Shown here piece after piece: positions 1 through 64,000 of a stretch of 64,000 bases of DNA. Below the pieces are notes generated by a model that ran no database searches, had not been told where the DNA came from, and worked only from the letters and a program-made list of their open reading frames with translations. The position numbers were made by a program, and so were the translations under genes. The DNA is from Candidatus Eiseniibacteriota bacterium (GTDB lineage: Bacteria; Eisenbacteria; RBG-16-71-46). The first letter of the stretch is position 1. The number at the start of each line of letters is the position of its first letter. The stretch spans positions 6,679 through 70,678 of the forward strand of contig JBGPFC010000005.1 of the NCBI GenBank assembly GCA_041483195.1, read 5' to 3'.

Positions 1-681
1 CGGCGTGTCGCGCGGCAGGTCGAACGGCTCGAGGAGTCGGTCCACCTCGTCGTCGGGCAGCTCGAGATTCTTCTCGGAGAGCGGATCGATCGAGGGAGGA
101 GCGAGAAACGCCGGCGTCGCGAGCGGCGGAACGAACGTCACGTGCGAGAACACGGCGGCGTGAAAATGGTTCACGCGATTCGCCACGAAATCAAGCACGT
201 CCGGATTGGCCCGCGAGAGGTCGATGTGGCAGCGCCACAGCCAGCGCTGACCGGCCTTTCTCCGCAGCTCGGCCAGCGCGGCCGGCTGGGGATCGTGAAT
301 CAGCACCAGGTCGCCATCGAGCGCCAGCTCCGCGGCCGCGCGGCGGTTCATCTCGTGGAAGTGGTCCATGTCGTCGGCGGTGAGGGACCCCGGGCCGCCG
401 TGCAGGGCGTTGTGAATCGTCTTTGTGATCTCGTAGAAGCGGGCGTCGCCGGGCATGACCTCCCAGGTGGTGGGAATGCCGAGCTCGTTCAACAGCGGCA
501 CCAGCCGGTGAAGGATCTCCGCCACGCCGCCGCCGGTCGACGTGGAGTTGACCATGGCGATGCGATGACCGTGGAGCGACCGCGCGAGCGACTCGAGCGC
601 GCGCATCGGGCCGTCGCCAATTACCGCGCGATAGCCGTCCACCAGCGACGCGCCGTCCGAGCGGGTCTGGACCCGCGTCAT
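1..681 (-). CDS. GT4-family glycosyltransferase, N-terminal part (gene continues beyond window start); possibly a TreT-like trehalose or sugar-phosphate synthase
   Basis: Minus-strand ATG at 679-681 gives MTRVQTRSDGASLVDGYRAVIGDG...IAMVNSTSTGGGVAEILHRLVPLLNELGI..., the glycine-rich N-terminal Rossmann motif of GT4 enzymes. Its start overlaps the upstream gene's stop as ATGA (678-681). Confidence 0.6.
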   Translation of the reverse strand, partial: MTRVQTRSDGASLVDGYRAVIGDGPMRALESLARSLHGHRIAMVNSTSTGGGVAEILHRLVPLLNELGIPTTWEVMPGDARFYEITKTIHNALHGGPGSLTADDMDHFHEMNRRAAAELALDGDLVLIHDPQPAALAELRRKAGQRWLWRCHIDLSRANPDVLDFVANRVNHFHAAVFSHVTFVPPLATPAFLAPPSIDPLSEKNLELPDDEVDRLLEPFDLPRDTP

Positions 682-1433
682 CGGGTGTCACCCGAACCAC
701 GGCGCCGGCGCACGAGCCGCACCACGGCCTGCCGCGCGGCCTCGCGACGCGCGTCCTCCGGGGCTCTCGTGGCCTCGGCGAGATGTCTTCCGATCTTGCT
801 CCGCCGCCACCGCGTCTGAACGCGCGCGCGCACTTTGTCGATCGGCAGACCCGACCCCGCGGCCTCCTCGAGCCAGGTCGCGAGGCGGTCATCGGACGTG
901 CCGCGGAGCCACGCGAGCAGGGGGGCGTGGCCGCCTCCAGTCCATGGCTCTTCGACCAGGTGGAAGAACCACACACACGCGTCCGCCGCCAGCAGCGCGT
1001 CCACGAGTTCCTGGCCGTCGTGAGCCCGCATGCCGATGGAAAATCTCAACGAGATCGCGGAGAGGAACGGGAACGCGCTGCCCTCTGGCGCGTCGCGCTC
1101 GACGCGCCGTTTCGTGGGGATCGCATCCAGCACCTCAAGCAGCTCGGCCCTCAGCGATTCGGCGGTGGCGTGCCTGGCCTGGACCACGAACGAAAGGCGC
1201 TCCGCGGTCTCGTCGTCCTGCGCGACCCCGCCGATCCACGCGCTGAAGTCGTCGCGCGGCTGCTCGTCGGCACCCGGATGCCGCAGCCGGTACTGAACCG
1301 CGTGGTGGAAGATCACCTCGGCCGGGGCCGCCGCGATGCCGTGGCGGAGCCCATCGAGATCACGCGCCGGCTCTCCCCACGGCTGGATCAGATGTGCCAC
1401 TCCGCTCAGCTCGAACCCGGGGCCACTCGCCAT
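678..1433 (-). CDS. hypothetical protein (about 251 aa), co-operonic with otsA and the GT4 gene
   Basis: Minus-strand ORF starting MASGPGFELSGVAHLIQPWGEPARDL at 1431-1433. It overlaps its neighbours by TAATG upstream and ATGA downstream. I see no recognisable domain. Confidence 0.5.
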   Translation of the reverse strand: MASGPGFELSGVAHLIQPWGEPARDLDGLRHGIAAAPAEVIFHHAVQYRLRHPGADEQPRDDFSAWIGGVAQDDETAERLSFVVQARHATAESLRAELLEVLDAIPTKRRVERDAPEGSAFPFLSAISLRFSIGMRAHDGQELVDALLAADACVWFFHLVEEPWTGGGHAPLLAWLRGTSDDRLATWLEEAAGSGLPIDKVRARVQTRWRRSKIGRHLAEATRAPEDARREAARQAVVRLVRRRRGSGDTR

Positions 1434-2137
1434 TATTCCGGCCTCTTCGGCCCCACTTCGTCGAGCGAACGCAGGTACTCGACCAGGAAATCCCGCGCGA
1501 GGTCGCGGCATCCGAGGCCGAACGCCAGCGCCAGCCCGAGGCCGGCCGTCGCGACGGCCACGATGCCGATCGCCATGACGAACTGCGCGGCCAGGCCGAG
1601 CTGCTCGAGCGCGAGCAGCGCCGCGAACCCGGTAAGGACCGCCGAGACGATCCGCCCCTGGAGCTTCGCCGTGCGGATGTCGGCGGATTCGAGGAAGCGC
1701 TCGGTGATGCCTCCGATCAGCAACGCGATGAACACGCCGACCGCGAACAGCACGGCGGAGGTCACGATCCGCGGCACCACCTCGCTCAGCCGGTCCGCCA
1801 CCGATGCGCCGAGGCTGAACCCGAGCGTATCGAGCGCCAGCATCGCGGCGCCCGCCATCACGACCCAGTACACCGCCCAGCCGGCGATGCCGGCCGGCTC
1901 GTGCCGGAGCGGCGCATGCGGACCCATGAGACGCCGCATGCCTTCATCGAACTTGAGCGCGCGCAGGACGCCGCGCACGACGCGGGAGAGGAGCGCGGCG
2001 ACCGCCCAGCCCAGCAGCATCACCACCAGGGCCGCGGCCGTGTTGATGGCACCCTGGCCGGCCGCGCCTCCCAGGTCTTCGAGACGCGTGAGAAGACTCG
2101 ACCACGGCTCCGTCTGCAGTATCACGAGCGTCGACAT
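1433..2137 (-). CDS. polytopic membrane protein with repeated conserved TM-helix segments (MscS-associated TM_helix-like)
   Basis: 234 aa beginning MSTLVILQTEPW, with a highly hydrophobic repeated A/G/L-rich helix pattern. It sits 26 nt downstream of otsA on the same strand. Confidence 0.55.
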   Translation of the reverse strand: MSTLVILQTEPWSSLLTRLEDLGGAAGQGAINTAAALVVMLLGWAVAALLSRVVRGVLRALKFDEGMRRLMGPHAPLRHEPAGIAGWAVYWVVMAGAAMLALDTLGFSLGASVADRLSEVVPRIVTSAVLFAVGVFIALLIGGITERFLESADIRTAKLQGRIVSAVLTGFAALLALEQLGLAAQFVMAIGIVAVATAGLGLALAFGLGCRDLARDFLVEYLRSLDEVGPKRPE

Positions 2138-2162
2138 GCGATCACCTCCACGTTGTGCGGGC

Positions 2163-3770
2163 TCAACCGGGCGTGCGCCCGGGTTCGGAGGCCGATGCGG
2201 GCGGGGCCTCCCTGGCGGGTGTTCTGAGGTTCAGGCCCACGATGGTGTCGAGCACGTCGAGCGTCCAATCGAAGATGTTCCGGCGCAGCACCGTCTCGCG
2301 CAGCGCCGCCATGCGCTCGCGGCGCCCGTCGGCCGGCTCGGAGAGCGCGTCGTGGTACGCGTCCGCCAGCGCCTCGCGGTCGAAGGGGGAGACGAGCCAG
2401 GCCCGCTCGAGTTCCCGCGCCGCGCCCGTGAAGGGCGACAACACGAGCGCGCCCTCGAGATCGGGCGAGGCGGCGAGGTATTCCTTGGCCACCAGGTTCA
2501 TGCCGTCGTGGAGCGACGTCACCGTGCACAGGTCCGCCATGCGGTAGTAGGGGACAAGTTCGCGGAAATCGAGATTGCTCTCGATCAGGTGCACCGTGGG
2601 ACCCGCCGCGCGCGGGTAGCGGCGGTTGATGGTCTCGGCCCAGCGGCGCGTCCGAAGCTTCACGTTGCGGTACTCTCGCAGCTCGATGCGGGACGGCACG
2701 CCGATCTGGATGAAGACGAGTCGCCCCCGCCACTCGGGGTGCTTCTCGAGCAGCCGATCGAGCGCCTCGAACCGCTCGGGAATTCCCTTCGTGTAGTCGA
2801 GCCGGTCCACCCCGAGGACGATCTTGCAGCCCTCGAGCCCCAGTCGCTCGCGGATATCGGCCTCGGCCCGCCGCGTCTCCGCGGTCTCCGCGAGGGCCGC
2901 GATCTGCTCGGCGTCCACGCTGATCGCGACCGGGTGCACCCAGGTGCGCCGGCCCGCGCGGTCCACCGCCAGCCGCTCGAAATCCACGCGCGCCTCGAGC
3001 GATTCCGCGACGCTGTCGAGGAAGTTCATCGCGTGGCGGCGGATGTGGAATCCCACGAAGTCGTTCGCCAGCATTCCGGCGAGGACCTCTTCCTTCCAGG
3101 GCAAGACGCGGAACGCCTCGGGATTGGGCCACGGAATGTGCCAGAACATCGCCACCTGAAGATCGGGACGTTTCTCTTTGATGAATCGCGCCGCCAGCGC
3201 GAGGTGGTAGTCCTGAATGAAGACCAGCGCCGGCAGGTCGCCGACTTCCTCGAGCACTGCCTCGGCGAAACGCAGGTTGACCTTCTGGTATGACCTCCAG
3301 TCCGCGATGCGGAACAGCGGCCGCACGTACACGACGTGGCACAACGGCCACAGCGCGCTGTTGGCGAACCCCGAGTAGTAGTGAGCGTGATCCGCGTGCG
3401 TGAGCCAGAGCCGCCGCAGGGTGTAGCGAGGGCGATCGGGCGGACACGCGATCCGATCGTGGGCGTCCACCACCTCGCGGTCGGCATCGCCGCCGCCGTG
3501 GGCGACCCACACGCCGCCCAGCGCCTGCATGACCGCATCGAGCGCGACGGTCAGCCCGCCCGCGTTGCGGATCGCGCGGAGCTCGCCGTCCACGCGCTGA
3601 TGCGAGTAGGGCTCCCGATTGGAGACCACGACCAGCTTGCGGTTCGGGAGATGGGCCTGAGCCCAGGCGACGAGGTCGGCCTGCGTCGTACGCGGAGGAC
3701 CCTCGCTTCGCTGTTGCGTTCGAATCGCGGCGCGGCTGAGTGCCGAGCGAGCCCTCTCGGCAAGGTCCAC
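2163..3770 (-). CDS. otsA: alpha,alpha-trehalose-phosphate synthase (GT20)
   Basis: 535 aa carrying KLVVVSNREPYSHQ, GGLTVALD, FWHIPWPNPE and LHDGMNLVAKEY, all diagnostic of OtsA/TPS. Confidence 0.9.
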   Translation of the reverse strand: MDLAERARSALSRAAIRTQQRSEGPPRTTQADLVAWAQAHLPNRKLVVVSNREPYSHQRVDGELRAIRNAGGLTVALDAVMQALGGVWVAHGGGDADREVVDAHDRIACPPDRPRYTLRRLWLTHADHAHYYSGFANSALWPLCHVVYVRPLFRIADWRSYQKVNLRFAEAVLEEVGDLPALVFIQDYHLALAARFIKEKRPDLQVAMFWHIPWPNPEAFRVLPWKEEVLAGMLANDFVGFHIRRHAMNFLDSVAESLEARVDFERLAVDRAGRRTWVHPVAISVDAEQIAALAETAETRRAEADIRERLGLEGCKIVLGVDRLDYTKGIPERFEALDRLLEKHPEWRGRLVFIQIGVPSRIELREYRNVKLRTRRWAETINRRYPRAAGPTVHLIESNLDFRELVPYYRMADLCTVTSLHDGMNLVAKEYLAASPDLEGALVLSPFTGAARELERAWLVSPFDREALADAYHDALSEPADGRRERMAALRETVLRRNIFDWTLDVLDTIVGLNLRTPAREAPPASASEPGRTPG

Positions 3771-3915
3771 GGCGACCTCCTTCGGAGTGCCCGCCTCCGC
3801 GGCGCCGGGGGAGGCGTACGGGCAGCGAATCGGGCGCTCGTTCGAGCCTCGTTGACGTCATCCGGAGGCTACGAGACGATGAGCGGGCGGTCAACCTTGG
3901 CGGGGCGCCCCCAAC

Positions 3916-4722
3916 ATGCGGCCTCCAGATGCTCTCGAAGGCGTTGCGGAAGAGCTGTGGCGCATGGCGTCGCTCGCCCGCCACCGGCTGCTGATGCTCG
4001 ATTACGACGGGACGCTGGCCCCCTTCACCGTCGTCCGCGACGAGGCGCGGCCCGCGCAGCGCACGCTGGAATTATTGCGCCGCATCGGCACGGGGTCCCG
4101 CACGATCGTCGCGATCGTCTCGGGGCGTCCGCTGGTCGAGCTCGAGCGAATGATCGGAGCGCTGCCGGCTATCTTCGTCGGCGAGCACGGCTGGGAACGG
4201 CGCGCGCCCGACGGGAGCCTCGTGCTGCGCCCGCTGGACCCATCGGTCGCGACCATGATCGAGGACGCCGAGCGCATGGCGCGCGCCTCGGGCTTGAGCG
4301 AATGGCTCGAGCGCAAGCGCTCGGCGATCGTCCTCCACACCCGGTCGCTCCCCCCCGAACAGGCTGTCGCGTTGAACGAACGCTGCGTCGCCGCGTGGCG
4401 GAGCCTCACCCTCGGAGGCCGCGTGACGTTGGATCGGATCGATGGCGGGGTGGAGCTGCGCGCGAGCGGATGGGGCAAGGGAAGTGTCGTAGGTTCGCTG
4501 CTCTCGCAGTCACCGCCCGAAACGCTCTGCGTGTTCGTCGGCGACGACGTGGCGGACGAGGACGCCTTCGCCGTCGTCCGCGAGCGCGGGTTCGGCGTCC
4601 GGGTGGGCGATCGCGAGTTGCCGTCGCTCGCAATGGGCCGCCTGCCATCGAGCGAGGCGGTGACGGTGTTTCTCGAGAGGTGGCTCGAGGTGGTCGAGGA
4701 CGCGGCAGGCACGGCGCCCTGA
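3916..4722 (+). CDS. otsB: trehalose-6-phosphate phosphatase (HAD family)
   Basis: Carries LLMLDYDGTLAPF (HAD motif I) and later HAD motifs, and is divergent from otsA. An alternative start at 3964 is possible. Confidence 0.85.
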   Translation: MRPPDALEGVAEELWRMASLARHRLLMLDYDGTLAPFTVVRDEARPAQRTLELLRRIGTGSRTIVAIVSGRPLVELERMIGALPAIFVGEHGWERRAPDGSLVLRPLDPSVATMIEDAERMARASGLSEWLERKRSAIVLHTRSLPPEQAVALNERCVAAWRSLTLGGRVTLDRIDGGVELRASGWGKGSVVGSLLSQSPPETLCVFVGDDVADEDAFAVVRERGFGVRVGDRELPSLAMGRLPSSEAVTVFLERWLEVVEDAAGTAP

Positions 4723-4774
4723 GCCCGCCGGACCGCTGCCGGATCGCGGCGGTCTCGGTCGCGCTGGGGGGCGC

Positions 4775-5218
4775 CTACCCGTTCGGATTCGCGCTCGCGG
4801 GACGTCGAGGCTCAACCGCGCGCTTGCGCCCGATCAACCCATCGACGCTCCAATCGCCGCCGCCCCGCGCCGCCAGGTACAGGAAGATGAAGCAGAGCAG
4901 CACGGCCGGCGCGCCCATATTCACGATGGGCCACGCTCCCTTCGGCGCGTGGAACTGCCAGTACGCGACTGCCATCTCGCCGGACAGAATGAAGGCGACC
5001 GGCCGGGTGAAGAGGCCGAGCATGATGGCGACGCCGCCGATGACCTCGAGCACGCCGCCGATTCCCGCCTCCGTCATCAGGGGCGCGTGCGAGCCCAGGT
5101 GGCCGGGCATGCCCCCGTACCAGCCGAACAGCTTCATCGCGCCCGGCTGGAAGATCAGCAGCCCCGCGACGATTCGAAGCAGGAAGAGCGTGACCTGTTC
5201 GCCGCGATGCGAGTTCAT
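4775..5218 (-). CDS. DoxX family membrane protein
   Basis: 147 aa with MKLFGWYGGMPGH...GLFTRPVAFILSGEMAVAYWQFH, a typical DoxX pattern. Confidence 0.8.
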   Translation of the reverse strand: MNSHRGEQVTLFLLRIVAGLLIFQPGAMKLFGWYGGMPGHLGSHAPLMTEAGIGGVLEVIGGVAIMLGLFTRPVAFILSGEMAVAYWQFHAPKGAWPIVNMGAPAVLLCFIFLYLAARGGGDWSVDGLIGRKRAVEPRRPASANPNG

Positions 5219-5736
5219 CGAGTGCCCCCTGAGCGGGTCGCCAGAAATTCGGCGAGACGGTCCAGCATTTCGATCCAGCCCTGCTGCGTCGCTTCGCGCT
5301 CATCGATCGAATCGGGAATGGAATGCATCAGGGTGAGCTTCGTCCCGCCTTCATTCTCCGCAAACGTCACGGTCACCAGCGTCTCGGAGGGGTGGCCCTC
5401 GCTGAACCCGTAAAGGGCCGGGGGGACCGGGTTGCCGTTCGCGTCGGCGAAGGCGTCGGTGTAGACGATCCGCTCCGGCGCGACGATTTCGCGAAAGATG
5501 CCGATGCCCCAGATGTCGCGCCCCTCGGGCAGCCGCATGCAGTAGTGGAATACGCCGCCCACGCGGAGATCCACGGTGCAGAACGGCGTCGTGCAGCCCT
5601 TCGGCGCCCACCAGCGCATCAGGTGCTCAGGCCTGGTCCAGGCCTCGAACACCCGCTGGCGCGGAGCATCGATGATGCGAGTGGTGACGATCCCAGGGTC
5701 CATGGTCTTCGCGAGGGGGCGATTGCCTTCGTTCAT
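5215..5736 (-). CDS. SRPBCC/AHSA1 (activator of Hsp90 ATPase-like) domain protein
   Basis: MNEGNRPLAK...RIIDAPRQRVFEAWTRPEHLMRWWAP... An AAGGAG ribosome-binding site lies 6 nt upstream of the ATG at 5736. The ORF's longer N-terminal extension in the track lacks a ribosome-binding site. Confidence 0.75.
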   Translation of the reverse strand: MNEGNRPLAKTMDPGIVTTRIIDAPRQRVFEAWTRPEHLMRWWAPKGCTTPFCTVDLRVGGVFHYCMRLPEGRDIWGIGIFREIVAPERIVYTDAFADANGNPVPPALYGFSEGHPSETLVTVTFAENEGGTKLTLMHSIPDSIDEREATQQGWIEMLDRLAEFLATRSGGTR

Positions 5737-5806
5737 CTCGCTCTCCTTTGGGTTGCGGCCCGCGCACGAGGTCGTGCGGTCGGCCACGTGATTAGTGCGC
5801 CTCGGG

Positions 5807-6277
5807 CTACTCCGCGAGTTGCGCGGCGAGCAGCCGCGCCAGGCGGTCGAATCCCGAGCCCCAGCCCGAGCCGTGGTGATCGCGGGTCTGGCGGTCGGGG
5901 AAGAACTCGTGCGTGAGCTTCAATCGCGTGCCGCCCGGGATGGCGATGAATTCGAGCGTGACGCGCGCCTCGGGCGCGCCGGCGAGCGGCCCATCCAGCC
6001 ATCGCGTGTGCCAGACGATGCGGGCCGGCCGCCGGATCTTGGCATAGCGCGCCGTGCAGTGGGTGACGCCGCCGGTGGCCACGTCGCTCATGGCGAGGCT
6101 CCAGCCGCCGCCGACGCGCGCGTCGACCGTCATCGTGTCGATCGTGTAGGCGTCCGCCGACCAGATGCTTCGAAGCGCGGCCGCATCGAGAAACGCGCCG
6201 AAGACGCGTTCGCGCTCCGCCTCGAAGTCGCGCGAGAGTTCCAGCGTGGTGTTCGGGTCGGGACCGGCCGCCATCAT
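5807..6277 (-). CDS. SRPBCC/AHSA1 domain protein (second copy)
   Basis: LELSRDFEAERERVFGAFLDAAALRSIW...; paralogous to the upstream gene. Confidence 0.75.
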   Translation of the reverse strand: MMAAGPDPNTTLELSRDFEAERERVFGAFLDAAALRSIWSADAYTIDTMTVDARVGGGWSLAMSDVATGGVTHCTARYAKIRRPARIVWHTRWLDGPLAGAPEARVTLEFIAIPGGTRLKLTHEFFPDRQTRDHHGSGWGSGFDRLARLLAAQLAE

Positions 6278-6315
6278 TTCTCACCTCCCATGGTGCTGCT
6301 CCCGGTGTCGAAGAA

Positions 6316-6696
6316 CTACTTCTTCCGGCCGCGTGCCTTGCGTCCTCCCCGCAGTCCGCGGAGGTAGTCGTCCAATCGATCCAGCCGCTGTTCCCAGAGG
6401 CTGCGGTACTGCGCGAGCCACACGGACGCCTCCTGCAGAGGCACCGCCTCCAGCCGGCAGGGCCGCCATTGCGCCTCGCGGCCGCGTGCGATCAGGCCCG
6501 CGCGCTCCAGCACCTTGAGGTGCTTGGAGACGGCGGGCAGGCTCATGTCGAACGGCTCGGCGAGTTCCGTGACCGCGCGCTCGCCGGACGCGAGCCGGGC
6601 GAGGATCGCCCGCCGGGTGGGATCGGCGAGTGCTGCGAATGTGGCGTTCAGGCGCTCTGGCGACATGGGGCGAAGGACCTCCGTGTAATCAACCAC
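6316..6696 (-). CDS. ArsR/SmtB family transcriptional regulator
   Basis: FAALADPTRRAILARLASGERAVTELAEPFDMSLPAVSKHLKVLERAGLI is a canonical ArsR winged HTH. It is the first gene of an ArsR-SRPBCC-SRPBCC-DoxX operon. Confidence 0.85.
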   Translation of the reverse strand: MVDYTEVLRPMSPERLNATFAALADPTRRAILARLASGERAVTELAEPFDMSLPAVSKHLKVLERAGLIARGREAQWRPCRLEAVPLQEASVWLAQYRSLWEQRLDRLDDYLRGLRGGRKARGRKK

Positions 6697-6801
6697 TCGG
6701 TTAAATACACCAGAGGACCACCTCGGGTCAAGGGTTACTCGGGATGGGGGAGCAGACGGGCCGAGGATGGATCACGCTCTCGGGCGCCGCCGTCCCGTCG
6801 C

Positions 6802-9495
6802 TCAGACCCCGATCCAGAAGGTGGCTTTCACCGCGAACACGTTCTCGGGCGCGTGGTCGAGCAGCCCGCGATAGTCGCGCGAGAAGTCGAACCCGCCGAG
6901 CGGCTGGATATCGGTGCGGTGCTGCTGCCACACCAGGAATAGCGTCGAGCCGGGGCGATACTCCCAGCGCAACACGGCGTTCCCGAGCAGCGACCGGAAG
7001 TTGAAGTCGGGGTCGTCGAACGCGAAGGTCGCGCCGTTGCCGGGATCGACGGTGTACACGCCGGAGGGATCGCGCGTGATGCTGCCGCGATGCTTGCCGT
7101 ACACGTCGAACTGGAATTGCTGCGGCGCGCGCAGCTCCTTGAACTGCGAGTAGTGCCCGGTCACGACCAGCGGCTGCACGTAGATCTGCAGGCTGAGCCG
7201 CGGGGTGAGCGTCCAGTCGCAGCGCGTGTCGAGCGAGAGGATCCGCTGGTCGAGCGTGGCGAACACGTCCCGCTCTCCGTAGGTGGCGGTCGCGTCGGTG
7301 TCGGGCACCGATTGCAGATATTGCCCGAGCGCGTGCGAGGCCGAGTACGACGGCTCGAAGCGCACGCGCAGGGTGGGCGAGGGGCGCAGCGAGACCGACA
7401 CCGACGGGAAGTCGCCGACGCCCCCGAATTCGTTCCACGAGTGGGAGAAGTACGGGCTCACGGTCCACGAACGGCGCGAGTCCGAGGTCAGGTTCACGAA
7501 CCACGACCCGATCTCGGGCGTGCGCGCCTGCGGGCCGCCGCGCGTGATGCGGTCGTCCATGACGCTCCGATTCAGCGTGATGCGGCTGTCGAAGCTCGAG
7601 AAGTCGGGGAACGTGCCGCTCGCGTCGAGCGCGTAGGAGTCGAACACGCGGTCTCCCCCGAAGTTCCACATCTGATTCTCGAACGGATAGATCGTGTAGT
7701 TGCGCAGGAATTTCCCGGGACGGTTCTCCTGATAGAGCACGATGCTCGAGAATCCCCGGTAGTCGGCGCGCTGGTCGTAGCCGAGGTCGTTGGTCTCGTA
7801 CCCCGGGCTGCGGCTCACGTAGGCGAGCGAGGTGAGCCAGTGTGTTCCCGAGGTCTTCGAGATCGAGCCATCGAGCCCGTAGCCCTGGAGCTTCGTGCGA
7901 TGGGGATCGTACGTGAAGTAGTCGGCATGATCGGGGCGTTGCAGGTAGCGCGAGCTGGCGCGTTGCGCCGTGGCGATCGCCTGGCTGCTGCCGTCGATGC
8001 TTGATCCCGTGAGCGCGGCGTCCACCGCCCAGCGGCGCTGGCTCCATGCGCTCCCGAAGTCGACTCCGCCGACGTAGGCGTTGGACCTCAACAATCCCAG
8101 GAGCGCGGGATCGTCCAGCCGGCGATTCACGGCGGTGAGCAGCGCGCCGACCGAGGTGTTGCCGGAGCGCAGCTCGCGGCGCGCGCGACCGGTGAAGTAG
8201 TGGGTGAGCGGCTCGACCTCGGCGCTGCGATGGACGCCGAGGGTGTCCACGTAGTCGGCGAGCTCCCGGGTCGTCACCGCGTCGAGCGCTCCGATCGCCC
8301 ATCCGCCGGCAGTGCGCCCGGTGAGCTTCGCGGCGCCGCCGATGCTGGTCGCGGGCGGGCTGTCGACGAAACGGAAGTTCGGGCCTCCGAGCACCCGCTG
8401 CGGCGCGCGGCCGATGCGCCGCGAGTTGAAGATCGTGGGCACCCCGATGTTGTTGAACGCGCGAGAGCGGCCGAAGCCGAACAGGTCCGAGCCCTCCACG
8501 AAGAACGGGCGGTGCTCGGGAAACAGCGTCTCGAACGCCGTGAGGTTCACCTCGGCCGGATCCTGCTCCACCTGCCCGAAGTCGGGATTGACCGTGAGAT
8601 CGAGCGTGAGGTCGCTGGTGACGCCGTACTTGAGATCCCCGCCGGTCGCGCCGAAGTAGTCGCTGTGCGACCGGAACGGATCGTTGCGCGCGACGTCGAG
8701 TCGTTCGTTGCGGCCCGACACGTACGGCATGATCTCGAGACGCTGGGGGCGCTCGAGGCGTCCCAACCCGACGAGTTCGCCGTAGCGACTCACGCCGCCC
8801 TGTTCCTTCTTCGGGGTGAAGGCGAACACCGACCGTTCGCCCCTGCGAAAGATGGTGCGTGCGAGCTGCAGCCCCCAGGCCGCTTCGCCCTGCGTGTTGT
8901 ATCGCAGCTGCGCGAGCGGGATGCGCAGCTCGGCGCTCCAGCCGAGCGAGTCCACGCGGGTGCCGGCCTCCCACACCGCATCCCAGGTGTCGTCCTCGCC
9001 GCCGTCGGTGCCGATCGCGCCGTCGAGGATCGCGCCCGCGGGGTTCACGCGGAAGCGCTTCGCCGTGAGGTGGTCGTGGTAGGAGTCGAGGTACACGTCG
9101 AACGCGTCGGTCTCGACCGGATCGTCGCGCCGCGAGAGCCGCGCCTTGATCTTCGATGGCTCACGGTCGAACAGCCGCGCGCCGATGTAGAGCGCGTCGT
9201 CCCCGATCAGAATCCGCACCTCGGTGCGCTCGGAGACCGGCTTGCCCTCCTCCGGGTCGTTCTGCGTGAACTCGGTGACCGGCGTCGCCTCCGACCACGC
9301 CGCCTCATCGAGCACGCCGTCGATGTGGACCGTTCCGCTGAGCCGCGAGGCGATCGCCCGCGGGGGAGGAGCGACGTGACGCGCCGCCGTGGTGTCGGGC
9401 GGCTGGGCGAGCGCGGCGTTCGCGCCCGCGAGCACCATCCACGCGATGAGCGGCGTCGCGCGCACGAGCCCGGGGGTCGAAGGCGGCGGCGTCAT
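6802..9495 (-). CDS. DUF5916/CBM9-like domain outer-membrane protein (897 aa) with signal peptide
   Basis: N-terminal signal peptide ending ANAALAQ. A CBM9-like segment (VHIDGVLDEAAWSEATPVTEFTQNDPEEGKP) precedes a long beta-strand-rich region ending in an aromatic C-terminus (ATFWIGV). The family is common in Gemmatimonadota and Bacteroidota. Confidence 0.75.
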   Translation of the reverse strand: MTPPPSTPGLVRATPLIAWMVLAGANAALAQPPDTTAARHVAPPPRAIASRLSGTVHIDGVLDEAAWSEATPVTEFTQNDPEEGKPVSERTEVRILIGDDALYIGARLFDREPSKIKARLSRRDDPVETDAFDVYLDSYHDHLTAKRFRVNPAGAILDGAIGTDGGEDDTWDAVWEAGTRVDSLGWSAELRIPLAQLRYNTQGEAAWGLQLARTIFRRGERSVFAFTPKKEQGGVSRYGELVGLGRLERPQRLEIMPYVSGRNERLDVARNDPFRSHSDYFGATGGDLKYGVTSDLTLDLTVNPDFGQVEQDPAEVNLTAFETLFPEHRPFFVEGSDLFGFGRSRAFNNIGVPTIFNSRRIGRAPQRVLGGPNFRFVDSPPATSIGGAAKLTGRTAGGWAIGALDAVTTRELADYVDTLGVHRSAEVEPLTHYFTGRARRELRSGNTSVGALLTAVNRRLDDPALLGLLRSNAYVGGVDFGSAWSQRRWAVDAALTGSSIDGSSQAIATAQRASSRYLQRPDHADYFTYDPHRTKLQGYGLDGSISKTSGTHWLTSLAYVSRSPGYETNDLGYDQRADYRGFSSIVLYQENRPGKFLRNYTIYPFENQMWNFGGDRVFDSYALDASGTFPDFSSFDSRITLNRSVMDDRITRGGPQARTPEIGSWFVNLTSDSRRSWTVSPYFSHSWNEFGGVGDFPSVSVSLRPSPTLRVRFEPSYSASHALGQYLQSVPDTDATATYGERDVFATLDQRILSLDTRCDWTLTPRLSLQIYVQPLVVTGHYSQFKELRAPQQFQFDVYGKHRGSITRDPSGVYTVDPGNGATFAFDDPDFNFRSLLGNAVLRWEYRPGSTLFLVWQQHRTDIQPLGGFDFSRDYRGLLDHAPENVFAVKATFWIGV

Positions 9496-9886
9496 CGGAA
9501 ACCTCCGGGGTGAGAAGAGCGACTGCCAGGTTCGAAGGGCGGCAGGCGCTTCCGCGCCTCCGCCGTCACTCCGACGATGTAACGTCTCGCAGGGTTGGGC
9601 GGCTCATGAGAGAGCGGGCGACCGAACATGCGCACGAGCGTGCGCCATGCGCCTGCCGCACGCGCCACTCAACGCACCAGACCCCGCATGCGCGAGACGG
9701 ACGCGGCGCATCCGGGGCCGGGCGCGGGGGGCCGCAGGAGCGGGCGGGCACGGGGCAGTCGGACACGCGGCGCGCGCTCGCCCGAAGGCCGGCGCCTTGC
9801 GGATGGCACCGACCCGCCCCATCGAATAGAATCCGGCGCGTCATCAGGCCCCCGTGATTCAGACCCTCGCAATCGGGAGGTCCATC

Positions 9887-10561
9887 ATGTCTGATCACCG
9901 CATCGGTCTCAGCCTCGCGGCGCTCGCCACCCTCTCCTCGATGCTCGCCGGTTCTCCTCCGGCGGCGTGCGCCCAGTCGCGCGGCATTCAGCTCAGCCTC
10001 GGCGCCGAACAGCGCTCGATCCAGACTCACTTCTACGACTACAACGGCGGCAACGCGCAGAACACCTGGGAGACCTATCCATTGCTGGGCGCCAAGGCGG
10101 AGTTGGGAGTGCGCATCTGGCAACGCGGGAACACGACCGTTCAGGGCGGGATCGGGCTCGGCGTCTTCAGCGTCGGGGCGTACGACTACGAGGTGCGAAT
10201 CTCGAAGGGTCAGGGGCCGTCCGGCGGGTTCGGATACGAGGTGGATCTCATGGCGCAGGGAAGCATCGCGGCCGCGCCCAACCTCTCGCTCTTCGGGCGG
10301 GCGGGCGCCAGCTATCTCGGCGTAGACGTTTCGGGATCATCCACGCTGCCCGCTCCGTACCAGGAAGATTTCAGCGCGGGATTCCCCGACGTGTTCGTGG
10401 CCGGCGGCGCCCAGCTCGATTTCACGCCGAAGTTCTTCGGCGCGGCGCTGGTGCGGGCCAATGTCGCGGACCTCGGCTCGTGGACCGACTACGGAACGAG
10501 CCCGGTGGTCTCGAGCGTGAGCAGCATCGGATTCCGCGCCATGATCGGGATCAAGCTCTAG
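9887..10561 (+). CDS. small outer-membrane beta-barrel protein (hypothetical)
   Basis: GGGAGG ribosome-binding site 6 nt upstream of the ATG. Signal peptide MSDHRIGLSLAALATLSSMLAGSPPAACAQ, then alternating hydrophobic beta-strand pattern with a C-terminal aromatic residue. Confidence 0.6.
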   Translation: MSDHRIGLSLAALATLSSMLAGSPPAACAQSRGIQLSLGAEQRSIQTHFYDYNGGNAQNTWETYPLLGAKAELGVRIWQRGNTTVQGGIGLGVFSVGAYDYEVRISKGQGPSGGFGYEVDLMAQGSIAAAPNLSLFGRAGASYLGVDVSGSSTLPAPYQEDFSAGFPDVFVAGGAQLDFTPKFFGAALVRANVADLGSWTDYGTSPVVSSVSSIGFRAMIGIKL

Positions 10562-10579
10562 CGCCGGGCGTGGCCCGTA

Positions 10580-13500
10580 CTACGCCGGTTCGATCGCGAG
10601 CTTCGCCTCGACGCCCTCGATGTCCACGCTCTTCGCCCCGTCGCGCGGCGCGCCGTAGTCGAAGGACGTGACGAGGCACTCCGCCGCGACCGTCGCCTCC
10701 CAGCGCCTCGCGAGGGCGAGCAGCGATTCCGGGCCGGAGAGTCGCAGGACGATGCGCGCCTCGTAGGGGAGATCGCGTTCCTTGCGCTCGCCCTGCACGT
10801 GATGGATCAGCTCGCGGATCTGCCCCTCTTCGAGCAGCTCCGGGGTGAGCTGCGTGGACACCACCACCACGCCGCTGCGTCCGGGCGCGGCCGACCAGCC
10901 GGGCTTCGCTTCGAGCCTCACGAACACCTCCTGCTCGCTGAGCGTCACCGGCTCCCCGTCCACGTCCACCACGATCGCGCCGTCGGCCGCGAGCCGGCGC
11001 CGCACCTCGGCGGGATCGAGCGCCGCCAGCGCCGCGCCCAGGCGGGGCAGGCGCTTGCCGAGCCTCGGGCCGAGCAGCTTCAAGTCGGGCTTCACCTGGT
11101 AGCTCACGTAACGGTCGCCTTCGGTCGTGAACTCGACGCGCTTCAGATTCAGCTCCTCGAGCACCAGCGACACGTGGGTGCTCAACCGCTCGGCCTGTTC
11201 GGCGCGCGACACGATGATCTCGGCGAGCGCGAGCGGCTGGCGCACCTTGAGCCTGGCCGCGGTGCGCGCCGCACGGCCGGCCGAGACCAGGTCACGCACC
11301 TGCTCCATCAGGTCGGCCAGCGGTTCGTCGATCGCGGCGGGATCGGCGGCCGGGAAGTCGCTGAGATGCACGCTCTCGGCGTATCCGCCGGCGCGCTCGC
11401 CGCTGAAGCCCGCGCGCGTCAGCGTCTGCCACAGGGTCTCCGCGAAGAACGGCGTGAAGGGCGCGATCAACTGGCTCAGCGTGAGCAGGCACTCGTAGAG
11501 CGTCTCGTACGCGTCCCACTTGTCCTGCGACTTGTCGGACGACCAGAAGCGCGGGCGCGAGCGCCGCACGTACCAGTTGCTGAGCGCGTCCACGAACTCG
11601 TTGAGGCGGCGCGCGGCCGGGTAGTTCTCGAAGCGGTCGAGGCTCTCGCGCACCGTGCGGATGGTACGGTGCAGCTCCGAGACGATCCAGCGATCCAGCT
11701 CGCCGCGCTCCCGCACCGGCCGCGCGTGGGCGCCGGGCTCGAAGCCGTCGATGTTGCCGTAGATCACGAGGAAGCCGAACACGTTGGCGAGCCGCACCAG
11801 GAATTCGCGGTGCGCGTCGCGGATGTTCTGCTCCTGGAAACGGGCGGTGGTCCATGGCACCTGCGCGCCGAGAAAGTACCAGCGCATCGCGTCGGCGCCG
11901 TAGGTGTCGAAGATGTACGAGGGCTCGCGGTAGTTCTTGAGCCGCTTCGACATCTTGGCGCCATCTTCGCCGTTCATGTGCCCCAGCACGATGCAGGTGC
12001 GGAACGGGATCGGATAGGCGCGGGGCTTGCGATCGCCCGCCTCGGCGGCCGGCGGGCCGAACAGCAGCGTGTTGATCGCGAGCAGGGCGTAGAACCAGCC
12101 ACGCGTCTGATCGATCGCCTCGCTGATGAAGTCGGCGGGAAAGCGCTGGTCGAGCAGATCGGCGCTGCCCTTGACGTGCGGGTAGCCCCACTGCGCGAAC
12201 GGCATGCTGCCTGCGTCCCACCACACGTCGATCACGTCGCGCACCCTGCGCATGCGCGCGCCGTTCGCGAACGGGCTGTCGTACGTCCACTCGTCGATGT
12301 AGGGCTTGTGCACGCGCAGGTGGTCGGGGAGCGCCGGGTCCTCCGTCTTCTTGCGCGCCCAGAACCCGCCGTCGGTGGCGCCCGGCTTCGCGGTGATCTC
12401 CGCGAACGCGCCGACTGCCTCCATGCGGCCGGTGCGCTCGCACACCCAGATCGGGAGCGGCGTGCCCCAGTAGCGTTCGCGCGAGAGCGCCCAGTCCACG
12501 TTGTTGCGCAGGAAGTCGCCGAAGCGGCCCTCCTGGATGTGCGACGGCAGCCACCGCATGCGCGCGTTGTTCGCGAGGAACTCGTCCTTGAAGCGCGAAG
12601 TGCGCACGAACCAGCTCATGCGAGCGTACTGGATGAGCGGGTCGTTCTCGGCGCGCGGCGAGAACGGGTACTCGTGCCGGATCTGCTCCTGGTGGTAGAG
12701 CAGCCCCCGCTCCTTCAGCTCGCGTGCGATGTCCTTGTCGCAGTCCTTGATCCAGCGGCCGCGATACTTCGCGGGCGCGTCGTCGGAGAAGTTGCCGTCG
12801 GGCCGCACCGCGCACAGCAGCGGAACGGCGTCGGGATCGGCGAAGCGCCGGCGCTCGGCCTGCAGGATGTCGAAATCCACTTCGCCGAAGGCGGGGGCCT
12901 CGTGCACGAGGCCGGTCCCGGAATCGAGCGTCACGAACTCGGCTGCCAGCACGCGCCAGCCGATCGGCGCGTCGCCGCCCGCGGCGAGCGCGGCCCGCCG
13001 CTCGCCGAGCGGCGCGCCCTCCGCGAGCGCGGGGGGGAGCGCGGTGCGGGCGGAGTAACCGTCGAACGGCGGCAGGTAGCGCAGTCCGAGCAACGCCGCC
13101 CCGCGCACCGTCGCGATCACCGCGAGGTCGCGCTTCACCTTCTTCGCGATGGTATCGACCAGGCTCGCGGCCACCACCAGGCGCTCGCCGTCGGCCGCGT
13201 CGTGCACGATCGCGTAGTCCAGCTCCGGGTGCACGGCGGCGAAGTGATTGCTCACGAGCGTCCACGGGGTGGTCGTCCACACCAGCAGGCTCTCGCGTTT
13301 CGCGGCGGGCGCGCCGTCCGGCACCGGGAGCGGATCGCGCAGCGGGAACTTCACGAACACGCTGGGATCGTCCACTGTGCGGTAGCCCTCGCCGACCTCG
13401 CCCGCCGACAGGGCGGTGCCTCCCTGCGGCCACCACCACACCACCTTGTGGCCCTGGTAGAGGAGGCCGCGCTCGAACAACGTCTGGAGCGACCACCACA

Positions 13501-13975
13501 CGCTCTCCACGTAGCTCTGGTGGTAGCTGACGTACGCCTCCTCGAGGTTCATCCAGAACCCGATGCGCCGCGTCAGCTCTTCCCACTCCAGCGTGTAGCG
13601 GAACACGCTGTCGATGCAGCGGCGCACGAAGCGCTCGACGCCGTACGCCTCGATCTCCTCCTTGGTGTGAATGCCCAGCTCCTTGCACACCTCGACTTCG
13701 ACCGGCAGCCCGTGCGTGTCCCAGCCCGCCTTGCGCTCCACCAGCTCTCCGCGCATGGTTCGGTAGCGGGGGAACAGGTCCTTCATCGCGCGGGTGAGGG
13801 CGTGGCCGGGATGCGGCATGCCGTTCGCCGTGGGCGGGCCCTCGTAGAACACGAAGCGCTTCGCGCCCGAGCGGTTCCTGATCGAGCGCCCGAAGATGTC
13901 GTACTTTTCCCAGAAGTCGCGCACGCGCCTTTCGGCGGCGGGGAAATCGAAGTTGGGAGGCAGCGGTTCGAACAT
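10580..13975 (-). CDS. ileS: isoleucine--tRNA ligase (long, type-2/eukaryote-like form, about 1131 aa)
   Basis: Start MFEPLPPNFDFPAAERRVRDFWEKYDIF, then PTANGMPHPGHALTRAMKDLFPRY (HIGH region) and a KMSKS region. The ORF's 105-codon upstream extension is rejected. Confidence 0.9.
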   Translation of the reverse strand: MFEPLPPNFDFPAAERRVRDFWEKYDIFGRSIRNRSGAKRFVFYEGPPTANGMPHPGHALTRAMKDLFPRYRTMRGELVERKAGWDTHGLPVEVEVCKELGIHTKEEIEAYGVERFVRRCIDSVFRYTLEWEELTRRIGFWMNLEEAYVSYHQSYVESVWWSLQTLFERGLLYQGHKVVWWWPQGGTALSAGEVGEGYRTVDDPSVFVKFPLRDPLPVPDGAPAAKRESLLVWTTTPWTLVSNHFAAVHPELDYAIVHDAADGERLVVAASLVDTIAKKVKRDLAVIATVRGAALLGLRYLPPFDGYSARTALPPALAEGAPLGERRAALAAGGDAPIGWRVLAAEFVTLDSGTGLVHEAPAFGEVDFDILQAERRRFADPDAVPLLCAVRPDGNFSDDAPAKYRGRWIKDCDKDIARELKERGLLYHQEQIRHEYPFSPRAENDPLIQYARMSWFVRTSRFKDEFLANNARMRWLPSHIQEGRFGDFLRNNVDWALSRERYWGTPLPIWVCERTGRMEAVGAFAEITAKPGATDGGFWARKKTEDPALPDHLRVHKPYIDEWTYDSPFANGARMRRVRDVIDVWWDAGSMPFAQWGYPHVKGSADLLDQRFPADFISEAIDQTRGWFYALLAINTLLFGPPAAEAGDRKPRAYPIPFRTCIVLGHMNGEDGAKMSKRLKNYREPSYIFDTYGADAMRWYFLGAQVPWTTARFQEQNIRDAHREFLVRLANVFGFLVIYGNIDGFEPGAHARPVRERGELDRWIVSELHRTIRTVRESLDRFENYPAARRLNEFVDALSNWYVRRSRPRFWSSDKSQDKWDAYETLYECLLTLSQLIAPFTPFFAETLWQTLTRAGFSGERAGGYAESVHLSDFPAADPAAIDEPLADLMEQVRDLVSAGRAARTAARLKVRQPLALAEIIVSRAEQAERLSTHVSLVLEELNLKRVEFTTEGDRYVSYQVKPDLKLLGPRLGKRLPRLGAALAALDPAEVRRRLAADGAIVVDVDGEPVTLSEQEVFVRLEAKPGWSAAPGRSGVVVVSTQLTPELLEEGQIRELIHHVQGERKERDLPYEARIVLRLSGPESLLALARRWEATVAAECLVTSFDYGAPRDGAKSVDIEGVEAKLAIEPA

Positions 13976-14120
13976 CGGCAGCTCCGCGGGCGCGTGACGA
14001 ACGTGATCGGACCACATGGCGTGTTCCCGAGCCCGGGAATCTAGACGAGTTTGCGCGATTCGTGAACTGCGGCCCCGAGCCGGGGGCGGGCAGGGCGCGC
14101 GCGACGCAGGGAGATCGGCG

Positions 14121-14669
14121 ATGGACTCATCGGATCGGAAGCCGCAGTTCGACCTCGGAGAGGCGATCGCGGTGCTGGACCGCACGCCGCGGGTGATGGA
14201 CACGCTGCTCGGCGGCCTGCCGGCGGGCTGGACCGAGGCCACCGATGGCGCGGAGTCGTGGAGCCCCAGGGTCGTGATCGGGCACCTCATTCACGGCGAG
14301 GACACCGACTGGATCCCGCGCGCGCGGATCATCCTCGAGCACGGCGAGACGCGGGCGTTCCTGCCGTTCGACCGGTTCACGCAGCTCGAGCGCTTCCGCG
14401 ACACGGGCCTCGCGGAGCTGCTCCCGCTGTTCGCGCGAAAACGCGCCGGGAACCTCGCGACGCTCGCGGCGTGGAAGCTCGGCCCGGTTCAGCTCGCCCG
14501 CTCAGGGACGCACCCCGAGTTCGGCCGCGTCACCATGGAACAGCTGCTCGCGACCTGGGTCGCTCACGATCTCGGGCACGTCGCGCAGGTGGTGCGCGTC
14601 ATGGCGCGCCGCTATACGCGCGACATCGGGCCATGGAAGGCGTACCTCTCGATCATCGGTAATACGTGA
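14121..14669 (+). CDS. DinB-family (DinB_2) metal-dependent protein
   Basis: MDSSDRKPQFDLGEAIAVLDRTP...HLIHGEDTDWIP...WVAHDLGHVAQV carries the His-triad pattern of DinB_2. Confidence 0.7.
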   Translation: MDSSDRKPQFDLGEAIAVLDRTPRVMDTLLGGLPAGWTEATDGAESWSPRVVIGHLIHGEDTDWIPRARIILEHGETRAFLPFDRFTQLERFRDTGLAELLPLFARKRAGNLATLAAWKLGPVQLARSGTHPEFGRVTMEQLLATWVAHDLGHVAQVVRVMARRYTRDIGPWKAYLSIIGNT

Positions 14670-14737
14670 GGAGAACTTCCCGCGGGCTCGATCGTCTAGA
14701 AAGCAACCACCGGCCCGCGCTCGAGGACGCCCTTCGC

Positions 14738-17587
14738 ATGATGCTGAAAGCCGTGGCACTGGCGTGCCTGCTCGCCGTGGTGCCGCATCCGCTCCACGCG
14801 CAGACCGCGACGCTGCGGGGAAGGGTCGTCGACCGGGGGTCGGGGGCGGCGATCGCGGGCGTGCGGATCCGGCTCGTCAATCTCTCGGACACCACCGACG
14901 TCCATTCCACGATCACGCGCGACGACGGCACGTTCGAGCTCTCTGGCCTCGCGCTCCGCGGCTACCGCCTCGAGACGCTGCGCCTCAGCTACGTGCCGCT
15001 GCGGCAGACGGTCCGCGTCGTGCGCGGCGAGCAGGACCTCGGCCCGCTCCGGCTGGTCACCGCTGCGTTGCCGGTGCGGGGGGTGGTGGTCAGGGCGTCG
15101 CCGCCGCCCGCCACGCAGAAGGCCGACACCACGGAATTCGCGGCCGCCGCGGTCAAGACCCATCCCGACGCCTCCGCCGAAGATCTCGTGTCGAAGCTGC
15201 CGGGCATCACGGTCGAGAGCGGAACCGTCAAGAGCAACGGCGAGACCGTTCAGCAGGTGCTGGTCGACGGGAAGCCGTTCTTCGGCGGCGATCCCACCAT
15301 CGCGCTGCGCAACCTGCCGGCCGACGTGATCGACAAGATCCAGGTGTTCGACAAGCTCAGCGATCAGGCCGAGTTCAGCGGGTTCGACGATGGGCAGACC
15401 ACGAAGACCATGAACTTCGTGCTGCGCGCGGACCGGCGCAATGCCCGCTTCGGTAAGGCATACGGCGGCTACGGCGATCACGATCGGTACCTCGCGGGGG
15501 GGAACGCGAACCTGCTGAAGGGGCAGACTCGCTTCTCGGCGATCGCGCTCGCCAACAACGTGAACCAGCAGAATTTTTCGGCGCAGGATCTGCTCGGCGT
15601 GCTCAACACCGGGAACGCGCGCGGTGGCCCGGGCGGGGGCGGGCCGGGCGGCGGTCGGCCGGGCGGCGGGCAGGGGCGGCCTCCGGGCGGCGGCAACTTC
15701 GGCGGGCCGGGAGGAGGAGGAGGAGGCGGGGGAGGCGGGCAGAATTTTCTGGTTGGCCAGCAGGACGGGGTCGCGACCACGAGCTCGATCGGAACCAACT
15801 ACTCGGGGACGCCGCGACCCGGTCTCACGATCAATCAGAGCTACTTCTTCAACGGCACCGACAACCAGAACGCCCAGCGGCTGGCGCGCTCGTATCTGGC
15901 ACCCGAGGACTCGGCCGCCCGATACGGACAGAGCTCCACCTCCGACAATCGAAACGGCAATCATCGCATCGAGGCGCGCATCGAGTGGGCGGCGGATTCC
16001 GCGAACTCGGTCGTTGAGCAGCCGCGGCTCTACTTCCAGGGCAATCACGCATCGAGCGCGCTGTCCGCGGAGAACCGGTCGGAATCCGGAGCGCTGGTCA
16101 ATCGGGCCGTGAACGACAGCCGCGGCACCACCTCCGGCGACAACCTCTCGAACCATCTCGTGCTGCGTCACCGGTTCCCGACGCGCGGCCGCACCATCTC
16201 GCTCGATCTCGGGACCGGCTACACCCTGAAGGACGGCTCGAGCGGCGCGCGGTCCCTCACCGACTACTTCCAGATTCCCGCCACCGCGAGCGACACGCTC
16301 GATGAGCGAACCTCGCTGCGCACCACCACCTCCTCGTTCTCCGCGCGCGCGGTGTACACCGAGCCGGTCGGCCGCGCCGCGCAGTTGCAGATCGCGTACA
16401 ACCCGTCGGTCGCAACCAGCCGCTCGGACCGTCGCGCCTTCGCGCTCGACCCGGCTTCGGGCGCGTACACCCTCCCCGACAGCGGGCTGTCCAATTCGTT
16501 CGACAACACGAGTACGGCGCAGAGCGCGGGGGCCGGGCTGCTGGTGCGTCGCGGCGGCCTGAGATTCAACGCGAACCTGTTCTTCCAGCACAGCGGGCTG
16601 AGTTCGGAGCAGAGGCTCCCCGCGCGACTCTCGGTTCGGAAGTCGTTCGACGACCTGCTGCCCTCGCTCATGCTGAACGCCAATCTGGCCGACCATCGCA
16701 ATCTGCGCCTGTTCTACCGGACCTCCACCCAGGCTCCGAGCATCGCCCAGCTCCAGAACGTGGTGGACAACTCGAACCCGCTGGTGCTGTCCAGCGGCAA
16801 CCCCGACCTGAAGCAGTCCACCACCGAGAGCATGGTGTGCCGCTACTCCGAGACCAATCCCGCGCGCTCGCGCAGCCGCTTCGTGGTGGTGTCGGTGCAG
16901 CACACGCGCAACAGCATCGCGAACTCGACGCTGACCGCCGTGAACGACACGGTGCTGGCGGGGGGCGTGGTGTTGAAGCCGGGCGCCCAGCTGAGCTCGC
17001 CGGTCAACGTGAACGGCGCGTGGAACGTCAGCACCTTCGTGACCGAGAGCGGCCCGGTGGGGCTCCTCAAGAGCCTGCTCAGCGTTCATGGCGGCGTGAC
17101 CCTGAGCCGCACCCCGGGGCTGGTTCAGCGGAGCGTGAACTTCGCCAACACCTGGGCGCTGAGCGGAGGGGCGGTGCTCGCGAGCAACATCAGCGAGGCC
17201 CTGGACTTCACGCTCGCGTACTCGGGCACCTACAACATCGCGCACAACACGCTGAGCGCGAGCCTGAACAACGACTATTACACTCAGGTCGCGAGCCTCA
17301 AGCTGAACGTGATCTCGTGGAAGGGCGTGGTGATGCGGCACGAGCTGAGCCACTCGCAGTCGATCGGCCTGGCGGGAGGGTTCGGGCAGAATGCGGTGCT
17401 CTGGAATACCAGCATCGGGAAGAAGGTCTTCAACAATCAGCGCGGCGAGATCCTGCTCTCCGCCGCCGACGTGCTCGATCAGAGCCGCAGCACCAATCGG
17501 ACGGTGACCGAGACCTACCTGCAGGACACGCAAAATCGTACGCTGGGCTCGTATGCGATGCTGACCTTCACCTATACGATGAGGTAG
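14738..17587 (+). CDS. outer-membrane beta-barrel receptor-like protein (CarbopepD regulatory-like domain, plug, barrel) with a glycine-rich insert
   Basis: Signal peptide MMLKAVALACLLAVVPHPLHAQ. A CarbopepD-like N-terminal domain (TLRGRVVDRGSGAAIAGVRIRLVN) is followed by a plug-like segment (KPFFGGDPTIALRNLPADVIDKIQV) and a long beta-rich C-terminus ending FTYTMR. Confidence 0.75.
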   Translation: MMLKAVALACLLAVVPHPLHAQTATLRGRVVDRGSGAAIAGVRIRLVNLSDTTDVHSTITRDDGTFELSGLALRGYRLETLRLSYVPLRQTVRVVRGEQDLGPLRLVTAALPVRGVVVRASPPPATQKADTTEFAAAAVKTHPDASAEDLVSKLPGITVESGTVKSNGETVQQVLVDGKPFFGGDPTIALRNLPADVIDKIQVFDKLSDQAEFSGFDDGQTTKTMNFVLRADRRNARFGKAYGGYGDHDRYLAGGNANLLKGQTRFSAIALANNVNQQNFSAQDLLGVLNTGNARGGPGGGGPGGGRPGGGQGRPPGGGNFGGPGGGGGGGGGGQNFLVGQQDGVATTSSIGTNYSGTPRPGLTINQSYFFNGTDNQNAQRLARSYLAPEDSAARYGQSSTSDNRNGNHRIEARIEWAADSANSVVEQPRLYFQGNHASSALSAENRSESGALVNRAVNDSRGTTSGDNLSNHLVLRHRFPTRGRTISLDLGTGYTLKDGSSGARSLTDYFQIPATASDTLDERTSLRTTTSSFSARAVYTEPVGRAAQLQIAYNPSVATSRSDRRAFALDPASGAYTLPDSGLSNSFDNTSTAQSAGAGLLVRRGGLRFNANLFFQHSGLSSEQRLPARLSVRKSFDDLLPSLMLNANLADHRNLRLFYRTSTQAPSIAQLQNVVDNSNPLVLSSGNPDLKQSTTESMVCRYSETNPARSRSRFVVVSVQHTRNSIANSTLTAVNDTVLAGGVVLKPGAQLSSPVNVNGAWNVSTFVTESGPVGLLKSLLSVHGGVTLSRTPGLVQRSVNFANTWALSGGAVLASNISEALDFTLAYSGTYNIAHNTLSASLNNDYYTQVASLKLNVISWKGVVMRHELSHSQSIGLAGGFGQNAVLWNTSIGKKVFNNQRGEILLSAADVLDQSRSTNRTVTETYLQDTQNRTLGSYAMLTFTYTMR
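15621..15752 (+). repeat. low-complexity Gly/Pro-rich coding tract inside the OMP gene (GGPGGGGPGGGRPGGGQGRPPGGGNFGGPGGGGGGGGGG)
   Basis: A run of ggc/ggg/gga/ccg codons seen directly in the sequence. Confidence 0.8.
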
Positions 17588-17698
17588 CGATCGTCCGTTT
17601 CGCCGGATGCCCGGGCCGGGGGAGGGGGCCAGATCGTCATCACGCATCACTCGGCGCCGGTGGTAGCCTTCGCTCCGGGGTCGCGAGAGGAGGGTGTC

Positions 17699-18499
17699 AT
17701 GATCGCGAATCGCGCGCCGCGCCCGCGGCGCGGAATCATCGCTCGCATCCTGCGCATCGAGCGGATTCCTCCGCTCGCGCTGGTGCTGGGGCTCGTCACC
17801 GGCCCATCCGACGGCTGCCACGGCTCGAAGCCGCCGCCGCTCGCGGGGGGCGCCATCGCCACGACCGCCACCAACGCCGTGACCGCCGGCGACTGCTCCA
17901 CTCCGCCGCTCGGCCGCGTCACCGCCTACCTGCTCGGGCCCGACGAGAATGGAATCCATCAGTTCACGGGAACCGTCGTCCAGCTCCCGCCGGCGAACGC
18001 GGGCGGCGCAGGCAAGTGGGTGGTACGCGAGGGCGGCGGTGCTGAACACATCATCATGGTGGAGGTGCCGCGGGTCGTGCTGCCGCTGAAGATGGGAGAG
18101 AGCTACGCCTTCGAAGTGCAGAACATCGGCCGCTTCCCCGCGGCGAGCGCGCTGCTCGTCTCGGACTCGAAGGGACTGCGCTGCGCGGCGGTCGCGGATA
18201 TCGGCCCCGGCGAGCTGGTCTTGCACGGCGGACTCCCGGGATTCGACGTGGCGCTGCTGCCCGCCACTTGCGACAGCCGCCCGCACGACGAGTGCTACGA
18301 GTCGATCCGCAACGCGCCGCTCACCGTGACGCGCGCGGGGCAGACGGTGCGGCTCATGCACGGCGACGCGGCCGACCTCGGCGATTACCGCCTGACCTGT
18401 CTCACCGCGCAGCGAGTGACGCTCCGCGAGGGAGCGCCCTGCGGCGATGCGGGGCTGATCGCGATCTCGTACGTCATCGTGCGGCGCGACGCGCAGTAG
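17699..18499 (+). CDS. hypothetical secreted, Cys-rich protein
   Basis: GGAGGG ribosome-binding site 5 nt upstream of the ATG at 17699. The N-terminus has a basic n-region and a hydrophobic core (RRGIIARILRIERIPPLALVLGLVTG), and the protein has 8 Cys. No known domain. Confidence 0.5.
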   Translation: MIANRAPRPRRGIIARILRIERIPPLALVLGLVTGPSDGCHGSKPPPLAGGAIATTATNAVTAGDCSTPPLGRVTAYLLGPDENGIHQFTGTVVQLPPANAGGAGKWVVREGGGAEHIIMVEVPRVVLPLKMGESYAFEVQNIGRFPAASALLVSDSKGLRCAAVADIGPGELVLHGGLPGFDVALLPATCDSRPHDECYESIRNAPLTVTRAGQTVRLMHGDAADLGDYRLTCLTAQRVTLREGAPCGDAGLIAISYVIVRRDAQ

Positions 18500-18529
18500 A
18501 CGGGTGGCCGCGGCGCGCTTCGCGCGGGG

Positions 18530-18568
18530 CCGAAATGAATGGGGGCGAACCGCGATCGGTTCGCCCCC
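18530..18568 (-). terminator. intrinsic terminator downstream of the metalloprotease gene (usable by the convergent + strand gene too)
   Basis: Perfect 12-bp GC stem GGGGGCGAACCG-cgat-CGGTTCGCCCCC at 18541-18568. On the minus strand it is followed by AUUCAUUUC. Confidence 0.6.
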
Positions 18569-18596
18569 GCCTTCATGCGCGCCGTCGCGCCTCAGG

Positions 18597-21500
18597 CTAG
18601 CGCAGCACGCTCACGCGCTTCACCGTGCTGAGTCCGGGCGCGCGAACGCGGTAGAAGTAGATCCCGCTCGGCGCGCGGCGGCCCTGGTCGTCTTTCCCAT
18701 CCCACACCAGCGGATGCCGGCCGACGCCGAACTCCTGGTCCACCGGCACCCGCACCTTCTGCCCGAGGATATTGAACACCTCGAACGTCACGCGGCCGGG
18801 CGACGCCAGCGACAGCACGTTGCGCGGATCCAGAGCGGTCCGGCCGATGGCGTCCGCCACGCTCGGCGCGCTCGGCGCCGGGGTCGGGGTCGAACTCATC
18901 GTCGCCGGCTCCCCGGTGCCCGCCTTCGGGGTCGAGGCCGTCGTCACCGGCAGCGCGCCATCGTACAGATCCTCGATCATGAAGTCGGTGCCGTCGAGCT
19001 CGTAGTGGAGCCCGATCGGGTCCTCGCCGTTCGTCGCGTCCGTCAACGTCTTCAGCGAACCCGCGGAGTAGGTGAGCGCGAGATCCGCGAGGCCGTCTCC
19101 CGTGACATCCGTCTTCTGCACGTGAACCGGAAGCGCGAAGCCGAACTCGTTTCCAATCATCGTCCGGCCTGGAACGATCCGGGTCGCGTCGAAGAGCCCA
19201 TTCGACGGAATCGCGAGCTGTAGATCCTGCGACGCCGCGGCCAATTCGAAGTCGTTCGCGACCAGCAGCGCCGCATTGCCCGACTGACTGTGGGGCACGC
19301 GGACGTACGCCGTGTCATAGGCGGTGTTGCCGGAGAAGTCGCGGCCGCAATAGATGATGGTGTACTTGCGACCGCTCCCGGGGCCCGAGCGCTCGGACCG
19401 CAGCAGGAACGCGAGATCCGCCGTGCCGTACGCCGCGCCCTGGATGTCGTACTGGGTGTCGCCGTCGCCGAGGCCGTTGTCCGGCTCGTTGCTGGTGATG
19501 GACAGCAGGGTGAACGTCGGGTTCGGGTCGCAGATGTCGGTCACCGTGACCGTGGCGTGAATCTCGACGAGCTTATGGTTCGGCGGCCACAGCGCGTCGC
19601 GGTCGATGGCGACCGTGATGACCGGCGGCGTGGTGTCGACCACCTTCACATGGCGCGTGCACTGCGAGCTGTTGAGCGCGTTGTCGGTCGCGGTGAAGGT
19701 CACGGCGGTGGTGCCGTCCGGGTAGCAGGTGGGCGCGTCGTCGGTGACGACCGGCGTCGCGGTGCAGTTGTCGGTCGCGGTCGCGATGAATCCCGCGAGC
19801 TGCGGATCGCTCGCCGGGGTGCCGCAATGCGAGCTGCACTCCACGGTGATGTCGGCCGGGCAGGCGAGCACCGGCGGCGTGTTGTCGAAAACGCTCGCCT
19901 GGGAGAAGTCGCTCGCCGAGACGTTGCAGTTGTCCTTCGCCCCGAACGTCACCCTCACCGTGACCGGCCCGCCGACCAGATTCGAAACCAGCACGCTGCC
20001 CGTCACCGTCACGGTCTGCCCATCGTTCTGCACCTTGCCGATCGCCGGCACGCCGAGGGTCGCGCCGCCGCCCGGGAGCGTGACGCCCACCGTGACGTCC
20101 CCGGCCAGGATCGAGCAGTCGTCGGTGATGGTGCCGCCGAACGTCACGCTTCGCTGGCAGCTGGCGTCCACCGCTCCGCCGGTCACGTTGACGGCGACCG
20201 ACGGGGCGTTCGCGCTCACGCTGAAGTTTCCGTTCGAGACGTCGAAGAAGATGTTGCCAACCGCTTCGACCATGATGCGGCCCTGCGACGTCGCGCCGCA
20301 CGGGAGCGTCACCGCTTCCGAACCGTCGTTCGCGGTGTTGGCGGCGAGCGTGCTGAAGGTCGCACCGCCGTTCGACGAGTAGCGGATGTTGACGTTCGCG
20401 GCGACGCTGCCGCCGCCGACCGTCCACGTCACCGTCACCGGGCAGCCGGAATTGAGCGTCTCGCCGCCGTTGGGATAGGTGACGGCGAACGGGGCTCCGC
20501 TGACGTGCACCACCATCGCGTCGTAGTTCACGCCACCGCCGCCCGCGCGATTGTCGCGGGCCGTGCAGCGGAAGTTCATGTCGCGATCCACGGTCGGCAG
20601 GTGCTCCCACGGATCCGCGACCCCGCTCAGGACGGTGCTCATCTTGGGAAGGGTACGGGTCGGGCTGGTGGTCGGGACCGGCGAGCGGAACAGCGGCCCG
20701 TCCGCGTTGTTGGCCGGCGGAGACTGGGTGCCCAGATCGAACTGCTCCCAGCCGAACGTGAGCGGGTCGGAATCGGGATCGCTGCCGGTCGCGGTGAGGC
20801 GAAACGGGGTGTTGCGCGGAATGGTGAAGTCCGATCCCGCGTTCACGTTGGGGGGCGAGTTGCCGGTCGCGGTCGATGGTCCGCAGGTGCCGCCGCCCTC
20901 GCGGAACGCGACGATCTGATCGAAGCTCCGGGTGTGGAAGAAGGGATCGCTGTGCGGCTGGACGTCCTCGGCGCCGCAGATCCCGGCGTAGGCCATGATC
21001 GTGGTGCCGCTGCCCGGCTCGTAGGCCGAGCTCGCGACGCGGTTGCCGCCGCCGCAGCTGCTGGTCGAGCCGTTGAACGTATGATCCGCGTGGAACTGAT
21101 GGCCCATCTCGTGGGCGACGTAGTCCACGTCGAAGTCGTCGCCCTGCGGCGTGCCGCGCGAAGTGCCACCCTTCGCCTTGTTCGCGGCGCACACGCCGAA
21201 CTGCGCGAGACCGCCGCCGCCGCCGGAGCTGACGATGTGCCCGATGTCGTAGTTGGCCGAGCCGACATTCGTGTCGGTATCGGTCTGGTTCTCGTTGAGC
21301 AGCGTGCCGTTCACGCTGGTTCCGGCGGGAAACGGATCGGTCGCGGGATTGGTGTAGATGTTGAACGCGACGAGGCTGAGCCGGATCGACAGCTCCTTCT
21401 CGTAGATGCCATTGACGCGGTTCACGGTGGTGGTGATGGCCGCCTGTGCAGCGGCGACGGTGCCGCCGAAGAATTGCGTGTATTCGCCGGTCGCGGTCAT

Positions 21501-22184
21501 CGCGAGGCGATAGGTGCGCAGGTTGCCGCCGGAGGGCGTGGCGATCCGGTTCGGCAGGGAGATGTCAGTGTTCACCTCGCTGGCGTTGCAGATGAAGTCA
21601 CCGGGCTGCCGCTCCAGATCGCTCTTCCAGAAGCTCATGTACTGCCGCGTGTCGCCGCGCAGGTACGGGTCGACGTACACCGTTCCCTTCGGCGTGAGAA
21701 TCATGGCGTGAAATCCCGCGGGCGTGCGATCCATCCGCGCGGTGGCGGTGCGGTCCTCGATTCCCTCACCGAGGTAGGTCTGCAACTCGGGGTGCTGCGC
21801 CGCGAGCGCCGGGGCGAGGAGCGGAGAGTTCACGATCCGGAAGTGGCTGTAGCCGCCGTCCGGCATCGGGATGCTGATCACGAGCCTCGAGCCTCGGGCG
21901 CCCGATGCGATTTCGCGCGGGGCCGCGGCGAGCATCTGGCCGAGACGGTCGGCGTCGAGCTCGTACATCTTGAAAGCCACCGGACGATTGGTGACCTGAA
22001 TCAGCGAGTTCGATTGGAACTGAGGCTGTTCGATCTCGGACCACAATCCGTCTTCCGAAGGATTGCCGGTGAGATCGGACCGCTGCACGGCGAAAGAGGA
22101 GACGACGCACAGCGACAGCACACCGAGCGCGAATGCGAGCGAGATCGACGCGCGACGCACGGACCGCCAGGAATGGCGCATCAT
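18597..22184 (-). CDS. secreted reprolysin-like zinc metalloprotease (HExxH...H) with HYR-like Ig domains and a T9SS-type C-terminal sorting domain
   Basis: Signal peptide MMRHSWRSVRRASISLAFALGVLSLCVVSSFA. Protease motifs GGGGGLAQFGVC ... HEMGHQFHADH ... IMAYAG. Repeated HYR-like segments (TPPVLACPADITVECS, TTPPVITV). The C-terminus ...SGIYFYRVRAPGLSTVKRVSVLR resembles Por_Secre_tail/FlgD-Ig-like CTDs. Confidence 0.8.
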   Translation of the reverse strand: MMRHSWRSVRRASISLAFALGVLSLCVVSSFAVQRSDLTGNPSEDGLWSEIEQPQFQSNSLIQVTNRPVAFKMYELDADRLGQMLAAAPREIASGARGSRLVISIPMPDGGYSHFRIVNSPLLAPALAAQHPELQTYLGEGIEDRTATARMDRTPAGFHAMILTPKGTVYVDPYLRGDTRQYMSFWKSDLERQPGDFICNASEVNTDISLPNRIATPSGGNLRTYRLAMTATGEYTQFFGGTVAAAQAAITTTVNRVNGIYEKELSIRLSLVAFNIYTNPATDPFPAGTSVNGTLLNENQTDTDTNVGSANYDIGHIVSSGGGGGLAQFGVCAANKAKGGTSRGTPQGDDFDVDYVAHEMGHQFHADHTFNGSTSSCGGGNRVASSAYEPGSGTTIMAYAGICGAEDVQPHSDPFFHTRSFDQIVAFREGGGTCGPSTATGNSPPNVNAGSDFTIPRNTPFRLTATGSDPDSDPLTFGWEQFDLGTQSPPANNADGPLFRSPVPTTSPTRTLPKMSTVLSGVADPWEHLPTVDRDMNFRCTARDNRAGGGGVNYDAMVVHVSGAPFAVTYPNGGETLNSGCPVTVTWTVGGGSVAANVNIRYSSNGGATFSTLAANTANDGSEAVTLPCGATSQGRIMVEAVGNIFFDVSNGNFSVSANAPSVAVNVTGGAVDASCQRSVTFGGTITDDCSILAGDVTVGVTLPGGGATLGVPAIGKVQNDGQTVTVTGSVLVSNLVGGPVTVRVTFGAKDNCNVSASDFSQASVFDNTPPVLACPADITVECSSHCGTPASDPQLAGFIATATDNCTATPVVTDDAPTCYPDGTTAVTFTATDNALNSSQCTRHVKVVDTTPPVITVAIDRDALWPPNHKLVEIHATVTVTDICDPNPTFTLLSITSNEPDNGLGDGDTQYDIQGAAYGTADLAFLLRSERSGPGSGRKYTIIYCGRDFSGNTAYDTAYVRVPHSQSGNAALLVANDFELAAASQDLQLAIPSNGLFDATRIVPGRTMIGNEFGFALPVHVQKTDVTGDGLADLALTYSAGSLKTLTDATNGEDPIGLHYELDGTDFMIEDLYDGALPVTTASTPKAGTGEPATMSSTPTPAPSAPSVADAIGRTALDPRNVLSLASPGRVTFEVFNILGQKVRVPVDQEFGVGRHPLVWDGKDDQGRRAPSGIYFYRVRAPGLSTVKRVSVLR

Positions 22185-22512
22185 GGGGGGAACTCCTCTG
22201 CGAGGGTGGGGGGCTGAAATGCGATCGACGGGGGGAAGCCGGGCGCCGCGCTAGCGGGATGTGGATGGCGGCATTTGGGAGCCTCCGGGCTGGCCACTGG
22301 GACCCCACGCGCAAGTCGAAGGCCTGCGGCGTCGAAAAGCTAGCCGCAATGACGATGCCGGGCAAGAAATAAGGATGTCCCGCGGGGGATGCGTCGCGCG
22401 CGGATCGAACCTGGGGCTCGATCGTGTCGCCGAGCGTGCGAACCCAGGGTGACCGCGCGGTCCACGCTCCAACCGCGATGCAGCGCTCCACGAGTTGCCG
22501 CTAAACAATATC

Positions 22513-22541
22513 TTGACAGGTGAGCAACATGAGCGGAGAAT
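22513..22541 (+). promoter_or_regulatory. candidate sigma70-type promoter (TTGACA-N17-GAGAAT) upstream of the kinase / regulator / exosortase-like operon
   Basis: -35 TTGACA at 22513-18, a 17-nt spacer, and -10 GAGAAT at 22536-41. Confidence 0.3.
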
Positions 22542-22674
22542 TCTCGGGCGCTCACAACGGCCGGAGGCGCGATTCACCGCGCCTCGTGTGGGGGTGAAAG
22601 CGCGTCCCTGATCTCCAGATCGCCGCGAATCCATTCCCACCTCCGGCCCTCGTCGCGCATTCGTCTCGCGAGCG

Positions 22675-24387
22675 GTGCCCTTCGTCACCGCTTCATTGAG
22701 CAAGACTGTGAGCCCAATGACGATCGACCCCTCGACTGGGTTGGGCATGGTGGCGGAGGCGACCCCTCCTCCGCGAACTGGGCGCAAGCATGCGCCAGCG
22801 ACCAGCTCTCCGCTCGCCTCGGGCGACGCTCACCGAGCTGATCGCTACGATCCCGGGCTCTCCAATCTGGTGCTTGGCCTGCGCCTGCTCGCGCTCGCGG
22901 TGGTCGCGGGTTCGGGAACGCTGCTCCCGATCGGCGCGGCGTCGCGCCCGGGCCTGATCGCCGGGATTCTCGCCGGGGCCGCGGTGGGTGCGCTCCAGTA
23001 CCTCGCCGCCCGCGCCGGGCGCCGGGGGTTCGGAGAGGCGCTCGTTCCGGTTCAGGTCGCGAGCTGGACGTGGCTGGTCCACGTCTCCGGCGATCAGCAC
23101 TCACCGCTGTTCGTCGGCTATCTCCTCGAGGTCGCGCTCGCCGGGGCGGCTTACTCGCGGCGAGGCTGCTCGATCGCGGCGCTCGGCGGATTCGCCGCAT
23201 ACCTCATGGTGGGGCTGCGCATCAATCCCCCGCTGGTCGCCAGCACGCTGGCCACCGTTGGCGGATTCCTCGCGGTGGGGACCGTGCTCACCTGGCTGCT
23301 GATCGGGGCCATCGAGGGGCAGCGGCGGCGGCTCGCGCTCTACCATTCGGCGCTGCGTGCTCGCGCCGACACGGTGGGCGAGGAGCTGCGTCTGCTCGGA
23401 GACTACATGAGCGGGGCGCTCGTCAGCCTCGACGACCTGGGTCGCGTCGTGAGCGTCAATCCCGCGGCCGCCCAGCTGCTCGGCATCGAGGCGCAGCCCG
23501 CGCTGGGAAGGCCATGGCAGGAGATCGTCCGCGCGGACTCGGAGGGGGTGCGCGCGATCGTCGCGACCCTGAGCGAGGGCCGGGCGCAGCGCGGACTCAC
23601 CATGACCCTGCGGCGCGCCGACGGACGCGAGATCGGAGTCGGCGCGGAATTGTGGGTGAGTCCCTCGCCCGAGGGGCGGCGTACCTACCTGCTCGCTCGC
23701 GAGAGCACCGGCGCGCCCGCCGAGAGCGACCCGCTGCGGCGCCTCGGCGAGGCCGTGGCCTGCGTCGCGCACCAGATCAAGAATTCGCTCCACGCGATGC
23801 AGGGGTTCGCGGGGGAGATCGCGCGCGACCCGGAGGGGTCGGCCGATCGGTCGAGCGCCGAGCACCTGCTGTGCGTTGTGAAGAGCCTGAGCGCGCTCTC
23901 CGACGACGTGCTGGCGATGGCCGGCGCCTCGCGTCCGCTCACCGAGACCGTGCAGCTCTCCGAATTGCTCGAGTCGGCGACCATGCTCACCCGGCTCGCG
24001 CCGGGGCGCGTCGTGACGCAGACCTGCAACGGAGACCTGCGGGTGCGCGCGCATCGCGGCCAGCTGGTGCACGCGCTGTACAATCTCATCGACAATGCGT
24101 GCCGCGTGTCCCCGGCCGGTGAGCCGGTCCACATCGGCGCGCGTCGCGAAGGCGATCGCGTCGCGATCGAGATCGCCGACCGGGGACCGGGCATCCCGAG
24201 CGCGATCGCGGACGGCGCGGGACCGGCGCTCTCGAAGGCCGGCTCGGGATTCGGACTGCTGGCGGTGCGCCGATTCGTCGAGGCCAACGGCGGGACGCTC
24301 CGCTTCGAGCCGCGGCCCGGCGGTGGCACGCTGTGCCGTGTCGCGTTCCGCGCGGAGCCGGACCTCGCGCCGCAACCAGACGCCTGA
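22675..24387 (+). CDS. membrane sensor histidine kinase (multi-TM sensor, PAS, HisKA, HATPase_c); PrsK-like by context
   Basis: Several N-terminal TM helices, a PAS-like region (LVSLDDLGRVVSVNPAAAQLLG), an H-box VAHQIKNSLHAM, and G-boxes DRGPGIP and GSGFGL. The start may be the GTG at 22675 or the ATG at 22717. Confidence 0.85.
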   Translation: MPFVTASLSKTVSPMTIDPSTGLGMVAEATPPPRTGRKHAPATSSPLASGDAHRADRYDPGLSNLVLGLRLLALAVVAGSGTLLPIGAASRPGLIAGILAGAAVGALQYLAARAGRRGFGEALVPVQVASWTWLVHVSGDQHSPLFVGYLLEVALAGAAYSRRGCSIAALGGFAAYLMVGLRINPPLVASTLATVGGFLAVGTVLTWLLIGAIEGQRRRLALYHSALRARADTVGEELRLLGDYMSGALVSLDDLGRVVSVNPAAAQLLGIEAQPALGRPWQEIVRADSEGVRAIVATLSEGRAQRGLTMTLRRADGREIGVGAELWVSPSPEGRRTYLLARESTGAPAESDPLRRLGEAVACVAHQIKNSLHAMQGFAGEIARDPEGSADRSSAEHLLCVVKSLSALSDDVLAMAGASRPLTETVQLSELLESATMLTRLAPGRVVTQTCNGDLRVRAHRGQLVHALYNLIDNACRVSPAGEPVHIGARREGDRVAIEIADRGPGIPSAIADGAGPALSKAGSGFGLLAVRRFVEANGGTLRFEPRPGGGTLCRVAFRAEPDLAPQPDA

Positions 24388-24390
24388 GCC

Positions 24391-25707
24391 ATGCGCATTC
24401 TCATCGTGGACGACGACCCGCACGCGATCGAGGCGATGGCCGCGGTGCTGACCCCTGCGTATGAGGTCGAATGCCGCGACGGGGGCGGGGCTGGCATCGA
24501 TGCGCTGCGATCGCAACCGTTCGACCTGGTGCTCACCGATCTCGGCATGCCGTCTCCCGACGGATTCGATCTGCTCCGCGCCGCTCGCGAGCTGCCGGGG
24601 GCGCCGCCGGTGGTCGTGATCACCGGGCTCGACGACGCGCGCACCGCGGTCGAGGCGATGCGGCTCGGCGCCGCCGATCTACTGGTGAAGCCCGCTTCGC
24701 GCGAGGAGATCTGCGAGATCGTGAGCCGGGTCGAGGCGGAACGGCTCGGACTCGATGACGAGATCGAGGCGGCGGCCGGCCTGATCGGCCGCTCCCGTGG
24801 GCTGCGGCGCGTGCGCCGGCTCGTGCCGCTGCTCTCGCGCAGCCGCGAGACGGTGCTCATCACCGGTGAAACCGGGACCGGCAAGGAGCTGCTGGCCAGA
24901 GCGCTCCACGAGCTGGGGCCGCTCAAGGCGCGGCCATTCGTCGCGCACAACATGGCGGCGACTCCGAGCGAGCTGGCCGAGAGCGTGTTCTTCGGGCACG
25001 TGCGGGGGTCGTTCAGTGGCGCGACCAGCGATCACGCCGGGTTGTTCGAGAAGGCGGAAGGCGGCACCCTGTTCCTCGACGAGGCCGACAGCTTCCCGCT
25101 TCCGCTCCAGGCCAAGCTGCTGCGCGTGCTGGAAGGAGGACGGGTGCAGCGGGTAGGATCCTGCGCCGAACGTGGGATCGACGTGCGCGTCATCGCGGCG
25201 AGCGCGGTCGACCTGGGTCAGCTGGTGGCGGCGGGCCGGTTCCGCGCCGACCTCTACTACCGGCTGCGCCAACTGGAGGTGTCGATGCCTGCGCTGCGCG
25301 AACACATGGAAGACGTTCCCGCGCTCGCGAGACATTTCCTCGCCGAGCTCGGCCCCGACGCGGGCCCCGCGCCGCGAATCGCCGCGGCGACCCTCGACGT
25401 GCTGATGCGGTATCCATGGCCGGGAAATTGCCGCGAGCTGCGCAACGCGCTGCGGAGCGCGGCGGTGCTCGCCGGAACGGCGACGATCCAGCCCGGCCAT
25501 CTGCCGCGCGCGGTGATGCGCGCCGCCTCGGAGGGCGCCGCGGTGGATGCGCCCTCGACGCTGGTCGCGGTCGAGCGCGAACACATCCGGCAGGCGCTCG
25601 AGCACGTCGGAGGAAATCGCAGCCGCGCCGCGCGGCTGCTCGGCATCGATCGCGGCACGCTCGCGCGCAAGATCCGGAGCCTCGGCCTGGACCCGCCCGC
25701 GCGATGA
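24391..25707 (+). CDS. sigma-54-dependent Fis-family response regulator (NtrC-like; PrsR-like by context)
   Basis: Receiver domain (MRILIVDDD...DLVLTDLGMP), AAA+ sigma-54 activator domain (VLITGETGTGKELLARALH, GAFTGA-like, ESELFGH-like), and a C-terminal Fis HTH (NRSRAARLLGIDRGTLARKIRSLGL). Confidence 0.9.
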   Translation: MRILIVDDDPHAIEAMAAVLTPAYEVECRDGGGAGIDALRSQPFDLVLTDLGMPSPDGFDLLRAARELPGAPPVVVITGLDDARTAVEAMRLGAADLLVKPASREEICEIVSRVEAERLGLDDEIEAAAGLIGRSRGLRRVRRLVPLLSRSRETVLITGETGTGKELLARALHELGPLKARPFVAHNMAATPSELAESVFFGHVRGSFSGATSDHAGLFEKAEGGTLFLDEADSFPLPLQAKLLRVLEGGRVQRVGSCAERGIDVRVIAASAVDLGQLVAAGRFRADLYYRLRQLEVSMPALREHMEDVPALARHFLAELGPDAGPAPRIAAATLDVLMRYPWPGNCRELRNALRSAAVLAGTATIQPGHLPRAVMRAASEGAAVDAPSTLVAVEREHIRQALEHVGGNRSRAARLLGIDRGTLARKIRSLGLDPPAR

Positions 25708-26273
25708 GCCGACCCGGGCCCAGGGCGCAGACCCCACCGCATTCCCACTCCCCGCCGAAGCCACGGTCCGCGCCCCGGTCCGCCAGCAGCCGCGCGGTCG
25801 CCTTCTTTCTCGCCCGCTTCGTCGGCGGGTGGCTCGCGGTGCTGGTGCTGTTCGCGTTCGCGCCGGGGATCGAGCGCTGGATGGTGCGGCACACCATCGG
25901 CAGCCTGCTGTTCGTCACCCATCTGTTCCGAATGCACAGCCAGTCCTCCGGCACCGACCTCAGCATGGGCGGCGTCTCGCTCCAGATCGTTCCCGACTGC
26001 ACGCCGCTGATGCCGACGGCCGCCCTGTGGATCGCGATCGTCGCGTTCCCCGCCCCGTGGAGAGCGAGGCTGACCGGGCTCGGCGCCGGGGCGCTGCTGC
26101 TGTGGGCGTACAACCTGTTGCGCATCCTCGCCCTGATCCCGGTGCTCGCGCACCGGCCGGAGCTGTTCGAGTTCATTCACGTGTACCTGTGGCAGACCAT
26201 GACGCTGCTCGTGGTGTTCGCGATCTTCCTGCTCTGGTTGCGCTTTCAGGAGCCGAAATTGAGCGCGGCATGA
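25704..26273 (+). CDS. small polytopic membrane protein with exosortase/archaeosortase-family signature (about 189 aa)
   Basis: Its ATG overlaps the regulator's stop as ATGA (25704-25707). There are five predicted TM helices. A conserved Cys sits at the start of a TM helix (SLQIVPDCTPLMPTAALW), like the h-x-EACSG motif of exosortases, and a downstream AYNLLRILAL matches the exosortase N-x-x-R motif. The ORF track joined this gene to unrelated upstream sequence. Confidence 0.55.
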   Translation: MSRPGPRAQTPPHSHSPPKPRSAPRSASSRAVAFFLARFVGGWLAVLVLFAFAPGIERWMVRHTIGSLLFVTHLFRMHSQSSGTDLSMGGVSLQIVPDCTPLMPTAALWIAIVAFPAPWRARLTGLGAGALLLWAYNLLRILALIPVLAHRPELFEFIHVYLWQTMTLLVVFAIFLLWLRFQEPKLSAA

Positions 26274-26752
26274 AGTGGCTGGGGCGGTTCATCCTGTGGT
26301 CCACGCTGCTGGCCATCCCGTGCTGGCTGATCTCACACGGATACCAGCGCGCGCTGGCGCGCGCGGCATCGCTGGTGTTCGCCGCCTGCGGACAGACCGT
26401 CGCGATCGACGACATCGAGGTGATGGCGCCGTTCGATCTGGGCATCTTCGCGGCGATGTGCCTCGCGAGCCTGACGGCGCCGTGGCTCGCGCGACGCCGC
26501 GCGCTGTTGGTGGGGGTCCCGATCCTCGTCGCGCTCGAGGTGCTCACCGTGGTGCTCGGGATCGCGGTCTACATGGTCTGGCCACAGAACTCGAAGCAGC
26601 TCGAGGCCAGCCTCCGGCTCACCGGCTACCTGATCGAGAGCATTCCCTGGGTGAGCGCCACGGTGGTCTGGCTGCTGCTGCTCGGCGCGTGGGAGCTGCC
26701 GCTCGCGCCGCAGCCGCCGCGCGCGCGGCCCGCGCGCGGCGTGCGCGCCTAG
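26270..26752 (+). CDS. polytopic membrane protein (about 160 aa, 4 TM) translationally coupled to the exosortase-like gene; possibly the second half of a split exosortase
   Basis: ATGA overlap at 26270-26273. MKWLGRFILWSTLLAIPCWLISHGYQRALARAASLVF... is all hydrophobic helices. Confidence 0.5.
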   Translation: MKWLGRFILWSTLLAIPCWLISHGYQRALARAASLVFAACGQTVAIDDIEVMAPFDLGIFAAMCLASLTAPWLARRRALLVGVPILVALEVLTVVLGIAVYMVWPQNSKQLEASLRLTGYLIESIPWVSATVVWLLLLGAWELPLAPQPPRARPARGVRA

Positions 26753-26872
26753 CCACGCGCGCGGCGGCGGTCGCGCGCGGGGTGAACGCCCGCGCGCTTT
26801 CCCCGGGCGGTCGCCCTTGCTAGAGTCGGCGCGTACGCGTTCGACCCCACGGCCGTCGCCCCGGAGAAGCCC

Positions 26873-27325
26873 ATGCGCAAGCCAACGCAAGCCGATGCCG
26901 AGCTGCTGCTCCACCTCTACGAAATGCGTCGCGACCCCGAGCTGCGCCGCGGGCGCCAGTGGTTCCTGAGCGAGTTCGAGCCCGGCGACTGGAGCGAGAT
27001 CAAGCCCCGTTACCTGAAGTTCAGCGATGAAGACCGCTGGTTCCGCATGACGGTATCGTACTGGGAGATGGTGGGTGCGATCGTCAACCGCGGACTGCTG
27101 GACGCCGAGCTGTTCTTCGATCACACCGGCGAGGCGGTGGTGACCTGGGAACGCTGCAAGCCATGGATCGCCGGGGCGCGAGCGGCGATTCGGCCGACGT
27201 ACCTCCTTCAATTCGAGCGCATGGTCGCCGCCCAGCTCGCGTACCGGGCGAAGCAGCTCGCCGCGTTCAAAGCTTCCGCGGCGCGCGCGGCCGCGCCGCG
27301 CGGCGGCGCGAAGCGCAAGCGCTGA
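26873..27325 (+). CDS. hypothetical protein (150 aa, Trp-rich, basic C-terminal tail), co-transcribed with aroC
   Basis: GGAGAAG ribosome-binding site. Its stop lies 2 nt before the aroC ATG. No recognised domain. Confidence 0.5.
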   Translation: MRKPTQADAELLLHLYEMRRDPELRRGRQWFLSEFEPGDWSEIKPRYLKFSDEDRWFRMTVSYWEMVGAIVNRGLLDAELFFDHTGEAVVTWERCKPWIAGARAAIRPTYLLQFERMVAAQLAYRAKQLAAFKASAARAAAPRGGAKRKR

Positions 27326-27326
27326 C

Positions 27327-28388
27327 ATGTCCTCGTCATTCGGCACGCTGTTCGTCGTCACCACCTTCGGCGAATCCCACGGGCCGGCGGTCGGCGTGGT
27401 GGTGGACGGCATGCCGCCCGGCATCCGCGTCGAGAGCGCGGAGGTTCAGCGCGAGCTCGATCGGCGCCGGCCCGGGCAGAGCGCGCTCACCACGCAGCGC
27501 AAGGAGAGCGACACGGTCGAGATCCTCTCCGGGATCTTCGAGGGCCTGAGCATGGGCACGCCGATCGCCATGCTGGTGCGCAATACCGACGCGCGCTCGA
27601 AGGACTACGAAGCGCTCAGGGACGTCTTCCGCCCCGGCCACGCCGACTACGCGTACTTCGAGAAGTACGGGGTGCGCGACCACCGCGGCGGCGGCCGCGC
27701 CTCGGGACGCGAGACCGTCGGCCGGGTCGCGGCCGGCGCGCTCGCGCGCGCCGCGCTCGCGACGGTCGGAGTCCGGATCGTGGGCGGCACGGTGCAGGTG
27801 GGAGCGGTGCGCGCCGAGGCCCGGCACTGGGACGAGGTCGAGAAGAATCCGGTGCGCTGCCCCGACGCGACCGCGGCCGTGACGATGGCGCGGGTGATCG
27901 AGGAGGCCCGCGACGCGAAGGATTCGGTGGGGGGCGTGGTCGAGGTGAACGCGTTGGGCGTTCCGGCCGGGTGGGGCGATCCCACCATGGCGAAGCTCGA
28001 CGCGGCGATCGGCGCCGCGATGCTCTCGATCCCCGCGACCAAGGGGGTCGAGATCGGCGGCGGCTTCGGCATGTGCGAACGCCACGGCTCGGAGACCAAC
28101 GACGTGTTCGACGGCGAGCGCTTCCTCACCAACTTCGCGGGAGGCATCAACGGAGGGATCTCCAGCGGCGCCCCGATCGTCGCGCGCGTGGCGGTGCGCC
28201 CGGCGACCTCGATCGGGAAGCCCCAGACCGCGGCGATGCGCGGGGGCGGCACCACCACCATCGCGATCGAGGGTCGTCACGACCCCTGCATCTGCCCGCG
28301 CGTGGTGCCGGTCGCCGAGAGCATGCTGGCGCTGGTGCTCGCCGATGCGTGGCTGCGCCAGCGAGCGCTGCGCGGGAGGGAAGCCTGA
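27327..28388 (+). CDS. aroC: chorismate synthase
   Basis: GESHGPAVGVVVDGMPPG, RPGHADYAYFEKYG and GGGRASGRETVGRVAAGA are highly diagnostic of AroC. Confidence 0.92.
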   Translation: MSSSFGTLFVVTTFGESHGPAVGVVVDGMPPGIRVESAEVQRELDRRRPGQSALTTQRKESDTVEILSGIFEGLSMGTPIAMLVRNTDARSKDYEALRDVFRPGHADYAYFEKYGVRDHRGGGRASGRETVGRVAAGALARAALATVGVRIVGGTVQVGAVRAEARHWDEVEKNPVRCPDATAAVTMARVIEEARDAKDSVGGVVEVNALGVPAGWGDPTMAKLDAAIGAAMLSIPATKGVEIGGGFGMCERHGSETNDVFDGERFLTNFAGGINGGISSGAPIVARVAVRPATSIGKPQTAAMRGGGTTTIAIEGRHDPCICPRVVPVAESMLALVLADAWLRQRALRGREA

Positions 28389-28462
28389 ACGACCGCCGTC
28401 GATTGACCCGCCTCGAAAACGCGTGCTAGGCTCGATGCCTCGTTCGACGGAGGTTTGCGCGA

Positions 28463-28546
28463 ATGTTCGGCACCGGGAACTACGAGTGGATCTGGCGCGG
28501 GTACGGCTACGCGTGGCGTGGCCGGGAGACCGCGTCGCTCCGCTGA
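28463..28546 (+). CDS. candidate aromatic-amino-acid leader peptide (27 aa: MFGTGNYEWIWRGYGYAWRGRETASLR)
   Basis: GGAGG ribosome-binding site 9 nt upstream. The peptide has 3 Trp, 3 Tyr and 1 Phe. It sits 30 nt upstream of an intrinsic terminator and about 80 nt upstream of the DAHP synthase start. Confidence 0.5.
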   Translation: MFGTGNYEWIWRGYGYAWRGRETASLR

Positions 28547-28574
28547 TTTCCTCGAGCCTCGCGCGCACTCCCTG

Positions 28575-28606
28575 CCCATGCCTTCGCGGCGTGGGCGTTT
28601 TCATTG
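28575..28606 (+). terminator. intrinsic terminator / attenuator in the DAHP-synthase leader
   Basis: Stem GCCCATGCC-ttcgc-GGCGTGGGC (9 bp with one G-U pair) followed by GTTTTCATT. Leader segment 28517-28530 (GGCGTGGCCGGGAG) can alternatively pair with the 5' terminator arm as an antiterminator. Confidence 0.5.
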
Positions 28607-28626
28607 GCGGCTGACCGGAGTCCCAC

Positions 28627-29640
28627 ATGCTGGTGCTGCTCAAACGCGGCGTGAGTGAGCCCGCGATCAACGAGCTCACCTCCTGGCTGCGCATGGCCGG
28701 GCTGGGCGTGCATCGCGCCGACCACGACGGCCACGTGCGGCTCGCCGCGCTGAGCGATACCGGACTGCTCGACTGGGAGCAGGTGAGGAAGCTCCCGGGC
28801 GTCGAATCGGTGACGAAGATCGCCGTGCCCTTCAAGCTGGTGAGCCGCGCGTTTCATCCGCACGACACGGTGATCACGGTGGGCCGCTGCGCGATCGGCA
28901 GCCAGCAGCTCGCGCTGATGGCGGGGCCCTGCTCGGTCGAGGGCGAAGCCCAGGCCTTCACCATCGCCGAGGCGGTGGCGAAGGCCGGCGCGACCATCAT
29001 GCGCGGCGGAGCCTACAAGCCGCGCACCTCGCCATACTCGTTCCAGGGGCTGGGCGAGGAGGGCCTGAAGCTCCTGCGCCGCGCGGCGGACGCGAACGGC
29101 CTGGCGGTGGTGAGCGAGGTGATGGACTCGCAGCAGGTAGCGCTGGTCGCGCGCTACGCCGACATCCTGCAGGTCGGCGCGCGCAACATGCAGAACTTCT
29201 CGCTGCTGAAGGAGGTCGGGCAGGCGGGCAAGCCGGTACTCCTCAAGCGCGGCCTCGCCTCGACCATCGAGGAATGGCTGATGAGCGCCGAACACATCCT
29301 CTCGCAGGGCAACGCGCAGGTGATCCTCTGCGAGCGCGGCATCCGCACGTTCGAGACCTACACGCGGAACACGCTCGACCTCAACGCGATTCCGGTGGTG
29401 AAGGAGCTGAGCCACCTGCCGGTGATCGTCGACCCATCGCACGGCACCGGGATCCGCAACAAGGTGGCGCCGATGGCGCGCGCCGCGATCGCCGCCGGCG
29501 CCGACGGGCTCATCATCGAGGTGCATCACGACCCCGACCACGCGCTCTCGGACGGCGCGCAGTCGCTGTATCCCGCGCAGTACGTCGAGCTGGTGGAGCA
29601 GATCCGGACGATCGCGACGGTGCTGGGAAGAACGGTGTGA
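28627..29640 (+). CDS. aroF: 3-deoxy-7-phosphoheptulonate (DAHP) synthase, class I-beta with an N-terminal regulatory domain
   Basis: The N-terminal about 75 aa are ACT/FL-like. The catalytic domain carries LMAGPCSVE, GAYKPRTSPYSFQGLG, KRGL and IVDPSHGTG motifs of the KDO8PS/DAHPS I-beta family. Confidence 0.88.
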   Translation: MLVLLKRGVSEPAINELTSWLRMAGLGVHRADHDGHVRLAALSDTGLLDWEQVRKLPGVESVTKIAVPFKLVSRAFHPHDTVITVGRCAIGSQQLALMAGPCSVEGEAQAFTIAEAVAKAGATIMRGGAYKPRTSPYSFQGLGEEGLKLLRRAADANGLAVVSEVMDSQQVALVARYADILQVGARNMQNFSLLKEVGQAGKPVLLKRGLASTIEEWLMSAEHILSQGNAQVILCERGIRTFETYTRNTLDLNAIPVVKELSHLPVIVDPSHGTGIRNKVAPMARAAIAAGADGLIIEVHHDPDHALSDGAQSLYPAQYVELVEQIRTIATVLGRTV

Positions 29641-29667
29641 CGAGCGAGACTCGCGATTGCGCCGCGA

Positions 29668-30234
29668 CTACTCGCGCCGGGCCCACAGCCGCTTCCAGAT
29701 CACGGTGCCCTGTCCGGGCGTGACGTACTCGAGCAGCATCGATCCACCGATGTGCCCGTCATCGAAGGTCGCGAAGACAAAGGGCCGATCGAGCAGCGTG
29801 ATGCCCTCGCGATCGTAGAACCCCATCCTGCCGCCCAGCACGCCGGGGAAGGGGATAAGCTCCGGGTGCGCGACCAGACTGTCCCTCAGCTGATTCGCCG
29901 GATCGACCAGCCCCGCTCTGCGCAGGTCCAGCTCATCCGAGGGCTCGAACATGGTGCGTTTGGCCAGCCACGTGTGCCGGATCGCCTGTTGCCAGCGCCT
30001 CGACTGGAGCTGCGCCACGGTCGCGGTCCAGACCCAGTACAGCGAGTCCCGGGTGCCAAGCTCGTCGGGAGGGCGTGGGAAGGTCACCGTGCTTCCCAGA
30101 GAATCGAGGACCACGGAGGTCCAGTGTCGGATAGAACGAACTCTCTGCTCTGCACGTTGCCACTGAATCCCGAAAAAGGCGCACAGCAGAAGGCTGATCG
30201 CCACGAGGACGCCGGGCGGACCCAATCTCTGCAT
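29668..30234 (-). CDS. hypothetical membrane-anchored protein
   Basis: MQRLGPPGVLVAISLLLCAFFGIQW is an N-terminal TM anchor. No known domain. Confidence 0.45.
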   Translation of the reverse strand: MQRLGPPGVLVAISLLLCAFFGIQWQRAEQRVRSIRHWTSVVLDSLGSTVTFPRPPDELGTRDSLYWVWTATVAQLQSRRWQQAIRHTWLAKRTMFEPSDELDLRRAGLVDPANQLRDSLVAHPELIPFPGVLGGRMGFYDREGITLLDRPFVFATFDDGHIGGSMLLEYVTPGQGTVIWKRLWARRE

Positions 30235-30344
30235 GCTGTGTGTCCTTGAATCCGAGTCCACGCGCCGACCCTCCGCTACGGGCTGAGCCACTCCGACCCG
30301 CATCGGGAATCGTTATCGGCATCTGGAATGGAATTCGTGAGGGA

Positions 30345-31088
30345 TCACCGCGCGCGATAGATCGCCTTGAGGCCGCCCCAGCTGGCGCGACTCGCGGCGG
30401 TGGCCGGGTCGGCCGCGACGCACAGCACGTGCGGATCGGGAGCGGCGAGCGCGACGAAGCTGGTGCCGAGCCCCTCGGTGGGAACCAGGTATTGCTGGCC
30501 GCCCGGAGCGAACGTGATGAGCGCGACCTCGAGCGCCTTCACGCACGCGCCCGGGGCGCCGCCGCGCTGAAAGCGGAGGCTGGCGGACACACTCGCGTGG
30601 GCGGGAAGCGCGTCGGTGTCCAGCCGCAGGACGTGCGCGGACATGCCGGCGTCGGTCACGATCGGGCCGAACGACGGCGGGAGGGCGAACGCGAGCGCCG
30701 GCGCGACCACGATCTGCCCAGACGCCGGAACCGAAGCCGCGCTCCAGGTCGCACTCGTGAGCGTCCAGCCGTCTGGCCATTCGGCGACGATGCACTCGCC
30801 GCATCGGGTCACGATCGTGTACACCCCGTGGTGCGTGAACCCGCACAGCACCAGACCGGTCGCGAGGCACTCCGAGCCAAAGTCCACGCAGCCCCGATCG
30901 GTCGCGATCGTGACCTGAGAGTCCACCACGATCTGTTCGACGACGAACGTGAATTGAGCCGTACACGTCCCGTCACCCGGGCACAGCTGCGAGAAGCCCG
31001 GCGGCAGGCAGCCGCCCAGGACCCATGGTGCGCAGAGCAGGGCGAGCGGAGCGAGATGGGCGAGCGAGGCGCGTCGCATGGCGATCAT
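30345..31088 (-). CDS. hypothetical Cys-rich lipoprotein
   Basis: Signal peptide with lipobox (LALLCAPWVLGGC). There are 14 Cys, mostly in the N-terminal half. No known domain. Confidence 0.5.
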   Translation of the reverse strand: MIAMRRASLAHLAPLALLCAPWVLGGCLPPGFSQLCPGDGTCTAQFTFVVEQIVVDSQVTIATDRGCVDFGSECLATGLVLCGFTHHGVYTIVTRCGECIVAEWPDGWTLTSATWSAASVPASGQIVVAPALAFALPPSFGPIVTDAGMSAHVLRLDTDALPAHASVSASLRFQRGGAPGACVKALEVALITFAPGGQQYLVPTEGLGTSFVALAAPDPHVLCVAADPATAASRASWGGLKAIYRAR

Positions 31089-31138
31089 GTTCTCACAGAC
31101 GCGGCCTCGCGCCGCCGAGCCGTGGCGCGGGCGCATTC

Positions 31139-31167
31139 TTGACATCGCATCGCGCCTCCGGCTTAAT
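31139..31167 (+). promoter_or_regulatory. candidate promoter for tRNA-Val/thrS (TTGACA-N17-CTTAAT)
   Basis: -35 at 31139-44 and -10-like CTTAAT at 31162-67, 13 nt before the tRNA 5' end. Confidence 0.3.
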
Positions 31168-31179
31168 CGTCCGCTCCGC

Positions 31180-31255
31180 GGGCGATTAGCTCAGTTGGTA
31201 GAGCACTTGCTCGACAAGCAAGGGGTCACTGGTTCAAGTCCAGTATCGCCCACCA
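31180..31255 (+). tRNA. tRNA-Val (anticodon GAC), CCA encoded
   Basis: GGGCGAT/ATCGCCC acceptor stem, GCTC...GAGC D-arm, anticodon stem CTTGC/GCAAG with loop TCGACAA, and a TTCAAGT T-loop. Position 33 reads C rather than the usual U. Confidence 0.8.
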
Positions 31256-31320
31256 TTGTTCACGCCGCGCGCCGGCCGCAGCCCGCGTCCCGCGGCCCGC
31301 TGAGGACTACCGCCGTGTCG

Positions 31321-33093
31321 ATGACCACCATCCCCGAGGATCGGCCCGAGGTCGCCCGCTATCCCGGGGGCGAGGCGCTCTACCGCCTGCGCCATTCGGC
31401 GGCGCACGTGCTCGCGACCGCGGTGGTCGAGCTGTTCCCCGACGTGAAGGTGGCGGGCGGGCCGCCCATCGAGAACGGGTTCTACTACGACTTCGCCCGC
31501 GAGCAGCCCTTCACCCCCGAGGACCTCGAGAAGATCGAGGCGCGCATGCGCGAGATCGTGGCCGCGAACCAGCGCTTCGAATACAGCGAGACCGACAAGG
31601 CGGAAGCGCGGGCTCGCTTCGAGGCGGCGGGGGAGAAGTACAAGCTCCACTTCCTGTCCGTGATTCCCGATGGCGCGAAGGTCACCTACTACAGGAACGG
31701 CCCGTTCCTCGACCTCTGCCGCGGCCCGCACCTGGCGGGCACCGGCGAGCTGAAGGCGTTCAAGCTCACCCACGTCGCGGGCGCCTACTGGCTGGGGCAG
31801 GAACGCAACGAGATGCTCCAGCGCATCTACGGCACCGCCTTCCCATCGCAGGCCGACCTCGACGAGCACCTGAAGCGCGTCGAGGAATCGCTCAAGCGCG
31901 ACCATCGCAAGCTGGGGCGCGAGCTCGACCTGTACTCGATCCACGAGGAAGTCGGCGGCGGCCTCATCTTCTGGCATCCGAAGCTGGGGATGGTGCGCCA
32001 TCTGATGGAGAAGCTGTGGAAGGACGAGCACCTCCGGCGCGGCTATCAGCTGGTCTACACCCCGCACATCGCGAACGAGAAGCTGTTCGAGATCTCCGGG
32101 CACCTCCAGAACTACGCGGACCTCATGTATTCCGCGATGGATATCGACGGCCAGCCGTATCGCATGAAGCCGATGAACTGCCCCGGACACATCATGATCT
32201 ACAACAGCCGCAAGCATTCCTATCGCGATCTGCCGCTGCGCTTCGCGGAGCTCGGCACCGTTTACCGCTACGAGCGCTCTGGCGTGCTCCATGGCATGGA
32301 ACGCGTGCGCGGCTTCACCCAGGACGACTCCCACATCTTCTGCACCCCGGATCAGCTGGCCGGCGAGGTCGAGGGCATCCTCGACCTGATGGACTACCTG
32401 CTGCGCACCTTCGGATACGAGTACAGCTGCTACCTCGCGACCCGGCCGAAGGAGAAGACCATCGGCAGCGACGAGGAGTGGGCGTTCGCGACCGACGCGC
32501 TGCGCAACGCGCTCGAGCATCGCGGCCTGCCCTACGAGGTCGACGAAGGCGGCGGCGCGTTCTACGCGCCCAAGATCGACGTCAAGCTGCGCGACGCGCT
32601 GGGCCGCGAGTGGCAGTGCCCGACCATCCAGGTGGATCTCACCCTGCCGAAGCGCTTCGGCGTCCATTACACCGGACCCGACGGACAGGACCACGAGGTC
32701 ATCATGCTGCACCGCGCGCTCTACGGCTCGCTCGAGCGCTTCGCCGGGATCTACATCGAGCACACCGGCGCAGAGTTTCCAGTGTGGATCGCGCCAGTGC
32801 AGGTGAAGGTCATCCCCGCGAACCCGAAGGCGCTCGACTACGCCGTCGACACGGCGCGGCTGTTGAGGGAAGGCGGCGTGCGCGCCGAGGTGGACCTGCG
32901 CGACGAGAAGATGGGCGCCAAGATCCGCGACGCCGAGCTCGAGAAGGTGCCATACATGCTGATCGTGGGACCGCGCGAGGCCGAGGCCGGCACCGTTTCG
33001 CCGCGCCGCAAGGGCGTGGGCCAGCTCGAGGCCGTCACCCGCCAGGCGTTCCTCGAGCGCGTGCAGCGGGAGTCGCGCGAGCGCAGCGGGTAG
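31321..33093 (+). CDS. thrS: threonine--tRNA ligase (N-terminally short form lacking the TGS domain)
   Basis: RHSAAHVLATAVVELFPDVKVAGGPPIENGFYYDF, class II motifs, and an anticodon-binding C-terminus. The ORF's upstream 81 codons run across the tRNA gene and are rejected. Confidence 0.9.
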   Translation: MTTIPEDRPEVARYPGGEALYRLRHSAAHVLATAVVELFPDVKVAGGPPIENGFYYDFAREQPFTPEDLEKIEARMREIVAANQRFEYSETDKAEARARFEAAGEKYKLHFLSVIPDGAKVTYYRNGPFLDLCRGPHLAGTGELKAFKLTHVAGAYWLGQERNEMLQRIYGTAFPSQADLDEHLKRVEESLKRDHRKLGRELDLYSIHEEVGGGLIFWHPKLGMVRHLMEKLWKDEHLRRGYQLVYTPHIANEKLFEISGHLQNYADLMYSAMDIDGQPYRMKPMNCPGHIMIYNSRKHSYRDLPLRFAELGTVYRYERSGVLHGMERVRGFTQDDSHIFCTPDQLAGEVEGILDLMDYLLRTFGYEYSCYLATRPKEKTIGSDEEWAFATDALRNALEHRGLPYEVDEGGGAFYAPKIDVKLRDALGREWQCPTIQVDLTLPKRFGVHYTGPDGQDHEVIMLHRALYGSLERFAGIYIEHTGAEFPVWIAPVQVKVIPANPKALDYAVDTARLLREGGVRAEVDLRDEKMGAKIRDAELEKVPYMLIVGPREAEAGTVSPRRKGVGQLEAVTRQAFLERVQRESRERSG

Positions 33094-33182
33094 CGCCGGG
33101 GAAGCGGCACGGGCGCATCCGGCGGCGCGGAGCCGCGATCGCTTCGTGTCCAGACGCTCGCCCGCTCGAGCTCAGCGCGGCT

Positions 33183-33857
33183 TCACTTCCCTCCGAAATG
33201 AAACCCGAAGCCCCCCGCCGCCTCGAAGCTGCTCGGCCACCACGTCACCTTCGCTCCCTTGTCCTTCGCCGTCGCGTAGCCCCACACGTTTCCAACCTGT
33301 CCGGCCAGACTCACCGCCGGCGAGATCATGATGAAGCCGCCGATTCTAGCCGAAACCCCGAGCCGGGTGGTGGTCGGACCGGTCACGTTCGAACTGGGCG
33401 GCGTCGTCCCGAACACGTTCTCGTACTTCGCATGCCCCGCCCAGTACTCGACGCCCGGTCCCGCGAACACCACGAGACGCTCGCCCACCCGGCCCACCCG
33501 GTCGCCTCCGACTCTCAGCTTGAACCCGGTCGATGAGTACTTGTGGTCGGGGCTGTTCGCCGGCGGGTTGTTTCCCGCGACATCCTTCTCGCTGAAGAAT
33601 CCGGCCGCCGCCGACAAGCTCAACGCGTAGTCGTCCCGGAGCAGGTACCAGTACTGTCCCCCCAGCTCGATCTGGGAGCTGGGATCTCCGGTATCGACGG
33701 TCGAATAGTTCGCAGCACCGACCACCGGATTCGCGAGGTCCGCCTGTCCCTGCCCGATCTGGATCGCGAATACGGATGAGCCGCGGCCCATGCCGAACGC
33801 GTCGAAGCCGCCCACGAGCATCGCGAGCACGGACACCACGATTGCTTTGCTCAGCAT
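33183..33857 (-). CDS. small outer-membrane beta-barrel protein (OmpW/porin-like, hypothetical)
   Basis: Signal peptide MLSKAIVVSVLAMLVGGFDAFG, alternating beta-strand pattern, and a C-terminal aromatic residue (FHFGGK). Confidence 0.55.
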   Translation of the reverse strand: MLSKAIVVSVLAMLVGGFDAFGMGRGSSVFAIQIGQGQADLANPVVGAANYSTVDTGDPSSQIELGGQYWYLLRDDYALSLSAAAGFFSEKDVAGNNPPANSPDHKYSSTGFKLRVGGDRVGRVGERLVVFAGPGVEYWAGHAKYENVFGTTPPSSNVTGPTTTRLGVSARIGGFIMISPAVSLAGQVGNVWGYATAKDKGAKVTWWPSSFEAAGGFGFHFGGK

Positions 33858-33987
33858 GTCAGCCTCCTTAGGGAAAGAGGGTCAACCACGCCCGATGACG
33901 CGAGGACCGCGGCAGGCTATGAGTGGGGTGGGGGAGTGTCAAACGCGTGGGAAGCTCCCGCCGCGACGCCCTGCACCCGATGCCGGC

Positions 33988-34016
33988 TTGCAATGCGGCG
34001 GCCCCGCCCGTAGACT
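33988..34016 (+). promoter_or_regulatory. candidate sigma70-type promoter for the infC-rpmI-rplT-pheST operon (TTGCAA-N17-TAGACT)
   Basis: -35 at 33988-93 and -10 at 34011-16. This leaves a structured 5' leader of about 215 nt. Confidence 0.35.
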
Positions 34017-34136
34017 GCCCGTCTATCGTCAAGCAGAAGCCCCGCGCTTCTCACCCGCTGCGGGCCCGTGCGGCCTCGCGTCAGGGTTCTCGGTTCCGGC
34101 TCGCGGCTGCATCACGAGTGGAGCGAATGGCGGCAA

Positions 34137-34181
34137 CGCCGGGCGGGGTCTTTTGTTTGGAGACCCCGCCCGGCGTTTTTT
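34137..34181 (+). terminator. intrinsic terminator inside the infC leader (candidate L20-responsive attenuator)
   Basis: Perfect 14-bp stem CGCCGGGCGGGGTC...GACCCCGCCCGGCG followed by TTTTTT, 58 nt upstream of the infC start. A second alternating-CG hairpin follows at 34182-34201. Confidence 0.5.
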
Positions 34182-34238
34182 CGCGCGCGCGACGCGCGCG
34201 CCGGGTATGCCGAGACCATTCACGCGGAGGTGACGACC

Positions 34239-34865
34239 ATTTCCCTGCCGAAGGTACCCGAAGTCCGTGTCAACGAGCGCATCCGTGTTCCCCAGGTCCG
34301 CGTCATTGGTGACGACGGCTCGCAGGTTGGCGTACTTCCGGTGCGCGAAGCGCTCACGCTCGCACAGTCCAGGGGCCTCGATCTGGTCGAGGTGTCGCCC
34401 ACCGCGCGGCCGCCGGTATGCCGCATCATGGACTACGGAAAATTCAAGTACGAGCAGAACCGCCGGGCGCGCAAGGCCAAGAAGAAGCAGCACCACATGC
34501 AGCTCAAGGAAATCAAGATGCGGCCCAAGATCGAGGAGCACGACTACACATTCAAGATCCAGCACGCCCGCGAGTTCCTCGAGCAGCGCGACAAGGTCAA
34601 GGTCACGGTCACGTTTCGCGGGCGGGAGATCGCCCATCAGGACATCGGCCACCGTCTGATTCAGAAAGTCATCGCGGCGCTGCTCGACGTGGCATCGGTG
34701 GAATCTCCGCCGCGCTCCGAAGGCCGTACGCTGACCGCGGTGCTGATGCCGAAGCCGCCCAAGACCGGCGGCAAGAGCGAGAGCAAGGACCACGATGGGG
34801 CGGTCGCCATACGGCCCCGCACCGAAAGCACCGGCCCGCGCGCGGAGACCGGCAGCAGGGAGTGA
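34239..34865 (+). CDS. infC: translation initiation factor IF-3, predicted AUU start, with a C-terminal extension of about 40 aa
   Basis: GGAGG at 34226-30, then an 8-nt spacer to the in-frame ATT at 34239. ISLPKVPEVRVNERIRVPQVRVIGDDG...PPVCRIMDYGKFKYE matches IF-3. The in-frame GTG at 34230 abuts the ribosome-binding site. Confidence 0.8.
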   Translation: MSLPKVPEVRVNERIRVPQVRVIGDDGSQVGVLPVREALTLAQSRGLDLVEVSPTARPPVCRIMDYGKFKYEQNRRARKAKKKQHHMQLKEIKMRPKIEEHDYTFKIQHAREFLEQRDKVKVTVTFRGREIAHQDIGHRLIQKVIAALLDVASVESPPRSEGRTLTAVLMPKPPKTGGKSESKDHDGAVAIRPRTESTGPRAETGSRE

Positions 34866-34871
34866 CGATCG

Positions 34872-35069
34872 ATGCCCAAGATGAAAACCAATCGAGCCGC
34901 CGCGAAGCGATTCAAGCTGACCGGCACCGGCAAAGCGGTACGCGCCAAGGCCAACCTGCGGCACGGCATGATCGGCAAGCGCCGCTCACGCAAGCGTCGC
35001 CTGGGCGGCACGGAGGTCGTGGCGGGAGTGGATCAGGCCCGCGTGCAGCGCATGCTCGGCAGACGCTAG
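34872..35069 (+). CDS. rpmI: 50S ribosomal protein L35
   Basis: [21 protein letters not shown]... Confidence 0.92.
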
Positions 35070-35141
35070 GCCAACCCACTCGCATTTCATTTTCCGGCGG
35101 CGCTCGCATGCGCATCGCGCCGGTTGAGGAGGACTCGTAGC

Positions 35142-35498
35142 ATGCCACGCGCAAAAACCGTCGTTCCGGGCCGCGCCCGGCGGCGCAAGGTACTCAAGGC
35201 CGCGAAGGGCAATTACAGCGGCCGACGGAAGCTCTACAAGACCGCGCTCCAGACCGTGCAGCGTGCCGGGCAGTTCGCATTCGAGCACCGCCGCCTGCGC
35301 AAGCGCGATTTCCGCCGCCTGTGGATCACCCGCATCAACGCGGCGGCCCGCATCAACGGGCTCTCATACAGCACGCTCATCTCGGGCCTCAAGCGCGCCA
35401 ACATCGACGTGAACCGGAAGCTGCTCGCCGATCTCGCGGTACGCGATGCCGCGGCGTTCGCGAAGCTCGCGGAGGCGGCGAAGTCGGCAGTCGTGTAA
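35142..35498 (+). CDS. rplT: 50S ribosomal protein L20
   Basis: GAGGAGG ribosome-binding site. [35 protein letters not shown]... Confidence 0.92.
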
Positions 35499-36646
35499 TG
35501 CCGGAATCCCGCGCCCGCCTCGACGGGCCAGACCCCGCGTGGAGCAAGGGCGATCCGACGCCACTCGTTCCCGGGTGGCGCGGCGTGGTGGGCGAGATCG
35601 AAGCGCTCGACCCCGACGTCGCGCGGGCGACGTCCGAATACGCGGAGGCGCTGGCCGGCGCCTCGGGCGCCGAGGCGCTCACCGCCGCGCACACCGCGGC
35701 GCTGGGGCGCGAGCGCGGCGCACTCACCGCTGCGCTCGGCGAGCTGCCGAAGCTCTCGATCGACCGCCGCAAGACCCGCGGCCGCGCGCTCAATCTCGCG
35801 AAGCGCCTGCTCACCGAGATCGAGGCCAACCGGCGCCTCGCGCTGGAGCGCGAGGCCGACGTCAGGGGCGCGATCGACATCACGCTTCCGGGGCGCAAGC
35901 CTTGGGTGGGCCGCCGCCACGTCCTCGCGCGCATCCGCGACGAGATGCTCGACCTGTTCCACGGGCTGGGCTATTCCGTCTACCAGAGCCCCGAGGTCGA
36001 GAGCGACGAATACAACTTCGCCAAGCTCAACTTCCCACCTGACCATCCGGCGCGCGATGCGCACGACACCTACTTCGTGAGCGACGAGGTGGTGCTCCGC
36101 ACCCACACCTCGCCGGGCTGGGTGCGCGCGATGGAGGAACGCAAGCCTCCGCTCCGGCTCGTCTTTCCGGGGCGCGTGTATCGCGCCGAGCAGGTGGACG
36201 CGAGCCACATGGACCAGTTTCACCAGGTGGATGGATTGTTCGTCGACCGCGACGTCTCGATGGCGGACCTCAAGGCCACGCTCAACACGTTCGCGCGCTC
36301 GATCTTCGGCAGCCAGGTCCGCACCCGGCTGATCCCCATCTACTTTCCGTTCGTGGAGCCCGGCTGCCAGCTCGACGTCGCCTGCGCGATTTGCGACGGC
36401 ACGGGTCGCATCCGCGAGGGCGGCGCGGAGCGCCGCTGCGCGGTGTGCAAGGGCTCGGGATGGATCGAGCTGCTGGGGGCGGGGATGGTGCACCCCAACG
36501 TGTTTCGCGCGGTGGGCTACGACCCCGAGGAGGTCACGGGCTTCGCGTTCGGCATGGGGCTCGAGCGCATCGCGATGATGCGCTACGGGATTCCCGAGAT
36601 CCGGCTGTTCCTCGAAAACGACGTGAGGTTCCTCGAGCAGTTCTGA
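35498..36646 (+). CDS. pheS: phenylalanine--tRNA ligase alpha subunit (with a Cys4 zinc-ribbon insert)
   Basis: Its ATG overlaps the rplT stop as TAATG. FPPDHPARDAHDTYF and FPFVEP...GWIELLGAGMVHPNVF match PheS. The insert reads CQLDVACAIC...CAVCKG. Confidence 0.9.
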   Translation: MPESRARLDGPDPAWSKGDPTPLVPGWRGVVGEIEALDPDVARATSEYAEALAGASGAEALTAAHTAALGRERGALTAALGELPKLSIDRRKTRGRALNLAKRLLTEIEANRRLALEREADVRGAIDITLPGRKPWVGRRHVLARIRDEMLDLFHGLGYSVYQSPEVESDEYNFAKLNFPPDHPARDAHDTYFVSDEVVLRTHTSPGWVRAMEERKPPLRLVFPGRVYRAEQVDASHMDQFHQVDGLFVDRDVSMADLKATLNTFARSIFGSQVRTRLIPIYFPFVEPGCQLDVACAICDGTGRIREGGAERRCAVCKGSGWIELLGAGMVHPNVFRAVGYDPEEVTGFAFGMGLERIAMMRYGIPEIRLFLENDVRFLEQF

Positions 36647-36713
36647 GGCCGCCTGGCGCGGCCGCCCCCGGCGTGACGCACGCCGCACCCCTCACCGCAT
36701 TCCGGAGCCGCTC

Positions 36714-38543
36714 ATGAAGAAGCTGCTGCTGCGCACGCTCGCGGTGCTGGCGATCGCCGCCGCCGTGTTCGTCGTTCCCACCGTGTGGCTCAAGCCCTGG
36801 TCGATCGACCACTACTACGCGCGCGTGTTCATCCGCTATGCGCTCCGCCATCCGGAGCTGCTGTCGCAGCTCGGCATCCTGGACGGCACGCCGTTCGACG
36901 GGTACGCGAGCCGGCTCGACGACCGGTCGCCAGACTTCGAGCGCCGCGAGTCGCGGCAGGTGGCGGACGAGCTGCGCACGCTTCACAGCTACGATCGCGC
37001 CGGCATGTCCGAGAGCGCGCGACTCTCGGCCGACGTGCTCGAATGGTTCCTCGACGATCAGGTGCGCGAGAGCGCCTTCCAGTTCTACGACTACCCGGTG
37101 AACCAGCTGTTCGGCGTACAGAGCGGGCTGCCCGAGTTCATGATGTCGGTGCACGCGCTCAGGCGTCCGCGCGACGCTGAGCACTACGTCGCGCGCCTCT
37201 CGCGCTTCGGCGAAGCGATGGACCAGACCATCCAGGGTCTCGAGCTGCGGCGGGGGATGGGCATCGTGCCGCCGCGCTTCGTGCTCGAGCGGGTGCTGAA
37301 GGAGATGCGCGACTTCGCGTCCGGGCCGGCGGCCGCGAACCCGCTGGTCGTCACGTTCGCGGCGCGCATCGACAGCATCCGCGGACTCGGAGCGGCCGAA
37401 AAGCAGGCGCTGATCTCCCGCGCCACGCACGAGGTGGAGGGCACGGTGTTCCCGGCGTACGCGCGGCTCATCGCGTGTTGCGCGAGCCTCGAGACGGTCT
37501 CAACCACCGACGACGGCGTGTGGAAATTTCCGCGGGGCGACCGCTACTACGACCAGTGCCTGCGTGCCCGCACCACGACCGATCTGCCCGCCGACACCAT
37601 TCACGCGATGGGGCTGCGCGAGCTGGATCGCATCCAGTCGGAGATGCGCGGCATCCTGCGCGCGCACGGGATCCAGGCCGGCGATCTCGGGGCCGCGATG
37701 CAGAAGCTGGCGAAGGAGCCGCGCTTTCACTACCCGCCCGGCGATTCCGGACGGGCGCTGCTGCTCGCGGAATACCAGCGCATCATCGACGATGCGGATC
37801 ACCGGGTCGGCGCGCTCTTCGACCTGCGGCCCCACACCGGCGTCAAGGTCCAGCGCGTCCCAGCGTTCCGCGAGGCGACCGCGCCCGCCGCGTACTACAA
37901 CTCGGCGAGCCTCAGCGGCTCGCGCCCCGGCATCTTCTTCGTGAACCTGCGCGACCCGGCCGCGACGCGCCGGATGGAGATGCGCACGCTCGCCTACCAC
38001 GAGGCGATCCCCGGCCACCACTTCCAGCTCACGATCGCGCAGGAGCTGAAGGGGCTCCCGTTCTTCCGGAAGATCATCCCGTTCACGGCCTACGTCGAAG
38101 GCTGGGGGCTCTACGCCGAGCATCTCGCCTACGAGAACGGCTTCCAGCGCGACGCCTACGATTCTCTCGGCGCGCTGCAGGCCGAGCTGTTCCGCGCCGT
38201 GCGGCTGGTGGTGGACACCGGCATTCACAGGGAGCGCTGGAGCCGGCAGCAGGCGATCGACTTCATGGTGCGCAACACCGGCATGGACACCAGCGAGGTC
38301 GTGAGCGAGGTCGAGCGCTACATCGTGAACCCGGGGCAGGCGTGCGCATACAAGGTCGGCGAGCTGGAGCTGCTCGAGCTCAGGCAGCGCGCTAAGGACG
38401 CGCTCGGATCGCGCTTCGACATCCGCAAGTTCCACGACGTCGTGCTCGGCAACGGCGCGTTGCCGCTGTCGATCCTCTCGCGCCAGGTGGACGAGTGGAT
38501 CGCGGCCGAGAAGCGATCGGCCGCGCAATCGAGCAAGGGCTAG
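36714..38543 (+). CDS. DUF885-family protein (secreted/lipoprotein-like, putative metallopeptidase) inserted between pheS and pheT
   Basis: Signal peptide MKKLLLRTLAVLAIAAAVFVV. HEAIPGHHFQ and the overall pattern match DUF885. Confidence 0.75.
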   Translation: MKKLLLRTLAVLAIAAAVFVVPTVWLKPWSIDHYYARVFIRYALRHPELLSQLGILDGTPFDGYASRLDDRSPDFERRESRQVADELRTLHSYDRAGMSESARLSADVLEWFLDDQVRESAFQFYDYPVNQLFGVQSGLPEFMMSVHALRRPRDAEHYVARLSRFGEAMDQTIQGLELRRGMGIVPPRFVLERVLKEMRDFASGPAAANPLVVTFAARIDSIRGLGAAEKQALISRATHEVEGTVFPAYARLIACCASLETVSTTDDGVWKFPRGDRYYDQCLRARTTTDLPADTIHAMGLRELDRIQSEMRGILRAHGIQAGDLGAAMQKLAKEPRFHYPPGDSGRALLLAEYQRIIDDADHRVGALFDLRPHTGVKVQRVPAFREATAPAAYYNSASLSGSRPGIFFVNLRDPAATRRMEMRTLAYHEAIPGHHFQLTIAQELKGLPFFRKIIPFTAYVEGWGLYAEHLAYENGFQRDAYDSLGALQAELFRAVRLVVDTGIHRERWSRQQAIDFMVRNTGMDTSEVVSEVERYIVNPGQACAYKVGELELLELRQRAKDALGSRFDIRKFHDVVLGNGALPLSILSRQVDEWIAAEKRSAAQSSKG

Positions 38544-38697
38544 GCATGGCACCGCCCCGCGACCGCACGCCGGCGCGCGGAGGCGCCAGCCGCGCCGCGC
38601 CCGGCCTTCTGTTCCCGCCGCGCAGTTGCTACATTCCGAGATTCGCGTCGAACCCGCCGCGGGTTCCGGCGCCGAACCCGAGGCCCGAGGATTCCCC

Positions 38698-41124
38698 GTG
38701 AAGCTGCCGATCTCCTGGCTGCGCGAATGGATCGAGCTGGACGCGACGGCGGAAGCCGTGGCGGACGCGCTCACCCGCCGCGGCTTCTACGTCGAGGGCA
38801 TCGAGACCCACGGCCATGCGTACCCGGGCGTCGTGGTCGCGCGCGTGATCGAGGTGAGCCGCCATCCGAACGCCGACCGCCTGTCGCTGTGCCGCGTGGA
38901 CGGAGGCGCCGGCGAGCTGCAGGTGGTGTGCGGCGCGCCGAACGTGACGGCCGGAATGCTCGCTCCGCTCGCCACGGTGGGCGCGCGGCTTCCGAACGGC
39001 GTCGTGATCGGCGCCAGCAAGATCCGCGGCGTGGAGAGCCAGGGCATGCTGTGCTCCCCGCGCGAGCTCGAGATGTCGGACGAGCACCAGGGCATCCTCG
39101 ATCTGGTGGCGCATCTCGGCAGCGGCGAGGGCCTGACCGCGGGGCGTCCGCTCGATCAGCTGCTGGGCCCGGCCGAACAGGTGCTCGAAGTCGAGGTGCC
39201 GTTCAATCGCCCCGACGCGCTCGGCATCGTCGGACTCGCCCGCGAGGTCCGCGCGGCGCTCGACGGGCGCTGGACCGCCGCCGCGAGCGCGCGGCTCGCG
39301 AACCGCTGGCAGGGCCGCGCCGACTTCGACCTCGAGCTGGAGGACGCGGAGGGTTGTCCGCGTTACCTCGCGCAGGTCGTCGAGGAGATCGAGGTGGTCC
39401 CCTCGCCGGCGTGGCTCCGGCGCCGCCTGGAATCCATGGGCCAGCGCGCGATCAACCTGATCGTGGATCTCACGAACTTCGTGCTGTTCGAGTACGGGCA
39501 GCCGCTCCACGCGTTCGACCTCGCCTCGCTGCGCGGCCCGGCGATCCGCGTGCGCCGCGCGCGGGCCGGCGAGCGCATCGTCACGCTCGACGCGAAGGAT
39601 CGCGCGCTCGATCCGGAAGTGCTGGTGATCGCCGATCGAGAGCGTCCGGTCGCGATCGCGGGCGTCATGGGGGGCGCCGAGACCGAGGTGACGAGCGCGA
39701 CGCGAACGCTGCTGCTCGAATGCGCGTGGTTCCACCCGCGGCGCATCCGCCGCGGCGCACGCGCGCTCGGTCTCGCCACCGAGGCCTCGAAGCGCTACGA
39801 GCGCGGCGTGGACCCCGAGATCGGGCCGGCCGCAGCGGCGCGCTTTCTCGCGCTGCTCAAGGAAACGCTGCCCGGCGTCCGGCCCGCCGCAGCGCGCGAG
39901 CGCAATACGCTCGACGGCAAACGGCGAACGCTCACGCTGCGCCCTTCGCGCTGTACGCGGCTGCTGGGCCTCGCCGTCACCGCGCCCGAGATGAGGCGAC
40001 ACCTCGAGAGCTTCGAGTTCGCGGTCGAGGCCGGCGATCCGCTGCGCGTCACGGTGCCCCCGTGGCGCTCCGACATCGCGTTCGAGGACGACCTGGTCGA
40101 GGAGGTGGCGCGGGCGAACGGCTACGATCGCATCCCGGAAGCGCCGCTCGAGACGCGCGGCCGCTACGCGACGCGTTCCGCGCTCGAGCGCACGCTCGAA
40201 GCGGCGCGGGTCGCGATGCTGGCGCGCGGCCTCACCGAAGCCTGGACGACCTCGCTGCTCGGCGAACGCGAGGCGCTCACGACCGCCGGGCTGCTCGGCG
40301 AGGAACCCCGGCTGGTGCGCCTGCGAAATCCGATGAGCCGCGAGGGCGAGTGCCTGCGCCCGAGCCCGGTGGCCGGCCTGTTGCGCGCCTGCGCGCACAA
40401 CCTCCGGCAGGGTCGCGCCGCCGTGCGACTCTTCGAAGTGGGGACCGGGTTCCGCGATCTCGGCGGGAAGCTTCCGGAGGAGCGACCCATGCTCGCGGCG
40501 CTGGTGACCGGCGCACCGGACGCGCACGCCCACGATCCGGCCCGGCCGCCGGTGGACTTCGAGCAGGCGAAGGGGCTGTGGGAGGCGTGGCTCGACGAGA
40601 TGCGCGTTGACACCCCCCAATGGCGGACCTATTCTGCGCCCGGCTGGAAACCCGGTGCCAGCGCGGAGGTTGCAAGCGGCACTTCGCGCATTGGTTGGAC
40701 GGGGACGCTGAGCCAGTCGCTGCTCCGTGAGTGGGACATCGAGGTCCCCGCGCGCCACGACGTTCATCTTTTCGTGGCGCTTCTGGAACCGCTCTCCCGT
40801 TCCGAGGCGGCGCGCCCTCGGGTCCTGCTCCCCGGGCGCTTCCCGCCGGTTCGTCGCGATGTCGCCTTCTTCGTTCCCGAACACGTGACCCATCGCGAAG
40901 TCGAACAGGCGCTGGCCGGCGCGGCCGGGGAGCGGCTGGCCTCGATCGAGGTGTTCGATGTCTACGCGGGTCCCGGCACGCCGAAGGGCATGAAAAGTCT
41001 CGCGTACGCGCTTCAGTTCCAGCATTCTGAGCGCACGTTGACGGAAGCCGAAGTTCAAACCATCCAGGATCGCATGACGGCGGCCGTGACCGCAGCGTGC
41101 GGCGGCCAATTGAGAGAACGATGA
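38698..41124 (+). CDS. pheT: phenylalanine--tRNA ligase beta subunit
   Basis: GTG start with a GAGGA ribosome-binding site 6 nt upstream. MKLPISWLREWIEL, a tRNA-binding OB fold, B3/4, B5 and FDX-ACB domains. The ORF's 24-codon upstream extension is rejected. Confidence 0.88.
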   Translation: MKLPISWLREWIELDATAEAVADALTRRGFYVEGIETHGHAYPGVVVARVIEVSRHPNADRLSLCRVDGGAGELQVVCGAPNVTAGMLAPLATVGARLPNGVVIGASKIRGVESQGMLCSPRELEMSDEHQGILDLVAHLGSGEGLTAGRPLDQLLGPAEQVLEVEVPFNRPDALGIVGLAREVRAALDGRWTAAASARLANRWQGRADFDLELEDAEGCPRYLAQVVEEIEVVPSPAWLRRRLESMGQRAINLIVDLTNFVLFEYGQPLHAFDLASLRGPAIRVRRARAGERIVTLDAKDRALDPEVLVIADRERPVAIAGVMGGAETEVTSATRTLLLECAWFHPRRIRRGARALGLATEASKRYERGVDPEIGPAAAARFLALLKETLPGVRPAAARERNTLDGKRRTLTLRPSRCTRLLGLAVTAPEMRRHLESFEFAVEAGDPLRVTVPPWRSDIAFEDDLVEEVARANGYDRIPEAPLETRGRYATRSALERTLEAARVAMLARGLTEAWTTSLLGEREALTTAGLLGEEPRLVRLRNPMSREGECLRPSPVAGLLRACAHNLRQGRAAVRLFEVGTGFRDLGGKLPEERPMLAALVTGAPDAHAHDPARPPVDFEQAKGLWEAWLDEMRVDTPQWRTYSAPGWKPGASAEVASGTSRIGWTGTLSQSLLREWDIEVPARHDVHLFVALLEPLSRSEAARPRVLLPGRFPPVRRDVAFFVPEHVTHREVEQALAGAAGERLASIEVFDVYAGPGTPKGMKSLAYALQFQHSERTLTEAEVQTIQDRMTAAVTAACGGQLRER

Positions 41125-41420
41125 CCGAAACCCCTCAGCTGATGCAGAGCGATCTCGACCGGCTCGCCGAGCGCGTCGAGAAGGCGGCGGCGCTGGTGCA
41201 ATCGCTCCGCGATGACCGCACGCGCCTCGAGCGCGAGCGCGACGAGGTCGCGCGTCGCATGCACGATCTCGAACAGAAGCTTCAGGGCCAGGACGCGTCG
41301 GCGCTCCTCCAGGAGCTGAGCGCGCTCAAGCGCGAGCAGCGGGAGTGGACGAGCGAGCGCCGCGACGTGGCCTCTCGAATCGAGTCGCTGGTCAAGAAGC
41401 TCGAGCGACTCGAGGGCTGA
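41121..41420 (+). CDS. small coiled-coil protein (ZapB-like?), translationally coupled to pheT
   Basis: ATGA overlap at 41121-41124. The heptad-rich sequence LDRLAERVEKAAALVQSLRDDRTRLERERDEVARRMHDLEQKLQ... sits immediately upstream of zapA. Confidence 0.55.
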   Translation: MTETPQLMQSDLDRLAERVEKAAALVQSLRDDRTRLERERDEVARRMHDLEQKLQGQDASALLQELSALKREQREWTSERRDVASRIESLVKKLERLEG

Positions 41421-41537
41421 ACCCTGCCCGCTCCGCGGCGCTCCGTGGCGAATCGGCCGCGGAGGGCGGGCGGAACCGGACAGGCCGACCACAACGACAT
41501 CATGGAACGCAGGGAAACGCGGTGAAGCGAGGGTCCC

Positions 41538-41840
41538 ATGGACGCCAAGAATCTGGTCCAGGTCCAGATCTTCGGTCATAGCTACAGCATTCGCGGCGAA
41601 GCGGATCAGGCCTACATCCTGGAAGTCGCCGCGTACGTCGACCGCAAGATGCGCGAGATCACCGAGAAGCTCCCGGTGGCCTCGCTGTCCAAGGTGGCGA
41701 TTCTCGCCTCTCTCAACATCGCAGACGAGCTGTTCAAGGAGCGCGCGCGCCAGCAGACCCAGTCGCAGCAGCTGACCCATCAGGCGGCGCGTCTCAACGC
41801 GGTCCTGGATCATTTGCTCGAGGACGGCCCATCGCGATGA
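41538..41840 (+). CDS. zapA: cell division protein ZapA
   Basis: VQVQIFGHSYSIRGEADQAYILEVAAYVDRKMREI...VAILASLNIADELF is the canonical ZapA pattern. Confidence 0.8.
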   Translation: MDAKNLVQVQIFGHSYSIRGEADQAYILEVAAYVDRKMREITEKLPVASLSKVAILASLNIADELFKERARQQTQSQQLTHQAARLNAVLDHLLEDGPSR

Positions 41841-41871
41841 TGGGAGGATCGTAGCCAGCAGCCTCACCGTG

Positions 41872-42068
41872 TAATCCCTGCCGTGCTCGTGATGCCACAA
41901 CGTTCTTGAACCAACACTTTCGTTCAGGGTGATCCGGTGGCCGGCGACGTCGAGCCGCGGCTCCCGCGAGGGAACGCGGAGGACCGACCCGGTCGTAAGG
42001 AGCACCCACCTGGCTCGCCAGGTCTCAAGAACGAGCGGGCACACGGCAATTCGGCGGGGAGTTGTTCC
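41872..42068 (+). ncRNA. ssrS: candidate 6S RNA (SsrS) or other structured ncRNA in the zapA-rny intergenic region
   Basis: The 278-nt non-coding gap shows long-range complementarity. 41880-85 GCCGTG pairs with 42042-47 CACGGC. 41901-12 CGTTCTTGAACC pairs with 42021-33. The two helices are separated by an asymmetric 15-nt bubble on the 5' strand, with internal hairpins such as CCGCG-agggaa-CGCGG. The motif TTGAACCAA...GTTCAGGG resembles a segment of E. coli 6S RNA, and zapA-ssrS synteny is classic. Confidence 0.4.
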
Positions 42069-42118
42069 CTGCCTGCGGCCCCGGGGCGTTCGCGCTCCGG
42101 GGCGCGGGGGAGATCGGA

Positions 42119-43681
42119 ATGAACAACCTCACCTGGATCGGCGGCATCGCCATCGGTGCCGTCTTGGCGTTTGCGGCGGGCTACCTGCTCCGCGCGCGGC
42201 TGGGACGTCTCAAGCTGGACAGCGCCGAGCGGCAGGCGCGCGGACTGCTCGAGCAGGCGGCGCGCGACGCCGAGGGCGTGAAGCGCAACGCGGTGCTCGA
42301 AGGCCGCGAGGAGGCGCTGCGGCACAAGCAGCAGGTCGAGCGCGAGACCCAGGCGGCGCGCGGCACCCAGCTCGCGGCCGAACGGGCGTTCCAGGAGAAG
42401 GAAGCGGCCTTCAATCGGCGCGTCGAGCTGATCGAGAAGAAGGACCGCGACCAGAAGCGCGTCGAGCAGGAGATCGCAGCGCGCGAGCAGGCGGTGTCCC
42501 GCCGCAACGGCGATCTCGACCGGCTGATCGGCGAGCAGACCACGCGCCTCGAGAAGATCGCGGGGCTCAGCGCGGACGAGGCGCGGGCGCAACTGCTCGC
42601 GAGCATCGAGAGCGAGGCGCGGGCGGAGGCCTCGCGGCTGGTCGCCGAGGTGCGCGACAGCGCGCAGCGCAACGCGGAGCGTGAGGCGCGAAAGATCATC
42701 ACGCTCGCCATCCAGCGCTTCGCCGCCGATCACGCCTCCGAATCGTCGGTGTCCGTGGTCCATCTGCCGAGCGACGACATGAAGGGCCGCATCATCGGTC
42801 GCGAGGGCCGCAACATCCGCTCGTTCGAGATCATCACCGGGGTGGACGTCATCATCGACGACACGCCGGAGGCCGTGATCCTCTCGGGCTTCGACCCGGT
42901 GCGCCGCGAGATCGCGCGGCTGGCCCTCGAGCGGCTGGTCGCCGACGGCCGGATCCACCCCGCGCGCATCGAGGAGGTCGTGGCCAAGGTGCGGACCGAG
43001 GTCGAGAACAAGATCCGCGAGCTGGGCGAGATGGCCTGCCTCGAGGTCGGCGTTCACGGTATCCACGCGGAGCTGCAGAACACCCTGGGCCGGCTCCACT
43101 ACCGCACGTCGTACGGGCAGAACATCCTGCGCCACTCGATCGAGGTCGCGCACCTCGCGGGGATGATGGCGGCCGAGATCGGCATGGACCAGAAGATGGC
43201 GAAGCGCGGCGGGCTGATGCACGACATCGGCAAGGCGATCGACCACGACCACGAGGGGACGCATCCGGCGCTCGGCATGGAGCTGGCCGCCCGTTTCGGC
43301 GAGCCCCAGCCGGTGCTCGAGGCGATCGGCTATCACCACGACGACTACTCGGGCGGCAGCCTGTGGCCGGTGCTGATCTCGGCGGCCGACGCGATCTCGG
43401 GCGCTCGCCCCGGCGCCCGGCGCGAGAGCCTCGAGATCTACATCAAGCGCCTCGAGGCGCTCGAGAAGATCGCGAACGGTTTCCCGGGCGTCGAAAAGTC
43501 GTACGCGATCCAGGCCGGGCGCGAAGTGCGCATCATGGTCGAGCACGGCCGGGTGGACGATGCGCGCGCCCAGGGGCTCGCGAGCGAGATCGCGCGCCGG
43601 ATCGAGAAGGAGCTCCAGTATCCGGGCCAGATCCGCGTGACCGTGATCCGCGAAACGCGCGCCGTGGACTACGCGAAGTAG
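42119..43681 (+). CDS. rny: ribonuclease Y
   Basis: N-terminal TM helix, a coiled-coil, a KH domain ([15 protein letters not shown]) and an HD domain ([17 protein letters not shown]...LMHDIGKA). Confidence 0.92.
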
Positions 43682-43687
43682 GCGCGC

Positions 43688-45373
43688 GTGCTCAATCTCC
43701 TCTTCATCGCCGACGTCATCGGCTCGCCGGGCCGCGAGGTGGTCCGCGCGCTGCTGCCCGGGCTGCGCCGCAGGCACGACATCCACCTGGTGATCTGCAA
43801 CGCCGAGAACTCGGCGGCCGGATTCGGAGTCACCCGCGACGTGGCGCGCGAGCTGTTCGACTCCGGCATCGACGTGCTCACCGGCGGCAACCATCTGTGG
43901 GACAAGAAGGACTCGATGGACTACCTCGCCGATGAGCCGCGACTGGTGAGGCCCGCGAATCTTCCTCCGGGCACGCCGGGCGAGGGCTATCGCGTGTTCA
44001 AGGCGGCCGACGGCACGCCGGTGGCGGTGGTGAATCTCCTGGGCCGCGTCTTCATGAAAGAGGCGGACTGTCCGTTCCGGGCGATGGACCGGGTGCTCGC
44101 CGCGCTCAAGGATCAGTGCAAGGTCGTCGTCGTCGACTTCCACGCCGAGACCACCGCCGAGAAGGCGGCGATGGGCTGGCACCTCGACGGCCGCGCGAGC
44201 GCCGTGCTCGGCACCCACACCCACGTCCAGACCGCGGATGATCGCGTGCTGCCGAACGGCACGGCGTTCATCTGCGACGCGGGCATGACGGGCGGATTCG
44301 AATCGGTGATCGGGATGGACCGTCACGCCGCGCTGCGGCGGTTTCTGACGCTGCTGCCCGAGCGTCTCACGCCGGCGGGCGGCGATCCGCGCTTCAACGG
44401 CGTCGTGTTGCGGATCGATCCGGCGACCGGCCGCGCGCACTCGATCGAACGCCTCCAGATCCCGCACGCGCCCCCGCCGAAGGACGGCGCCCGCCGCCTG
44501 AGCGGAGAAGAACCGGCGATCGCGGTGCGGTACGCGGCGCGGCTCGAGGTCGAGCAGCTGATCACGGCCGGGGTCACGCCCGCGCTGGCGCTGATCTCGG
44601 TGGGCGAGGATCCCGCATCGAGGATCTACCTCAAGCGCAAGGCCGAGGCCTGCGCCGAGGTGGGGATCGCGGTCCGCCGCGTCTCGATCGAGGCCGGCGC
44701 CGACACCGCGGGCGTGATCGAGCGGGTGCGCGCGCTGGGCGCCAATCCGGACGTGCACGGCATCCTGATCCAGCTCCCGCTCGCTCCGCCCCTGGACCCG
44801 CGGGCAGTGCTCGAAGCCATCCCGCCCGGCAAGGACGTCGATGGATTCCATCCGGTCAACGCCGGCGCGCTCGCGCTCGGGCTGCCGGGATTCGTGCCGG
44901 CGACGCCGCGCGGCATCCTCGAGCTGCTGCGCTACCACCAGATCCCGCTCGCCGGAAAACACGCGGTGGTGCTGGGCCGCAGCAACATCGTGGGGCGGCC
45001 GCTCGCGACGCTGTTGTCGAGCCGCGGCGTCGACATGACGGTCACGCTCGGTCACAGCGCGAGCGGCCTCGCGCTCCCCGCGTTGGCGCGCGAGGCCGAC
45101 GTGCTGGTGGCCGCGATCGGCCGGCCCGAGTTCGTCACCGCGGACTGGGTGAAACCCGGCGCGACCGTGGTGGACGTGGGCATGCATCGCGTGCCGTCGC
45201 CGGACGATCGCCGCGGCACTCGCCTCACCGGCGACGTCGACGCGGCTGCGGTCGCGCGGGTCGCGGGGGCGCTCACCCCGGTCCCGGGCGGAGTGGGGCC
45301 CATGACGGTCGCGATGGTGGTCGCGAACACCGTGCTGGCCGCACAGCGTCAGGCCGCCGCCGCGAAGGTGTGA
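43688..45373 (+). CDS. folD: fusion protein: YmdB-like metallophosphoesterase (aa 1 to about 262) fused to bifunctional methylene-THF dehydrogenase/cyclohydrolase FolD (aa about 280-561)
   Basis: GTG start. The N-terminal half aligns along its whole length with B. subtilis YmdB (ADVIGSPGR, NAENSAAGFG, GGNHLWDKK, DFHAETTAEK, GTHTHVQTAD, DAGMTG). After a linker HAPPPKDGARRLSGEEP with no stop and no internal ribosome-binding site or start, a complete FolD follows (ISVGEDPASRIYLKRK, DVDGFHPVNAG, GRSNIVGRP, TPVPGGVGPMTVAMV). Confidence 0.85.
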   Translation: MLNLLFIADVIGSPGREVVRALLPGLRRRHDIHLVICNAENSAAGFGVTRDVARELFDSGIDVLTGGNHLWDKKDSMDYLADEPRLVRPANLPPGTPGEGYRVFKAADGTPVAVVNLLGRVFMKEADCPFRAMDRVLAALKDQCKVVVVDFHAETTAEKAAMGWHLDGRASAVLGTHTHVQTADDRVLPNGTAFICDAGMTGGFESVIGMDRHAALRRFLTLLPERLTPAGGDPRFNGVVLRIDPATGRAHSIERLQIPHAPPPKDGARRLSGEEPAIAVRYAARLEVEQLITAGVTPALALISVGEDPASRIYLKRKAEACAEVGIAVRRVSIEAGADTAGVIERVRALGANPDVHGILIQLPLAPPLDPRAVLEAIPPGKDVDGFHPVNAGALALGLPGFVPATPRGILELLRYHQIPLAGKHAVVLGRSNIVGRPLATLLSSRGVDMTVTLGHSASGLALPALAREADVLVAAIGRPEFVTADWVKPGATVVDVGMHRVPSPDDRRGTRLTGDVDAAAVARVAGALTPVPGGVGPMTVAMVVANTVLAAQRQAAAAKV

Positions 45374-45981
45374 GGGCTGCGCACGATTCGCAGGAGGTCG
45401 CCGTGGCGAAGCTGATCCGCCGCATACTCGACGCGCCGCCGCGCGCACGCTCGCGTGAGGCGGCGCGCTTCGTGTGGCAGCTCGACGACCAGAGCCGCCG
45501 CCTGCTGCTCGACGTGCGGGGCGCATCGCCCGAGGAGCTGGAGTGGCAGCCCGCGCCCGGCATGAACACGATCGGCATGCTGCTGCTCCACATCGCGCTC
45601 ACCGAGATCGCGTGGGTGCGGATCGGGTTGTGCGGCGCGACCGAATACCACGCGCACGGCGTGATCCGCGCGCCGTTCGACCAGAGCGGCGTTCCGCTTC
45701 CGCCGGATGGACGTCTGCCCGCGCAGCTCGCGGGGAAGAACCTCGGCTTCTTCCGGCGAAAGCTCGCCGTCGCCCGCGCGCACACCAGGCGCGTGGTCGC
45801 GCCGCTTCGCGACCGCGATCTCGGCGCGCGCTTCCGGGTGCCGGCGTTCTGGTCCCGCGAAACCCGCTTCGAGGGAAACGCGCGCTGGATGCTGTATCAC
45901 GTGCTCGAGCACGAAGCCGGGCACTACGGCCAGATCAACCTCCTGCGTCATCTGTACGCGGCGTCGCGTCGCGGACGCTGA
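45370..45981 (+). CDS. DinB/DUF664-like metal-binding protein
   Basis: Its GTG overlaps the folD stop as GTGA. HIALTEIAW...HVLEHEAGHYGQINLL matches the DinB_2 His pattern. The exact start is uncertain. Confidence 0.6.
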   Translation: MRAAHDSQEVAVAKLIRRILDAPPRARSREAARFVWQLDDQSRRLLLDVRGASPEELEWQPAPGMNTIGMLLLHIALTEIAWVRIGLCGATEYHAHGVIRAPFDQSGVPLPPDGRLPAQLAGKNLGFFRRKLAVARAHTRRVVAPLRDRDLGARFRVPAFWSRETRFEGNARWMLYHVLEHEAGHYGQINLLRHLYAASRRGR

Positions 45982-45985
45982 ACCC

Positions 45986-47353
45986 ATGTCGCTCGCCCCG
46001 GCTCCGGAGACCATTCTCAGCGTCGCGGCGCTGACGCGCCTCATCAAGGACACGCTGGCCGGCGCGTTCCCCGCGGTATGGGTGAAGGGCGAGCTCTCGG
46101 GGTTCAAGCGTTCCGATCGCGGGCATCTCTACTTCGCGCTCAAGGACGGCAAGGACGCCGTGCTCGATTGCGTGATGTGGAGCCGGACCGCTGCGCGTCT
46201 CGGGTTCGAGCCGCGCGACGGCGACGCGATCGAGGCGTTCGGCGCCGTGACCGTCTACGAGCCGCGCGGACGCTACCAGCTGGTGGTCGACGAGATGCGC
46301 GCGAGCGGGCTGGGCGCGCTGCTGGTCGCGCTCGAGGAGCTCAAGCAGAAGCTCGCGGCCGAGGGGCTCTTCGAAGCCGCGCGCAAGAAGCCGCTGCCGC
46401 GTTACCCCGCCCGGATCGGGATCGTCACCTCGCCGGTCGGAGCGGCGGTGCGCGACCTGGTGAAGGTCCTGCGCGCGCGCTGGCCATCGATCGCGATCGT
46501 GCTCGCCCCGGTGCGGGTGCAGGGGGAGGGCGCGGCGGAAGAGATCGCGGCGGCCATCGAGCGCTTCAACCGTTACGCGAGGGTGGACCTGCTGGTGGTG
46601 GGCCGCGGCGGCGGCTCCCTCGAGGATCTGTGGGCGTTCAACGAGGAGCGCGTGGTGCGCGCGGTCGCGGCCTCCGCGATCCCGGTGATCGCGGCGGTGG
46701 GGCACGAGGTGGACTGGACGCTCACCGATCTCGCCGCCGACCTCCGCGCCGCGACGCCATCGAACGCTGGCGAGATCGCCGTGCGCGATCGCGCCGACGT
46801 GATCCACCGGGTGGAGGCGCTCGCCGCGCGCTCCGGGCGCGCGATGCGCCAGGGCCTCGCCGATCGGCGCGCGCGCCTCAGGCGGCTCGTCGATCAGTAC
46901 GGATTCCGCCGCCAGCGCGACGCGCTCGGGTTCCTGCAGCAGCGGATCGACCACGCGCTCGAGCGCATCGGCCCCGCGATCCGCGCACGGCTGCGCGCCG
47001 CCGCCGAGTGGCTCCGGCGCGTGAAGCAGAGCTACGGCCTGCGCGAGTGGCCCCGCACGCTCTCCGAGCGGCGGGCGCGCATCGGCGAGCGGCGCTCGGC
47101 GCTCACCGCGCGCCTGGTGGCCGCCATGCATGGGCGCCGCACCCTGCTCGCCGGGTACCGGGACCGGCTCCGCGCGCTCTCGCCCCGGCTGGTTCTCGAA
47201 CGGGGCTTTTGCATCGCGCGGGCCGCGGACGGTACCCTGCTGCGCGCGGCCGAGGCGCTCGCGGTCGGCGAGCGCGTGTCGCTGGAGTTCGCGCGCGGGG
47301 AAGCGGACGCGCGCATCGAGGCGATCCGTCCGGGAGGAACACATGGCAGCTGA
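45986..47353 (+). CDS. xseA: exodeoxyribonuclease VII large subunit
   Basis: LSVAALTRLIKDTLAGAFPAVWVKGELS...YFALKD (OB fold), then GIVTSPVGAAVRDL and GRGGGSLEDLWAFN. Confidence 0.9.
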   Translation: MSLAPAPETILSVAALTRLIKDTLAGAFPAVWVKGELSGFKRSDRGHLYFALKDGKDAVLDCVMWSRTAARLGFEPRDGDAIEAFGAVTVYEPRGRYQLVVDEMRASGLGALLVALEELKQKLAAEGLFEAARKKPLPRYPARIGIVTSPVGAAVRDLVKVLRARWPSIAIVLAPVRVQGEGAAEEIAAAIERFNRYARVDLLVVGRGGGSLEDLWAFNEERVVRAVAASAIPVIAAVGHEVDWTLTDLAADLRAATPSNAGEIAVRDRADVIHRVEALAARSGRAMRQGLADRRARLRRLVDQYGFRRQRDALGFLQQRIDHALERIGPAIRARLRAAAEWLRRVKQSYGLREWPRTLSERRARIGERRSALTARLVAAMHGRRTLLAGYRDRLRALSPRLVLERGFCIARAADGTLLRAAEALAVGERVSLEFARGEADARIEAIRPGGTHGS

Positions 47354-47654
47354 GAACGAGGCCGCGCAGGCCGGCGAGGCGGGAAGCGTCGAGGGGCTCA
47401 CCTTCGAGGAGGCGATGGACCGTCTCGAGAGCATCGTCGAGGAGCTGGAGGGCGGCGCGCTGACGCTCGAGCAATCGATCGCGCGATACGAGATGGGCGT
47501 CAAGCTCTCGCAGCGTCTCACCCAGACCCTGGATCAGGCGGAGAAGAAGATCGAGAAGCTGGTCGAGGGCGATGACGAAGCGCCGGCCACCCAACCGATG
47601 GAGCTCGAGCTCAAGCATCCGGAGCCCGGGTCCGAGGGCGAGCTTCCGTTTTGA
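47342..47654 (+). CDS. xseB: exodeoxyribonuclease VII small subunit
   Basis: GGAGG ribosome-binding site. LTFEEAMDRLESIVEELEGGALTLEQSIARYEMGVKLSQ. It overlaps the xseA 3' end by 12 nt. Confidence 0.88.
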
Positions 47655-48628
47655 GACGCCCCGCCCGGAGCCGCGCGCTCCGCGCGGGTTCGCGGCGCGC
47701 GGCCCGCGCGGGCGCCAGCTCCCGGGGCGTGCCCCGCCCGCCCGCGACCCGCGATGCGCTCGACCGGCGGCGGCGCGCGTTCGAGCGCTACTTCGACCGG
47801 GCGATCCGCGCGCGCTGCGGCGCGCCCGGAACGCTCGGCCGCGCGATCCGCTACGCCGCGCTCTCGCCCGGAAAGCGCCTGCGCCCGCTGCTGGTGCTCG
47901 CGGCCTGCGAGGCGGTCGGGGGGAGATGGCGCAACGCGCTCCCGGCCGCGGCCGCCGTGGAATGCGTGCACGCGTTCTCGCTGGTCCACGACGACCTGCC
48001 CGCGATGGACGACGACGACTACCGGCGCGGGCGCCTGACGACCCACCGCAAGTTCGGAGAGGCGATCGGGATTCTGGCCGGCGACGCGCTGGCCGCGTTC
48101 GCTTTCGAGGAGCTGACCCGCCTCGATCGTGGCGGCGTCTCCGCGTCCCGCGTGGTCGCAGCTTCGCGCCTGCTCGCGCACGCGAGCGGGGGAGCGCAGC
48201 TGATCGGGGGCCAGGCGCTCGACATCGCCGGCGAGCGGCGGCCGGCGGGCCGGGCCGCGGTGCGCGCGATCCACGAGCGCAAGACCGGCGCGTTGTTCGG
48301 AGCCTCGCTGGCGCTGGGCGCGCTCGCCGGCGGCGCGCCGCCGCGCGAGGTGCGGGCGCTCGAGCGCGCCGGCCGCGCGCTCGGCCTCGCGTTCCAGATC
48401 CACGACGACCTGTTGAACGCGGGCTCGACGCTCGCGCGACTGGGGAAGCGGGCCGGCACCGACGCCGCCCGCGGCAAGGCGACCTATCCGCGGGCGGTCG
48501 GCGACGAGCGCGCGCGGCGCGACATGGCCCGGCTGCTCGGCCGCGTGCGCTCGCAGGTCGCGCGGCGCGGGGCGCGTGCCGCGCAGCTCACGCGGCTGAT
48601 CGAAGCAGTCGCGGCGCGCGAGCGCTGA
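47651..48628 (+). CDS. ispA: polyprenyl diphosphate synthase (geranyl/farnesyl diphosphate synthase)
   Basis: GKRLRPLLVLAACEAVGG, the FARM motif LVHDDLPAMDDDDYRRG and the SARM motif FQIHDDLLN. TTG start overlapping the xseB stop (TTGA); the start codon is uncertain. Confidence 0.85.
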   Translation: MRRPARSRALRAGSRRAARAGASSRGVPRPPATRDALDRRRRAFERYFDRAIRARCGAPGTLGRAIRYAALSPGKRLRPLLVLAACEAVGGRWRNALPAAAAVECVHAFSLVHDDLPAMDDDDYRRGRLTTHRKFGEAIGILAGDALAAFAFEELTRLDRGGVSASRVVAASRLLAHASGGAQLIGGQALDIAGERRPAGRAAVRAIHERKTGALFGASLALGALAGGAPPREVRALERAGRALGLAFQIHDDLLNAGSTLARLGKRAGTDAARGKATYPRAVGDERARRDMARLLGRVRSQVARRGARAAQLTRLIEAVAARER

Positions 48629-48701
48629 ACGCGGAGCGCGCCGCACCCGCGGCGCGCCCCACCACGCACGCCGCGACCCGCGCCGCGGCGCGCGGCCATC
48701 G

Positions 48702-49208
48702 TCACCCGATCTGCAGCTCGGCCTCGATCGCCGTGCGCGCGGCGTCCGTCCCCGCCCGCGGGGCGGTGATCGCCTGGAGCGTGTCGAGCACATCCTTCGC
48801 GAGCAAGCCGCGCTGCGACCGCCCCGGCACATCGGAGGGGACCCGCACCAGGTCGTTGATCGAAAGCATGCCCTGGAGCGACCCGGCACGATCCACCACC
48901 GGCAGGCGCCGCACGCGCCGGGACTTCATGATCTCCAGCGCCGCGTGCACGTCCTGCTGCGGATGCACCGTGTGGAGCGCCTCCGAGACGACGTCGCCCA
49001 CCATGATCTCCTCCGCGCGACGATGGCGCGTCGCCACCGCCATGCAGATGTCGCGGTCGGTGATCACCCCGACCACCTTGCCGCCCGCCGCTTCCGTCAC
49101 CGGCACCGCCCCGCAGTCGTTTCGCCACATGATCATGGCGGCGGCCGCGAGATCGGTGTCGCGCGAGCAGGACTCTGCGCGTTTCCTCATGACCTCTTCG
49201 ACCTTCAT
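48702..49208 (-). CDS. CBS-pair domain protein
   Basis: Two CBS motifs (VVGVITDRDI..., RLPVVDRAGSLQGMLSINDLV). Confidence 0.8.
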   Translation of the reverse strand: MKVEEVMRKRAESCSRDTDLAAAAMIMWRNDCGAVPVTEAAGGKVVGVITDRDICMAVATRHRRAEEIMVGDVVSEALHTVHPQQDVHAALEIMKSRRVRRLPVVDRAGSLQGMLSINDLVRVPSDVPGRSQRGLLAKDVLDTLQAITAPRAGTDAARTAIEAELQIG

Positions 49209-49248
49209 ACCCGTCCTCCTGATTGTCGCGCGGTTCGCGCAATGGACC

Positions 49249-50208
49249 TCATGTCCATTGCGTTGCCCGCGCCACCGGCCGCGCGTACGCCCCGCCCGGG
49301 GCGTGCGCGCGGCCCCGAGGCATCGCGAGCTGGCCGCGGTGCGCGAGCCACTGGTCCATGCGCTCCGGCGTGCCGAGATCGATCCAGCCGCAGGGGGGAA
49401 GCATCGCGAGCCGCAGGTGCGCCGTCACGCGCTCGAGCAGGTCGCGGCCGAACTCGACGCGCGGCAGACCGGGATAGGCCCGCCGCGCCGCGCGCGCCGG
49501 AAGCCGGCCCTCGTCGATCGCCGCCAGGTACGCGTGGAAAAGCTCGGGCACCGCGCGCTGGTACGCGTGCACCAGAGCCCATCCGTTCGCCGCGAGCACG
49601 AAGGTGTTCCACACGCCGCCGATGCCCATGAGGCGCCGGGCTTCCGAGGCGTTCGGCTTCTCCACGAAGCTCGCGACCGGAACCGGCTCACCGCCGCGAT
49701 CTCGCCCCGGCACGATCCAACCGTACTCGGTGTCGGCCGCCGCAGGCGGTGCGCCCAGCACCACGATGTGATCCGGCCACGCGTCCGTGGCATGGACCAT
49801 CCCCGCCGCCGCATCCGCCAGCACGCTCTCGTCGTCGGCTTCGTGATCGGAGGGAAACACGACGATCGTCGCCGCGGGGCAGTCCCGCAGAATGTGGATC
49901 ACGGCATGCAGGAGCGCGACGGCGGTGCCGCGGTTCACGGGCTGGGACAGAACGTTCTCGGGAAGCAGCGCCGAGAGCTGCGGCTGCCACCACCGGCGCT
50001 GCGCGTCGACCACGACCGCGACCACGTGGCTCGGGCGCGCGAGGCGCGACGCGCGCTCGAGGGCGGCGTCCAGCGGGGTTCGACGATCGTCGACGCGCCA
50101 GAACTGCTTCGGAACCGCCCGCCCGAGCGCGTCGAGCGTGAGATGCGCGATGCGCCGTCCCTCGCCGCCCGCGAGCACGACGGCCCACACGTTTCCACGC
50201 TGCGACAT
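49249..50208 (-). CDS. sugar-phosphate nucleotidyltransferase (mannose-1-phosphate guanylyltransferase-like)
   Basis: WAVVLAGGEGRRI...PKQF matches the N-terminal NTP_transferase signature. Confidence 0.7.
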   Translation of the reverse strand: MSQRGNVWAVVLAGGEGRRIAHLTLDALGRAVPKQFWRVDDRRTPLDAALERASRLARPSHVVAVVVDAQRRWWQPQLSALLPENVLSQPVNRGTAVALLHAVIHILRDCPAATIVVFPSDHEADDESVLADAAAGMVHATDAWPDHIVVLGAPPAAADTEYGWIVPGRDRGGEPVPVASFVEKPNASEARRLMGIGGVWNTFVLAANGWALVHAYQRAVPELFHAYLAAIDEGRLPARAARRAYPGLPRVEFGRDLLERVTAHLRLAMLPPCGWIDLGTPERMDQWLAHRGQLAMPRGRAHAPGGAYARPVARATQWT

Positions 50209-50438
50209 CGATCACCTCGGCGATCGGCCCGGCCCTGACCACACCGCTAGCACGTCGCGCATGAAACGGGAAGCACCGAATGGAATGCATCGGGCATGCC
50301 TTGACGGTCTCCTGTCGCGGGAGGGACACCATGGTGCGGGCCGGTCGGAGCACCGGCGCCGCGACCGTTGGAGGAACCGTCCCGCCGCCAGTTGCCCAAA
50401 GCTCGCGAGATGCTTATCGTGTCGCCCCCAGCACGTCC

Positions 50439-50900
50439 ATGGGACGGACGAACCTCATTTCGGAGGCCGCGATCACGGAATCGTTCTGGCTCGCCCTCAG
50501 CGTCGGTTTCCTGGTCCAGGGCTACAAGGGATTTCGCGACTTCTTCGCGACCCGCCGCCTGAATCTGCGCCGCTTCGTGCAGACCGGCGGGATGCCCAGC
50601 TCGCACGCGGCCTCGGTGTCCGCGCTGACGACCATGGTCGGCCTGCGCGAGGGTTTCCGCTGCACGCTGTTCGGGGCGACGCTGTTTTTCAGCCTGATCG
50701 TCATGTATGATGCCGCCGGTTTGCGCCGCGCGGCGGGACGGCAGGCGGCCGTGCTGAACCGCCTGATCGACCAGCACTTCAAGCATTCGGAAGCCGAGAC
50801 CCAGCGCCTGATGGAGTTGCTCGGCCACACTCCCTTCGAGGTCCTCGTCGGCGCGCTGCTCGGCGTGGCCAGCGCCCTGCTCTGGGACCGGGTCCACTGA
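50439..50900 (+). CDS. divergent PAP2-family membrane protein (YuiD-like)
   Basis: TGGMPSSHAASVSALTTMVGL...VMYDAAGLRRAAGRQAAVLN aligns with B. subtilis YuiD. It overlaps the dxs start (TGATG). Confidence 0.75.
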   Translation: MGRTNLISEAAITESFWLALSVGFLVQGYKGFRDFFATRRLNLRRFVQTGGMPSSHAASVSALTTMVGLREGFRCTLFGATLFFSLIVMYDAAGLRRAAGRQAAVLNRLIDQHFKHSEAETQRLMELLGHTPFEVLVGALLGVASALLWDRVH

Positions 50901-52792
50901 TGAGTCTGCTCGAACGCATCCATTCCCCGGCCGATCTCAAGACGCTCACGCGTCCCGAGCTCGACCAGCTCGCGACCGAGATCCGGCACACCATCATTCA
51001 GACCGTGGCGCGCCGCGCGGGGCATCTCGCGCCCAACCTGGGCGTGGTCGAGCTGTCGATCGCGCTCCATCGCGTGTTCGATTCGCCTCGCGACAAGATC
51101 ATCTGGGACGTTGGGCACCAGTCCTATCCCCACAAGCTGCTGACCGGGCGTTTCGAACGGTTCGACTCGCTGCGCAGCCTCGGCGGCCTCGCCGGCTACC
51201 CGAGCCGGAGCGAGAGCGAACACGATCCGTTCGGCACCTGCCACGGAAGCACTTCGCTCTCCGCGGCGCTCGGCTTCGCGGTCGCGCGCGATCTGCGCGG
51301 CGAGAAGAACCACGTGATCGCCGTGATCGGGGACGGCGCGCTCACCGGAGGCATGGCCTACGAGGGACTCAACAACATCGGAGAGCTCGGCAGGCGCGTG
51401 ATCGTGATTCTCAACGACAACGAGTGGAGCATCTCGCCCAACGTCGGAGCGATCTCGCGCTACCTCACCAAGCTCACCACCAGCCGCGTGTACCGCGCGT
51501 TCGAGCGCGATGTCTACGAGCTGATCGGCAAGCTGCCGCGGCTCGGCAAGAAGGCGCAGGAGGCCGCGCGGCGCGTGAAGGAGGGGCTCCAGAACCTGGT
51601 GGTCCCGGGCGTGCTCTTCGAGGAGATGGGCCTCAAGTACTTCGGGCCGATCGACGGCCACAACCTCGACGTGCTGGAGGAGACGCTCTCCGATCTCCGG
51701 CGCTTCGAGGGGCCGGTGCTGCTGCACGTCGTGACCACCAAGGGCAAGGGCTACCAGCCGGCCGAGCGCGACGCCGGCACCTTCCACGGCGTGGGGGTGT
51801 TCGATCCCGAGACCGGCACAGCCTCGAAGAGCACCAGGAAGACCTACACCCACGTGTTCGGAGAGACCGCGCTCGAGATCGCGGAGAAGGTTCCGAACGT
51901 GGTCGCGGTCACCGCCGCCATGACCGACAACACCGGGCTCAAGCCGTTCGCGAAGCAGTTCCCGGATCGCTTCTTCGACGCGGGCATGGCCGAGGAGCAC
52001 GCGGTCACGTTCTCGGCCGGACTCGCGGCGGGCGGGCTCATCCCGATCACGGCGATCTACTCGACCTTCCTCCAGCGCGGCTTCGACCAGATCATCCACG
52101 ACGTCGCTGTGCAGAACCTGCACGTGGTGCTGGCGGTGGATCGCGCGGGGCTGGTGGGCGAGGACGGCGCGCCGCAGCACGGGGCGTTCGACGTCGGATT
52201 CCTGCGGATGATCCCTGGCACCGTTGTCATGCAGCCGCGCAACGGGGAGGAGCTGCGCGACATGCTGTGGACCGCGGTCTCCCACCGCGGCGGACCGATC
52301 GCGGTGCGCTACCCGCGCGCGAACATCCCGGAGGACGCGATGCCGAAACGCGAGCCGCGCGTGCTCGCGCTCGGGGTGAGCGAGCAGCTGCGCGCCGGGG
52401 GCGACGTGGCGATCCTCGCGCTCGGGACCATGGTGGCTCCTGCGCTGGCCGCGGCTGAAACGCTGGCGGCGGCCGGGGTGTCGGCCACCGTGGTCAACGC
52501 GCGCTTCGTGGCGCCGCTCGACGAACGCGCCATCTCGGGCCTCGCGCGGTCGGTGGGGCGCATCATCACCGTCGAAGAGAACGTGCCGATGGGCGGATTC
52601 GGGAGCGCGGTGCACGAGTGCCTCGACCGTCACGGCCTCTCGGCGACGCCCATGCTGCGCATCGCGCTCCCCGAGACCTTCGTGACGCACGGCAAGCGCG
52701 ACGAGCTGCTCGCGCGCGTCGGGCTCGACGCGGCCGGCATCGCGACGCGCGCGCTCGACTGGATCAAGGTCACCCAGCGCCAGTACACATGA
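50900..52792 (+). CDS. dxs: 1-deoxy-D-xylulose-5-phosphate synthase
   Basis: MSLLERIHSPADLKTL, GHLAPNLGVVELSIALH and the TPP-binding GDGALTGGMAYEGLNN. Confidence 0.93.
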   Translation: MSLLERIHSPADLKTLTRPELDQLATEIRHTIIQTVARRAGHLAPNLGVVELSIALHRVFDSPRDKIIWDVGHQSYPHKLLTGRFERFDSLRSLGGLAGYPSRSESEHDPFGTCHGSTSLSAALGFAVARDLRGEKNHVIAVIGDGALTGGMAYEGLNNIGELGRRVIVILNDNEWSISPNVGAISRYLTKLTTSRVYRAFERDVYELIGKLPRLGKKAQEAARRVKEGLQNLVVPGVLFEEMGLKYFGPIDGHNLDVLEETLSDLRRFEGPVLLHVVTTKGKGYQPAERDAGTFHGVGVFDPETGTASKSTRKTYTHVFGETALEIAEKVPNVVAVTAAMTDNTGLKPFAKQFPDRFFDAGMAEEHAVTFSAGLAAGGLIPITAIYSTFLQRGFDQIIHDVAVQNLHVVLAVDRAGLVGEDGAPQHGAFDVGFLRMIPGTVVMQPRNGEELRDMLWTAVSHRGGPIAVRYPRANIPEDAMPKREPRVLALGVSEQLRAGGDVAILALGTMVAPALAAAETLAAAGVSATVVNARFVAPLDERAISGLARSVGRIITVEENVPMGGFGSAVHECLDRHGLSATPMLRIALPETFVTHGKRDELLARVGLDAAGIATRALDWIKVTQRQYT

Positions 52793-53667
52793 GTGGACGC
52801 CTGCGTCGCGTCGGGATCCTGGGCCACGCCGGCCGCCCCGGCGTGCGACGCGCGGCGGTTTCGCTGGTGCGGCGACTCGAGCGAAGGGGCCTCGTCGTGC
52901 GCCTCGACGCGCGACTCGCCGGCGAGACCGGGAAGGATGGCATGGCGCTCCGCCCGCTCGCCCGCTGGTGCCAGCTGCTCGTGACCCTGGGCGGAGACGG
53001 CACCGCGATCACCGGGGCGCGCGCGCTGGCGGGCAGCCCCGGGGTGCTGCTCCCGGTCAATCTCGGCGGGCTCGGTTTCCTGACGGTCGCCGAGAGCCGC
53101 GAGCTGGACATCGCGGTGCGTCACGCGCTCGACGGATCGTGGCCGATCGTGCGGCGCCGCCTGCTGAGCGCGCTGGTGCGGCGCAACGGCCGCACCGTGA
53201 AACGCGGGATCGCGATGAACGACGTGGTCGTCAAGGGCGCGGGCGGGTACTCCGCGATCCATCTGCGCATGGCGGCGATGGGCCACGACCTGGGTCATCT
53301 GGTCGCCGACGGACTGATCGCCGCGAGCGCGGCGGGCTCGACCGCCTACTCGCTCTCGGCCGGCGGCCCGGTGGTCGCGCCCGACGTGGAGGCGATGGTC
53401 GTGACCCCGGTGTGCGCGCATTCGCTCGGCAGCCGCTCGCTGGTGCTGGCTCCCGCCACCGAGCTCGCGCTGCGCGTGATTGGTTCGTTCGATCGCGTGC
53501 TGATGCTGCTCGACGGCCAGGAGAGCGTCGATCTCTCGCCCCGTGACGAGATCCGCGTGCGACTCGACCGCCTGGCGGTGCGGATGATCCAGAATCCCGA
53601 CCGCCCCTTCACGCGCTCGCTGCAGGCCAAGCTGGGCTGGCAGGGGAGCGCGAAGCGCAGCATGTAG
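52789..53667 (+). CDS. nadK: NAD(+) kinase
   Basis: Its ATG overlaps the dxs stop (ATGA). GGDGT motif (LVTLGGDGTAITGA) and NDVVV. Confidence 0.88.
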   Translation: MSGRLRRVGILGHAGRPGVRRAAVSLVRRLERRGLVVRLDARLAGETGKDGMALRPLARWCQLLVTLGGDGTAITGARALAGSPGVLLPVNLGGLGFLTVAESRELDIAVRHALDGSWPIVRRRLLSALVRRNGRTVKRGIAMNDVVVKGAGGYSAIHLRMAAMGHDLGHLVADGLIAASAAGSTAYSLSAGGPVVAPDVEAMVVTPVCAHSLGSRSLVLAPATELALRVIGSFDRVLMLLDGQESVDLSPRDEIRVRLDRLAVRMIQNPDRPFTRSLQAKLGWQGSAKRSM

Positions 53668-53669
53668 CC

Positions 53670-55364
53670 GTGCTCGAACGCCTGCGCATCCGCGATCTCG
53701 CGCTGCTCGACGAGGCCGAGGTCGGCTTCGGCCCCGGACTCAACGTGGTCACGGGCGAGACCGGCGCTGGCAAGTCGCTGCTCGTCCAGGCGGTGAGCCT
53801 GCTGGTCGGCGGACGCGCGGACGGAGAAGCGGTGCGCGATGGCGCGCCGGCGGCGGTGGTCGAAGGCGAGTTCCGGCTGTCAGGCGAACACGCGCGCCGC
53901 GCCGGCGCGCTGCTCGCGGAATGGGGCCTCGAGTTCGACGGGGAATCGCTGATCGTGCGCCGCGAGGTGCAGCCGGGCGGCCGGAGCCGGGCGACGGTCA
54001 ATCAGTCCGCGATCACGCAGAGCGCGCTCCGCCGTCTCGGCGAGATCCTGCTCGACATTCATGGACAGCACGAGCACCAGAGCCTGCTGCGCGAGGGCGC
54101 GGCGCTGATCACGCTCGATCGTCTAGCGTCGCTCGATCCGGAGCGGGCGCGATACGCGGAGGCGCTCGCGGCGTTCCGCGAGGCGCAGGGCGAGCACGAT
54201 CGGCTGGTCTCCTCGCTCGCGACCTACGCCGAGCGCCGCGACTATCTCTCCGCCGCTGCGCGCGAACTGGACGAGGCGCGGCTGCGGGAAGGGGAGGACG
54301 AGGAGCTGCGGCACGAGGCGGCCCGGCTCGCGCACGCGGACCGGCTGCGCGCGCTGGCGGCGCAGGCGCTCGAGCGCCTCTCCGAAGCCGACGGCGCGGC
54401 GGTGGAGTCGCTGGGGCAGGCGCAACGCGCGCTCGAGCAGGCGGCCGCGCTCGACTCCAGCCTCGAGCCGATGCTCGAGCCGTTGCGCGAGGCCGCGTTC
54501 GCGGCCGGCGAGACGGCACGCGCGCTGGCCGACTACGCCTCGCGGCTCGAAGCCGATCCGGCCGCGCTCGAATCGATCGAGGCGCGGCGCGATCTCTACG
54601 CGCGGCTCACGCGCAAGTACCGACGCGCGATCGGCGAGCTCATCCACTGGCGCGAAGAGCTCGCGCTCGAGCTCGCGTATGGGGAAGACGCGGAGGGCGC
54701 GCTGGAGCGGGCGCGCCACAAATGCGAAAGCGCCGAATCCGAGGCGCGCGCGCTCGCGAAGCTCCTCTCCGCCCGCCGCGAGCGGGCCGCCGCCGAATGG
54801 AGCGCGAGCCTCACGCGCGAGCTCAAGCCGCTCGGGTTCCAGCACGCGCGCATCGCCTTCGACGTGAAGCCGTCGGAGGACGGTGGCCTCACCGCGAACG
54901 GGCTCGACGAGGTGAGCCTGAGCTTCGGGGCGAACCCGGGCGAGCCGGCGCGAGCGCTCGAGCGCATCGTATCCGGGGGCGAGCTGTCGCGGGTCATGCT
55001 CGCCTTGAAGACAGCGCTGGAAACCCAAGACCGCGTTGACCTTCTGCTCTTCGATGAAGTAGATTCCGGCATCGGCGGTGCGGTGGCCCAGGCGGTCGGA
55101 GAGCGCCTCCGGCGGCTGTCCCGGCACCGCCAGATCATTTGCGTGACCCACCTTCCCATGATCGCCGCCCTCGCCACCCATCATCTCGGAGTCACCAAGC
55201 GCGCCCTCGCGGGCCGCACCGTCGCGCGCATCGCCGCGCTCGACCGGGGCGCCCGGGTGGAAGAGCTGGCCCGCATGCTCGCCGGAGACCGCGTCACCGA
55301 GACCACCCGCCGCCAGGCGCGTGAGCTGCTCGACGAGACTCCGCAGCGGTCCGCCGCGCGATGA
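53670..55364 (+). CDS. recN: DNA repair protein RecN
   Basis: GTG start. MLERLRIRDLALLDEAEVGFGPGLNVVTGETGAGKS (Walker A), long coiled-coils, and a C-terminal FDEVDSGIGG. Confidence 0.9.
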   Translation: MLERLRIRDLALLDEAEVGFGPGLNVVTGETGAGKSLLVQAVSLLVGGRADGEAVRDGAPAAVVEGEFRLSGEHARRAGALLAEWGLEFDGESLIVRREVQPGGRSRATVNQSAITQSALRRLGEILLDIHGQHEHQSLLREGAALITLDRLASLDPERARYAEALAAFREAQGEHDRLVSSLATYAERRDYLSAAARELDEARLREGEDEELRHEAARLAHADRLRALAAQALERLSEADGAAVESLGQAQRALEQAAALDSSLEPMLEPLREAAFAAGETARALADYASRLEADPAALESIEARRDLYARLTRKYRRAIGELIHWREELALELAYGEDAEGALERARHKCESAESEARALAKLLSARRERAAAEWSASLTRELKPLGFQHARIAFDVKPSEDGGLTANGLDEVSLSFGANPGEPARALERIVSGGELSRVMLALKTALETQDRVDLLLFDEVDSGIGGAVAQAVGERLRRLSRHRQIICVTHLPMIAALATHHLGVTKRALAGRTVARIAALDRGARVEELARMLAGDRVTETTRRQARELLDETPQRSAAR

Positions 55365-56827
55365 TCGTTCCTTCGCTCGAGGATTTCCGCGCGCTCGCGA
55401 AGAGCGGCAAGCTGGTCCCGGTGTATCGCGAGGTCTTCGCCGATCACGACACCCCGGTCTCCGCGTTCCGCAAGATCGACGACGGGCCGTATTCGTTCCT
55501 GCTCGAGAGCGTCGAAGGCGGAGAGAAGTGGGGGCGGTACTCGCTGCTCGGCAGCCGGCCGTCGCTGGTGTTCACCGCCCGCGGCGAGCGCTGCGAGATT
55601 CGCGAGGGTGACGCCGTGCGCGCCGGCACCCGCCATCCGCTCGAGGAGCTGGGTGATCTGCTCCGCGCGCACCAGGCGGTCGCGTTGCCCGGCCTGCCCC
55701 GGTTCTGCGGCGGAGCGGTCGGGTACTTCGGATACGACGCGGTGCGCTGGTTCGAGCGCGTGCCCGCGAAGACGCGGGACGATCTCGGCATGCCCGACGC
55801 GGTTTTCATGTTCGGCGACGTGGTGAGCGTTTTCGACAACCTCACGCACACGCTGAAGGTCGTGACCCATGCGCGGGGTGGAAGCGACCCCGATCGGGCC
55901 TACCGCGAGGCGGTCCAGCGTCTCGAGGCCGAGGTGGCGAAGCTGTCGCGCGCGCTGCCGTGGAGCGCGATCGAGCCCGGGCCCGAGCCACCCGAGCCCG
56001 TTTCCTCTTCGAGCCGCGAGGCCTTCATGCGCGCGGTGGAGGTGGCGAAGGAACACATCCGGGCCGGCGACATCTTCCAGGTGGTGCTCAGCCACCGCAT
56101 GAGCGCGCCGGTGTCGCGGCCGGCGTTCGAGGCGTATCGCGCGCTGCGCGTGACCAATCCCTCGCCCTACCTTTATTTCCTGCGGCTCGGCGACCTGTCA
56201 CTGGTCGGCTCCTCGCCCGAGGTGCTGGTGCGCCGGACCGACGGCGTCGTCGAGGTGCGGCCGATCGCGGGCACGCGCCCGCGCGGGCGCGGGCCTGACG
56301 AAGACCTCGAGCTCGAGAAGGAGCTGCGTGCGAGCGAGAAGGAGCGCGCAGAGCACGTCATGCTGGTGGATCTCGGGCGGAACGACGTCGGCCGGGTCGC
56401 CGAGTTCGGAACGGTGGAGACCAACGAGTACATGCTGGTCGAGCGCTACTCCCAGGTCATGCACCTGGTCTCGAACGTGCGCGGCCGGCTGCGTTCCGGG
56501 CTCCAGCCGCTCGACATCGTTCGCGCGTGCTTCCCGGCGGGCACGGTCTCGGGGGCGCCCAAGGTGCGGGCGATGGAGATCATCGAAGAGCTGGAGCCCT
56601 TGCGCCGCGGCGTGTATGCGGGAGCGGTCGGCCATTTCGACTATCATGGCAACCTCGACCTGGCGATCACCATCCGCACCCTGGTGTACGCAGGAGGCGC
56701 GGCGCACTGGGGCGTCGGCGCCGGCATCGTCGCCGACTCGGAGCCCGAGGCCGAATGGCAGGAGACTCTCAACAAGGGACGCGCGTTGTGGCTGGCGGTG
56801 CAGCGCGCGGAGCGGGGCGGAGTGTGA
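55361..56827 (+). CDS. trpE: anthranilate synthase component I
   Basis: ATGA overlap with rec[30 protein letters not shown] and [20 protein letters not shown]. Confidence 0.92.
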
Positions 56828-56838
56828 CGGCGGGGAGC

Positions 56839-57429
56839 ATGATCGCGGTCATCGACAACTACGATTCGTTCACGTACAACCTCGTTCAGTATCTCGGCAC
56901 GCTGGGCGCGACGCTCGAGGTGTACCGCAACGACGCGATCACGGTGGAGGCGCTTGCCATAAGGCCGCTCGATGGCCTGGTCGTGTCGCCCGGACCCGGA
57001 GTGCCCCGCGACGCCGGGATCAGCGAAGGCGCGATCGCCGCGCTCGCCGGCCGCGTGCCGGTGCTCGGCGTGTGTCTGGGGCACCAGGGTCTGGGTGAGG
57101 TATACGGGGGGCGCGTGGTGCGCGCCCAGCGGCTGATGCACGGCAAGACGAGTCCGATTCTCCACAAGGGCCGCGGGCTGTTCGCGGGGCTCGACAATCC
57201 GTTCGAGGCCACGCGGTATCATTCGCTGATCGTCGAGCGCGAGACCCTCCCGGGCGTGCTCGAGATCATGGCCTGGACGCCGGAGGGGGAGATCATGGCG
57301 CTGCGGCACAAGGACCACGAGACCTGGGGCGTTCAGTTCCATCCCGAATCGGTGCTCACCCGGCCCGGTCTCAAGCTGATCGAGAATTTTCTGACGCTAT
57401 GCCGTCAACACAGGAGTGCTCAGCTTTGA
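56839..57429 (+). CDS. trpG: anthranilate synthase component II (glutamine amidotransferase)
   Basis: [20 protein letters not shown], the catalytic GVCLGHQ and HPES. Confidence 0.9.
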
Positions 57430-58433
57430 TCCAGTCGGCGATCGGACGTGCCGTGATGCGGGACCACCTCACGCGCGACCTCGCGCGAGCTGCGATGGAC
57501 CAGATCCTGGCGGGAGAGGCCACGCCCGCGCAGATCGCGGCGCTCGCCGTGGCGCTGCGCATGAAGGGCGAGGTCCCGGACGAGATCGCCGGGATGGCCG
57601 ACGCGATGCGCGGCCGGATCGCGCCGATCCGCACGCGGCGCAGCCCGCTGATCGACACCTGCGGCACCGGCGGCGACAACGCCGGCACCTTCAATATCTC
57701 GACCACGGTGGCGATCGTGACCGCTTCGTGCGACGTCGCCGTCGCGAAGCACGGCAATCGAGCGGTCTCCTCGCGCACCGGCAGCGCCGACGTGCTCGAG
57801 ACGCTGGGCGTCCGGCTCGATCTCACGCCGACGAGCGCCGGCCGTTCACTCGACCTGCTCGGCATCACGTTCCTGTTCGCTCCCCACTATCACACCGCGC
57901 TGCGGTACGCGGCGGGACCGCGACGCGAGATCGGCGTGCGCACGGTGTTCAACGTGCTGGGCCCGCTCACCAACCCCGCGGGGGCCACGCGCCAGCTGCT
58001 CGGGGTGTACGCCGATCCGCTGGTGCGGACCGTGGCCGACGTGCTGAAGGATCTGGGCAGCGAGCGGGCCTGGGTGGTGCACGGCCGCGACGGCCTCGAC
58101 GAGCTCACGGTGTTCGCGAAGACCCACGTCGCAGAGCTGAAGGACGGCGCGATCCAGGAGTTCGAGATCGATCCCGCCGCGCTGGGGCTGGCCCACACCG
58201 ACCGCGCGGGCGTCGCGGGCGGCGACGCGGCGGCGAACGCCGCGAAGGTGCGCGCGGTGCTGGCTGGCGAAAAGGGCGCGGCGCGCGACATCGTGGTGCT
58301 CAACACGGCCGCCGCGCTGGTCACCGCCGGCGTCGCACCCACCATCGAGGACGGCGTGACGCGCGCCGCCCGGGCGATCGACAGCGGCCGGGCCGGCGAG
58401 AAGCTCGCCGAGCTCGCCGCCTTCCGCGGCTGA
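57399..58433 (+). CDS. trpD: anthranilate phosphoribosyltransferase
   Basis: [37 protein letters not shown] and VAKHGNR. It overlaps the trpG 3' end by 31 nt; an alternative start lies at 57456. Confidence 0.88.
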
Positions 58434-58467
58434 TCTCCGGCACGGCGTTCAGACCGACGAGGCGCAC

Positions 58468-59280
58468 ATGGCGAATCCGGGCACCGATGTCCTGAGCCGC
58501 ATCGCCGGGGACCGACGCCGGGGCGTCGACGCCATGCAGCGCGCCGTGCCCGGACACGTGCTGCGCGCGCGCATCGGCAAGATCCAGCCCGCGGGACGGC
58601 TCGAGCGGGCGCTGCGGCGCGGCGCGCGCGAGGCGCCGCTGCGGCTGCTGTGCGAGATCAAGCGCGCCTCACCGTCGCGCGGCGTGCTGCGCGAGTCGAT
58701 CGACCCGGCCGCGATCGCGAAGGCCTACGCCGATGGCGGGGCGGCCGCGATCTCGATCGTGACCGAGCCCGATCACTTCCGCGGCGATCTCGAATGGATC
58801 GGCGCGGCGCGCGCGGTCACCGCGCTGCCGCTGCTGCTCAAGGATTTCGTGCTCGACTCCTACCAGATCCTCGATGCGGCGGCGCGGGGCGCCGACGGCG
58901 TGCTGTTGATCGCGGCGCTGCTGTCCGGAGTCCAGCTCCAGCGCCTCATCACCGAGGCGCGCCTGCTGGGCCTCGATTGCCTGGTCGAGATCCACGACGC
59001 CATCGAACTGCGCGCGGCATTGGTGGCCGGCGCCACCCTGATCGGGATCAACAACCGGAACCTGCGCACCTTCGAGGTGGATCTCGGCACGTCGATCGCG
59101 CTGCTGCCCCAGGTGCCGCCGCTGGTCACGGCGGTCGCGGAAAGCGGAATCTCGACCGCGGCCGACCTCGGCCGGCTCCGCGCGACCCGCTGCGACGCGG
59201 TGCTGATGGGCGAGGTGTTCATGACGAGCGCCGACCTGGCGGGCACCCTGGCCGGCCTGCGCGCCGCGGCGGGGGGCTGA
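58468..59280 (+). CDS. trpC: indole-3-glycerol phosphate synthase
   Basis: LCEIKRASPSRG, LLLKDFVLDSYQI and IGINNRNLRTFEVDL. Confidence 0.9.
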   Translation: MANPGTDVLSRIAGDRRRGVDAMQRAVPGHVLRARIGKIQPAGRLERALRRGAREAPLRLLCEIKRASPSRGVLRESIDPAAIAKAYADGGAAAISIVTEPDHFRGDLEWIGAARAVTALPLLLKDFVLDSYQILDAAARGADGVLLIAALLSGVQLQRLITEARLLGLDCLVEIHDAIELRAALVAGATLIGINNRNLRTFEVDLGTSIALLPQVPPLVTAVAESGISTAADLGRLRATRCDAVLMGEVFMTSADLAGTLAGLRAAAGG

Positions 59281-59281
59281 T

Positions 59282-59938
59282 GTGGCGGGCGTTCCGGGCC
59301 GCAGGCGAACCCTGGTCAAGGTGTGCGGCATCACGCGCCTCGATGACGCGCGGGCCGCGCTCGAGGCCGGCGCCGACTGGCTCGGGTTCGTCGTGCTGGG
59401 CGAGAGTCCGCGGCGGATCGCACCCGAGCGCGTGGCGGCGATGATCGCGACGCTGGGCGAAGCGGTCGCCGTCGCGGTGATGGTGTCGCCGACGCCCGAG
59501 CAGGCGCTCGCGCTCGCGACCCGCGCCGGGGCCGGACGCGTGCAGGTGCATCGCGTCGATGCGTCCGGCTGGCCCGCGACCTTTCCGCTGCCCGCGTCGT
59601 TCGCGGTCCCGGTCGCGCGCGACGGCTCGATCGCGGAGGCACTCCCGCCGATGCGTCATCTGGTGATGCTCGACAGCGCGCACCCGCAACTCGCGGGCGG
59701 GACCGGCGAGACGTTTCCATGGGAGACCGCGCGAATCGTCGCGGCGACGCGGCCGTTGCTGCTCGCGGGCGGGCTCGATGCCGACAACGTCGGGGCGGCG
59801 CTCGATCGGGTGCGGCCGTTCGGGGTGGACGCCTCGTCGGGCCTCGAGCGCGCGCCGGGCGTGAAGGACCACGACCGGGTGCGGCGCTTCGTCGCCGCCG
59901 TGAGGGAATGGGATGAGCGCAACCCCGACCGCGGCTGA
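59282..59938 (+). CDS. trpF: phosphoribosylanthranilate isomerase
   Basis: GTG start. [27 protein letters not shown]. Confidence 0.85.
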
Positions 59939-61112
59939 GGCTCGCGGTCACTTCGGGCCGTACGGCGGGCGCTTCGTTCCCGAGACGCTGATCTTCGCGC
60001 TCGATCAGCTCGAGGACGAGTACGCGCGCGCGCGCGCGGACGCGGGCTTCGAGCGCGAGCTCGCAGAGACCCTGCGCGATTTCGCGGGACGCCCGACCCC
60101 GCTGTTCGAGGCCCGCCGCCTCGGCGAGGCCGCGGGCTGCCGGGTGTTTCTCAAGCGCGAGGACCTGTTGCACACCGGCGCGCACAAGATCAACAACACG
60201 GTGGGCCAGTGCCTGCTCGCGCGCCGCATGGGCAAGCCGCGCGTCATCGCCGAGACCGGCGCCGGGCAGCACGGCGTCGCGACCGCCGCCGCCGCCGCGC
60301 GCTTCGGGCTCGTGTGCACGGTGTACATGGGCAGCGAGGACGCGCGCCGCCAGCACCTGAACGTGGAGCGCATGAAGCTGCTGGGCGCCGAGGTCCGCGA
60401 GGTGGACGCCGGAAGCCGCACGCTCAAGGACGCGATCAACGAGGCGCTGCGCGACTGGGTCACGCGGGTGCGCGACACGCACTACGTGCTGGGATCGGTG
60501 CTCGGCCCGCACCCGTTCCCGACCATCGTCCGCGATTTCCACAAGGTGATCGGGATCGAGGCGCGCGCGCAATTCGAGGCGCAGGCGGGAGGGCTGCCCG
60601 ACGCGCTGGTCGCGTGCGTGGGGGGCGGCAGCAACGCGATCGGCCTGTTCCACGCGTTCCTCGGCGAAGCGTCGGTCCGCAAGGTGGGGGTGGAGGCGGG
60701 CGGACACGGACTCGCGAGCGGCAAGCATGCCGCCCGCGTCCCGGAGCACAGCGTGGGCGTGCTGCACGGCACCCGCACGCTGGTGCTGCAGGACGAGCAC
60801 GGCATGATTCGCGAGACGCATTCGGTCTCGGCCGGTCTCGACTATCCGGCACTCGGCCCGGAGCACGCGTGGCTCGCGGATCAGGGCCTCGCGGAATACT
60901 CGAGCGCCCGGGACGACGAAGCCCTGGCGGCGTTCGAGACACTCGCGAAGCTCGAGGGCATCCTCCCAGCGCTCGAGACCGCGCACGCGCTGGCCTGGGT
61001 GCTGCGCGAGGGGAAGACCCTGGGCGCCGACGCGCGGGTGATCGTCAATCTCTCCGGGCGCGGCGACAAGGATGTGAGCGAGGTGCTGCGCGTGACGTGG
61101 CGCGCCGGATGA
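59913..61112 (+). CDS. trpB: tryptophan synthase beta chain
   Basis: [26 protein letters not shown] (PLP-binding Lys) and GGGSNAIG. Confidence 0.93.
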
Positions 61113-61819
61113 GGCGCGGCCCGCGCGTGGGCGCGATGGCGGCGCTCGCGATCGGCTGCGCGAGCGCAGTCCTGTTCGCGGTCGCGATCGGGGGTTGCTC
61201 GAAGCGGCGGCCGCACAAGTCCGTGCCCACCCAGCCGGCGCCACCGGCGGTGCCGCTGGCGACCACTCCCGAGGAAGCGGTGCGGCTGATCGAGTGGAGC
61301 TGGAACAACCGGAGCGTCCCTGGACTTCGCACGGTGCTCAGCAACGATTTCGCGTTCGGCTGCGCGCCGGCGGACACGGCGGGGAACCACTATCCCGGCC
61401 ACGCCCTCATGCGCGCGGACGAGCTCACGTCCGCGCAGCACCTGTTCGTGGACGGAACCGTGAGCGAGCTGCCCGCGAGCCATATCACGGTCACGTTCGA
61501 TCCCAACCTGGTTCCGGTTCAGGATGGGCGGCCCGGCAAGCAGGACATGACCTACCATCTCGAGATCGTGACGTCGATCGTGGTGGCGATCGACACCGAC
61601 ATCGAGGCGTTCCGCCTCACCGGCAGCGCGCGCTTTCACGTGGTGCGCGGGGATTCCGCGATCATCCCGGCGGACCTCGCGGCCGCGGGGGTGATACCGG
61701 ACGCGCATCGTTGGTACGTCGATCTCTGGGAGGACGAGAGCGGGGGCCCGCGTCCCGGGCTGGCCGCGATGCCGGCCCGGAGTGCGACGCTGTGCCAGGT
61801 GATGGCGCTCTATCGATGA
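61109..61819 (+). CDS. hypothetical lipoprotein translationally coupled to trpB, in the position where trpA would be expected
   Basis: ATGA overlap at 61109-61112. Signal peptide and lipobox [30 protein letters not shown]. No TrpA (TIM-barrel) motifs. Confidence 0.55.
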
Positions 61820-61926
61820 GGGCGCACCCCGCGCGAGGAAGCCGGCGCGGTTTCGCGCACCGGCGCGCGGCACGCCGCGCCGCGCGTGACGCGCCTCGCG
61901 ACGGTGTGCTATAAACACTGGCCGCT

Positions 61927-62003
61927 GCGCCCGTAGCTCAATTGGATAGAGCGTTAGCCTCCGGAGCTAAAGGTTACAGGTTCGATTCCTGTCGGGCGCA
62001 CCA
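61927..62003 (+). tRNA. tRNA-Arg (anticodon CCG), CCA encoded
   Basis: Acceptor stem GCGCCCG/CGGGCGC, anticodon stem TTAGC/GCTAA with loop CTCCGGA, and a TTCGATT T-loop. Confidence 0.85.
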
Positions 62004-62036
62004 GTCCTTCCTTCCGCCGATCTCCGGCACGACCCC

Positions 62037-63080
62037 ATGACGAACCCACCGGGCACGCACGACCGCTTCGAGCCCCACGCCGCGAACGCGATGGCGTCGA
62101 TGTTCGACGGCGTCTCACCGCGCTACGACCTGCTGAATCGCCTGATGACGCTGGGCCAGGATGGCGCGTGGCGGCGTGCGATGGCGGGCGCCGTTCCGGA
62201 GCGCGCGCGGATCGTGCTCGATCTCTGCACCGGGAGCGGGGTGTCGCTCGCGGGACTCCGCCGTCCGGGCCGCACCGTGCTCGGCATCGACGTGAGCGTC
62301 GCGATGCTCGAGCGGGCGGACGCCGAGCAGGGCGGCGGGGGCTGGGCTCCGCGCCTCGCGTGCGCAGACGCATTCCGGCTTCCGCTGCGCGACGCCTCAC
62401 TCGATGCGATCACGATCGCGTTCGGAATTCGCAACCTGCGACCTCGTGCAGCTGCGGCCCTCGAGATCGCCCGCGTGCTGCGGCCCGGCGGCACGCTCGC
62501 CGTGCTCGAAGCCGCCGCGCCCCGGCCCGGGCCGTTCGCGCCCTTCCATCGGTTCTGGATCCGGCACCTGATCCCGCTGCTGGGACGCCTCTCGCCCGAT
62601 CCCAGCGCGTACCGCTATCTGAGCGAGTCCATCTTGGAATTCGGCCCCGGCACCGATCTCGAACAGGCCTTGCTCGGGGCCGGCCTCGTGGTCGCGGGCC
62701 GGCGATCCTTCCTGCTGGGGGCCACCCGTCTATGGATCGTTCGGCGCCCGGTGGCCCATGGTGAAAAAGCAGCCGTGCCGCCCGCGACCGTGCAGAATGC
62801 GATTCTCGACTCGGGGAGCGGGGGAGAGTTCCCGCAGACCGATCCCGGGGCCGGTGCCGAGTACCGGGCCTGGACGATCGCCCAGCTCGCGGTGGCGATC
62901 GCACTGCTCGGGGCGCTGGTCGCGGGGCTCGCGTTGTTCCTGAAGTCCAGCGCCCGCTTGCCGTTGGACTCGCGGGGCCGGGCCCTGGCGCTGGTCCTCC
63001 TCATCCTCGGCACCCTCTTCAGCGCGGCACGCGTGCTCGCCCTGTTGCGCCGGATGATCGCCCCGCCCTCGCGGCGCTAA
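62037..63080 (+). CDS. ubiE: UbiE/MenG-family SAM-dependent methyltransferase with a C-terminal two-TM extension
   Basis: MASMFDGVSPRYDLLNRLMTLGQDGAWRR, LDLCTGSG and LRPGGTLAVLE. The last 90 aa or so contain two hydrophobic helices. Confidence 0.75.
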   Translation: MTNPPGTHDRFEPHAANAMASMFDGVSPRYDLLNRLMTLGQDGAWRRAMAGAVPERARIVLDLCTGSGVSLAGLRRPGRTVLGIDVSVAMLERADAEQGGGGWAPRLACADAFRLPLRDASLDAITIAFGIRNLRPRAAAALEIARVLRPGGTLAVLEAAAPRPGPFAPFHRFWIRHLIPLLGRLSPDPSAYRYLSESILEFGPGTDLEQALLGAGLVVAGRRSFLLGATRLWIVRRPVAHGEKAAVPPATVQNAILDSGSGGEFPQTDPGAGAEYRAWTIAQLAVAIALLGALVAGLALFLKSSARLPLDSRGRALALVLLILGTLFSAARVLALLRRMIAPPSRR

Positions 63081-63157
63081 GCCGTTCAAAGTTCCCGGCA
63101 TAAGGGTTGCACAATCGTTCGTGGACGAGTCCAACACTCTGACCATGAAGGCGGACG

Positions 63158-64000
63158 ATGCTCGCCAGGGAACGAATTCTCGAGACGCTGCTCGACCTCT
63201 CGAACCGGACCAGTGGACGGTCCCGTCCGGTGCTGCTCGAGAAGGTGCTGCGCAGCGGGCTCGCGCTCGCGGAATGCGACGGAGCGGTCGCGCTGACCGC
63301 TCACGCGCGCCGTCACGAGCGGCTGGTGCTCACCCGCAGCGCCCGCGAACCGCAGCTGGTCGAGGTGTCGCGTCAGGGCAGCGACTTCACCCGCAGCCTC
63401 CTGCGTAACGGCATGCCGGTCGTCAGCCCCGACCTCGCCGACGACGGCCGCATCGGCGAAGAGGACCATTGTCCCGGGATTCAGCCCGGCCCCGCCCTCT
63501 ACGTGCCGCTCTGGCAGCGCGAGCAGGCGAGCGGCTACCTGGCCCTGTTCCGGCACCGTGGCCAGCAGCGATTCACGAACGAGGAGACGCGCATGGCGTT
63601 GTTCCTCGGCGCGTGGACCGGGATGGCGATCGAGAACCTGCGGCTGGCGGAGAGCCTCGAGAAGCTCGCGGTCACCGACGATCTCACGCAGGTCTACAAC
63701 TATCGATTCCTGAAGACCGCGCTCCGCCGCGAGATCAAGCGCGCCGGACGCTTCGGGCAGGAGCTGGCGCTGGTGATGATCGATGTGGACAACCTGAAGG
63801 CCTACAACGACCGATTCGGCCACGTGCGGGGCAGCTTCCTCCTCAAGGAGGCGGCCCAGCTGGTCGCCGAGCAGGTGCGGTCGTTCGACCTGCTCGCCAA
63901 GTACGGCGGCGACGAGTTCACCATCATCCTCCCGCAGACCGATCGCGAAGGCGCGATGGTCGTCGCAGAGCGTGTCCGGGCGGCGATCGCCGGGCACGGG
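63158..64000 (+). CDS. GAF-GGDEF diguanylate cyclase (3' end beyond window)
   Basis: An ORF with no stop before the window end. A GAF-like N-terminal part is followed by a GGDEF domain (DDLTQVYNYRFL...RFGHVRGSFLLKEAAQ...AKYGGDEFTIILPQ). It is absent from the ORF track because it has no stop. Confidence 0.8.
   Translation, partial: MLARERILETLLDLSNRTSGRSRPVLLEKVLRSGLALAECDGAVALTAHARRHERLVLTRSAREPQLVEVSRQGSDFTRSLLRNGMPVVSPDLADDGRIGEEDHCPGIQPGPALYVPLWQREQASGYLALFRHRGQQRFTNEETRMALFLGAWTGMAIENLRLAESLEKLAVTDDLTQVYNYRFLKTALRREIKRAGRFGQELALVMIDVDNLKAYNDRFGHVRGSFLLKEAAQLVAEQVRSFDLLAKYGGDEFTIILPQTDREGAMVVAERVRAAIAGHG

What the first reader, a model, noticed from the sequence alone, without database searches (positions are those of the whole stretch)
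22513..26752. Kinase, sigma-54 regulator and a (split?) exosortase-like membrane module, with no obvious sorting-signal substrate
A multi-TM PAS histidine kinase and an NtrC-family sigma-54 response regulator are followed by two small polytopic membrane proteins, and all four junctions are translationally coupled by ATGA overlaps. The first membrane protein carries what look like exosortase/archaeosortase hallmarks: a Cys at the start of a TM helix (SLQIVPDCTPLMP) and a downstream N-x-x-R motif (AYNLLRIL). The arrangement mirrors the PrsK/PrsR-XrtA (PEP-CTERM) system of Proteobacteria, but the transpeptidase here is unusually small (about 190 aa) and is followed by a separate 4-TM protein. No PEP-CTERM-like cargo gene is visible in the window. 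The neighbouring large metalloprotease instead uses a T9SS-type C-terminal domain. This could be a minimal or divergent protein-sorting system not yet described in this lineage.
Basis: partly seen in the sequence, partly recalled or inferred. Interest (0 to 1): 0.65.

Follow-up and report, generated by a model that had tools for sequence, protein, structure and literature searches.

The report
Small exosortase operon with sigma-54 regulator
This is a real but fairly ordinary protein-sorting operon from a Candidatus Eisenbacteria genome: a small exosortase of the XrtH type, its constant membrane partner, and a sensor kinase with a sigma-54 regulator; its substrates are not in this window but lie next to the same gene pair in related genomes.

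Summary
The four genes are real. They are a multi-TM PAS histidine kinase (22717-24387), an NtrC-type sigma-54 response regulator (24391-25707), a 189-aa exosortase-family protein (25704-26273) and a 160-aa four-helix membrane protein, here called P4 (26270-26752).

- **Exosortase:** it passes the exosortase/archaeosortase signature model. Its best subfamily hit is exosortase H (81 bits, cutoff 86). Cys99, Arg140 and His159 are invariant in 57 homologues. Its size is normal for this branch, so it is neither minimal nor split.
- **P4:** it is a separate, conserved partner, adjacent in 65 of 67 related loci. It is fused to the sortase in one case and divergently oriented in others. Family members weakly and repeatedly hit the NCBIfam 'exosortase H-associated membrane protein' model.
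- **Two-component system:** orthologues flank the pair in about a quarter of loci, in two gene orders. They are not PrsK/PrsR orthologues.
- **Cargo:** none lies in the 64-kb window. In at least 15 related loci, adjacent secreted proteins end in xP-x3-4-[P/T/W], a TM helix and an Arg-rich tail (e.g. VPMLPTWG, VPGQSP).
only two of the three junctions are ATGA overlaps, and 22513 is a sigma-70-like -35 box, not a start codon.

Verdict: a new member of a known kind, of modest interest.

The parts
22513..22541 (+). Sigma-70-like promoter match, TTGACA-17-GAGAAT.
   Evidence: 10 of 12 consensus matches; 1 site found against 0.2 expected in shuffles. This is a consensus match only.
22717..24387 (+). 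Sensor histidine kinase, 556 aa from the ATG (the ORF is open from the GTG at 22675). It has an N-terminal membrane domain of 4-6 TM segments with short loops, then PAS, a weak HisKA match and HATPase_c.
   Evidence: It is not PrsK: TIGR02916 scores 49.9 bits against a cutoff of 300, and only over the catalytic end. The orthologue in L007 is 48% identical over the full length, including the membrane domain.
24391..25707 (+). NtrC-family sigma-54-dependent response regulator, 438 aa: REC, AAA+ Sigma54_activat, AAA_lid_14 and a Fis-type HTH_8.
   Evidence: Best NCBIfam hit is NtrC at 356 bits (cutoff 558). PrsR scores 294 bits (cutoff 502.6), so it is below cutoff for every named equivalog. The start lies 3 nt after the kinase stop.
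25704..26273 (+). XrtH-like exosortase, 189 aa, with the catalytic candidates Cys99 (VPDCTPLMP), Arg140 (YNLLRIL) and His159 (FIHVYLWQT).
   Evidence: TIGR04178 signature 48.6 bits (cutoff 23); TIGR04177 XrtH 81.2 bits (cutoff 86). C99, R140 and H159 are invariant. AF2 model with pLDDT 84. Its start overlaps the regulator stop as ATGA.
26270..26752 (+). Sortase-associated four-helix membrane protein (P4), 160 aa. Its invariant residues include P54, D56, C64, R75, E90, R116, E123 and W127.
   Evidence: It is adjacent to the sortase in 65 of 67 related loci. It is fused to the sortase in P0207/L040. Ten of 84 family members hit NF041730 weakly. Its start overlaps the sortase stop as ATGA.
22345..22360 (-). 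Candidate sigma-54 -24/-12 element, CGGCATCGTCATTGCG, about 175 nt upstream of the divergent metalloprotease gene (18597-22184, - strand). It is uncertain and not shown to belong to the system.
   Evidence: There is no statistical enrichment in the window (32 matches against 54 expected), and the metalloprotease is not conserved next to the cassette in relatives.

Best explanation
**What it is.** The locus is an operon of a Candidatus Eisenbacteria bacterium. It encodes a C-terminal protein-sorting machine and its regulator.

**The sortase.** The 189-aa protein is an intramembrane cysteine transpeptidase or protease of the exosortase/archaeosortase family. It belongs to the XrtH/ArtB branch and uses Cys99, Arg140 and His159. 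Its substrates are Sec-exported proteins whose C-terminus has three parts: a short motif with an invariant Pro (xP-x3-4-[P/T/W], for example VPMLPTWG or VPGQSP), one TM helix, and an Arg/Lys cluster. The enzyme cuts at the motif and hands the mature protein to an acceptor on the cell surface.

**The partner.** The 160-aa protein is an obligate membrane partner of the sortase. It is probably the Eisenbacterial counterpart of the 'exosortase H-associated membrane protein'.

**The regulator.** The kinase senses an envelope or intramembrane cue and phosphorylates the sigma-54 activator. The activator then switches on sigma-54 promoters of cargo genes located elsewhere in this genome.

**Shown:** family membership, catalytic-residue conservation, partner co-occurrence and one fusion, recurrent linkage of the two-component system, and cargo-like genes next to the pair in relatives.

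**Inferred:** catalysis, the role of the partner, the kinase signal, and which promoters the regulator controls.
For: **Sortase identity**
- TIGR04178 signature is passed. XrtH is the best subfamily for this protein and for ten relatives.
- C99, R140 and H159 are invariant in 57 sequences. These are the same three residues proposed as the exosortase catalytic triad in bioRxiv 10.1101/2023.06.07.544157.
- The AF2 model (pLDDT 84) places Cys99 after a three-strand sheet, at the start of a short helix and ahead of two long TM helices.

**Partner**
- A P4 homologue is adjacent in every Eisenbacteria genome locus and in 65 of 67 non-redundant loci with enough sequence.
- It lies downstream in most loci, is divergent in L006 and L014, and is fused in frame to the sortase in P0207 on scaffold L040.
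- NF041730 is the family hit by most P4 members: 10 of 84, best E 0.0017.

**Cargo**
- Seventeen adjacent ORFs, many with N-terminal signal peptides, align on an invariant Pro, then about 18 hydrophobic residues, then an R/K cluster.
- NF033207 'midcut-by-XrtH' weakly matches the signal region of two of them.
- Archaeal relatives that score as XrtH/ArtB have VPVLMPAG-type cargo directly upstream.

**Regulation**
- Orthologous kinase (48% identity) and regulator (57% identity) occur as Xrt-P4-HK-RR in L007/L008. They occur as HK-RR-Xrt-P4 in the window, L009, L012 and 13 metagenome contigs.
- In L007/L008, three cargo genes flank the cassette.
- GG-N8-YTGC elements lie 70-80 nt upstream of four cargo genes. 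That spacing matches the one Haft et al. 2006 reported for PEP-CTERM genes (PMC1569441).
Against: - No cargo gene lies in the window, so substrate and signal for this particular genome are extrapolated from relatives that are 36-61% identical.
- The sortase scores just under the XrtH cutoff.
- The window's own P4 has no significant hit to NF041730.
- About three quarters of related loci lack an adjacent two-component system.
- Sigma-54 promoter evidence is weak. The motif is permissive in 70% GC DNA. Two of the four well-placed sites lie in 92%-identical duplicated upstream regions. The only such site near the cassette in the window faces a metalloprotease with a T9SS-like tail.
- No enzymology or solved structure exists for this branch.
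Confidence: 0.72

Rival explanations
1. P4 is not an accessory subunit but a substrate of the sortase. It would carry an internal recognition element, like the NCBIfam 'midcut-by-XrtH' proteins: the conserved xMAPFD motif, a short hydrophobic helix and an RRR cluster at residues 50-78.
For: P4 has a conserved P-x-D motif followed by a short helix (53-66) and the invariant or near-invariant R75 and R77. A family of XrtH-adjacent proteins with a mid-protein signal exists in NCBIfam as NF033207, a 175-position model whose signal region lies at about positions 32-64. That size and layout resemble P4.
Against: NF033207 hits the true C-terminal signals of Eisenbacteria cargo but no P4 member, whereas NF041730 (the associated membrane protein) is the recurrent weak hit. 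The hydrophobic stretch after P-x-D is only about 10-14 residues in many homologues, and the motif differs from the cargo motif. Fusion of P4 directly to the C-terminus of the sortase fits a subunit better than a substrate.
Confidence: 0.1
2. P4 is a catalytically dead paralogue of the sortase (a pseudo-sortase) that forms a heterodimer with it.
For: A profile-profile alignment of the P4 and sortase families covers 135 columns with the same helix order. It places P4's APFD on the sortase VPDCTP, and P4's APW..RRR on the sortase APWR (E 0.002 for the single comparison). The AF2 secondary-structure layouts are parallel: a long TM, a loop, a short helix, then two long TM helices. Single P4 members give weak hits to ArtA, XrtF, XrtX and XrtY models.
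Against: The hhalign probability is only 13%, and hydrophobic TM proteins often align spuriously. The single-member hits have E of 0.013 or worse.
Confidence: 0.12
3. The two-component system is a neighbour without a functional link to sorting. It might, for example, control the divergent metalloprotease or unrelated sigma-54 regulons.
For: 46 of 61 informative loci have no regulator upstream of the sortase. The best sigma-54-like site near the cassette faces the metalloprotease gene. The operon itself has a sigma-70-like promoter.
Against: Orthologous kinase-regulator pairs sit next to the sortase pair across sortase identities of 42-100%, and in two different gene orders. That pattern is hard to explain by inherited synteny alone. 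In the window the regulator stop overlaps the sortase start. The metalloprotease is not conserved beside the cassette in relatives.
Confidence: 0.15

Closest known systems
Exosortase H (XrtH, TIGR04177) with IPTLxxWG-CTERM cargo and the 'exosortase H-associated membrane protein' (NF041730)
   Same: It is the best-scoring subfamily, at 81.2 bits. It shares the small size (a 158-position model) and the Cys/Arg/His motifs. A small membrane protein is encoded next to the sortase. One Eisenbacteria cargo group ends in VPM[LVM]xTWG, which matches IPTLxxWG at P2, L4, W7 and G8.
   Different: The window protein and 9 of 10 tested relatives fall below the XrtH cutoff of 86. P4 is below the NF041730 cutoff of 35, with a best family member at about 16 bits. 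Most adjacent cargo carries a looser xPGxSP-type motif. A sigma-54 two-component system is attached in about a quarter of loci.
Archaeosortase B (ArtB, TIGR04144) with VPXXXP-CTERM cargo
   Same: The size and catalytic motifs match. The nearest non-Eisenbacteria relatives, from ANME-1/Methanophagales, score 99-116 bits to ArtB and 83-103 bits to XrtH, and have VPVLMPAG or VPVLTPIG cargo directly upstream. Many Eisenbacteria tails fit V/A-P-x-x-x-P.
   Different: The window protein scores only 42.7 bits to ArtB, against a cutoff of 150. The archaeal loci have no P4 homologue. The window protein is bacterial.
XrtA/PEP-CTERM system with PrsK/PrsR (Haft et al. 2006, PMC1569441)
   Same: The logic is the same: an exosortase, a transmembrane histidine kinase with an uncharacterised membrane sensor domain, and an NtrC-type sigma-54 activator. 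GG/GC -24/-12 elements lie about 70-80 nt upstream of some cargo genes.
   Different: The kinase and regulator fail the PrsK and PrsR models (49.9 against 300; 294 against 502.6). The sortase is of the XrtH type, not XrtA. There is no PEP motif, and no PrsT-like TPR lipoprotein or EPS gene cluster beside the cassette.
XrtF with its 'exosortase F system-associated' membrane protein, and XrtA with EpsI (both recalled from memory of TIGRFAMs/NCBIfam, not tested here)
   Same: In both, a sortase is paired with a dedicated small membrane partner encoded next to it. EpsI is sometimes fused to the sortase.
   Different: P4 gives no hit to those partner families in the NCBIfam or Pfam scans. The XrtF model scores only 28 bits on the sortase.

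Membership tests
Exosortase/archaeosortase family (TIGR04178 signature; PF09721) | Score at or above the signature model's cutoff | tested here: met
   TIGR04178 scores 48.6 bits against a cutoff of 23. Pfam PF09721 gives no hit for the window protein but is recorded for many homologues.
Exosortase/archaeosortase family | Conserved Cys, Arg and His (the proposed catalytic triad) within a polytopic membrane protein | tested here: met
   C99, R140 and H159 are invariant in 30 and in 57 homologues. TM helices are seen by hydropathy and in the AF2 model. The triad is as described in bioRxiv 10.1101/2023.06.07.544157.
Exosortase/archaeosortase family | Cognate proteins in the same genome with a tripartite C-terminal signal (motif, TM helix, basic cluster) | not testable with these tools
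   None lies in the 64-kb window, and the rest of this genome could not be read. In relatives, 17 such proteins are encoded next to the sortase pair.
Exosortase H (TIGR04177) | Score at or above the curated cutoff of 86 bits | tested here: not met
   81.2 bits. Relatives score 54-86 bits, and only P0106 reaches 86.2.
Exosortase H system | Adjacent 'exosortase H-associated membrane protein' (NF041730, cutoff 35 bits) | tested here: inconclusive
   The window's P4 gives no hit at E up to 10. Ten of 84 family members hit weakly, with best E 0.0017 and at most about 16 bits, making this the most frequently hit family.
Exosortase H system | IPTLxxWG-CTERM cargo | tested here: inconclusive
   VPMLPTWG, VPMVQTWG and VPMMQTWG tails lie next to the second type of Eisenbacteria locus (L014, L016, L025). 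Most other tails are xPGxSP-like. No known CTERM model hit was reported.
PrsK/PrsR (TIGR02916/TIGR02915) | Scores at or above the equivalog cutoffs | tested here: not met
   PrsK scores 49.9 against 300, over the catalytic end only. PrsR scores 294.4 against 502.6, and NtrC scores higher at 356.
Midcut-by-XrtH (NF033207), considered for P4 | Match to the model, with a sorting signal in mid-protein | tested here: not met
   No P4 member hits NF033207. The model weakly hits the C-terminal signals of the L014 and L016 cargo instead.
   The two ORFs are in different frames with an ATGA overlap. Each has its own homologue family. They are divergently oriented in L006 and L014. They are fused in only one of 128 representatives.

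The most novel reading that the evidence does not exclude
The sortase works only as a heterodimer with P4, which would be a catalytically dead paralogue of the exosortase fold that docks cargo or presents the acceptor. The kinase's loop-poor multi-TM domain would sense, within the membrane, the state of this complex or the cleaved TM remnants of cargo. That would close a feedback loop onto sigma-54-driven cargo genes.
Probability: 0.12. Interest if true: 0.55.

Novelty: new member of a known kind. Interest (0 to 1): 0.3.

Why it matters
- **Partner protein:** exosortase systems are widespread but almost uncharacterised biochemically, and the acceptor and any accessory subunits are unknown. A clade in which a small sortase always travels with one specific four-helix partner, occasionally fused to it, gives a compact two-protein target for reconstitution and structure work.
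- **Annotation:** the work also supplies an unnamed XrtH-like subfamily, a partner family now labelled 'hypothetical protein', and a C-terminal signal variant for annotating Candidatus Eisenbacteria, an uncultured soil phylum.
- **Regulation:** the recurrent sigma-54 two-component link suggests that regulated cargo expression, known for XrtA/PrsKR, arose independently in another sortase branch.

None of this overturns current understanding.

Tried and rejected
- **Split or truncated exosortase:** rejected. The sortase covers the XrtH model nearly end to end in relatives, and the sister subfamily models are 150-174 positions long.
- **One mispredicted gene:** rejected.
- **PrsK/PrsR orthology:** rejected on scores.
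- **Cargo in the window:** three heuristic scans and one HMM scan found none. The best tail (50265-50900) is just a membrane protein's last helix.
- **Metalloprotease as exosortase cargo:** rejected. It has a T9SS/FlgD_ig-like tail, no TM-plus-basic end, and is not conserved beside the cassette.
- **Sigma-54 promoter search with TGGCAC-N5-TTGC:** fewer matches than in shuffles, so uninformative in 70% GC DNA. The two nicely placed L008 sites lie in 92%-identical duplicated upstream regions.
- **Solved structures:** none found by sequence or by fold. The afdb50 fold library was unavailable.
- **Retrieving named XrtH-associated proteins:** a profile search with 84 P4 sequences returned only the same unnamed family. 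A tblastn search against plasmids found nothing.
- **Literature:** no paper combines 'exosortase' with 'Eisenbacteria', and XrtH is barely mentioned anywhere. Haft et al. 2012 (PMC3256604) is not held.
Full report
**What is in the sequence**

The window is about 70% GC. Four co-directional genes lie on the + strand.

| Gene | Coordinates | Size | Domains |
|---|---|---|---|
| Histidine kinase | 22717-24387 (ORF open from GTG 22675) | 556 aa | 4-6 TM segments, PAS, weak HisKA, HATPase_c |
| Response regulator | 24391-25707 | 438 aa | REC, Sigma54_activat, AAA_lid_14, HTH_8 |
| Exosortase-like membrane protein | 25704-26273 | 189 aa | see below |
| Membrane protein P4 | 26270-26752 | 160 aa | four helices |

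These rest.

Identical proteins occur on contigs of a public MAG (GCA_041490895.1) and in JGI and Logan assemblies. NCBI-named relatives are from Candidatus Eisenbacteria.

- There are three junctions, and only two are ATGA overlaps. The kinase/regulator junction is TGAgccATG.
- Position 22513 lies upstream of an in-frame stop at 22609. It is the -35 hexamer of a sigma-70-like promoter match, TTGACA-17-GAGAAT.
- A size of 189 aa is normal for this sortase branch.

**The sortase**

NCBIfam places the 189-aa protein in the exosortase/archaeosortase family: TIGR04178 scores 48.6 bits against a cutoff of 23. Exosortase H is the best subfamily, at 81.2 bits against a cutoff of 86. XrtX, ArtB, XrtM and others follow.

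Ten relatives all have XrtH as best hit, at 54-86 bits.

In alignments of 30 and of 57 homologues, Cys99 (VPDCTPLMP), Arg140 (YNLLRI) and His159 (FIHVYLWQT) are invariant. These are the residues proposed as the exosortase catalytic triad (bioRxiv 10.1101/2023.06.07.544157).

An AF2 model (pLDDT 84) shows this order of elements:
1. two N-terminal helices;
2. a three-strand sheet;
3. Cys99 at the start of a short helix;
4. two long TM helices carrying Arg140 and His159.

No solved structure is related by sequence or by fold.

**The second membrane protein (P4)**

P4 has 35 close homologues. Many sit on contigs of the same length as contigs holding sortase homologues.

A genome-collection scan gave 31 loci.
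- Nineteen were bacterial: 15 titled Candidatus Eisenbacteria, two titled only 'uncultured bacterium', and two labelled Saccharimonadaceae. I take the last two for mis-binned Eisenbacteria, but did not test this.
- Eleven were archaeal (ANME-1/Methanophagales and relatives).
- One was a Desulfobacteria contig.

tblastn shows a P4 homologue beside the sortase in each of those 19 bacterial loci, and in none of the 12 others.

With 80 further metagenome loci, P4 is adjacent in 65 of 67 non-redundant bacterial loci that have at least 400 nt downstream.

P4 is usually immediately downstream. It is divergent upstream in L006 and L014.

In one representative the two are a single ORF. P0207 (328 aa) has an XrtH-like domain at residues 31-145, and the P4 domain runs from about 174 to 324. 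It sits on scaffold L040.

So P4 is neither part of a mispredicted transporter gene nor a fragment of the sortase. It is a dedicated partner.

The AF2 model (pLDDT 81.5) gives helices at 2-39, 53-66 (short), 72-103 and 110-142. Invariant polar residues (D56, E90, R116, E123) sit in or near the membrane helices.

P4 itself matches no NCBIfam or Pfam family. Across 84 family members, however, the model hit most often is NF041730, 'exosortase H-associated membrane protein'. Ten members hit it, with best E 0.0017, all below the 35-bit cutoff.

The pairing of a small XrtH with an adjacent membrane protein is therefore already catalogued. The Eisenbacteria pair looks like a divergent version of it.

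A profile-profile comparison of P4 against the sortase family gives a full-length alignment with the same helix order, but only 13% probability. I keep the 'pseudo-sortase' idea as a low-probability lead.

**Substrates**

The window has no ORF ending in a motif, a TM helix and a basic tail. Relatives do, right next to the pair.

| Locus | Position of the cargo gene | C-terminal signal |
|---|---|---|
| L007/L008 | 178-aa gene directly upstream of the sortase | MPMIGGPW-TM-TRCRR |
| L007/L008 | two paralogues convergent with the regulator | AVPGASP-TM-RLRSR and APAASPW-TM-RLRSR |
| L014, L016, L025 | adjacent | VPM[LVM]xTWG-TM-basic |
| L004 | CHRD-domain protein, adjacent | TVPASERTG-TM-RLRSTR |
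| L040 | directly upstream of the fused gene | SIPVAPLP-TM-ERRRRR |

Further examples lie in L020, L022, L061, L062, L064, L067, L077, L080 and L097. Many of these proteins have clear N-terminal signal peptides.

Aligned, the 17 tails share three features:
- an invariant Pro, followed 3-4 residues later by P, T or W;
- about 18 hydrophobic residues;
- an Arg/Lys cluster.

The VPMLPTWG group matches IPTLxxWG at four positions. NF033207 'midcut-by-XrtH' weakly matches that region.

The archaeal relatives score as XrtH (83-103 bits) and ArtB (99-116 bits). They have VPVLMPAG or VPVLTPIG cargo directly upstream.

The system is therefore a bona fide sorting system of the XrtH/ArtB type. In this genome the cargo must be encoded outside the window. 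That step is inferred, not shown.

**The two-component system**

The kinase and regulator fail the PrsK and PrsR equivalog models. The resemblance to the XrtA/PrsKR system (Haft et al. 2006, PMC1569441) is one of logic, not orthology.

The linkage is nonetheless recurrent.
- A sigma-54 regulator orthologue lies directly upstream of the sortase in 15 of 61 informative loci, at sortase identities of 42-80%, plus the window itself.
- In L007/L008 the same orthologues (kinase 48% and regulator 57% identical over full length) lie downstream, in the order Xrt-P4-HK-RR. Three cargo genes flank that cassette.

Two gene orders across such divergence argue for functional coupling.

Promoter evidence is only suggestive.
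- GG-N8-YTGC elements occur upstream of 7 of 13 cargo genes, against 0.26 per 300 nt of background. Four lie at -70 to -80.
- Two of those four are in duplicated, 92%-identical regions.
- The consensus is under-represented rather than enriched in the window.
- The one well-formed site near the cassette (22345-22360, - strand) faces the divergent metalloprotease. That gene has a T9SS-like tail and is not conserved beside the cassette.

**Verdict**

The cassette is an exosortase-type sorting module with a kinase and a sigma-54 regulator.

The 'minimal', 'split' and 'no substrate' aspects dissolve on comparison with relatives and current NCBIfam models.

What remains new is modest:
- an unnamed XrtH-like subfamily restricted to Candidatus Eisenbacteria;
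- its near-universal partner family, now annotated as hypothetical;
- a loose xP-x3-4-[PTW] signal variant;
- a non-PrsKR sigma-54 two-component system attached in a subset of loci.

No paper in the searched library links exosortases and Eisenbacteria.

I rate it a new member of a known kind, with interest about 0.3.

Noticed in passing
window 30345-31145 (-); L006 7099-8055 (-) and 11665-12543 (-): Three Eisenbacteria proteins end in the motif [ST]WGx[LV]Kxx[YF]R at the very C-terminus (SWGGLKAIYRAR*, SWGELKERFR*, TWGAVKTIYR*). The window protein has a lipoprotein-like N-terminus. The two L006 proteins flank the sortase gene. There is no TM helix, so this is not an exosortase-type signal, and its function is unknown.
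   Followed up: partly
L014 9264-12501; L016 10001-13013; L025 10001-12968: A second type of sortase-P4 locus exists in Eisenbacteria. It adds a HupE_UreJ_2 (PF13795) membrane protein, which is fused to P4 in P0234 (552 aa) and apparently in L016. It also adds a ~195-aa secreted protein whose mature N-terminus begins (A/G)HHLW and whose tail is VPM[LVM]xTWG-TM-basic. This may be a metal-related surface protein.
   Followed up: partly
window 26873-29640 (+): A DUF4760 protein, chorismate synthase and DAHP synthase follow the sortase pair in the window and in most orthologous loci (L004, L005, L009, L010, L012, L018-L020, L023, L026, L027). This looks like conserved synteny with housekeeping genes rather than part of the system. 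DUF4760 starts 120 nt after P4, and no terminator-like site was found.
   Followed up: partly
window 18597-22184 (-): This is a 1195-aa reprolysin-family zinc metalloprotease (HEMGHQFHADH) with a C-terminal FlgD_ig / T9SS type A-like domain just under cutoff (20.9 against 23 bits). Two GG-N8-YTGC elements lie 140 and 175 nt upstream of its start. It is not conserved next to the cassette in relatives.
   Followed up: partly
L028-L039 (ANME-1/Methanophagales, Syntrophoarchaeum, one Desulfobacteria contig): The closest non-Eisenbacteria relatives of the sortase are archaeal small sortases that straddle the XrtH and ArtB models. Large DUF11/CARDB-type surface proteins ending in VPVLMPAG-TM-basic are encoded directly upstream, and there is no P4 homologue. 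The link across domains may deserve a phylogeny.
   Followed up: partly
window 31180-31252 (+): A tRNA gene (Rfam RF00005, 70.8 bits) lies just upstream of the threonyl-tRNA synthetase-like ORF and overlaps the mechanical ORF call 31078-33093.
   Followed up: no
L013 and L025 (contigs of MAG DATJGS, titled Candidatus Saccharimonadaceae): Two sortase-P4 loci typical of Eisenbacteria come from a MAG labelled Saccharimonadaceae. I suspect a mis-binned or mislabelled assembly.
   Followed up: no

Follow-up and report, generated by a model that had tools for sequence, protein, structure and literature searches.

A candidate Trp-sensing leader-peptide attenuator upstream of a type I-beta DAHP synthase gene in Candidatus Eisenbacteria

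The gene for a type I-beta DAHP synthase in an uncultured bacterium of the Candidatus Eisenbacteria is preceded by a short leader with a promoter-like element, a small aromatic-rich ORF and a hairpin followed by a U-rich tail. Judged on its sequence, this leader is likely to be a ribosome-mediated leader-peptide transcription attenuator, sensing mainly Trp and controlling a monocistronic DAHP synthase gene. The leader is conserved as a single module accompanying the DAHP synthase gene, its Trp codons are enriched in frame, and the stem of the terminator is conserved. From these features we infer promoter activity, translation of the ORF, termination at the hairpin and a response to charged tRNA. 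RNA modelling of an antiterminator is convincing for the copy studied here and for one homologue (L091), and lends weak support to it across the family.

We refer throughout to the whole stretch of DNA that was analysed, 64,000 nucleotides in length, as the window. It has a G+C content of 70%, and the genomic T frequency is 0.148.

The locus and the elements of the leader

The features of the locus are collected in Table 1. There are 238 nt between the end of aroC at 28388 and the start of the DAHP synthase gene at 28627. This gap contains, in order, TTGACC, TGC-TAGGCT, GGAGG, the 27-codon ORF, the hairpin, the U tail and the Shine-Dalgarno (SD) sequence of the DAHP synthase gene. A preliminary description of this DNA had pointed to a 27-codon ORF with a GGAGG ribosome-binding site in a 238-nt gap between the two genes, and all of this is borne out by the sequence. 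The gene on the 3' side of the DAHP synthase gene lies on the minus strand and is convergent with it, and the DAHP synthase gene is therefore monocistronic.

Table 1. Positions of the leader elements and flanking genes in the window
Feature	Position	Strand	Basis and remarks
aroC (chorismate synthase)	27327..28388	+	Pfam Chorismate_synt 6.9e-131; context only, outside the module
Putative -35 hexamer, TTGACC	28403..28408	+	Invariant in 8/8 homologous leaders
Putative extended -10, TGC-TAGGCT, 18 nt past the -35 hexamer	28424..28432	+	T25, A26 and T30 of the alignment invariant
Leader SD, GGAGG	28449..28453	+	Sequence; 9 nt 5' of the ATG
Leader ORF, 27 codons, ATG start, MFGTGNYEWIWRGYGYAWRGRETASLR followed by stop	28463..28546	+	Homologous ORFs of 24-28 codons in 7 loci
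Region 1, CGGCUACGC, codons 14-17	28504..28512	+	Predicted to pair with 28516-28524, sequestering region 2
Region 2, GGCGUGG-CC-GGGAG, codons W18-E22	28515..28528	+	Predicted 5' strand of the antiterminator
Region 3, CUCCC-UGC-CCAUGCC	28568..28582	+	Alternative predicted partners: region 2 (antiterminator) and region 4 (terminator)
Terminator hairpin, regions 3:4, UGCCCAUGCC-UUCGC-GGCGUGGGCG	28573..28597	+	10 pairs, 7 of them G-C; -19.0 kcal/mol
U-rich tail, UUUUCAUU	28598..28605	+	4-8 T among the first 9 nt past the stem in the homologues
SD of the DAHP synthase gene, GGAG	28617..28620	+	Sequence; outside the hairpin, no overlap
DAHP synthase gene, type I-beta, regulated gene	28627..29640	+	Pfam DAHP_synth_1 2.6e-83, DAHP_snth_FXD 6.2e-07

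The Thermotoga maritima type I-beta DAH7PS (1rzm/3pg9) matches the window enzyme over its full length (2.8e-103). The window protein comprises 337 amino acids, and has a ferredoxin-like regulatory domain (DAHP_snth_FXD) at its N-terminus. In the T. maritima enzyme the N-terminal domain gives feedback inhibition by Tyr and Phe, and by homology the same is probably true of the window enzyme.

The -35 and extended -10 elements together make a putative promoter (28403-28432). The pattern TTGACC-N16-19-TASSBT occurs here and at only one other site in the window. The leader ORF downstream contains three Trp (W9, W11 and W18), three Tyr (Y7, Y14 and Y16) and one Phe (F2) in its 27 codons, the Trp codons being dispersed as W-x-W ... 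W. These numbers agree with the preliminary description, but the seven codons are not clustered within 11 positions as it had stated. Six of them lie within 12 positions (Y7-W18), and F2 stands apart. We compiled the SD-preceded ORFs of 15-40 codons on both strands of the whole window (n = 68). The leader ORF is the sole member of this set with at least three W and at least three Y, and also the sole member with at least seven aromatic residues.

The hairpin begins 27 nt past the stop codon of the leader ORF, in good agreement with the GC-rich hairpin and tail that had been placed some 30 nt after the stop. It is the only terminator-like site in the interval 26000-31000, although a count of one is not significant by itself since 1.3 such sites are expected from shuffled sequences.

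A permissive Rfam 15 scan of 27800-29200 gave no relevant match even at E <= 10, and a scan at gathering score of the seven homologous loci described below, plus 13 other leader-bearing loci, found only tRNAs. Assignment to a known RNA family (Trp_leader, Phe_leader, T-box or any other in Rfam) was therefore rejected, there being no covariance-model match.

Other genes of aromatic metabolism lie in the same window. The trp operon runs from trpE at 55361 through trpB at 61112. No leader precedes it, and the start of trpE overlaps the stop codon of recN. No leader was found for pheS in the window either, where the start of the gene is at the stop codon of rplT. The absence of a leader from the trp operon indicates that Trp-sensing attenuation is not a general habit of this genome. 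Apart from the DAHP synthase leader, the 64 kb contain no attenuator-like element linked to aromatic metabolism.

Conservation of the module and its codon content

The closest genome matches to the DAHP synthase are in metagenome-assembled genomes (MAGs) labelled Candidatus Eisenbacteria, with 78-79% identity, and metagenome contigs provided 11 further relatives with 75-85% identity. Two NCBI MAG contigs carry an identical DAHP synthase and an identical leader and so add no diversity; the mini-ORF is not annotated as a gene in either. The preliminary description had suggested that the upstream regions of relatives be compared for conservation of the mini-ORF and the terminator. Both are conserved in seven further loci, found among 15 close loci for which upstream sequence was available, and both are absent from seven equally close relatives. 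With the window copy there are thus eight modules, all on Eisenbacteria-like contigs (the window, L001, L081, L084, L086, L087, L088 and L091).

The eight modules share the same elements. TTGACC is invariant and is followed 17-18 nt downstream by a TAnnnT element, with TGnTA in six of the eight. A GGAG, GAGG or AGGAG motif lies 3-9 nt 5' of the start codon in all eight leaders. The ORFs have 24-28 codons and begin with ATG, GTG or TTG. The distance from stop codon to hairpin is 24-40 nt, and the hairpin has the core CCCAYRYY...GRCGUGGG. This motif has a single match in each locus, and none elsewhere in the sequence searched. The terminator helix is 96% paired over the eight sequences, compared with 34-59% when one partner strand is slid, and includes two compensatory pairs. 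RNAalifold recovers the terminator together with weak upstream pairs, and nothing more.

The U tails fall short of a perfect run, having 4-8 U in 9 nt. Their weakness in several homologues, together with the poor characterisation of intrinsic terminators in this phylum, would allow a different mechanism in which the hairpin is no intrinsic terminator, and translation of the leader or stalling within it alters access to the DAHP synthase ribosome-binding site, mRNA stability or access of Rho. We judge such control to be quite improbable. The homologues retain an excess of U past the stem, on average six of 9 nt where the T frequency is 0.15, and the hairpin ends 20 nt 5' of the DAHP synthase SD (28617-20) and pairs with it in no fold.

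The genes upstream of the module differ. In L001 and L091 the preceding gene encodes an FlgD_ig-domain protein and not aroC, from which it follows that the module belongs to the DAHP synthase gene rather than to the end of aroC. This bears on the alternative that the hairpin does no more than terminate or insulate the upstream gene, that the mini-ORF arose by chance in GC-rich sequence, and that transcription of the DAHP synthase gene starts elsewhere. A sequence with 70% GC makes ORFs easily, and one terminator-like site per 5 kb is no more than shuffled sequences give (1 versus 1.3 expected). Yet the block with its own conserved promoter follows either aroC or FlgD_ig genes and always precedes DAHP synthase, the space between the U tail and the DAHP synthase SD, at about 20 nt, has no room for another promoter, and the leader ORF is unique among the 68 comparable ORFs. 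We therefore consider this alternative very unlikely.

In the seven close relatives that do not have the module, aroC and the DAHP synthase gene are adjacent, just 6-88 nt apart. Examination of up to 4 kb in these relatives revealed no displaced leader upstream of aroC. The module is consequently dispensable. The leader-bearing loci are scattered on a neighbor-joining tree of DAHP synthase (unbootstrapped), and the module has probably been lost repeatedly.

The seven further leader peptides are MHLCSSYWDWRWYGFASRGRETALVR (L088), MRISARWPKWHWRAGWRGREIAFAAS (L091), MRTYPGIRMGYWRAGWRCRENAFGPHFL (L087), MTNCWWCGHWCFWRGATRGQEFTRTR (L001), MRNEYSLWIWCGWRRERRRRERARVR (L081), MNTAVWQGSWRRLAWHRRGRNRVR (L086) and MNRPLQCRGRCRHGNARRGRKSALVR (L084). 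Trp accounts for 22 of the 209 leader codons (10.5%), compared with 1.1% in the confident proteins of the window, an enrichment of about 10-fold. By the same comparison Tyr is raised around 1.8-fold (3.8% versus 2.2%), and is prominent only in the window copy (3/27), L088 and L087. Phe is at background (3.3% in both sets), with no more than two per leader. The proposal that all three aromatic amino acids are sensed is thus not upheld at the level of the family, for which the codon content points mainly to Trp as the signal. Seven of the eight leaders have two to four Trp codons. The positions of these shift from one leader to another, and the peptide is otherwise poorly conserved. Within the eight ORFs TGG is distributed over the three frames as 22/3/6 (binomial P = 2e-5 if the frames were equivalent), which argues that these triplets serve as codons and do not simply form part of RNA helices.

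The conserved presence and length of the ORF might suggest that its product, a small protein or peptide, has a function, and that the terminator serves the ORF itself. That seems to us highly improbable. Beyond the number of Trp residues and the RNA-constrained WRGRE segment the sequence is poorly conserved, it has no hydrophobic or signal-like character, and a position between a promoter and a biosynthetic gene is typical of leaders.

A more substantial question is whether aromatic aminoacyl-tRNA is the signal. The switch could be real and yet respond to general translation capacity, or to a protein or small molecule that binds the leader RNA, in which case the Trp codons would be a by-product of helices that contain UGG (such as GGCGUGG). 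L084 keeps the SD, ORF and terminator with zero aromatic codons, several W codons of the family fall inside conserved RNA strands and UGG-CGN recurs, and the modelling of stall positions described below is noisy. All of this fits a signal other than tRNA. The frame bias of TGG, on the other hand, is not expected from a constraint on RNA structure alone, the W positions move between homologues while their number stays at two to four, no riboswitch, T-box or protein-binding leader of Rfam is matched, and the gene under control stands at the entry to the pathway that makes Trp, Tyr and Phe. On balance we regard a signal of this other kind as unlikely, and favor sensing of charged tRNA, principally that for Trp.

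Alternative RNA structures and a proposed mechanism

Region 2 is a near copy of the 3' arm of the terminator. It was proposed in the preliminary description that the segment encoding WRGRE could pair with the 5' arm of the hairpin to form an antiterminator. Such a pairing exists, with the segment at 28514-28528 rather than 28517-28530. GGCGUGG (28515-21) pairs with CCAUGCC (28576-82), and GGGAG (28524-28) with CUCCC (28568-72). The duplex of 28515-28528 with 28567-28582 has a predicted free energy of -22.1 kcal/mol, with z = -3.1 relative to dinucleotide shuffles, a value reached by 0.3% of them. At -35.0 kcal/mol the antiterminator (2:3) is the unconstrained minimum free energy (MFE) structure of 28513-28584; the terminator (3:4) has -19.0 kcal/mol, and in the window copy the two pairings are mutually exclusive. 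The 1:2 hairpin, at a predicted -16.4 kcal/mol, forms part of the MFE structure of the free leader. It was not recovered as a conserved, alignable helix by RNAalifold on the family alignment. According to these models the window copy has the classic 1:2, 2:3, 3:4 logic.

Folding of the alternative structures thus supports exclusive pairing in the window copy. Equilibrium folding of the full-length leader, by contrast, keeps the terminator at every ribosome position modelled. Attenuation is a kinetic process, and equilibrium folding is for that reason uninformative about the switch. We also modelled a ribosome with a 30-nt footprint on a transcript cut before the 3' arm of the terminator (region 4). 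In the cut free window RNA the 5' arm of the terminator is 14-21% paired. It is 65-80% paired once the A site of the ribosome holds codons W11 to Y14. With the ribosome at W18 to R21 the footprint covers region 2, and the 5' arm is again around 15-20% paired. In the footprint model a ribosome stalled at W18 would therefore itself cover region 2.

The behavior of the homologues in the same analyses is mixed. The antiterminator derived from the window sequence is 79% paired across the family, compared with 38-47% when slid, but over the eight leaders it does not rise above column shuffles. The z value of the duplex is -2.8 for L091, and lies between -0.2 and -1.7 for the six leaders other than L091 and the window copy. 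Folding of cut transcripts supports the model in three loci, namely the window, L081 and L086. In L081 and L086 the antiterminator is in a different register, which fits conservation of the logic and not of the sequence. In L091, L087 and L084 the 5' arm of the terminator is paired even in the cut free RNA, and the thermodynamic modelling does not discriminate there. The architecture of trp/pheA type that had been claimed for this leader is, as a class of mechanism, well supported by eight homologous modules with promoter, SD, ORF, terminator and in-frame Trp codons, while its antiterminator is not statistically supported family-wide.

We suggest the following mechanism. Transcription would begin at the conserved promoter (28403-28432) and proceed into the 27-codon leader ORF. 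An ample supply of Trp-tRNA, and in the window copy probably of Tyr-tRNA too, would let the ribosome reach the stop codon. Either region 1 (28504-28512) would then sequester region 2 (28515-28528), or the leader would refold behind the ribosome. In either case the hairpin at 28573-28597 with its U tail could form, and RNA polymerase would terminate ahead of the DAHP synthase gene. Stalling of the ribosome at the early Trp and Tyr codons (about W9 to Y14) would instead leave region 1 covered and region 2 free to pair with 28568-28582. Since this includes the 5' arm of the terminator, the polymerase would read through into the gene.

Other leaders and the wider meaning

The trpL and pheL attenuators of E. 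coli comprise a promoter, an SD, an ORF rich in codons for the product amino acid, and mutually exclusive 1:2, 2:3 and 3:4 helices of which 3:4 is the terminator (Yanofsky 1981; PMC11802643). The layout predicted for the window leader is the same, but the leader has no similarity to trpL or pheL in sequence or to their Rfam models. The Trp codons are in tandem in trpL and dispersed in the window leader. Moreover trpL and pheL govern operons of terminal branches, whereas the window leader governs the DAHP synthase of the common pathway, in a genome whose trp operon has no leader.

Leaders have been described at other DAHP synthase genes. The aroR leader lies before aroF (DAHP synthase) in Corynebacterium glutamicum; it was predicted in PMC4046766, and its action was demonstrated with RNA-seq and under starvation (Neshat et al. 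2014, as summarised in PMC11802643). AroR carries Phe-Tyr-Phe and responds to limitation of Phe (PMC11802643, PMC4046766). Like the window leader it is a leader-peptide attenuator before a DAHP synthase gene, but it has Phe-Tyr-Phe codons and belongs to another phylum, whereas the codons of the window leader are mainly Trp and its gene is monocistronic. In the uORFC-13-1 motif of Acholeplasma a uORF, predicted along with its promoter, RBS and start codon, stands directly ahead of an intrinsic terminator, and the motif occurs only upstream of DAHP synthase genes (aroF) (Brewer et al. 2021, PMC8632094). It resembles the window leader in its place before DAHP synthase, and in being a purely comparative prediction. 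It differs in that a U run encodes Phe, in an unrelated sequence from AT-rich Mollicutes, where the window leader has Trp codons. The likeness of aroR and uORFC-13-1 to the window leader is one of description, and we regard it as a functional analogy only; the regulatory codons here appear to be Trp. The aroF product of C. glutamicum is in addition a DAHP synthase of a different subtype. An old hypothesis of an attenuator at E. coli aroF responding to Tyr-tRNA is mentioned, by way of citation, in PMC2659441. In the literature on DAHP synthase leaders of delta-proteobacteria and actinobacteria we found nothing beyond aroR, uORFC-13-1 and the hypothesis for E. coli aroF.

Aromatic mini-ORFs with strong terminators, not homologous to the module, also precede FL-domain DAHP synthase genes in other phyla. 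ORFs with at least six aromatic residues in ten were present in 18 of 146 upstream-sense stretches, compared with 0, 0, 0 and 2 in control stretches. Those on Desulfobacterota-type contigs have runs of Phe codons and a conserved ...FRSVHPG tail, the codons of which take part in an alternative helix. L096, L133, L157 and L078 have runs of Tyr, for example MFFTFGYYYYHFLR. These leaders share the type of enzyme and the logic with the module, but their sequences are unlike it, with Phe or Tyr in place of the Trp of the Eisenbacteria.

It looks as though DAHP synthase genes of the FL-domain class are commonly attenuated and under-annotated in this respect. If attenuation is common in the class, the case in Eisenbacteria becomes less surprising. 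The novelty claimed in the preliminary description must be narrowed. The leader is in no Rfam family, but the uORF of Acholeplasma (PMC8632094) and the unrelated aromatic leaders of other phyla join aroR as precedents. On the sequence, what is new would be that a DAHP synthase gene has a leader with Trp codons, and that such a leader occurs in this uncultured phylum; the type of mechanism is already known.

A broader reading can be offered tentatively, as a possibility that we would not yet favor. FL-domain (type I-beta) DAHP synthase genes may have acquired attenuators repeatedly and independently, with codons specific to the lineage: Trp in Eisenbacteria, Phe runs in the Desulfobacterota type and Tyr runs elsewhere. 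In Eisenbacteria the leader would then supply the Trp signal, the one that the Tyr/Phe-binding allosteric domain of the enzyme would not read. By homology with the T. maritima enzyme it is an attractive inference that a Trp-reading leader complements feedback inhibition by Tyr and Phe. Were this true, the committed step would integrate all three end products via two mechanisms, with the trp operon itself having no attenuator.

The mechanism proposed is a textbook one, and leaves our understanding of how attenuation works unchanged. The survey suggests that attenuation of DAHP synthase is far wider than the single experimentally studied case, aroR of C. glutamicum. That should be useful in the annotation of genomes, where such mini-ORFs are uncalled, and in metabolic models of uncultured bacteria. 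Confirmation would make the leader the first regulatory RNA element to be put forward in Candidatus Eisenbacteria, an uncultured phylum, and would place the sensing of Trp-tRNA at the common entry to the aromatic pathway, and not at the trp operon.

An Eisenbacteria leader lacking aromatic codons, and the putative module promoter

The L084 locus, one of the Eisenbacteria set (the window and seven other loci), carries a homologue of the leader found upstream of DAHP synthase, with an SD and a 26-codon ORF. Its terminator (UUUUUUGUU) is the best in the set, and its ORF contains no Trp, Tyr or Phe codons (MNRPLQCRGRCRHGNARRGRKSALVR). The part of the ORF that holds the Trp codons in the other seven leaders here has the Cys codons TGT and TGC.

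In four loci of the set the upstream gene stops at a TGA within the putative −35 hexamer of the leader, TTGACC (...CGT TGA CC). That gene is aroC in two of the four; at the remaining two it encodes a FlgD_ig-domain protein. The only other match to the promoter pattern in the window is TTGACC-N17-TAGCCT, lying ∼100 nt upstream of a GT20 (otsA-like) gene. This location supports the pattern as a putative promoter consensus of the organism.

Coordinates of features, in the window unless another locus is named
Feature	Locus	Position
Leader homologue	L084	148-228
TGA stop within −35 TTGACC	L081	404-409
TGA stop within −35 TTGACC	L086	629-634
TGA stop within −35 TTGACC	L001	3778-3783
TGA stop within −35 TTGACC	L091	2277-2282
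GT20 (otsA-like) gene		2163-3770
TTGACC-N17-TAGCCT		3866-3894 (−)
Called thrS ORF		31078-33093
tRNA-Val(GAC)		31180-31255
rplT-pheS-DUF885-pheT		35124-41124
Probable pheS start (ATG)		35498
DUF885 gene, between pheS and pheT		36714-38543
YmdB-like/FolD ORF		43688-45373
trp operon: trpE, trpD, trpC, trpF, trpB		55361-61112
ATGA, recN stop and trpE start		55361-55364

Other candidate leaders upstream of DAHP synthase

A second family of leaders, unrelated to the Eisenbacteria set, is found in Desulfobacterota-type contigs, 100-260 nt ahead of the start of the DAHP synthase gene (loci L024, L032, L037, L051, L054, L059, L075, L076, L118, L120, L130, L142, L144, L145 and L152). The mini-ORFs contain runs of Phe codons, e.g. 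MHGRFFWFYWFRSVHPGC, ...GFFFFFFRSVHPGH and ...GRFFFSFRGVHPVV, and their conserved tail codons GCGUCCAYCCGG pair with CCGGRUGGAC downstream; a strong terminator follows (GCCCCGAG...CUCGGGGCUUUUUUU). The family has no match in Rfam.

At L096, L133, L148, L157 and L078, Tyr-rich or Tyr/Phe-rich mini-ORFs (MFFTFGYYYYHFLR, MFFTRGYYYYHCLR, MQQQHKNYFFGYYFFRSYEISSLL, MLYTQAYYYFYQF and MLNLTVKNFYYAYYFKPY) precede the start of DAHP synthase by 80-170 nt. After each comes a terminator consisting of a strong hairpin and a U run, and the enzyme downstream is of the same type as that in the window. Conserved Trp-containing mini-ORFs are present upstream of DAHP synthase at L114, L115, L122 and L132 (about −245 to −154; MRGSTWRRIWRRWVLNLFPRWLTIFYLR and relatives) and at L009, L093 and L106 (about −340 to −230; MHEPWRWIHALCCWMSHLPESILSPLKRS and relatives). 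No obvious terminator was seen at these seven loci, and the mini-ORFs may or may not be leaders.

Other genes in the window

Two gene calls in the window may be noted. A tRNA-Val(GAC) falls within the mechanically called thrS ORF, so the true start of thrS must be downstream of the tRNA. A single ORF of 561 codons encodes a YmdB-like phosphoesterase domain (residues 5-256) and both FolD domains (residues 272-555), and represents a gene fusion or, alternatively, a pair of genes in one reading frame.

The pheS and pheT genes follow rplT, with a DUF885 gene between them. The start of pheS probably overlaps the rplT stop codon (TAATG), which would exclude a Phe leader like that of E. coli pheST. 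At the trp operon the ATG of trpE overlaps the stop codon of recN, and there is therefore no space for a Trp leader. Trp-rich leaders in the window are thus limited to the one at the DAHP synthase gene.

Follow-up and report, generated by a model that had tools for sequence, protein, structure and literature searches.

The segment 41872-42064 (+) of the window, i.e., of the whole stretch of 64,000 nucleotides that was analysed, is very probably (at roughly 0.9) the canonical 6S RNA (SsrS) of a Candidatus Eisenbacteria-like bacterium, an RNA that would be expected to bind RNA polymerase and to template a short product RNA (pRNA). When the whole window was searched with Rfam 15, the model RF00013 (6S/SsrS) matched this segment over its full length (model positions 1-187 of 187) with 67.5 bits and an E-value of 3.5e-11, the gathering score being 46.4, and the match lies on the same strand as the two flanking genes, zapA and rny. 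A preliminary description of this DNA had proposed a 6S RNA in the gap between these two genes and had named a search with Infernal and RF00013 as the way to check it; the outcome of that search bears the proposal out. The ends of the segment are those of the Rfam model and have to be read as predicted gene bounds, not as transcript ends. Apart from RF00013, the search of the whole window returned two tRNA genes and nothing else, and it disclosed no second copy of 6S RNA, the match to RF00013 being single. A permissive Rfam search of the region 41780-42200 (E <= 10, both strands) revealed no credible competing family at the 6S locus: no model of a riboswitch, of a leader, of an Ms1-like RNA or of any other curated RNA family gave a credible match, and the only other match was a chance-level one to a CRISPR-repeat model (14 bits versus 39, E 5.6). 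The 6S RNA of the window is a routine member of a well-known RNA family, and standard annotation would call it. The features of the locus are collected in Table 1.

Table 1. Positions in the window of the 6S RNA gene, its structural parts and the surrounding genes
Feature	Position	Strand	Basis or remark
zapA, upstream neighbour	41538..41840	+	Pfam ZapA, 80 bits, E 1.6e-22
Spacer from zapA stop to 6S 5' end, 31 nt	41841..41871	+	sequence
6S RNA (ssrS) gene, predicted	41872..42064	+	RF00013 match, MFE z, covariation in 67 relatives
Closing stem, 5' strand	41873..41890	+	pairs with 42043-42062, Rfam-projected
Downstream helix P2, 5' strand	41902..41912	+	pairs with 42021-42032; almost invariant; 99% paired
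Central bubble, 5' side, 14 nt single-stranded	41913..41926	+	unpaired in Rfam consensus alignment
Internal and apical stem, terminal loop ~41960-41974	41927..42007	+	helices 4-6
3'-bubble hairpin ACCUGG-CUCG-CCAGGU	42008..42023	+	99% paired in 67 relatives
Closing stem, 3' strand	42043..42062	+	Rfam-projected, covariation
Second conserved GC-rich hairpin	42065..42111	+	folds; not described earlier
rny Shine-Dalgarno GGGGGAG, 6 nt before ATG	42106..42112	+	sequence
rny (RNase Y), downstream neighbour, ATG 42119	42119..43681	+	Pfam RNase_Y_N, KH, HD
YmdB-FolD fusion ORF, 561 aa, next after rny	43688..45373	+	Pfam YmdB 5-256, THF_DHG_CYH 272-555
tRNA genes, two, unrelated to 6S	31180-31252; 61927-62000	+	70.8; 73.9 bits

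Projected onto the window sequence, the Rfam consensus pairs describe a rod some 190 nt long, in which a long closing stem leads through a central bubble to a variable apical stem. The 193-nt segment has a minimum free energy (MFE) of -98.5 kcal/mol; its z-score is -4.82, and 200 dinucleotide shuffles, with a mean of -75.8 kcal/mol, include no fold as stable. The long irregular hairpin of about 190 nt that had been proposed is thus real. Several of its parts had been recognised as well. The 12-bp helix 41901-12/42021-33 coincides exactly with a helix of the Rfam projection, where C42024 forms a bulge, and is 99% paired in 67 relatives; the single-stranded bubble of about 15 nt on the 5' strand is present as the 14 nt listed in Table 1, and the apical GC hairpins correspond to the GC-rich internal and apical stems at 41927-42007. 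The closing helix had been placed at 41880-85 (GCCGUG) with 42042-47 (CACGGC); these two segments are perfectly complementary, but the register is wrong: the Rfam model and the MFE structure both give a much longer stem (41873-90 with 42043-62), in a register that is well paired across relatives. Helices 1 and 2 of this stem show 88.7% and 93.5% pairing, respectively, among the 67 relatives, with changes on both sides in seven pairs. The sequence of the 5' side of the bubble varies among relatives, and the 3' side corresponds to 42008-20. The internal and apical region (helices 4-6), in which 13 pairs have changed on both sides in the 67 relatives, is the most variable part of the RNA and takes up insertions of as much as ~70 nt. 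GC-rich insertions of 30-70 nt into the apical stem can be seen in L145 (1422-1684), L093 (1329-1580), L086 (2833-3072) and other loci, with conserved flanks and a total length of up to 263 nt.

The closest RNase Y loci in reference genomes belong to Candidatus Eisenbacteria MAGs (74-83% identity), and the rny product of the window is 83% identical to one of them. A 6S RNA passing the Rfam threshold lies directly upstream of rny in three of four close Eisenbacteria relatives (L001, L002 and L004). In the fourth one, L003, whose RNase Y and ZapA are 74% and 65% identical to those of the window, there is no room for a 6S RNA between the two genes (2573-3001), zapA running to ~100 nt before rny; the zapA-6S-rny arrangement is, therefore, not universal. 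The Rfam threshold is also passed in MAGs labelled Myxococcales, Nitrospinota and Victivallales, where rny is more distant.

A larger set of relatives was chosen independently of the RNA, by a metagenome scan with a ZapA protein alignment, which yielded 80 loci with 73-86% ZapA identity. When these were searched by nhmmer with the window 6S as query, the element was found 3' of zapA wherever the contig offered enough sequence, and the six loci devoid of a match are contigs ending at zapA or within ~80 nt after it. In all the 60 informative loci, i.e., those extending far enough, the order is zapA, a median of 28 nt, 6S RNA, a median of 70 nt, and rny. The conserved zapA-ssrS neighbourhood invoked by the preliminary description is confirmed in the window and in E. 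coli, and it holds in 60/60 informative relatives. In the window, the distance from 6S RNA to rny is 54 nt and the whole gap between zapA and rny measures 278 nt. This gap had been said to hold no plausible ORF, and this is how it appears: the ORFs within it are mechanical (e.g., 61 aa at 41937-42122), and no reading frame is conserved, since the 6S segments of the relatives range from 185 to 263 nt and their differences in length are not multiples of three.

The covariation of zapA-downstream regions, which had likewise been put forward as a check, was analysed on the 67 distinct full-length 6S copies, aligned with MAFFT from the sequence only. The Rfam-projected structure has 90.2% of its cells paired in this alignment, versus 37.7-51.4% in slid controls, in which the 3' partners were shifted by one to three columns. 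Changes on both sides are found in 22 of the 50 pairs (165 cells), versus 7-15 pairs (37-78 cells) in the slid controls, and none of 500 shuffles reached any of the observed covariation measures. Most of the covariation comes from the outer closing stem and from the stems of the internal and apical region, and the downstream helix is nearly invariant on both strands. The 6S fold is supported by this analysis, compensatory substitutions having preserved its architecture among the relatives.

Such data bear directly on the possibility that the segment is just GC-rich intergenic DNA that folds by chance and does not function as RNA. Any stretch of a GC-rich genome folds stably, as witnessed by the shuffles themselves, which still average -75.8 kcal/mol; against this stand the z-score relative to the same dinucleotide shuffles, compensatory changes far above both the slid and the shuffled controls, a match to a curated covariance model with an E-value of 3.5e-11 and the retention of the element in every informative relative. 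As far as computation goes, the chance-fold reading is already refuted by the Rfam match and the covariation, and we assign it hardly any probability. It is also very unlikely, although somewhat less so, that the RNA is 6S-like in its rod shape with a diverged function and binds, for instance, the core of RNA polymerase, in the way of Ms1, or a different partner. An Rfam score reflects shape and sequence rather than activity; Rfam-based 6S candidates are regarded as tentative until verified, and a genuine 6S RNA has to bind the housekeeping RNA polymerase holoenzyme in a sigma-dependent manner (PMC10578484). Nevertheless, the most conserved sequences of the family, CCCACCUGG...CCAGGU-UCAAG and the closing stem, sit at the positions expected by the model, no other Rfam family was matched at E <= 10 apart from the CRISPR-repeat model at chance level, and the synteny is that of ssrS. 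The window combines a full-length covariance score, a rod of ~180-200 nt, compensatory substitutions, predicted refolding elements and a zapA neighbourhood, features by which membership in the 6S family is judged.

In a third reading, the structured region would act only in cis, as a 5' leader through which RNase Y expression is controlled on the rny mRNA, and would not accumulate separately as a trans-acting 6S RNA. Several observations point in this direction: the segment lies on the same strand as rny and 54 nt upstream of it, with no terminator or promoter consensus in between, its linkage to rny holds in all 60 informative close relatives, and the neighbouring hairpin extends over the Shine-Dalgarno of rny. 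However, the match to the 6S model is full-length and above the curated threshold, and the conserved features are the bubble and the helices of 6S RNA rather than those of any known leader. In other phyla, the RNA is found ~1 kb (L069) or ~2 kb (L032) away from rny, so that it is not merely a leader of this gene; moreover, the 6S RNA of E. coli adjoins a different downstream gene, and excision from an mRNA precursor is normal for 6S RNA. The leader reading is therefore given about as little credit as that of a diverged function, and a 6S RNA embedded between zapA and rny remains the preferred interpretation.

In regard to the biogenesis of this 6S RNA, no sigma-70 promoter consensus was found in the region 41000-42600, although the promoter rules of the host phylum may differ, and a scanner detected no intrinsic terminator in the same region. 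A promoter of its own was considered for 6S RNA and rejected, given the lack of such a consensus and of any block of conservation within 130 nt 5' of the RNA in the 67 loci, where the only pattern is the codon periodicity inside zapA. Since neither a promoter nor a terminator is recognisable, the RNA is most likely processed from a zapA-ssrS-rny co-transcript, even though the absence of a sigma-70 consensus is no proof of co-transcription. In E. coli, RNase E/G and exonucleases are known to produce the mature 6S RNA from longer precursors; in a similar way, the 6S RNA of the window would be cut out of the longer zapA-ssrS-rny transcript. The E. coli ssrS transcript, to judge from the title of a paper on it, reportedly undergoes Rho-dependent termination, with implications for 3' processing and the expression of the downstream gene.

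If the RNA works as other 6S RNAs do, its mechanism can be outlined from the structure. A 6S RNA mimics an open promoter in the active site of the housekeeping holoenzyme, and it is released when the polymerase makes a pRNA on the strand formed by the 5' bubble and the downstream helix, upon which the RNA refolds (PMC10578484; PMC8876501). The rod of the window would accordingly imitate an open promoter and fill the active site of the polymerase carrying the housekeeping sigma factor, sequestering the enzyme when nutrients are scarce. With a rise of NTPs, the polymerase would copy the 5' bubble and the 5' strand of P2 (~41902-41917) into a short product RNA; this synthesis would unzip P2, let its 3' strand refold into the ACCUGG/CCAGGU hairpin and set the polymerase free. 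The putative template, which comprises the 5' strand of P2 (41902-41912) and the adjoining 41913-41917, reads GUUCUUGAACC and is nearly invariant among relatives; a candidate pRNA would be complementary to ~41902-41917, e.g., 5'-GUGUUGGUUCAAGAAC-3', or to a nearby register.

The 3'-bubble hairpin competes through three of its pairs with the top of P2, the shared nucleotides being 42021-23. These three shared pairs and the conserved pairing of the hairpin (Table 1) match the release mechanism described for other 6S RNAs (PMC8876501; PMC10578484), as far as folding models can tell. The hairpin is predicted in 64/67 folds in which the template was blocked and already in 63/67 MFE folds of the free RNA; blocking of the template thus adds little. 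[quoted passage not shown] This helix is predicted in only 19/67 relatives, and it was rejected as a conserved feature of the lineage.

Immediately after the 6S RNA, the spacer preceding rny contains a second conserved hairpin, which the preliminary description did not mention. Its outer helix is formed by UUCCCUGC and GCGGGGGA, and its inner stem by 42078-88 with 42093-103, closed by a UUCG loop. The 3' strand overlaps the rny Shine-Dalgarno, which is mostly paired in the predicted ensemble (unpaired probability of 0.02-0.38 at 42105-42110). The 6S-rny spacer is strongly structured and no random stretch: in 60 loci, its fold has a median z of -3.43, versus -0.47 and -0.76 for coding controls of the same length taken from the same loci. 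The spacers of the relatives measure 46-102 nt; the base helices of the hairpin are conserved, and its interior varies in both sequence and length. At the 3' end, the spacers carry (G)CGGGGGA, a stretch that folds back to pair and that overlaps with the Shine-Dalgarno of rny; at the 5' end, they carry a C/U-rich motif, which is exactly UCCCUGCC in about a third of them and a close variant of it in most.

The covariation of the outer helix gave a null result, the native partners pairing at -14.7 kcal/mol versus -14.6 kcal/mol for swapped ones, and 1739 of 5000 permutations equalled or surpassed the native pairing. With the 5' strands shuffled, the energy was -13.6 kcal/mol, i.e., almost the native value, and RNAalifold, run on two sub-groups of these hairpins, found two and zero pairs changed on both sides, respectively. 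The swapped-partner test thus offers no evidence for a specific pairing of the outer helix beyond composition. An intrinsic terminator was also considered for this hairpin and discarded, since no U tract is present (in the 60 loci, U runs within the spacer are at most 1-4 nt long) and the terminator scanner was negative.

The motif UCCCUGCC forms a direct repeat in the window, occurring at 41875-82, in the 5' end of the 6S RNA, and at 42066-73, just after its 3' end; a short A/U-rich linker precedes each copy. In the 67 relatives, the 5' copy is exact in 61, and the downstream one is exact in 21 and has a close variant in 48. The repeat may represent a shared processing signal. A switch in which the 3' strand of 6S RNA would pair with the downstream copy was modelled and set aside: a local hairpin is possible (-17.1 kcal/mol), but an approximate forced state, built on an off-register pair list, is ~15 kcal/mol worse overall, and the switch is kept as a weak idea.

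With low confidence, we regard the second hairpin as a boundary or processing hairpin, which would mark the border with the rny message, cap its 5' end and partly mask its ribosome-binding site. A further, rather doubtful step would be to consider zapA, ssrS, the hairpin and rny as a single processed unit, where the hairpin might couple the excision of 6S RNA to the stability or translation of the rny mRNA, possibly within an autoregulatory loop of RNase Y. Among the loci examined, only the Eisenbacteria-like ones, for which the spacer folds were computed, showed the tight 6S-hairpin-rny unit.

The gene following rny is a single ORF in which a metallophosphoesterase (YmdB) and a methylene-THF dehydrogenase/cyclohydrolase (FolD) are joined. 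This fusion is conserved in L002, L003 and L004 and in the distant MAG L054; in L005, ymdB and folD are adjacent and separate, and in the Gemmatimonadota L016 and L018, folD comes after rny. In E. coli, the gene after ssrS likewise encodes a folate enzyme. Directly upstream of zapA there is a 107-aa coiled-coil ORF (41097-41420), which weakly matches ZapB with 21.3 bits, below the Pfam cut-off of 31.5. It is preceded by an 832-aa ORF at 38626-41124, which is putatively pheT; if so, pheT-zapA would be a gene order known from Firmicutes.

The import of these data lies mainly in annotation: a standard 6S RNA is placed in the uncultured phylum Candidatus Eisenbacteria. No published mention of a 6S RNA in this phylum was found in the literature searched, which is explained by the phylum being unstudied and does not make the element a new kind of RNA. 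If anything here is new, it may be the conserved 6S-hairpin-rny unit alone; if it were true that the hairpin gates RNase Y expression, a global regulator of transcription would be linked to the main enzyme of RNA decay.

The comparison with E. coli 6S RNA (ssrS, b2911) reveals the same RF00013 family by covariance model and the same rod with a central bubble, in spite of only 77 identical columns out of 197 aligned. In both organisms, zapA lies upstream in the same orientation and the spacing is nearly the same, with zapA at 41 nt from ssrS in E. coli and at 31 nt in the window; the distance to the next gene is 75 and 54 nt, respectively, but this gene is fau (5-formyl-THF cyclo-ligase) in E. 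coli and rny in the window, where, unlike in E. coli, a second conserved GC hairpin follows the 6S gene. A segment CTTGAACCAA...GTTCA(A/G)GG had been noticed for its resemblance to part of E. coli 6S RNA. It does occur there, but not at a homologous position: in E. coli, it spans nt 134-152, on the 3' side, whereas here it spans nt 35-58, on the 5' side and on the opposite strand of the rod, and it was rejected as a sign of homology. A 3'-bubble hairpin competing with the downstream helix is common to the two RNAs; that of E. coli has 9 bp and forms only after unwinding, whereas that of the window has 6 bp and is predicted already in the free RNA (PMC8876501 for E. coli).

In this last respect, the window resembles 6S-1 RNA (bsrA) of Bacillus subtilis, a host that also uses RNase Y, in which a small 3'-bubble hairpin exists in the free RNA (PMC8876501). 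The collapse helix, too, has been described for 6S-1 RNA (PMC8876501), whereas here it is predicted with the template blocked and in a minority of the relatives only. The genomic context is different in B. subtilis, which has two paralogues, while a single copy is found in the window. Lastly, zapA and ssrS are linked not only in E. coli but also in distant phyla: in a Myxococcales MAG (L020, 69.5 bits) and in a Nitrospinota MAG (L069, 95.8 bits), a 6S RNA above the Rfam threshold is located directly 3' of a zapA homologue and, as in the window, upstream of rny, from which it is separated by ~400 nt and ~1 kb, respectively, versus ~70 nt in the relatives of the window.

Follow-up and report, generated by a model that had tools for sequence, protein, structure and literature searches.

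The stretch of DNA analyzed here (64,000 nucleotides of contig JBGPFC010000005.1, hereafter the window) carries a string of genes in the order infC-rpmI-rplT-pheS-pheT-zapA-6S RNA-rny-[ymdB::folD]-xseA-xseB-ispA-DUF212-dxs-nadK-recN, which is shared with a relative at 70% identity, and in the window a DinB-like gene precedes xseA. The features relevant to this work are collected in Table 1. The domains of the RNase Y were read on the called gene (L001, 8432-9994) and mapped to the window with an offset of 33687. The stop codon of rny is located 6 nt before the GTG start codon of an open reading frame (ORF) that encodes a YmdB-type metallophosphoesterase joined to FolD. Upstream of rny, the 6S RNA gene matched the Rfam model over its full length (1-187) and scored 67.5 bits, above the gathering score of 46.4, and a 6S RNA gene occupies the same position in L002, L004, L006, L007, and L086. 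The DinB_2/MST-family gene is a lineage-specific insertion that neither L002 nor L086 has at this position, and the gene order at recN is the same in L002. The rny gene is linked to ymdB in the window and in L002, L004, L007, and L018, and ymdB of Bacillus subtilis is likewise encoded immediately downstream of rny; folD of Bacillus is encoded directly upstream of xseA-xseB-ispA-dxs, again as in the window. The preliminary description of this DNA had placed the fusion where folD lies in a conserved folD-xseA-xseB-ispA-dxs-...-recN synteny. This assignment is correct, and the fusion is positioned at the seam between that synteny and the rny-ymdB neighborhood.

Table 1. Features of the ymdB::folD locus, with positions counted from the first nucleotide of the window
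Feature	Position	Strand	Evidence
6S (SsrS) RNA gene, between zapA and rny	41872..42064	+	Rfam RF00013
rny (RNase Y), 520 aa	42119..43681	+	RNase_Y_N, KH_1, HD domains
ymdB::folD fusion ORF	43688..45373	+	ORF, domain calls, recurrence in relatives
YmdB / TIGR00282 metallophosphoesterase module, aa 5-256	43700..44455	+	PF13277, TIGR00282, 4B2O match
Interdomain linker, aa 257-267, 'PHAPPPKDG' core	44456..44488	+	alignment entropy, pLDDT, no in-frame start
FolD module (methylene-THF dehydrogenase / methenyl-THF cyclohydrolase), aa 268-555	44489..45352	+	PF00763, PF02882, structure matches
DinB_2/MST-family gene, between fusion and xseA	45403..45981	+	gene call, domain
xseA (exonuclease VII large subunit)	45986..47353	+	gene call, domain
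xseB (exonuclease VII small subunit)	47343..47654	+	Exonuc_VII_S on ORF 47130-47654; start from L001 gene call
ispA-like polyprenyl synthetase	47651..48628	+	domain
dxs	50900..52792	+	domain
recN	53670..55364	+	SMC_N, AAA_23

The fusion ORF begins with GTG and comprises 561 codons plus a stop codon, with no internal stop. As the preliminary description had it, this is a single in-frame ORF; by Pfam both modules are complete, and YmdB-FolD is a true in-frame gene fusion: YmdB is missing only its stop codon and FolD only its initiator region, with approximately 11 linker residues between them. A protein identical to the window fusion is encoded on the NCBI metagenome-assembled genome (MAG) GCA_041490895.1, and no second, standalone copy of either folD or ymdB is present within the window.

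The N-terminal half matched the entire Pfam YmdB profile (PF13277, profile positions 1-253 of 253) with an E-value of 9e-105 and 349.9 bits against a cutoff of 27, and the fusion protein scored 288.2 bits with the NCBIfam model TIGR00282, above the curated threshold of 254.15. Residues 3-258 of the fusion align to residues 2-256 of B. subtilis YmdB (4B2O; E-value 2.4e-83), and full-length homology extends to the YmdB relatives DR1281 of Deinococcus (1T70) and TTHA0625 of Thermus (2CV9). Residues were assigned to their counterparts in reference enzymes using alignments to solved YmdB and FolD structures together with general knowledge of the two families. The D, EN, GNH, DFHAE, and GTHTH metal-binding motifs of B. 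subtilis YmdB are all found in the window fusion. The metal ligands of the B. subtilis enzyme are presumably D8, E39, N40, N67, H150, H175, and H177 (numbering from Diethmaier et al. 2014), and in the alignment to 4B2O each position of the binuclear metal site has its counterpart in the window protein (D9, E40, N41, N68, H152, H177, and H179). In contrast to B. subtilis YmdB, the window protein runs on into FolD with no intervening stop codon, and its host is a high-GC candidate-phylum bacterium rather than a Firmicute. The Firmicute framing of the preliminary description does not fit this host, whose named relatives are Candidatus Eisenbacteria, although the identification of the N-terminal half as YmdB-type holds; the role of B. 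subtilis YmdB in biofilm formation and SinR regulation (PMC6123443) is not transferable to the window fusion.

The C-terminal half contains both FolD domains in the expected order and above threshold, THF_DHG_CYH (PF00763) at aa 272-385 with 96.3 bits (profile positions 2-115 of 115) and THF_DHG_CYH_C (PF02882) at aa 388-555 with 196.5 bits (profile positions 1-159 of 160). The NCBIfam FolD models align over aa 268-559 of the fusion. None of these models scored above its cutoff, the best being NF010785 with 307 against 396 bits and the 24 other listed models also falling below. Because the PRK models are fitted to specific lineages, we attribute these scores to phylogenetic distance and not to lost family features. 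Among solved structures, the FolD half matched 8WFC with an E-value of 3.5e-75 and also matched the E. coli (1B0A) and human (1A4I) enzymes. Compared with bacterial FolD (1B0A, 8WFC, and 6V6Y) and with the dehydrogenase/cyclohydrolase domain of eukaryotic MTHFD1 and MTHFD2, the window FolD has both domains complete and retains the YxxxK, Q, KDVDGFHP, GRSxIVG, and PVPGGVGP motifs, in which we take the catalytic YxxxK lysine, Gln, and Asp to correspond to human K56, Q100, and D125. Unlike these proteins, it has no start codon of its own and its N-terminus is tethered to a phosphodiesterase. Fusions of FolD to other enzymes are known, as in the eukaryotic C1-THF synthase, in which a FolD-type unit is fused to formyl-THF synthetase, and the known partners are enzymes of one-carbon and purine metabolism.

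The fusion was sought in other genomes at the protein level. A whole-protein search returned, as its best 120 matches, proteins of 553-572 amino acids, each with all three Pfam domains and with 70-83% identity to the window protein. These matches originate from JGI, ENA, NCBI, and Logan assemblies and are encoded on contigs of up to 967 kb. A second search, which started from a divergent fragment across the junction (P0122), added about 60 more sequences and uncovered a deeper lineage with the same architecture, whose members are 559-587 amino acids in length and share 52-57% identity with the window protein. Pooled over both searches, at least 180 full-length fusion clusters (90% identity) from independent assemblies were obtained, and the DNA of six fusion loci from independent assemblies contains no internal stops. 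Such recurrence in related genomes cannot be due to chance, and close orthologues are fused rather than separate genes. Four apparently unfused close relatives (P0123, P0124, P0126, and P0133) were rejected as frameshifted or truncated fragments of fusions. In the deeper lineage (L086), the interval from zapA to the fusion contains no rny, and the start of the fusion follows the 6S RNA gene at a distance of 83 nt.

When 1.84 billion representatives (50% identity) were scanned exhaustively with HMMER, a single full-length fusion (P0121) was recovered along with a small number of fragments that span the junction. The other top matches were standalone YmdB (~260 amino acids), standalone FolD (~290 amino acids), and FolD with unrelated partners; several longer FolD proteins of other architecture were among the 1.84 billion representatives, and none of them has a metallophosphoesterase as partner. 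No fusion was found outside the Eisenbacteria-named group in this search, and the organism names attached to the fusion proteins and loci are exclusively Candidatus Eisenbacteria (phylum Candidatus Eiseniibacteriota). A genome scan was also performed with KDVDGFHP and PVPGGVGP; as these are universal FolD motifs, the single Eisenbacteria genome among the matches listed is not a census. Literature searches (in which 'folD' also matches 'fold') returned no description of a YmdB-FolD fusion, and the pairing appears to be undescribed. It is a new domain architecture made from two well-known enzymes and is widespread within one candidate phylum.

Any open junction in a single MAG raises the question of whether an indel or a miscalled base has removed the ymdB stop codon, and the frameshifts visible in relatives P0123, P0124, P0126, and P0133 illustrate that indels do occur in MAGs, although nothing specific to the window points in this direction. 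The junction is open in all of the independent full-length clusters, which number at least 180 and derive from JGI, ENA, NCBI, and Logan assemblies, including contigs of 0.45-3.6 Mb, and the linkers of these proteins differ by in-frame indels; an error would neither recur nor keep the frame. The view that the junction is no sequencing error is thereby upheld, and an artefact of sequencing or assembly, for which we see virtually no probability left, is effectively refuted.

To compare the constraint on the parts of the protein, 96 fusion sequences drawn from the main clade and the deep lineage were aligned, and identities were measured to the window protein. The YmdB half is 75% identical in the main clade and 53% identical in the deep lineage, with corresponding values of 74% and 57% for the FolD half and 33% and 11% for the linker. 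Column entropy is 1.90 bits in the linker against 0.85 and 0.92 bits in the two domains, and the linker ranges from 10 to 20 residues across the 96 fusions, varying by in-frame indels. Conserved domains on either side of a variable linker are the pattern expected from selection on an open reading frame and not from sequencing error. The linker had been characterized as short and Pro-rich; this is true of the window protein ('PHAPPPKDG'), but the richness in Pro is not conserved among its relatives.

Within the same alignment, E40, N41, H69, H152, H177, and H179 of the YmdB half are invariant (96/96), N68 is Asn in 95 of the 96 sequences, and D9 is Asp in 92, the other four having N-terminal gaps because their gene calls are short at the N-terminus. 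In the FolD half, Y314, K318, Q362, D385, G430-R431-S432, and P533-G534-G535 are invariant in all 96 fusions. A decaying fusion, in which one half, for example YmdB, is an inactive relic carried on an essential FolD, is contradicted by the similar identity and column entropy of the two halves. Wherever a sequence covers them, the metal ligands and catalytic residues do not vary, and the YmdB profile is matched over its full length. No support for such decay was found, and we regard it as extremely improbable. The retained residues suggest instead that the phosphodiesterase and the dehydrogenase/cyclohydrolase activities are both probably preserved. An AlphaFold2 model calculated on the 96-sequence alignment (mean pLDDT 90, pTM 0.57, linker block ~68) predicts two well-folded modules whose relative orientation is not fixed.

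The question of whether this ORF gives rise to one protein or two was addressed by searching for internal starts. In the window, no in-frame ATG, GTG, or TTG codon is present between codons 241 and 280. Codon 280 itself is a GTG; the 20 nt preceding it contain no Shine-Dalgarno-like motif, and initiation at this codon would drop the first strand of FolD. An AGGAGG sequence precedes the GTG of the DinB_2/MST gene downstream of the fusion, indicating that the genome of the window does use Shine-Dalgarno sites. In the other fusion loci, candidate internal starts lack both positional conservation and a Shine-Dalgarno motif at a useful distance. The preliminary description had noted neither an internal start nor a ribosome-binding site between the halves, and this observation holds for the window; among the fusion loci examined, no internal start is conserved.

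Two NCBI records do begin a 298-residue 'FolD' at a GTG or ATG within the linker (P0281, HKA23986.1, and P0285, HEV8479856.1), and a flexible linker is in principle open to proteases. These records could be taken to mean that FolD is made separately, by internal initiation or by proteolysis of the linker, so that one ORF yields two proteins and the fusion has no consequence at the protein level. However, both loci align with the fusion protein P0276 as one uninterrupted in-frame segment, and the 90% clusters that contain P0281 and P0285 also hold full-length members of 556 and 558 amino acids. The two entries were therefore rejected as standalone FolD proteins of the deep lineage and reassigned as intact fusion ORFs whose genes had been called from an internal start. 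Considering also the lack of start codons and of Shine-Dalgarno-like motifs described above, we judge the production of two separate proteins to be highly unlikely.

Having established the fusion, we examined homologous loci in which the two genes are adjacent but separate. Among the matches listed, such pairs occur in Bacteroidota (L005 and L026), Rokubacteria/Methylomirabilia (L006 and L007), Calditrichales (L018), and Gemmatimonadetes (L021). None of these matches is an independent fusion, as ORF analysis identified two separate genes in each, compared with one ORF in the window. The gene order is the same as in the window, often as rny-ymdB-folD with an upstream 6S RNA. At the junction, L005 has TGA-CCA-ATG in the same frame, stop and start overlap as TTGA in L006, the genes are 17 nt apart in L007, and they overlap by ~20 nt in L018, with longer gaps in L021 (113 nt) and L026 (325 nt). 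With junctions this tight, a single substitution or 1-nt indel would suffice to fuse the genes, and the unfused adjacent pairs likely represent the pre-fusion state. The earlier suggestion that an old neighborhood became fused is thus plausible and receives direct support from four other phyla in which ymdB and folD are adjacent but unfused.

In a neighbor-joining (NJ) tree of FolD halves, every fusion fell into a single clade (197 of 200 replicates) that also contains one standalone FolD, P0157, which joins the deep lineage in 200 of 200. The corresponding tree of YmdB halves, at 61 of 200, gives no clear support to the fusion having arisen once. The locus encoding P0157 (L088) consists of zapA, a 366-bp spacer, a standalone folD, and xseA, with no ymdB, and no 6S RNA was detected at the Rfam gathering score in the 366-bp spacer. 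Consequently, not every member of the wider clade carries the fusion. Parsimony does not discriminate between a single fusion with later loss of the YmdB part and two independent fusion events.

Taken together, we consider it highly probable that the locus contains a real gene fusion kept within one lineage, in which loss of a stop codon joined coupled neighbors into one polypeptide with two independent modules. In the ancestor, ymdB and folD would have been tightly packed and probably translationally coupled within a (zapA-6S-rny)-ymdB-folD-xseA-xseB-ispA-dxs string, and a point substitution or 1-nt indel could have removed the ymdB stop codon to leave one ORF. The product would presumably be synthesized in full length as a single polypeptide of ~560 amino acids. 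Its N-terminal part would be a binuclear-metal phosphodiesterase of the YmdB type, characterized homologues of which act on 2',3'-cyclic nucleotides, and its C-terminal part an NADP-dependent methylene-THF dehydrogenase/methenyl-THF cyclohydrolase. The two modules may fold and act independently on a short flexible tether, such that the main outcome of the fusion would be obligatory 1:1 co-expression and not new chemistry. A mixed oligomer is conceivable, since both parent enzymes oligomerize. The fusion resembles other operon-neighbor ('Rosetta stone') gene fusions in that co-oriented neighbors were joined by stop loss with the modules kept and the linker variable; it differs from the generic examples in that its particular pairing appears to be undescribed in the literature searched.

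A more far-reaching reading is that YmdB and FolD take part in one process, such as RNA turnover or nucleotide salvage linked to 10-formyl-THF for purines or fMet, and that the fusion was selected for co-regulation, co-localization, or allosteric cross-talk. Consistent with this idea, ymdB and folD are neighbors in at least five phyla and their stop and start codons often overlap, suggesting translational coupling; retention of the fusion over divergence down to ~52% identity also fits. Where rny is gone from the neighborhood in the deep lineage, ymdB remains with folD and not with rny. The position of the locus downstream of a 6S RNA gene is also reminiscent of E. coli ssrS-ygfA, in which ygfA encodes a folate enzyme. 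Against such coupling, the AlphaFold model (pTM 0.57) has no confident interdomain interface, neither the sequence nor the length of the linker is constrained, and folD works alone in a close relative (L088). Fusion of operon neighbors by stop loss is common and may be neutral, and no literature joining YmdB and FolD was found. Moreover, YmdB still has no known physiological substrate, although it is widely distributed and has strong phenotypes in B. subtilis (PMC6123443). On balance, adaptive coupling seems unlikely, and we favor the joining of neighbors by stop loss.

A specific form of this idea would read the fusion, together with the adjacency of ymdB and folD downstream of 6S RNA and RNase Y in multiple phyla, as a functional partnership that ties YmdB activity to one-carbon and 10-formyl-THF metabolism, with RNA decay products or 6S RNA growth-phase signaling connected to the supply of purines or fMet-tRNA. 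We consider such a partnership rather unlikely. A link between folate metabolism and RNase Y/YmdB, as proposed in the preliminary description, is a conjecture drawn from the fusion, and in the deeper lineage rny is not adjacent. If the partnership were true, it would offer a handle on the in vivo substrate and the role of the widespread YmdB family, and a fusion that has been stable for so long, combined with conserved FolD adjacency, provides a weak guilt-by-association lead on YmdB function. Otherwise, this is an ordinary neighbor-gene fusion of two well-understood enzyme folds, and unless coupling is demonstrated it is a modest evolutionary curiosity.

The architecture also has a practical consequence for annotation. 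NCBI records treat these proteins inconsistently, in that the whole ORF may be named only 'TIGR00282 family metallophosphoesterase' or a FolD may be called from just the C-terminal 298 residues, and automated metabolic reconstructions of Eisenbacteria MAGs can miss folD or ymdB as a result.

The interval between zapA and rny was found to hold a 6S (SsrS) RNA gene in several phyla; the gene is present in the window and in L002, L004, L006, L007 and L086 (see table). In the deep lineage, the second group of fusions, the interval between zapA and the fusion is devoid of rny, whereas the window encodes rny there, and the 6S RNA gene is located just 83 nt upstream of ymdB::folD. This arrangement resembles that of E. 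coli, zapA-ssrS-ygfA with ygfA encoding 5-formyl-THF cyclo-ligase, in that the gene for a folate enzyme follows the 6S RNA.

Features in the window and compared loci
Feature	Locus	Coordinates	Strand	Remark
6S (SsrS) RNA gene	window	41872-42064	+	between zapA and rny
6S (SsrS) RNA gene	L002	8114-8302
6S (SsrS) RNA gene	L004	3733-3923
6S (SsrS) RNA gene	L006	2030-2213
6S (SsrS) RNA gene	L007	4116-4300
6S (SsrS) RNA gene	L086	7727-7917
rny	window	42119-43681
zapA-to-fusion interval, no rny	L086/L087	7658-8000
zapA, 366-bp spacer, standalone folD, xseA	L088	1-2630		ENA ERZ27248036
DinB_2/mycothiol-S-transferase-family gene	window	45403-45981	+	between fusion and xseA
1200-codon ORF	window	41924-45526	-	antisense across rny and fusion
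Intact fusion ORF, C-terminal part only called	L084	5221-6897		NCBI GCA_036003365.1
Intact fusion ORF, C-terminal part only called	L085	665-2335		NCBI GCA_035259005.1

The metagenome that contains L086, a locus of the deep lineage, also contains L088, which encodes a standalone FolD that clusters with the deep fusion lineage (200/200 support in the neighbor-joining tree of FolD halves). The gene string at L088, zapA-spacer-folD-xseA, is without ymdB, and an Rfam search of the spacer returned no 6S RNA at the gathering score. Either the YmdB module was lost secondarily from this locus, or the layout is a sign of two independent fusions. Elsewhere, a protein identical to the fusion in the window is encoded on a 14.5 kb NCBI contig (JBGPTZ010000035.1); the window, at 64 kb, must hence derive from a longer assembly, either of that organism or of a near-identical one. 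The genes are unfused in L007, from a Methylomirabilia MAG whose accession prefix, JBGPTW, is close to JBGPTZ.

The DinB_2-family gene has a perfect AGGAGG Shine-Dalgarno site at its GTG start. Because the relatives L002 and L086 have no such gene between the fusion and xseA, it was categorized as an insertion specific to this lineage, the gene order around it being conserved. The long antisense ORF is probably a consequence of the high GC content here and not a gene, since rny and the fusion, both well supported, lie entirely within its span on the other strand, and many other long ORFs listed for the window likewise overlap real genes in other frames.

The annotation of the fusion varies among NCBI records. 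In those for L084 and L085, the "bifunctional FolD" call covers only the C-terminal 298 amino acids, beginning at an internal GTG or ATG, which leaves the YmdB half without a protein call. Other records conceal the FolD part by naming the whole ORF "TIGR00282 family metallophosphoesterase". One or the other enzyme could thus be missed when pathways are reconstructed from these MAGs.
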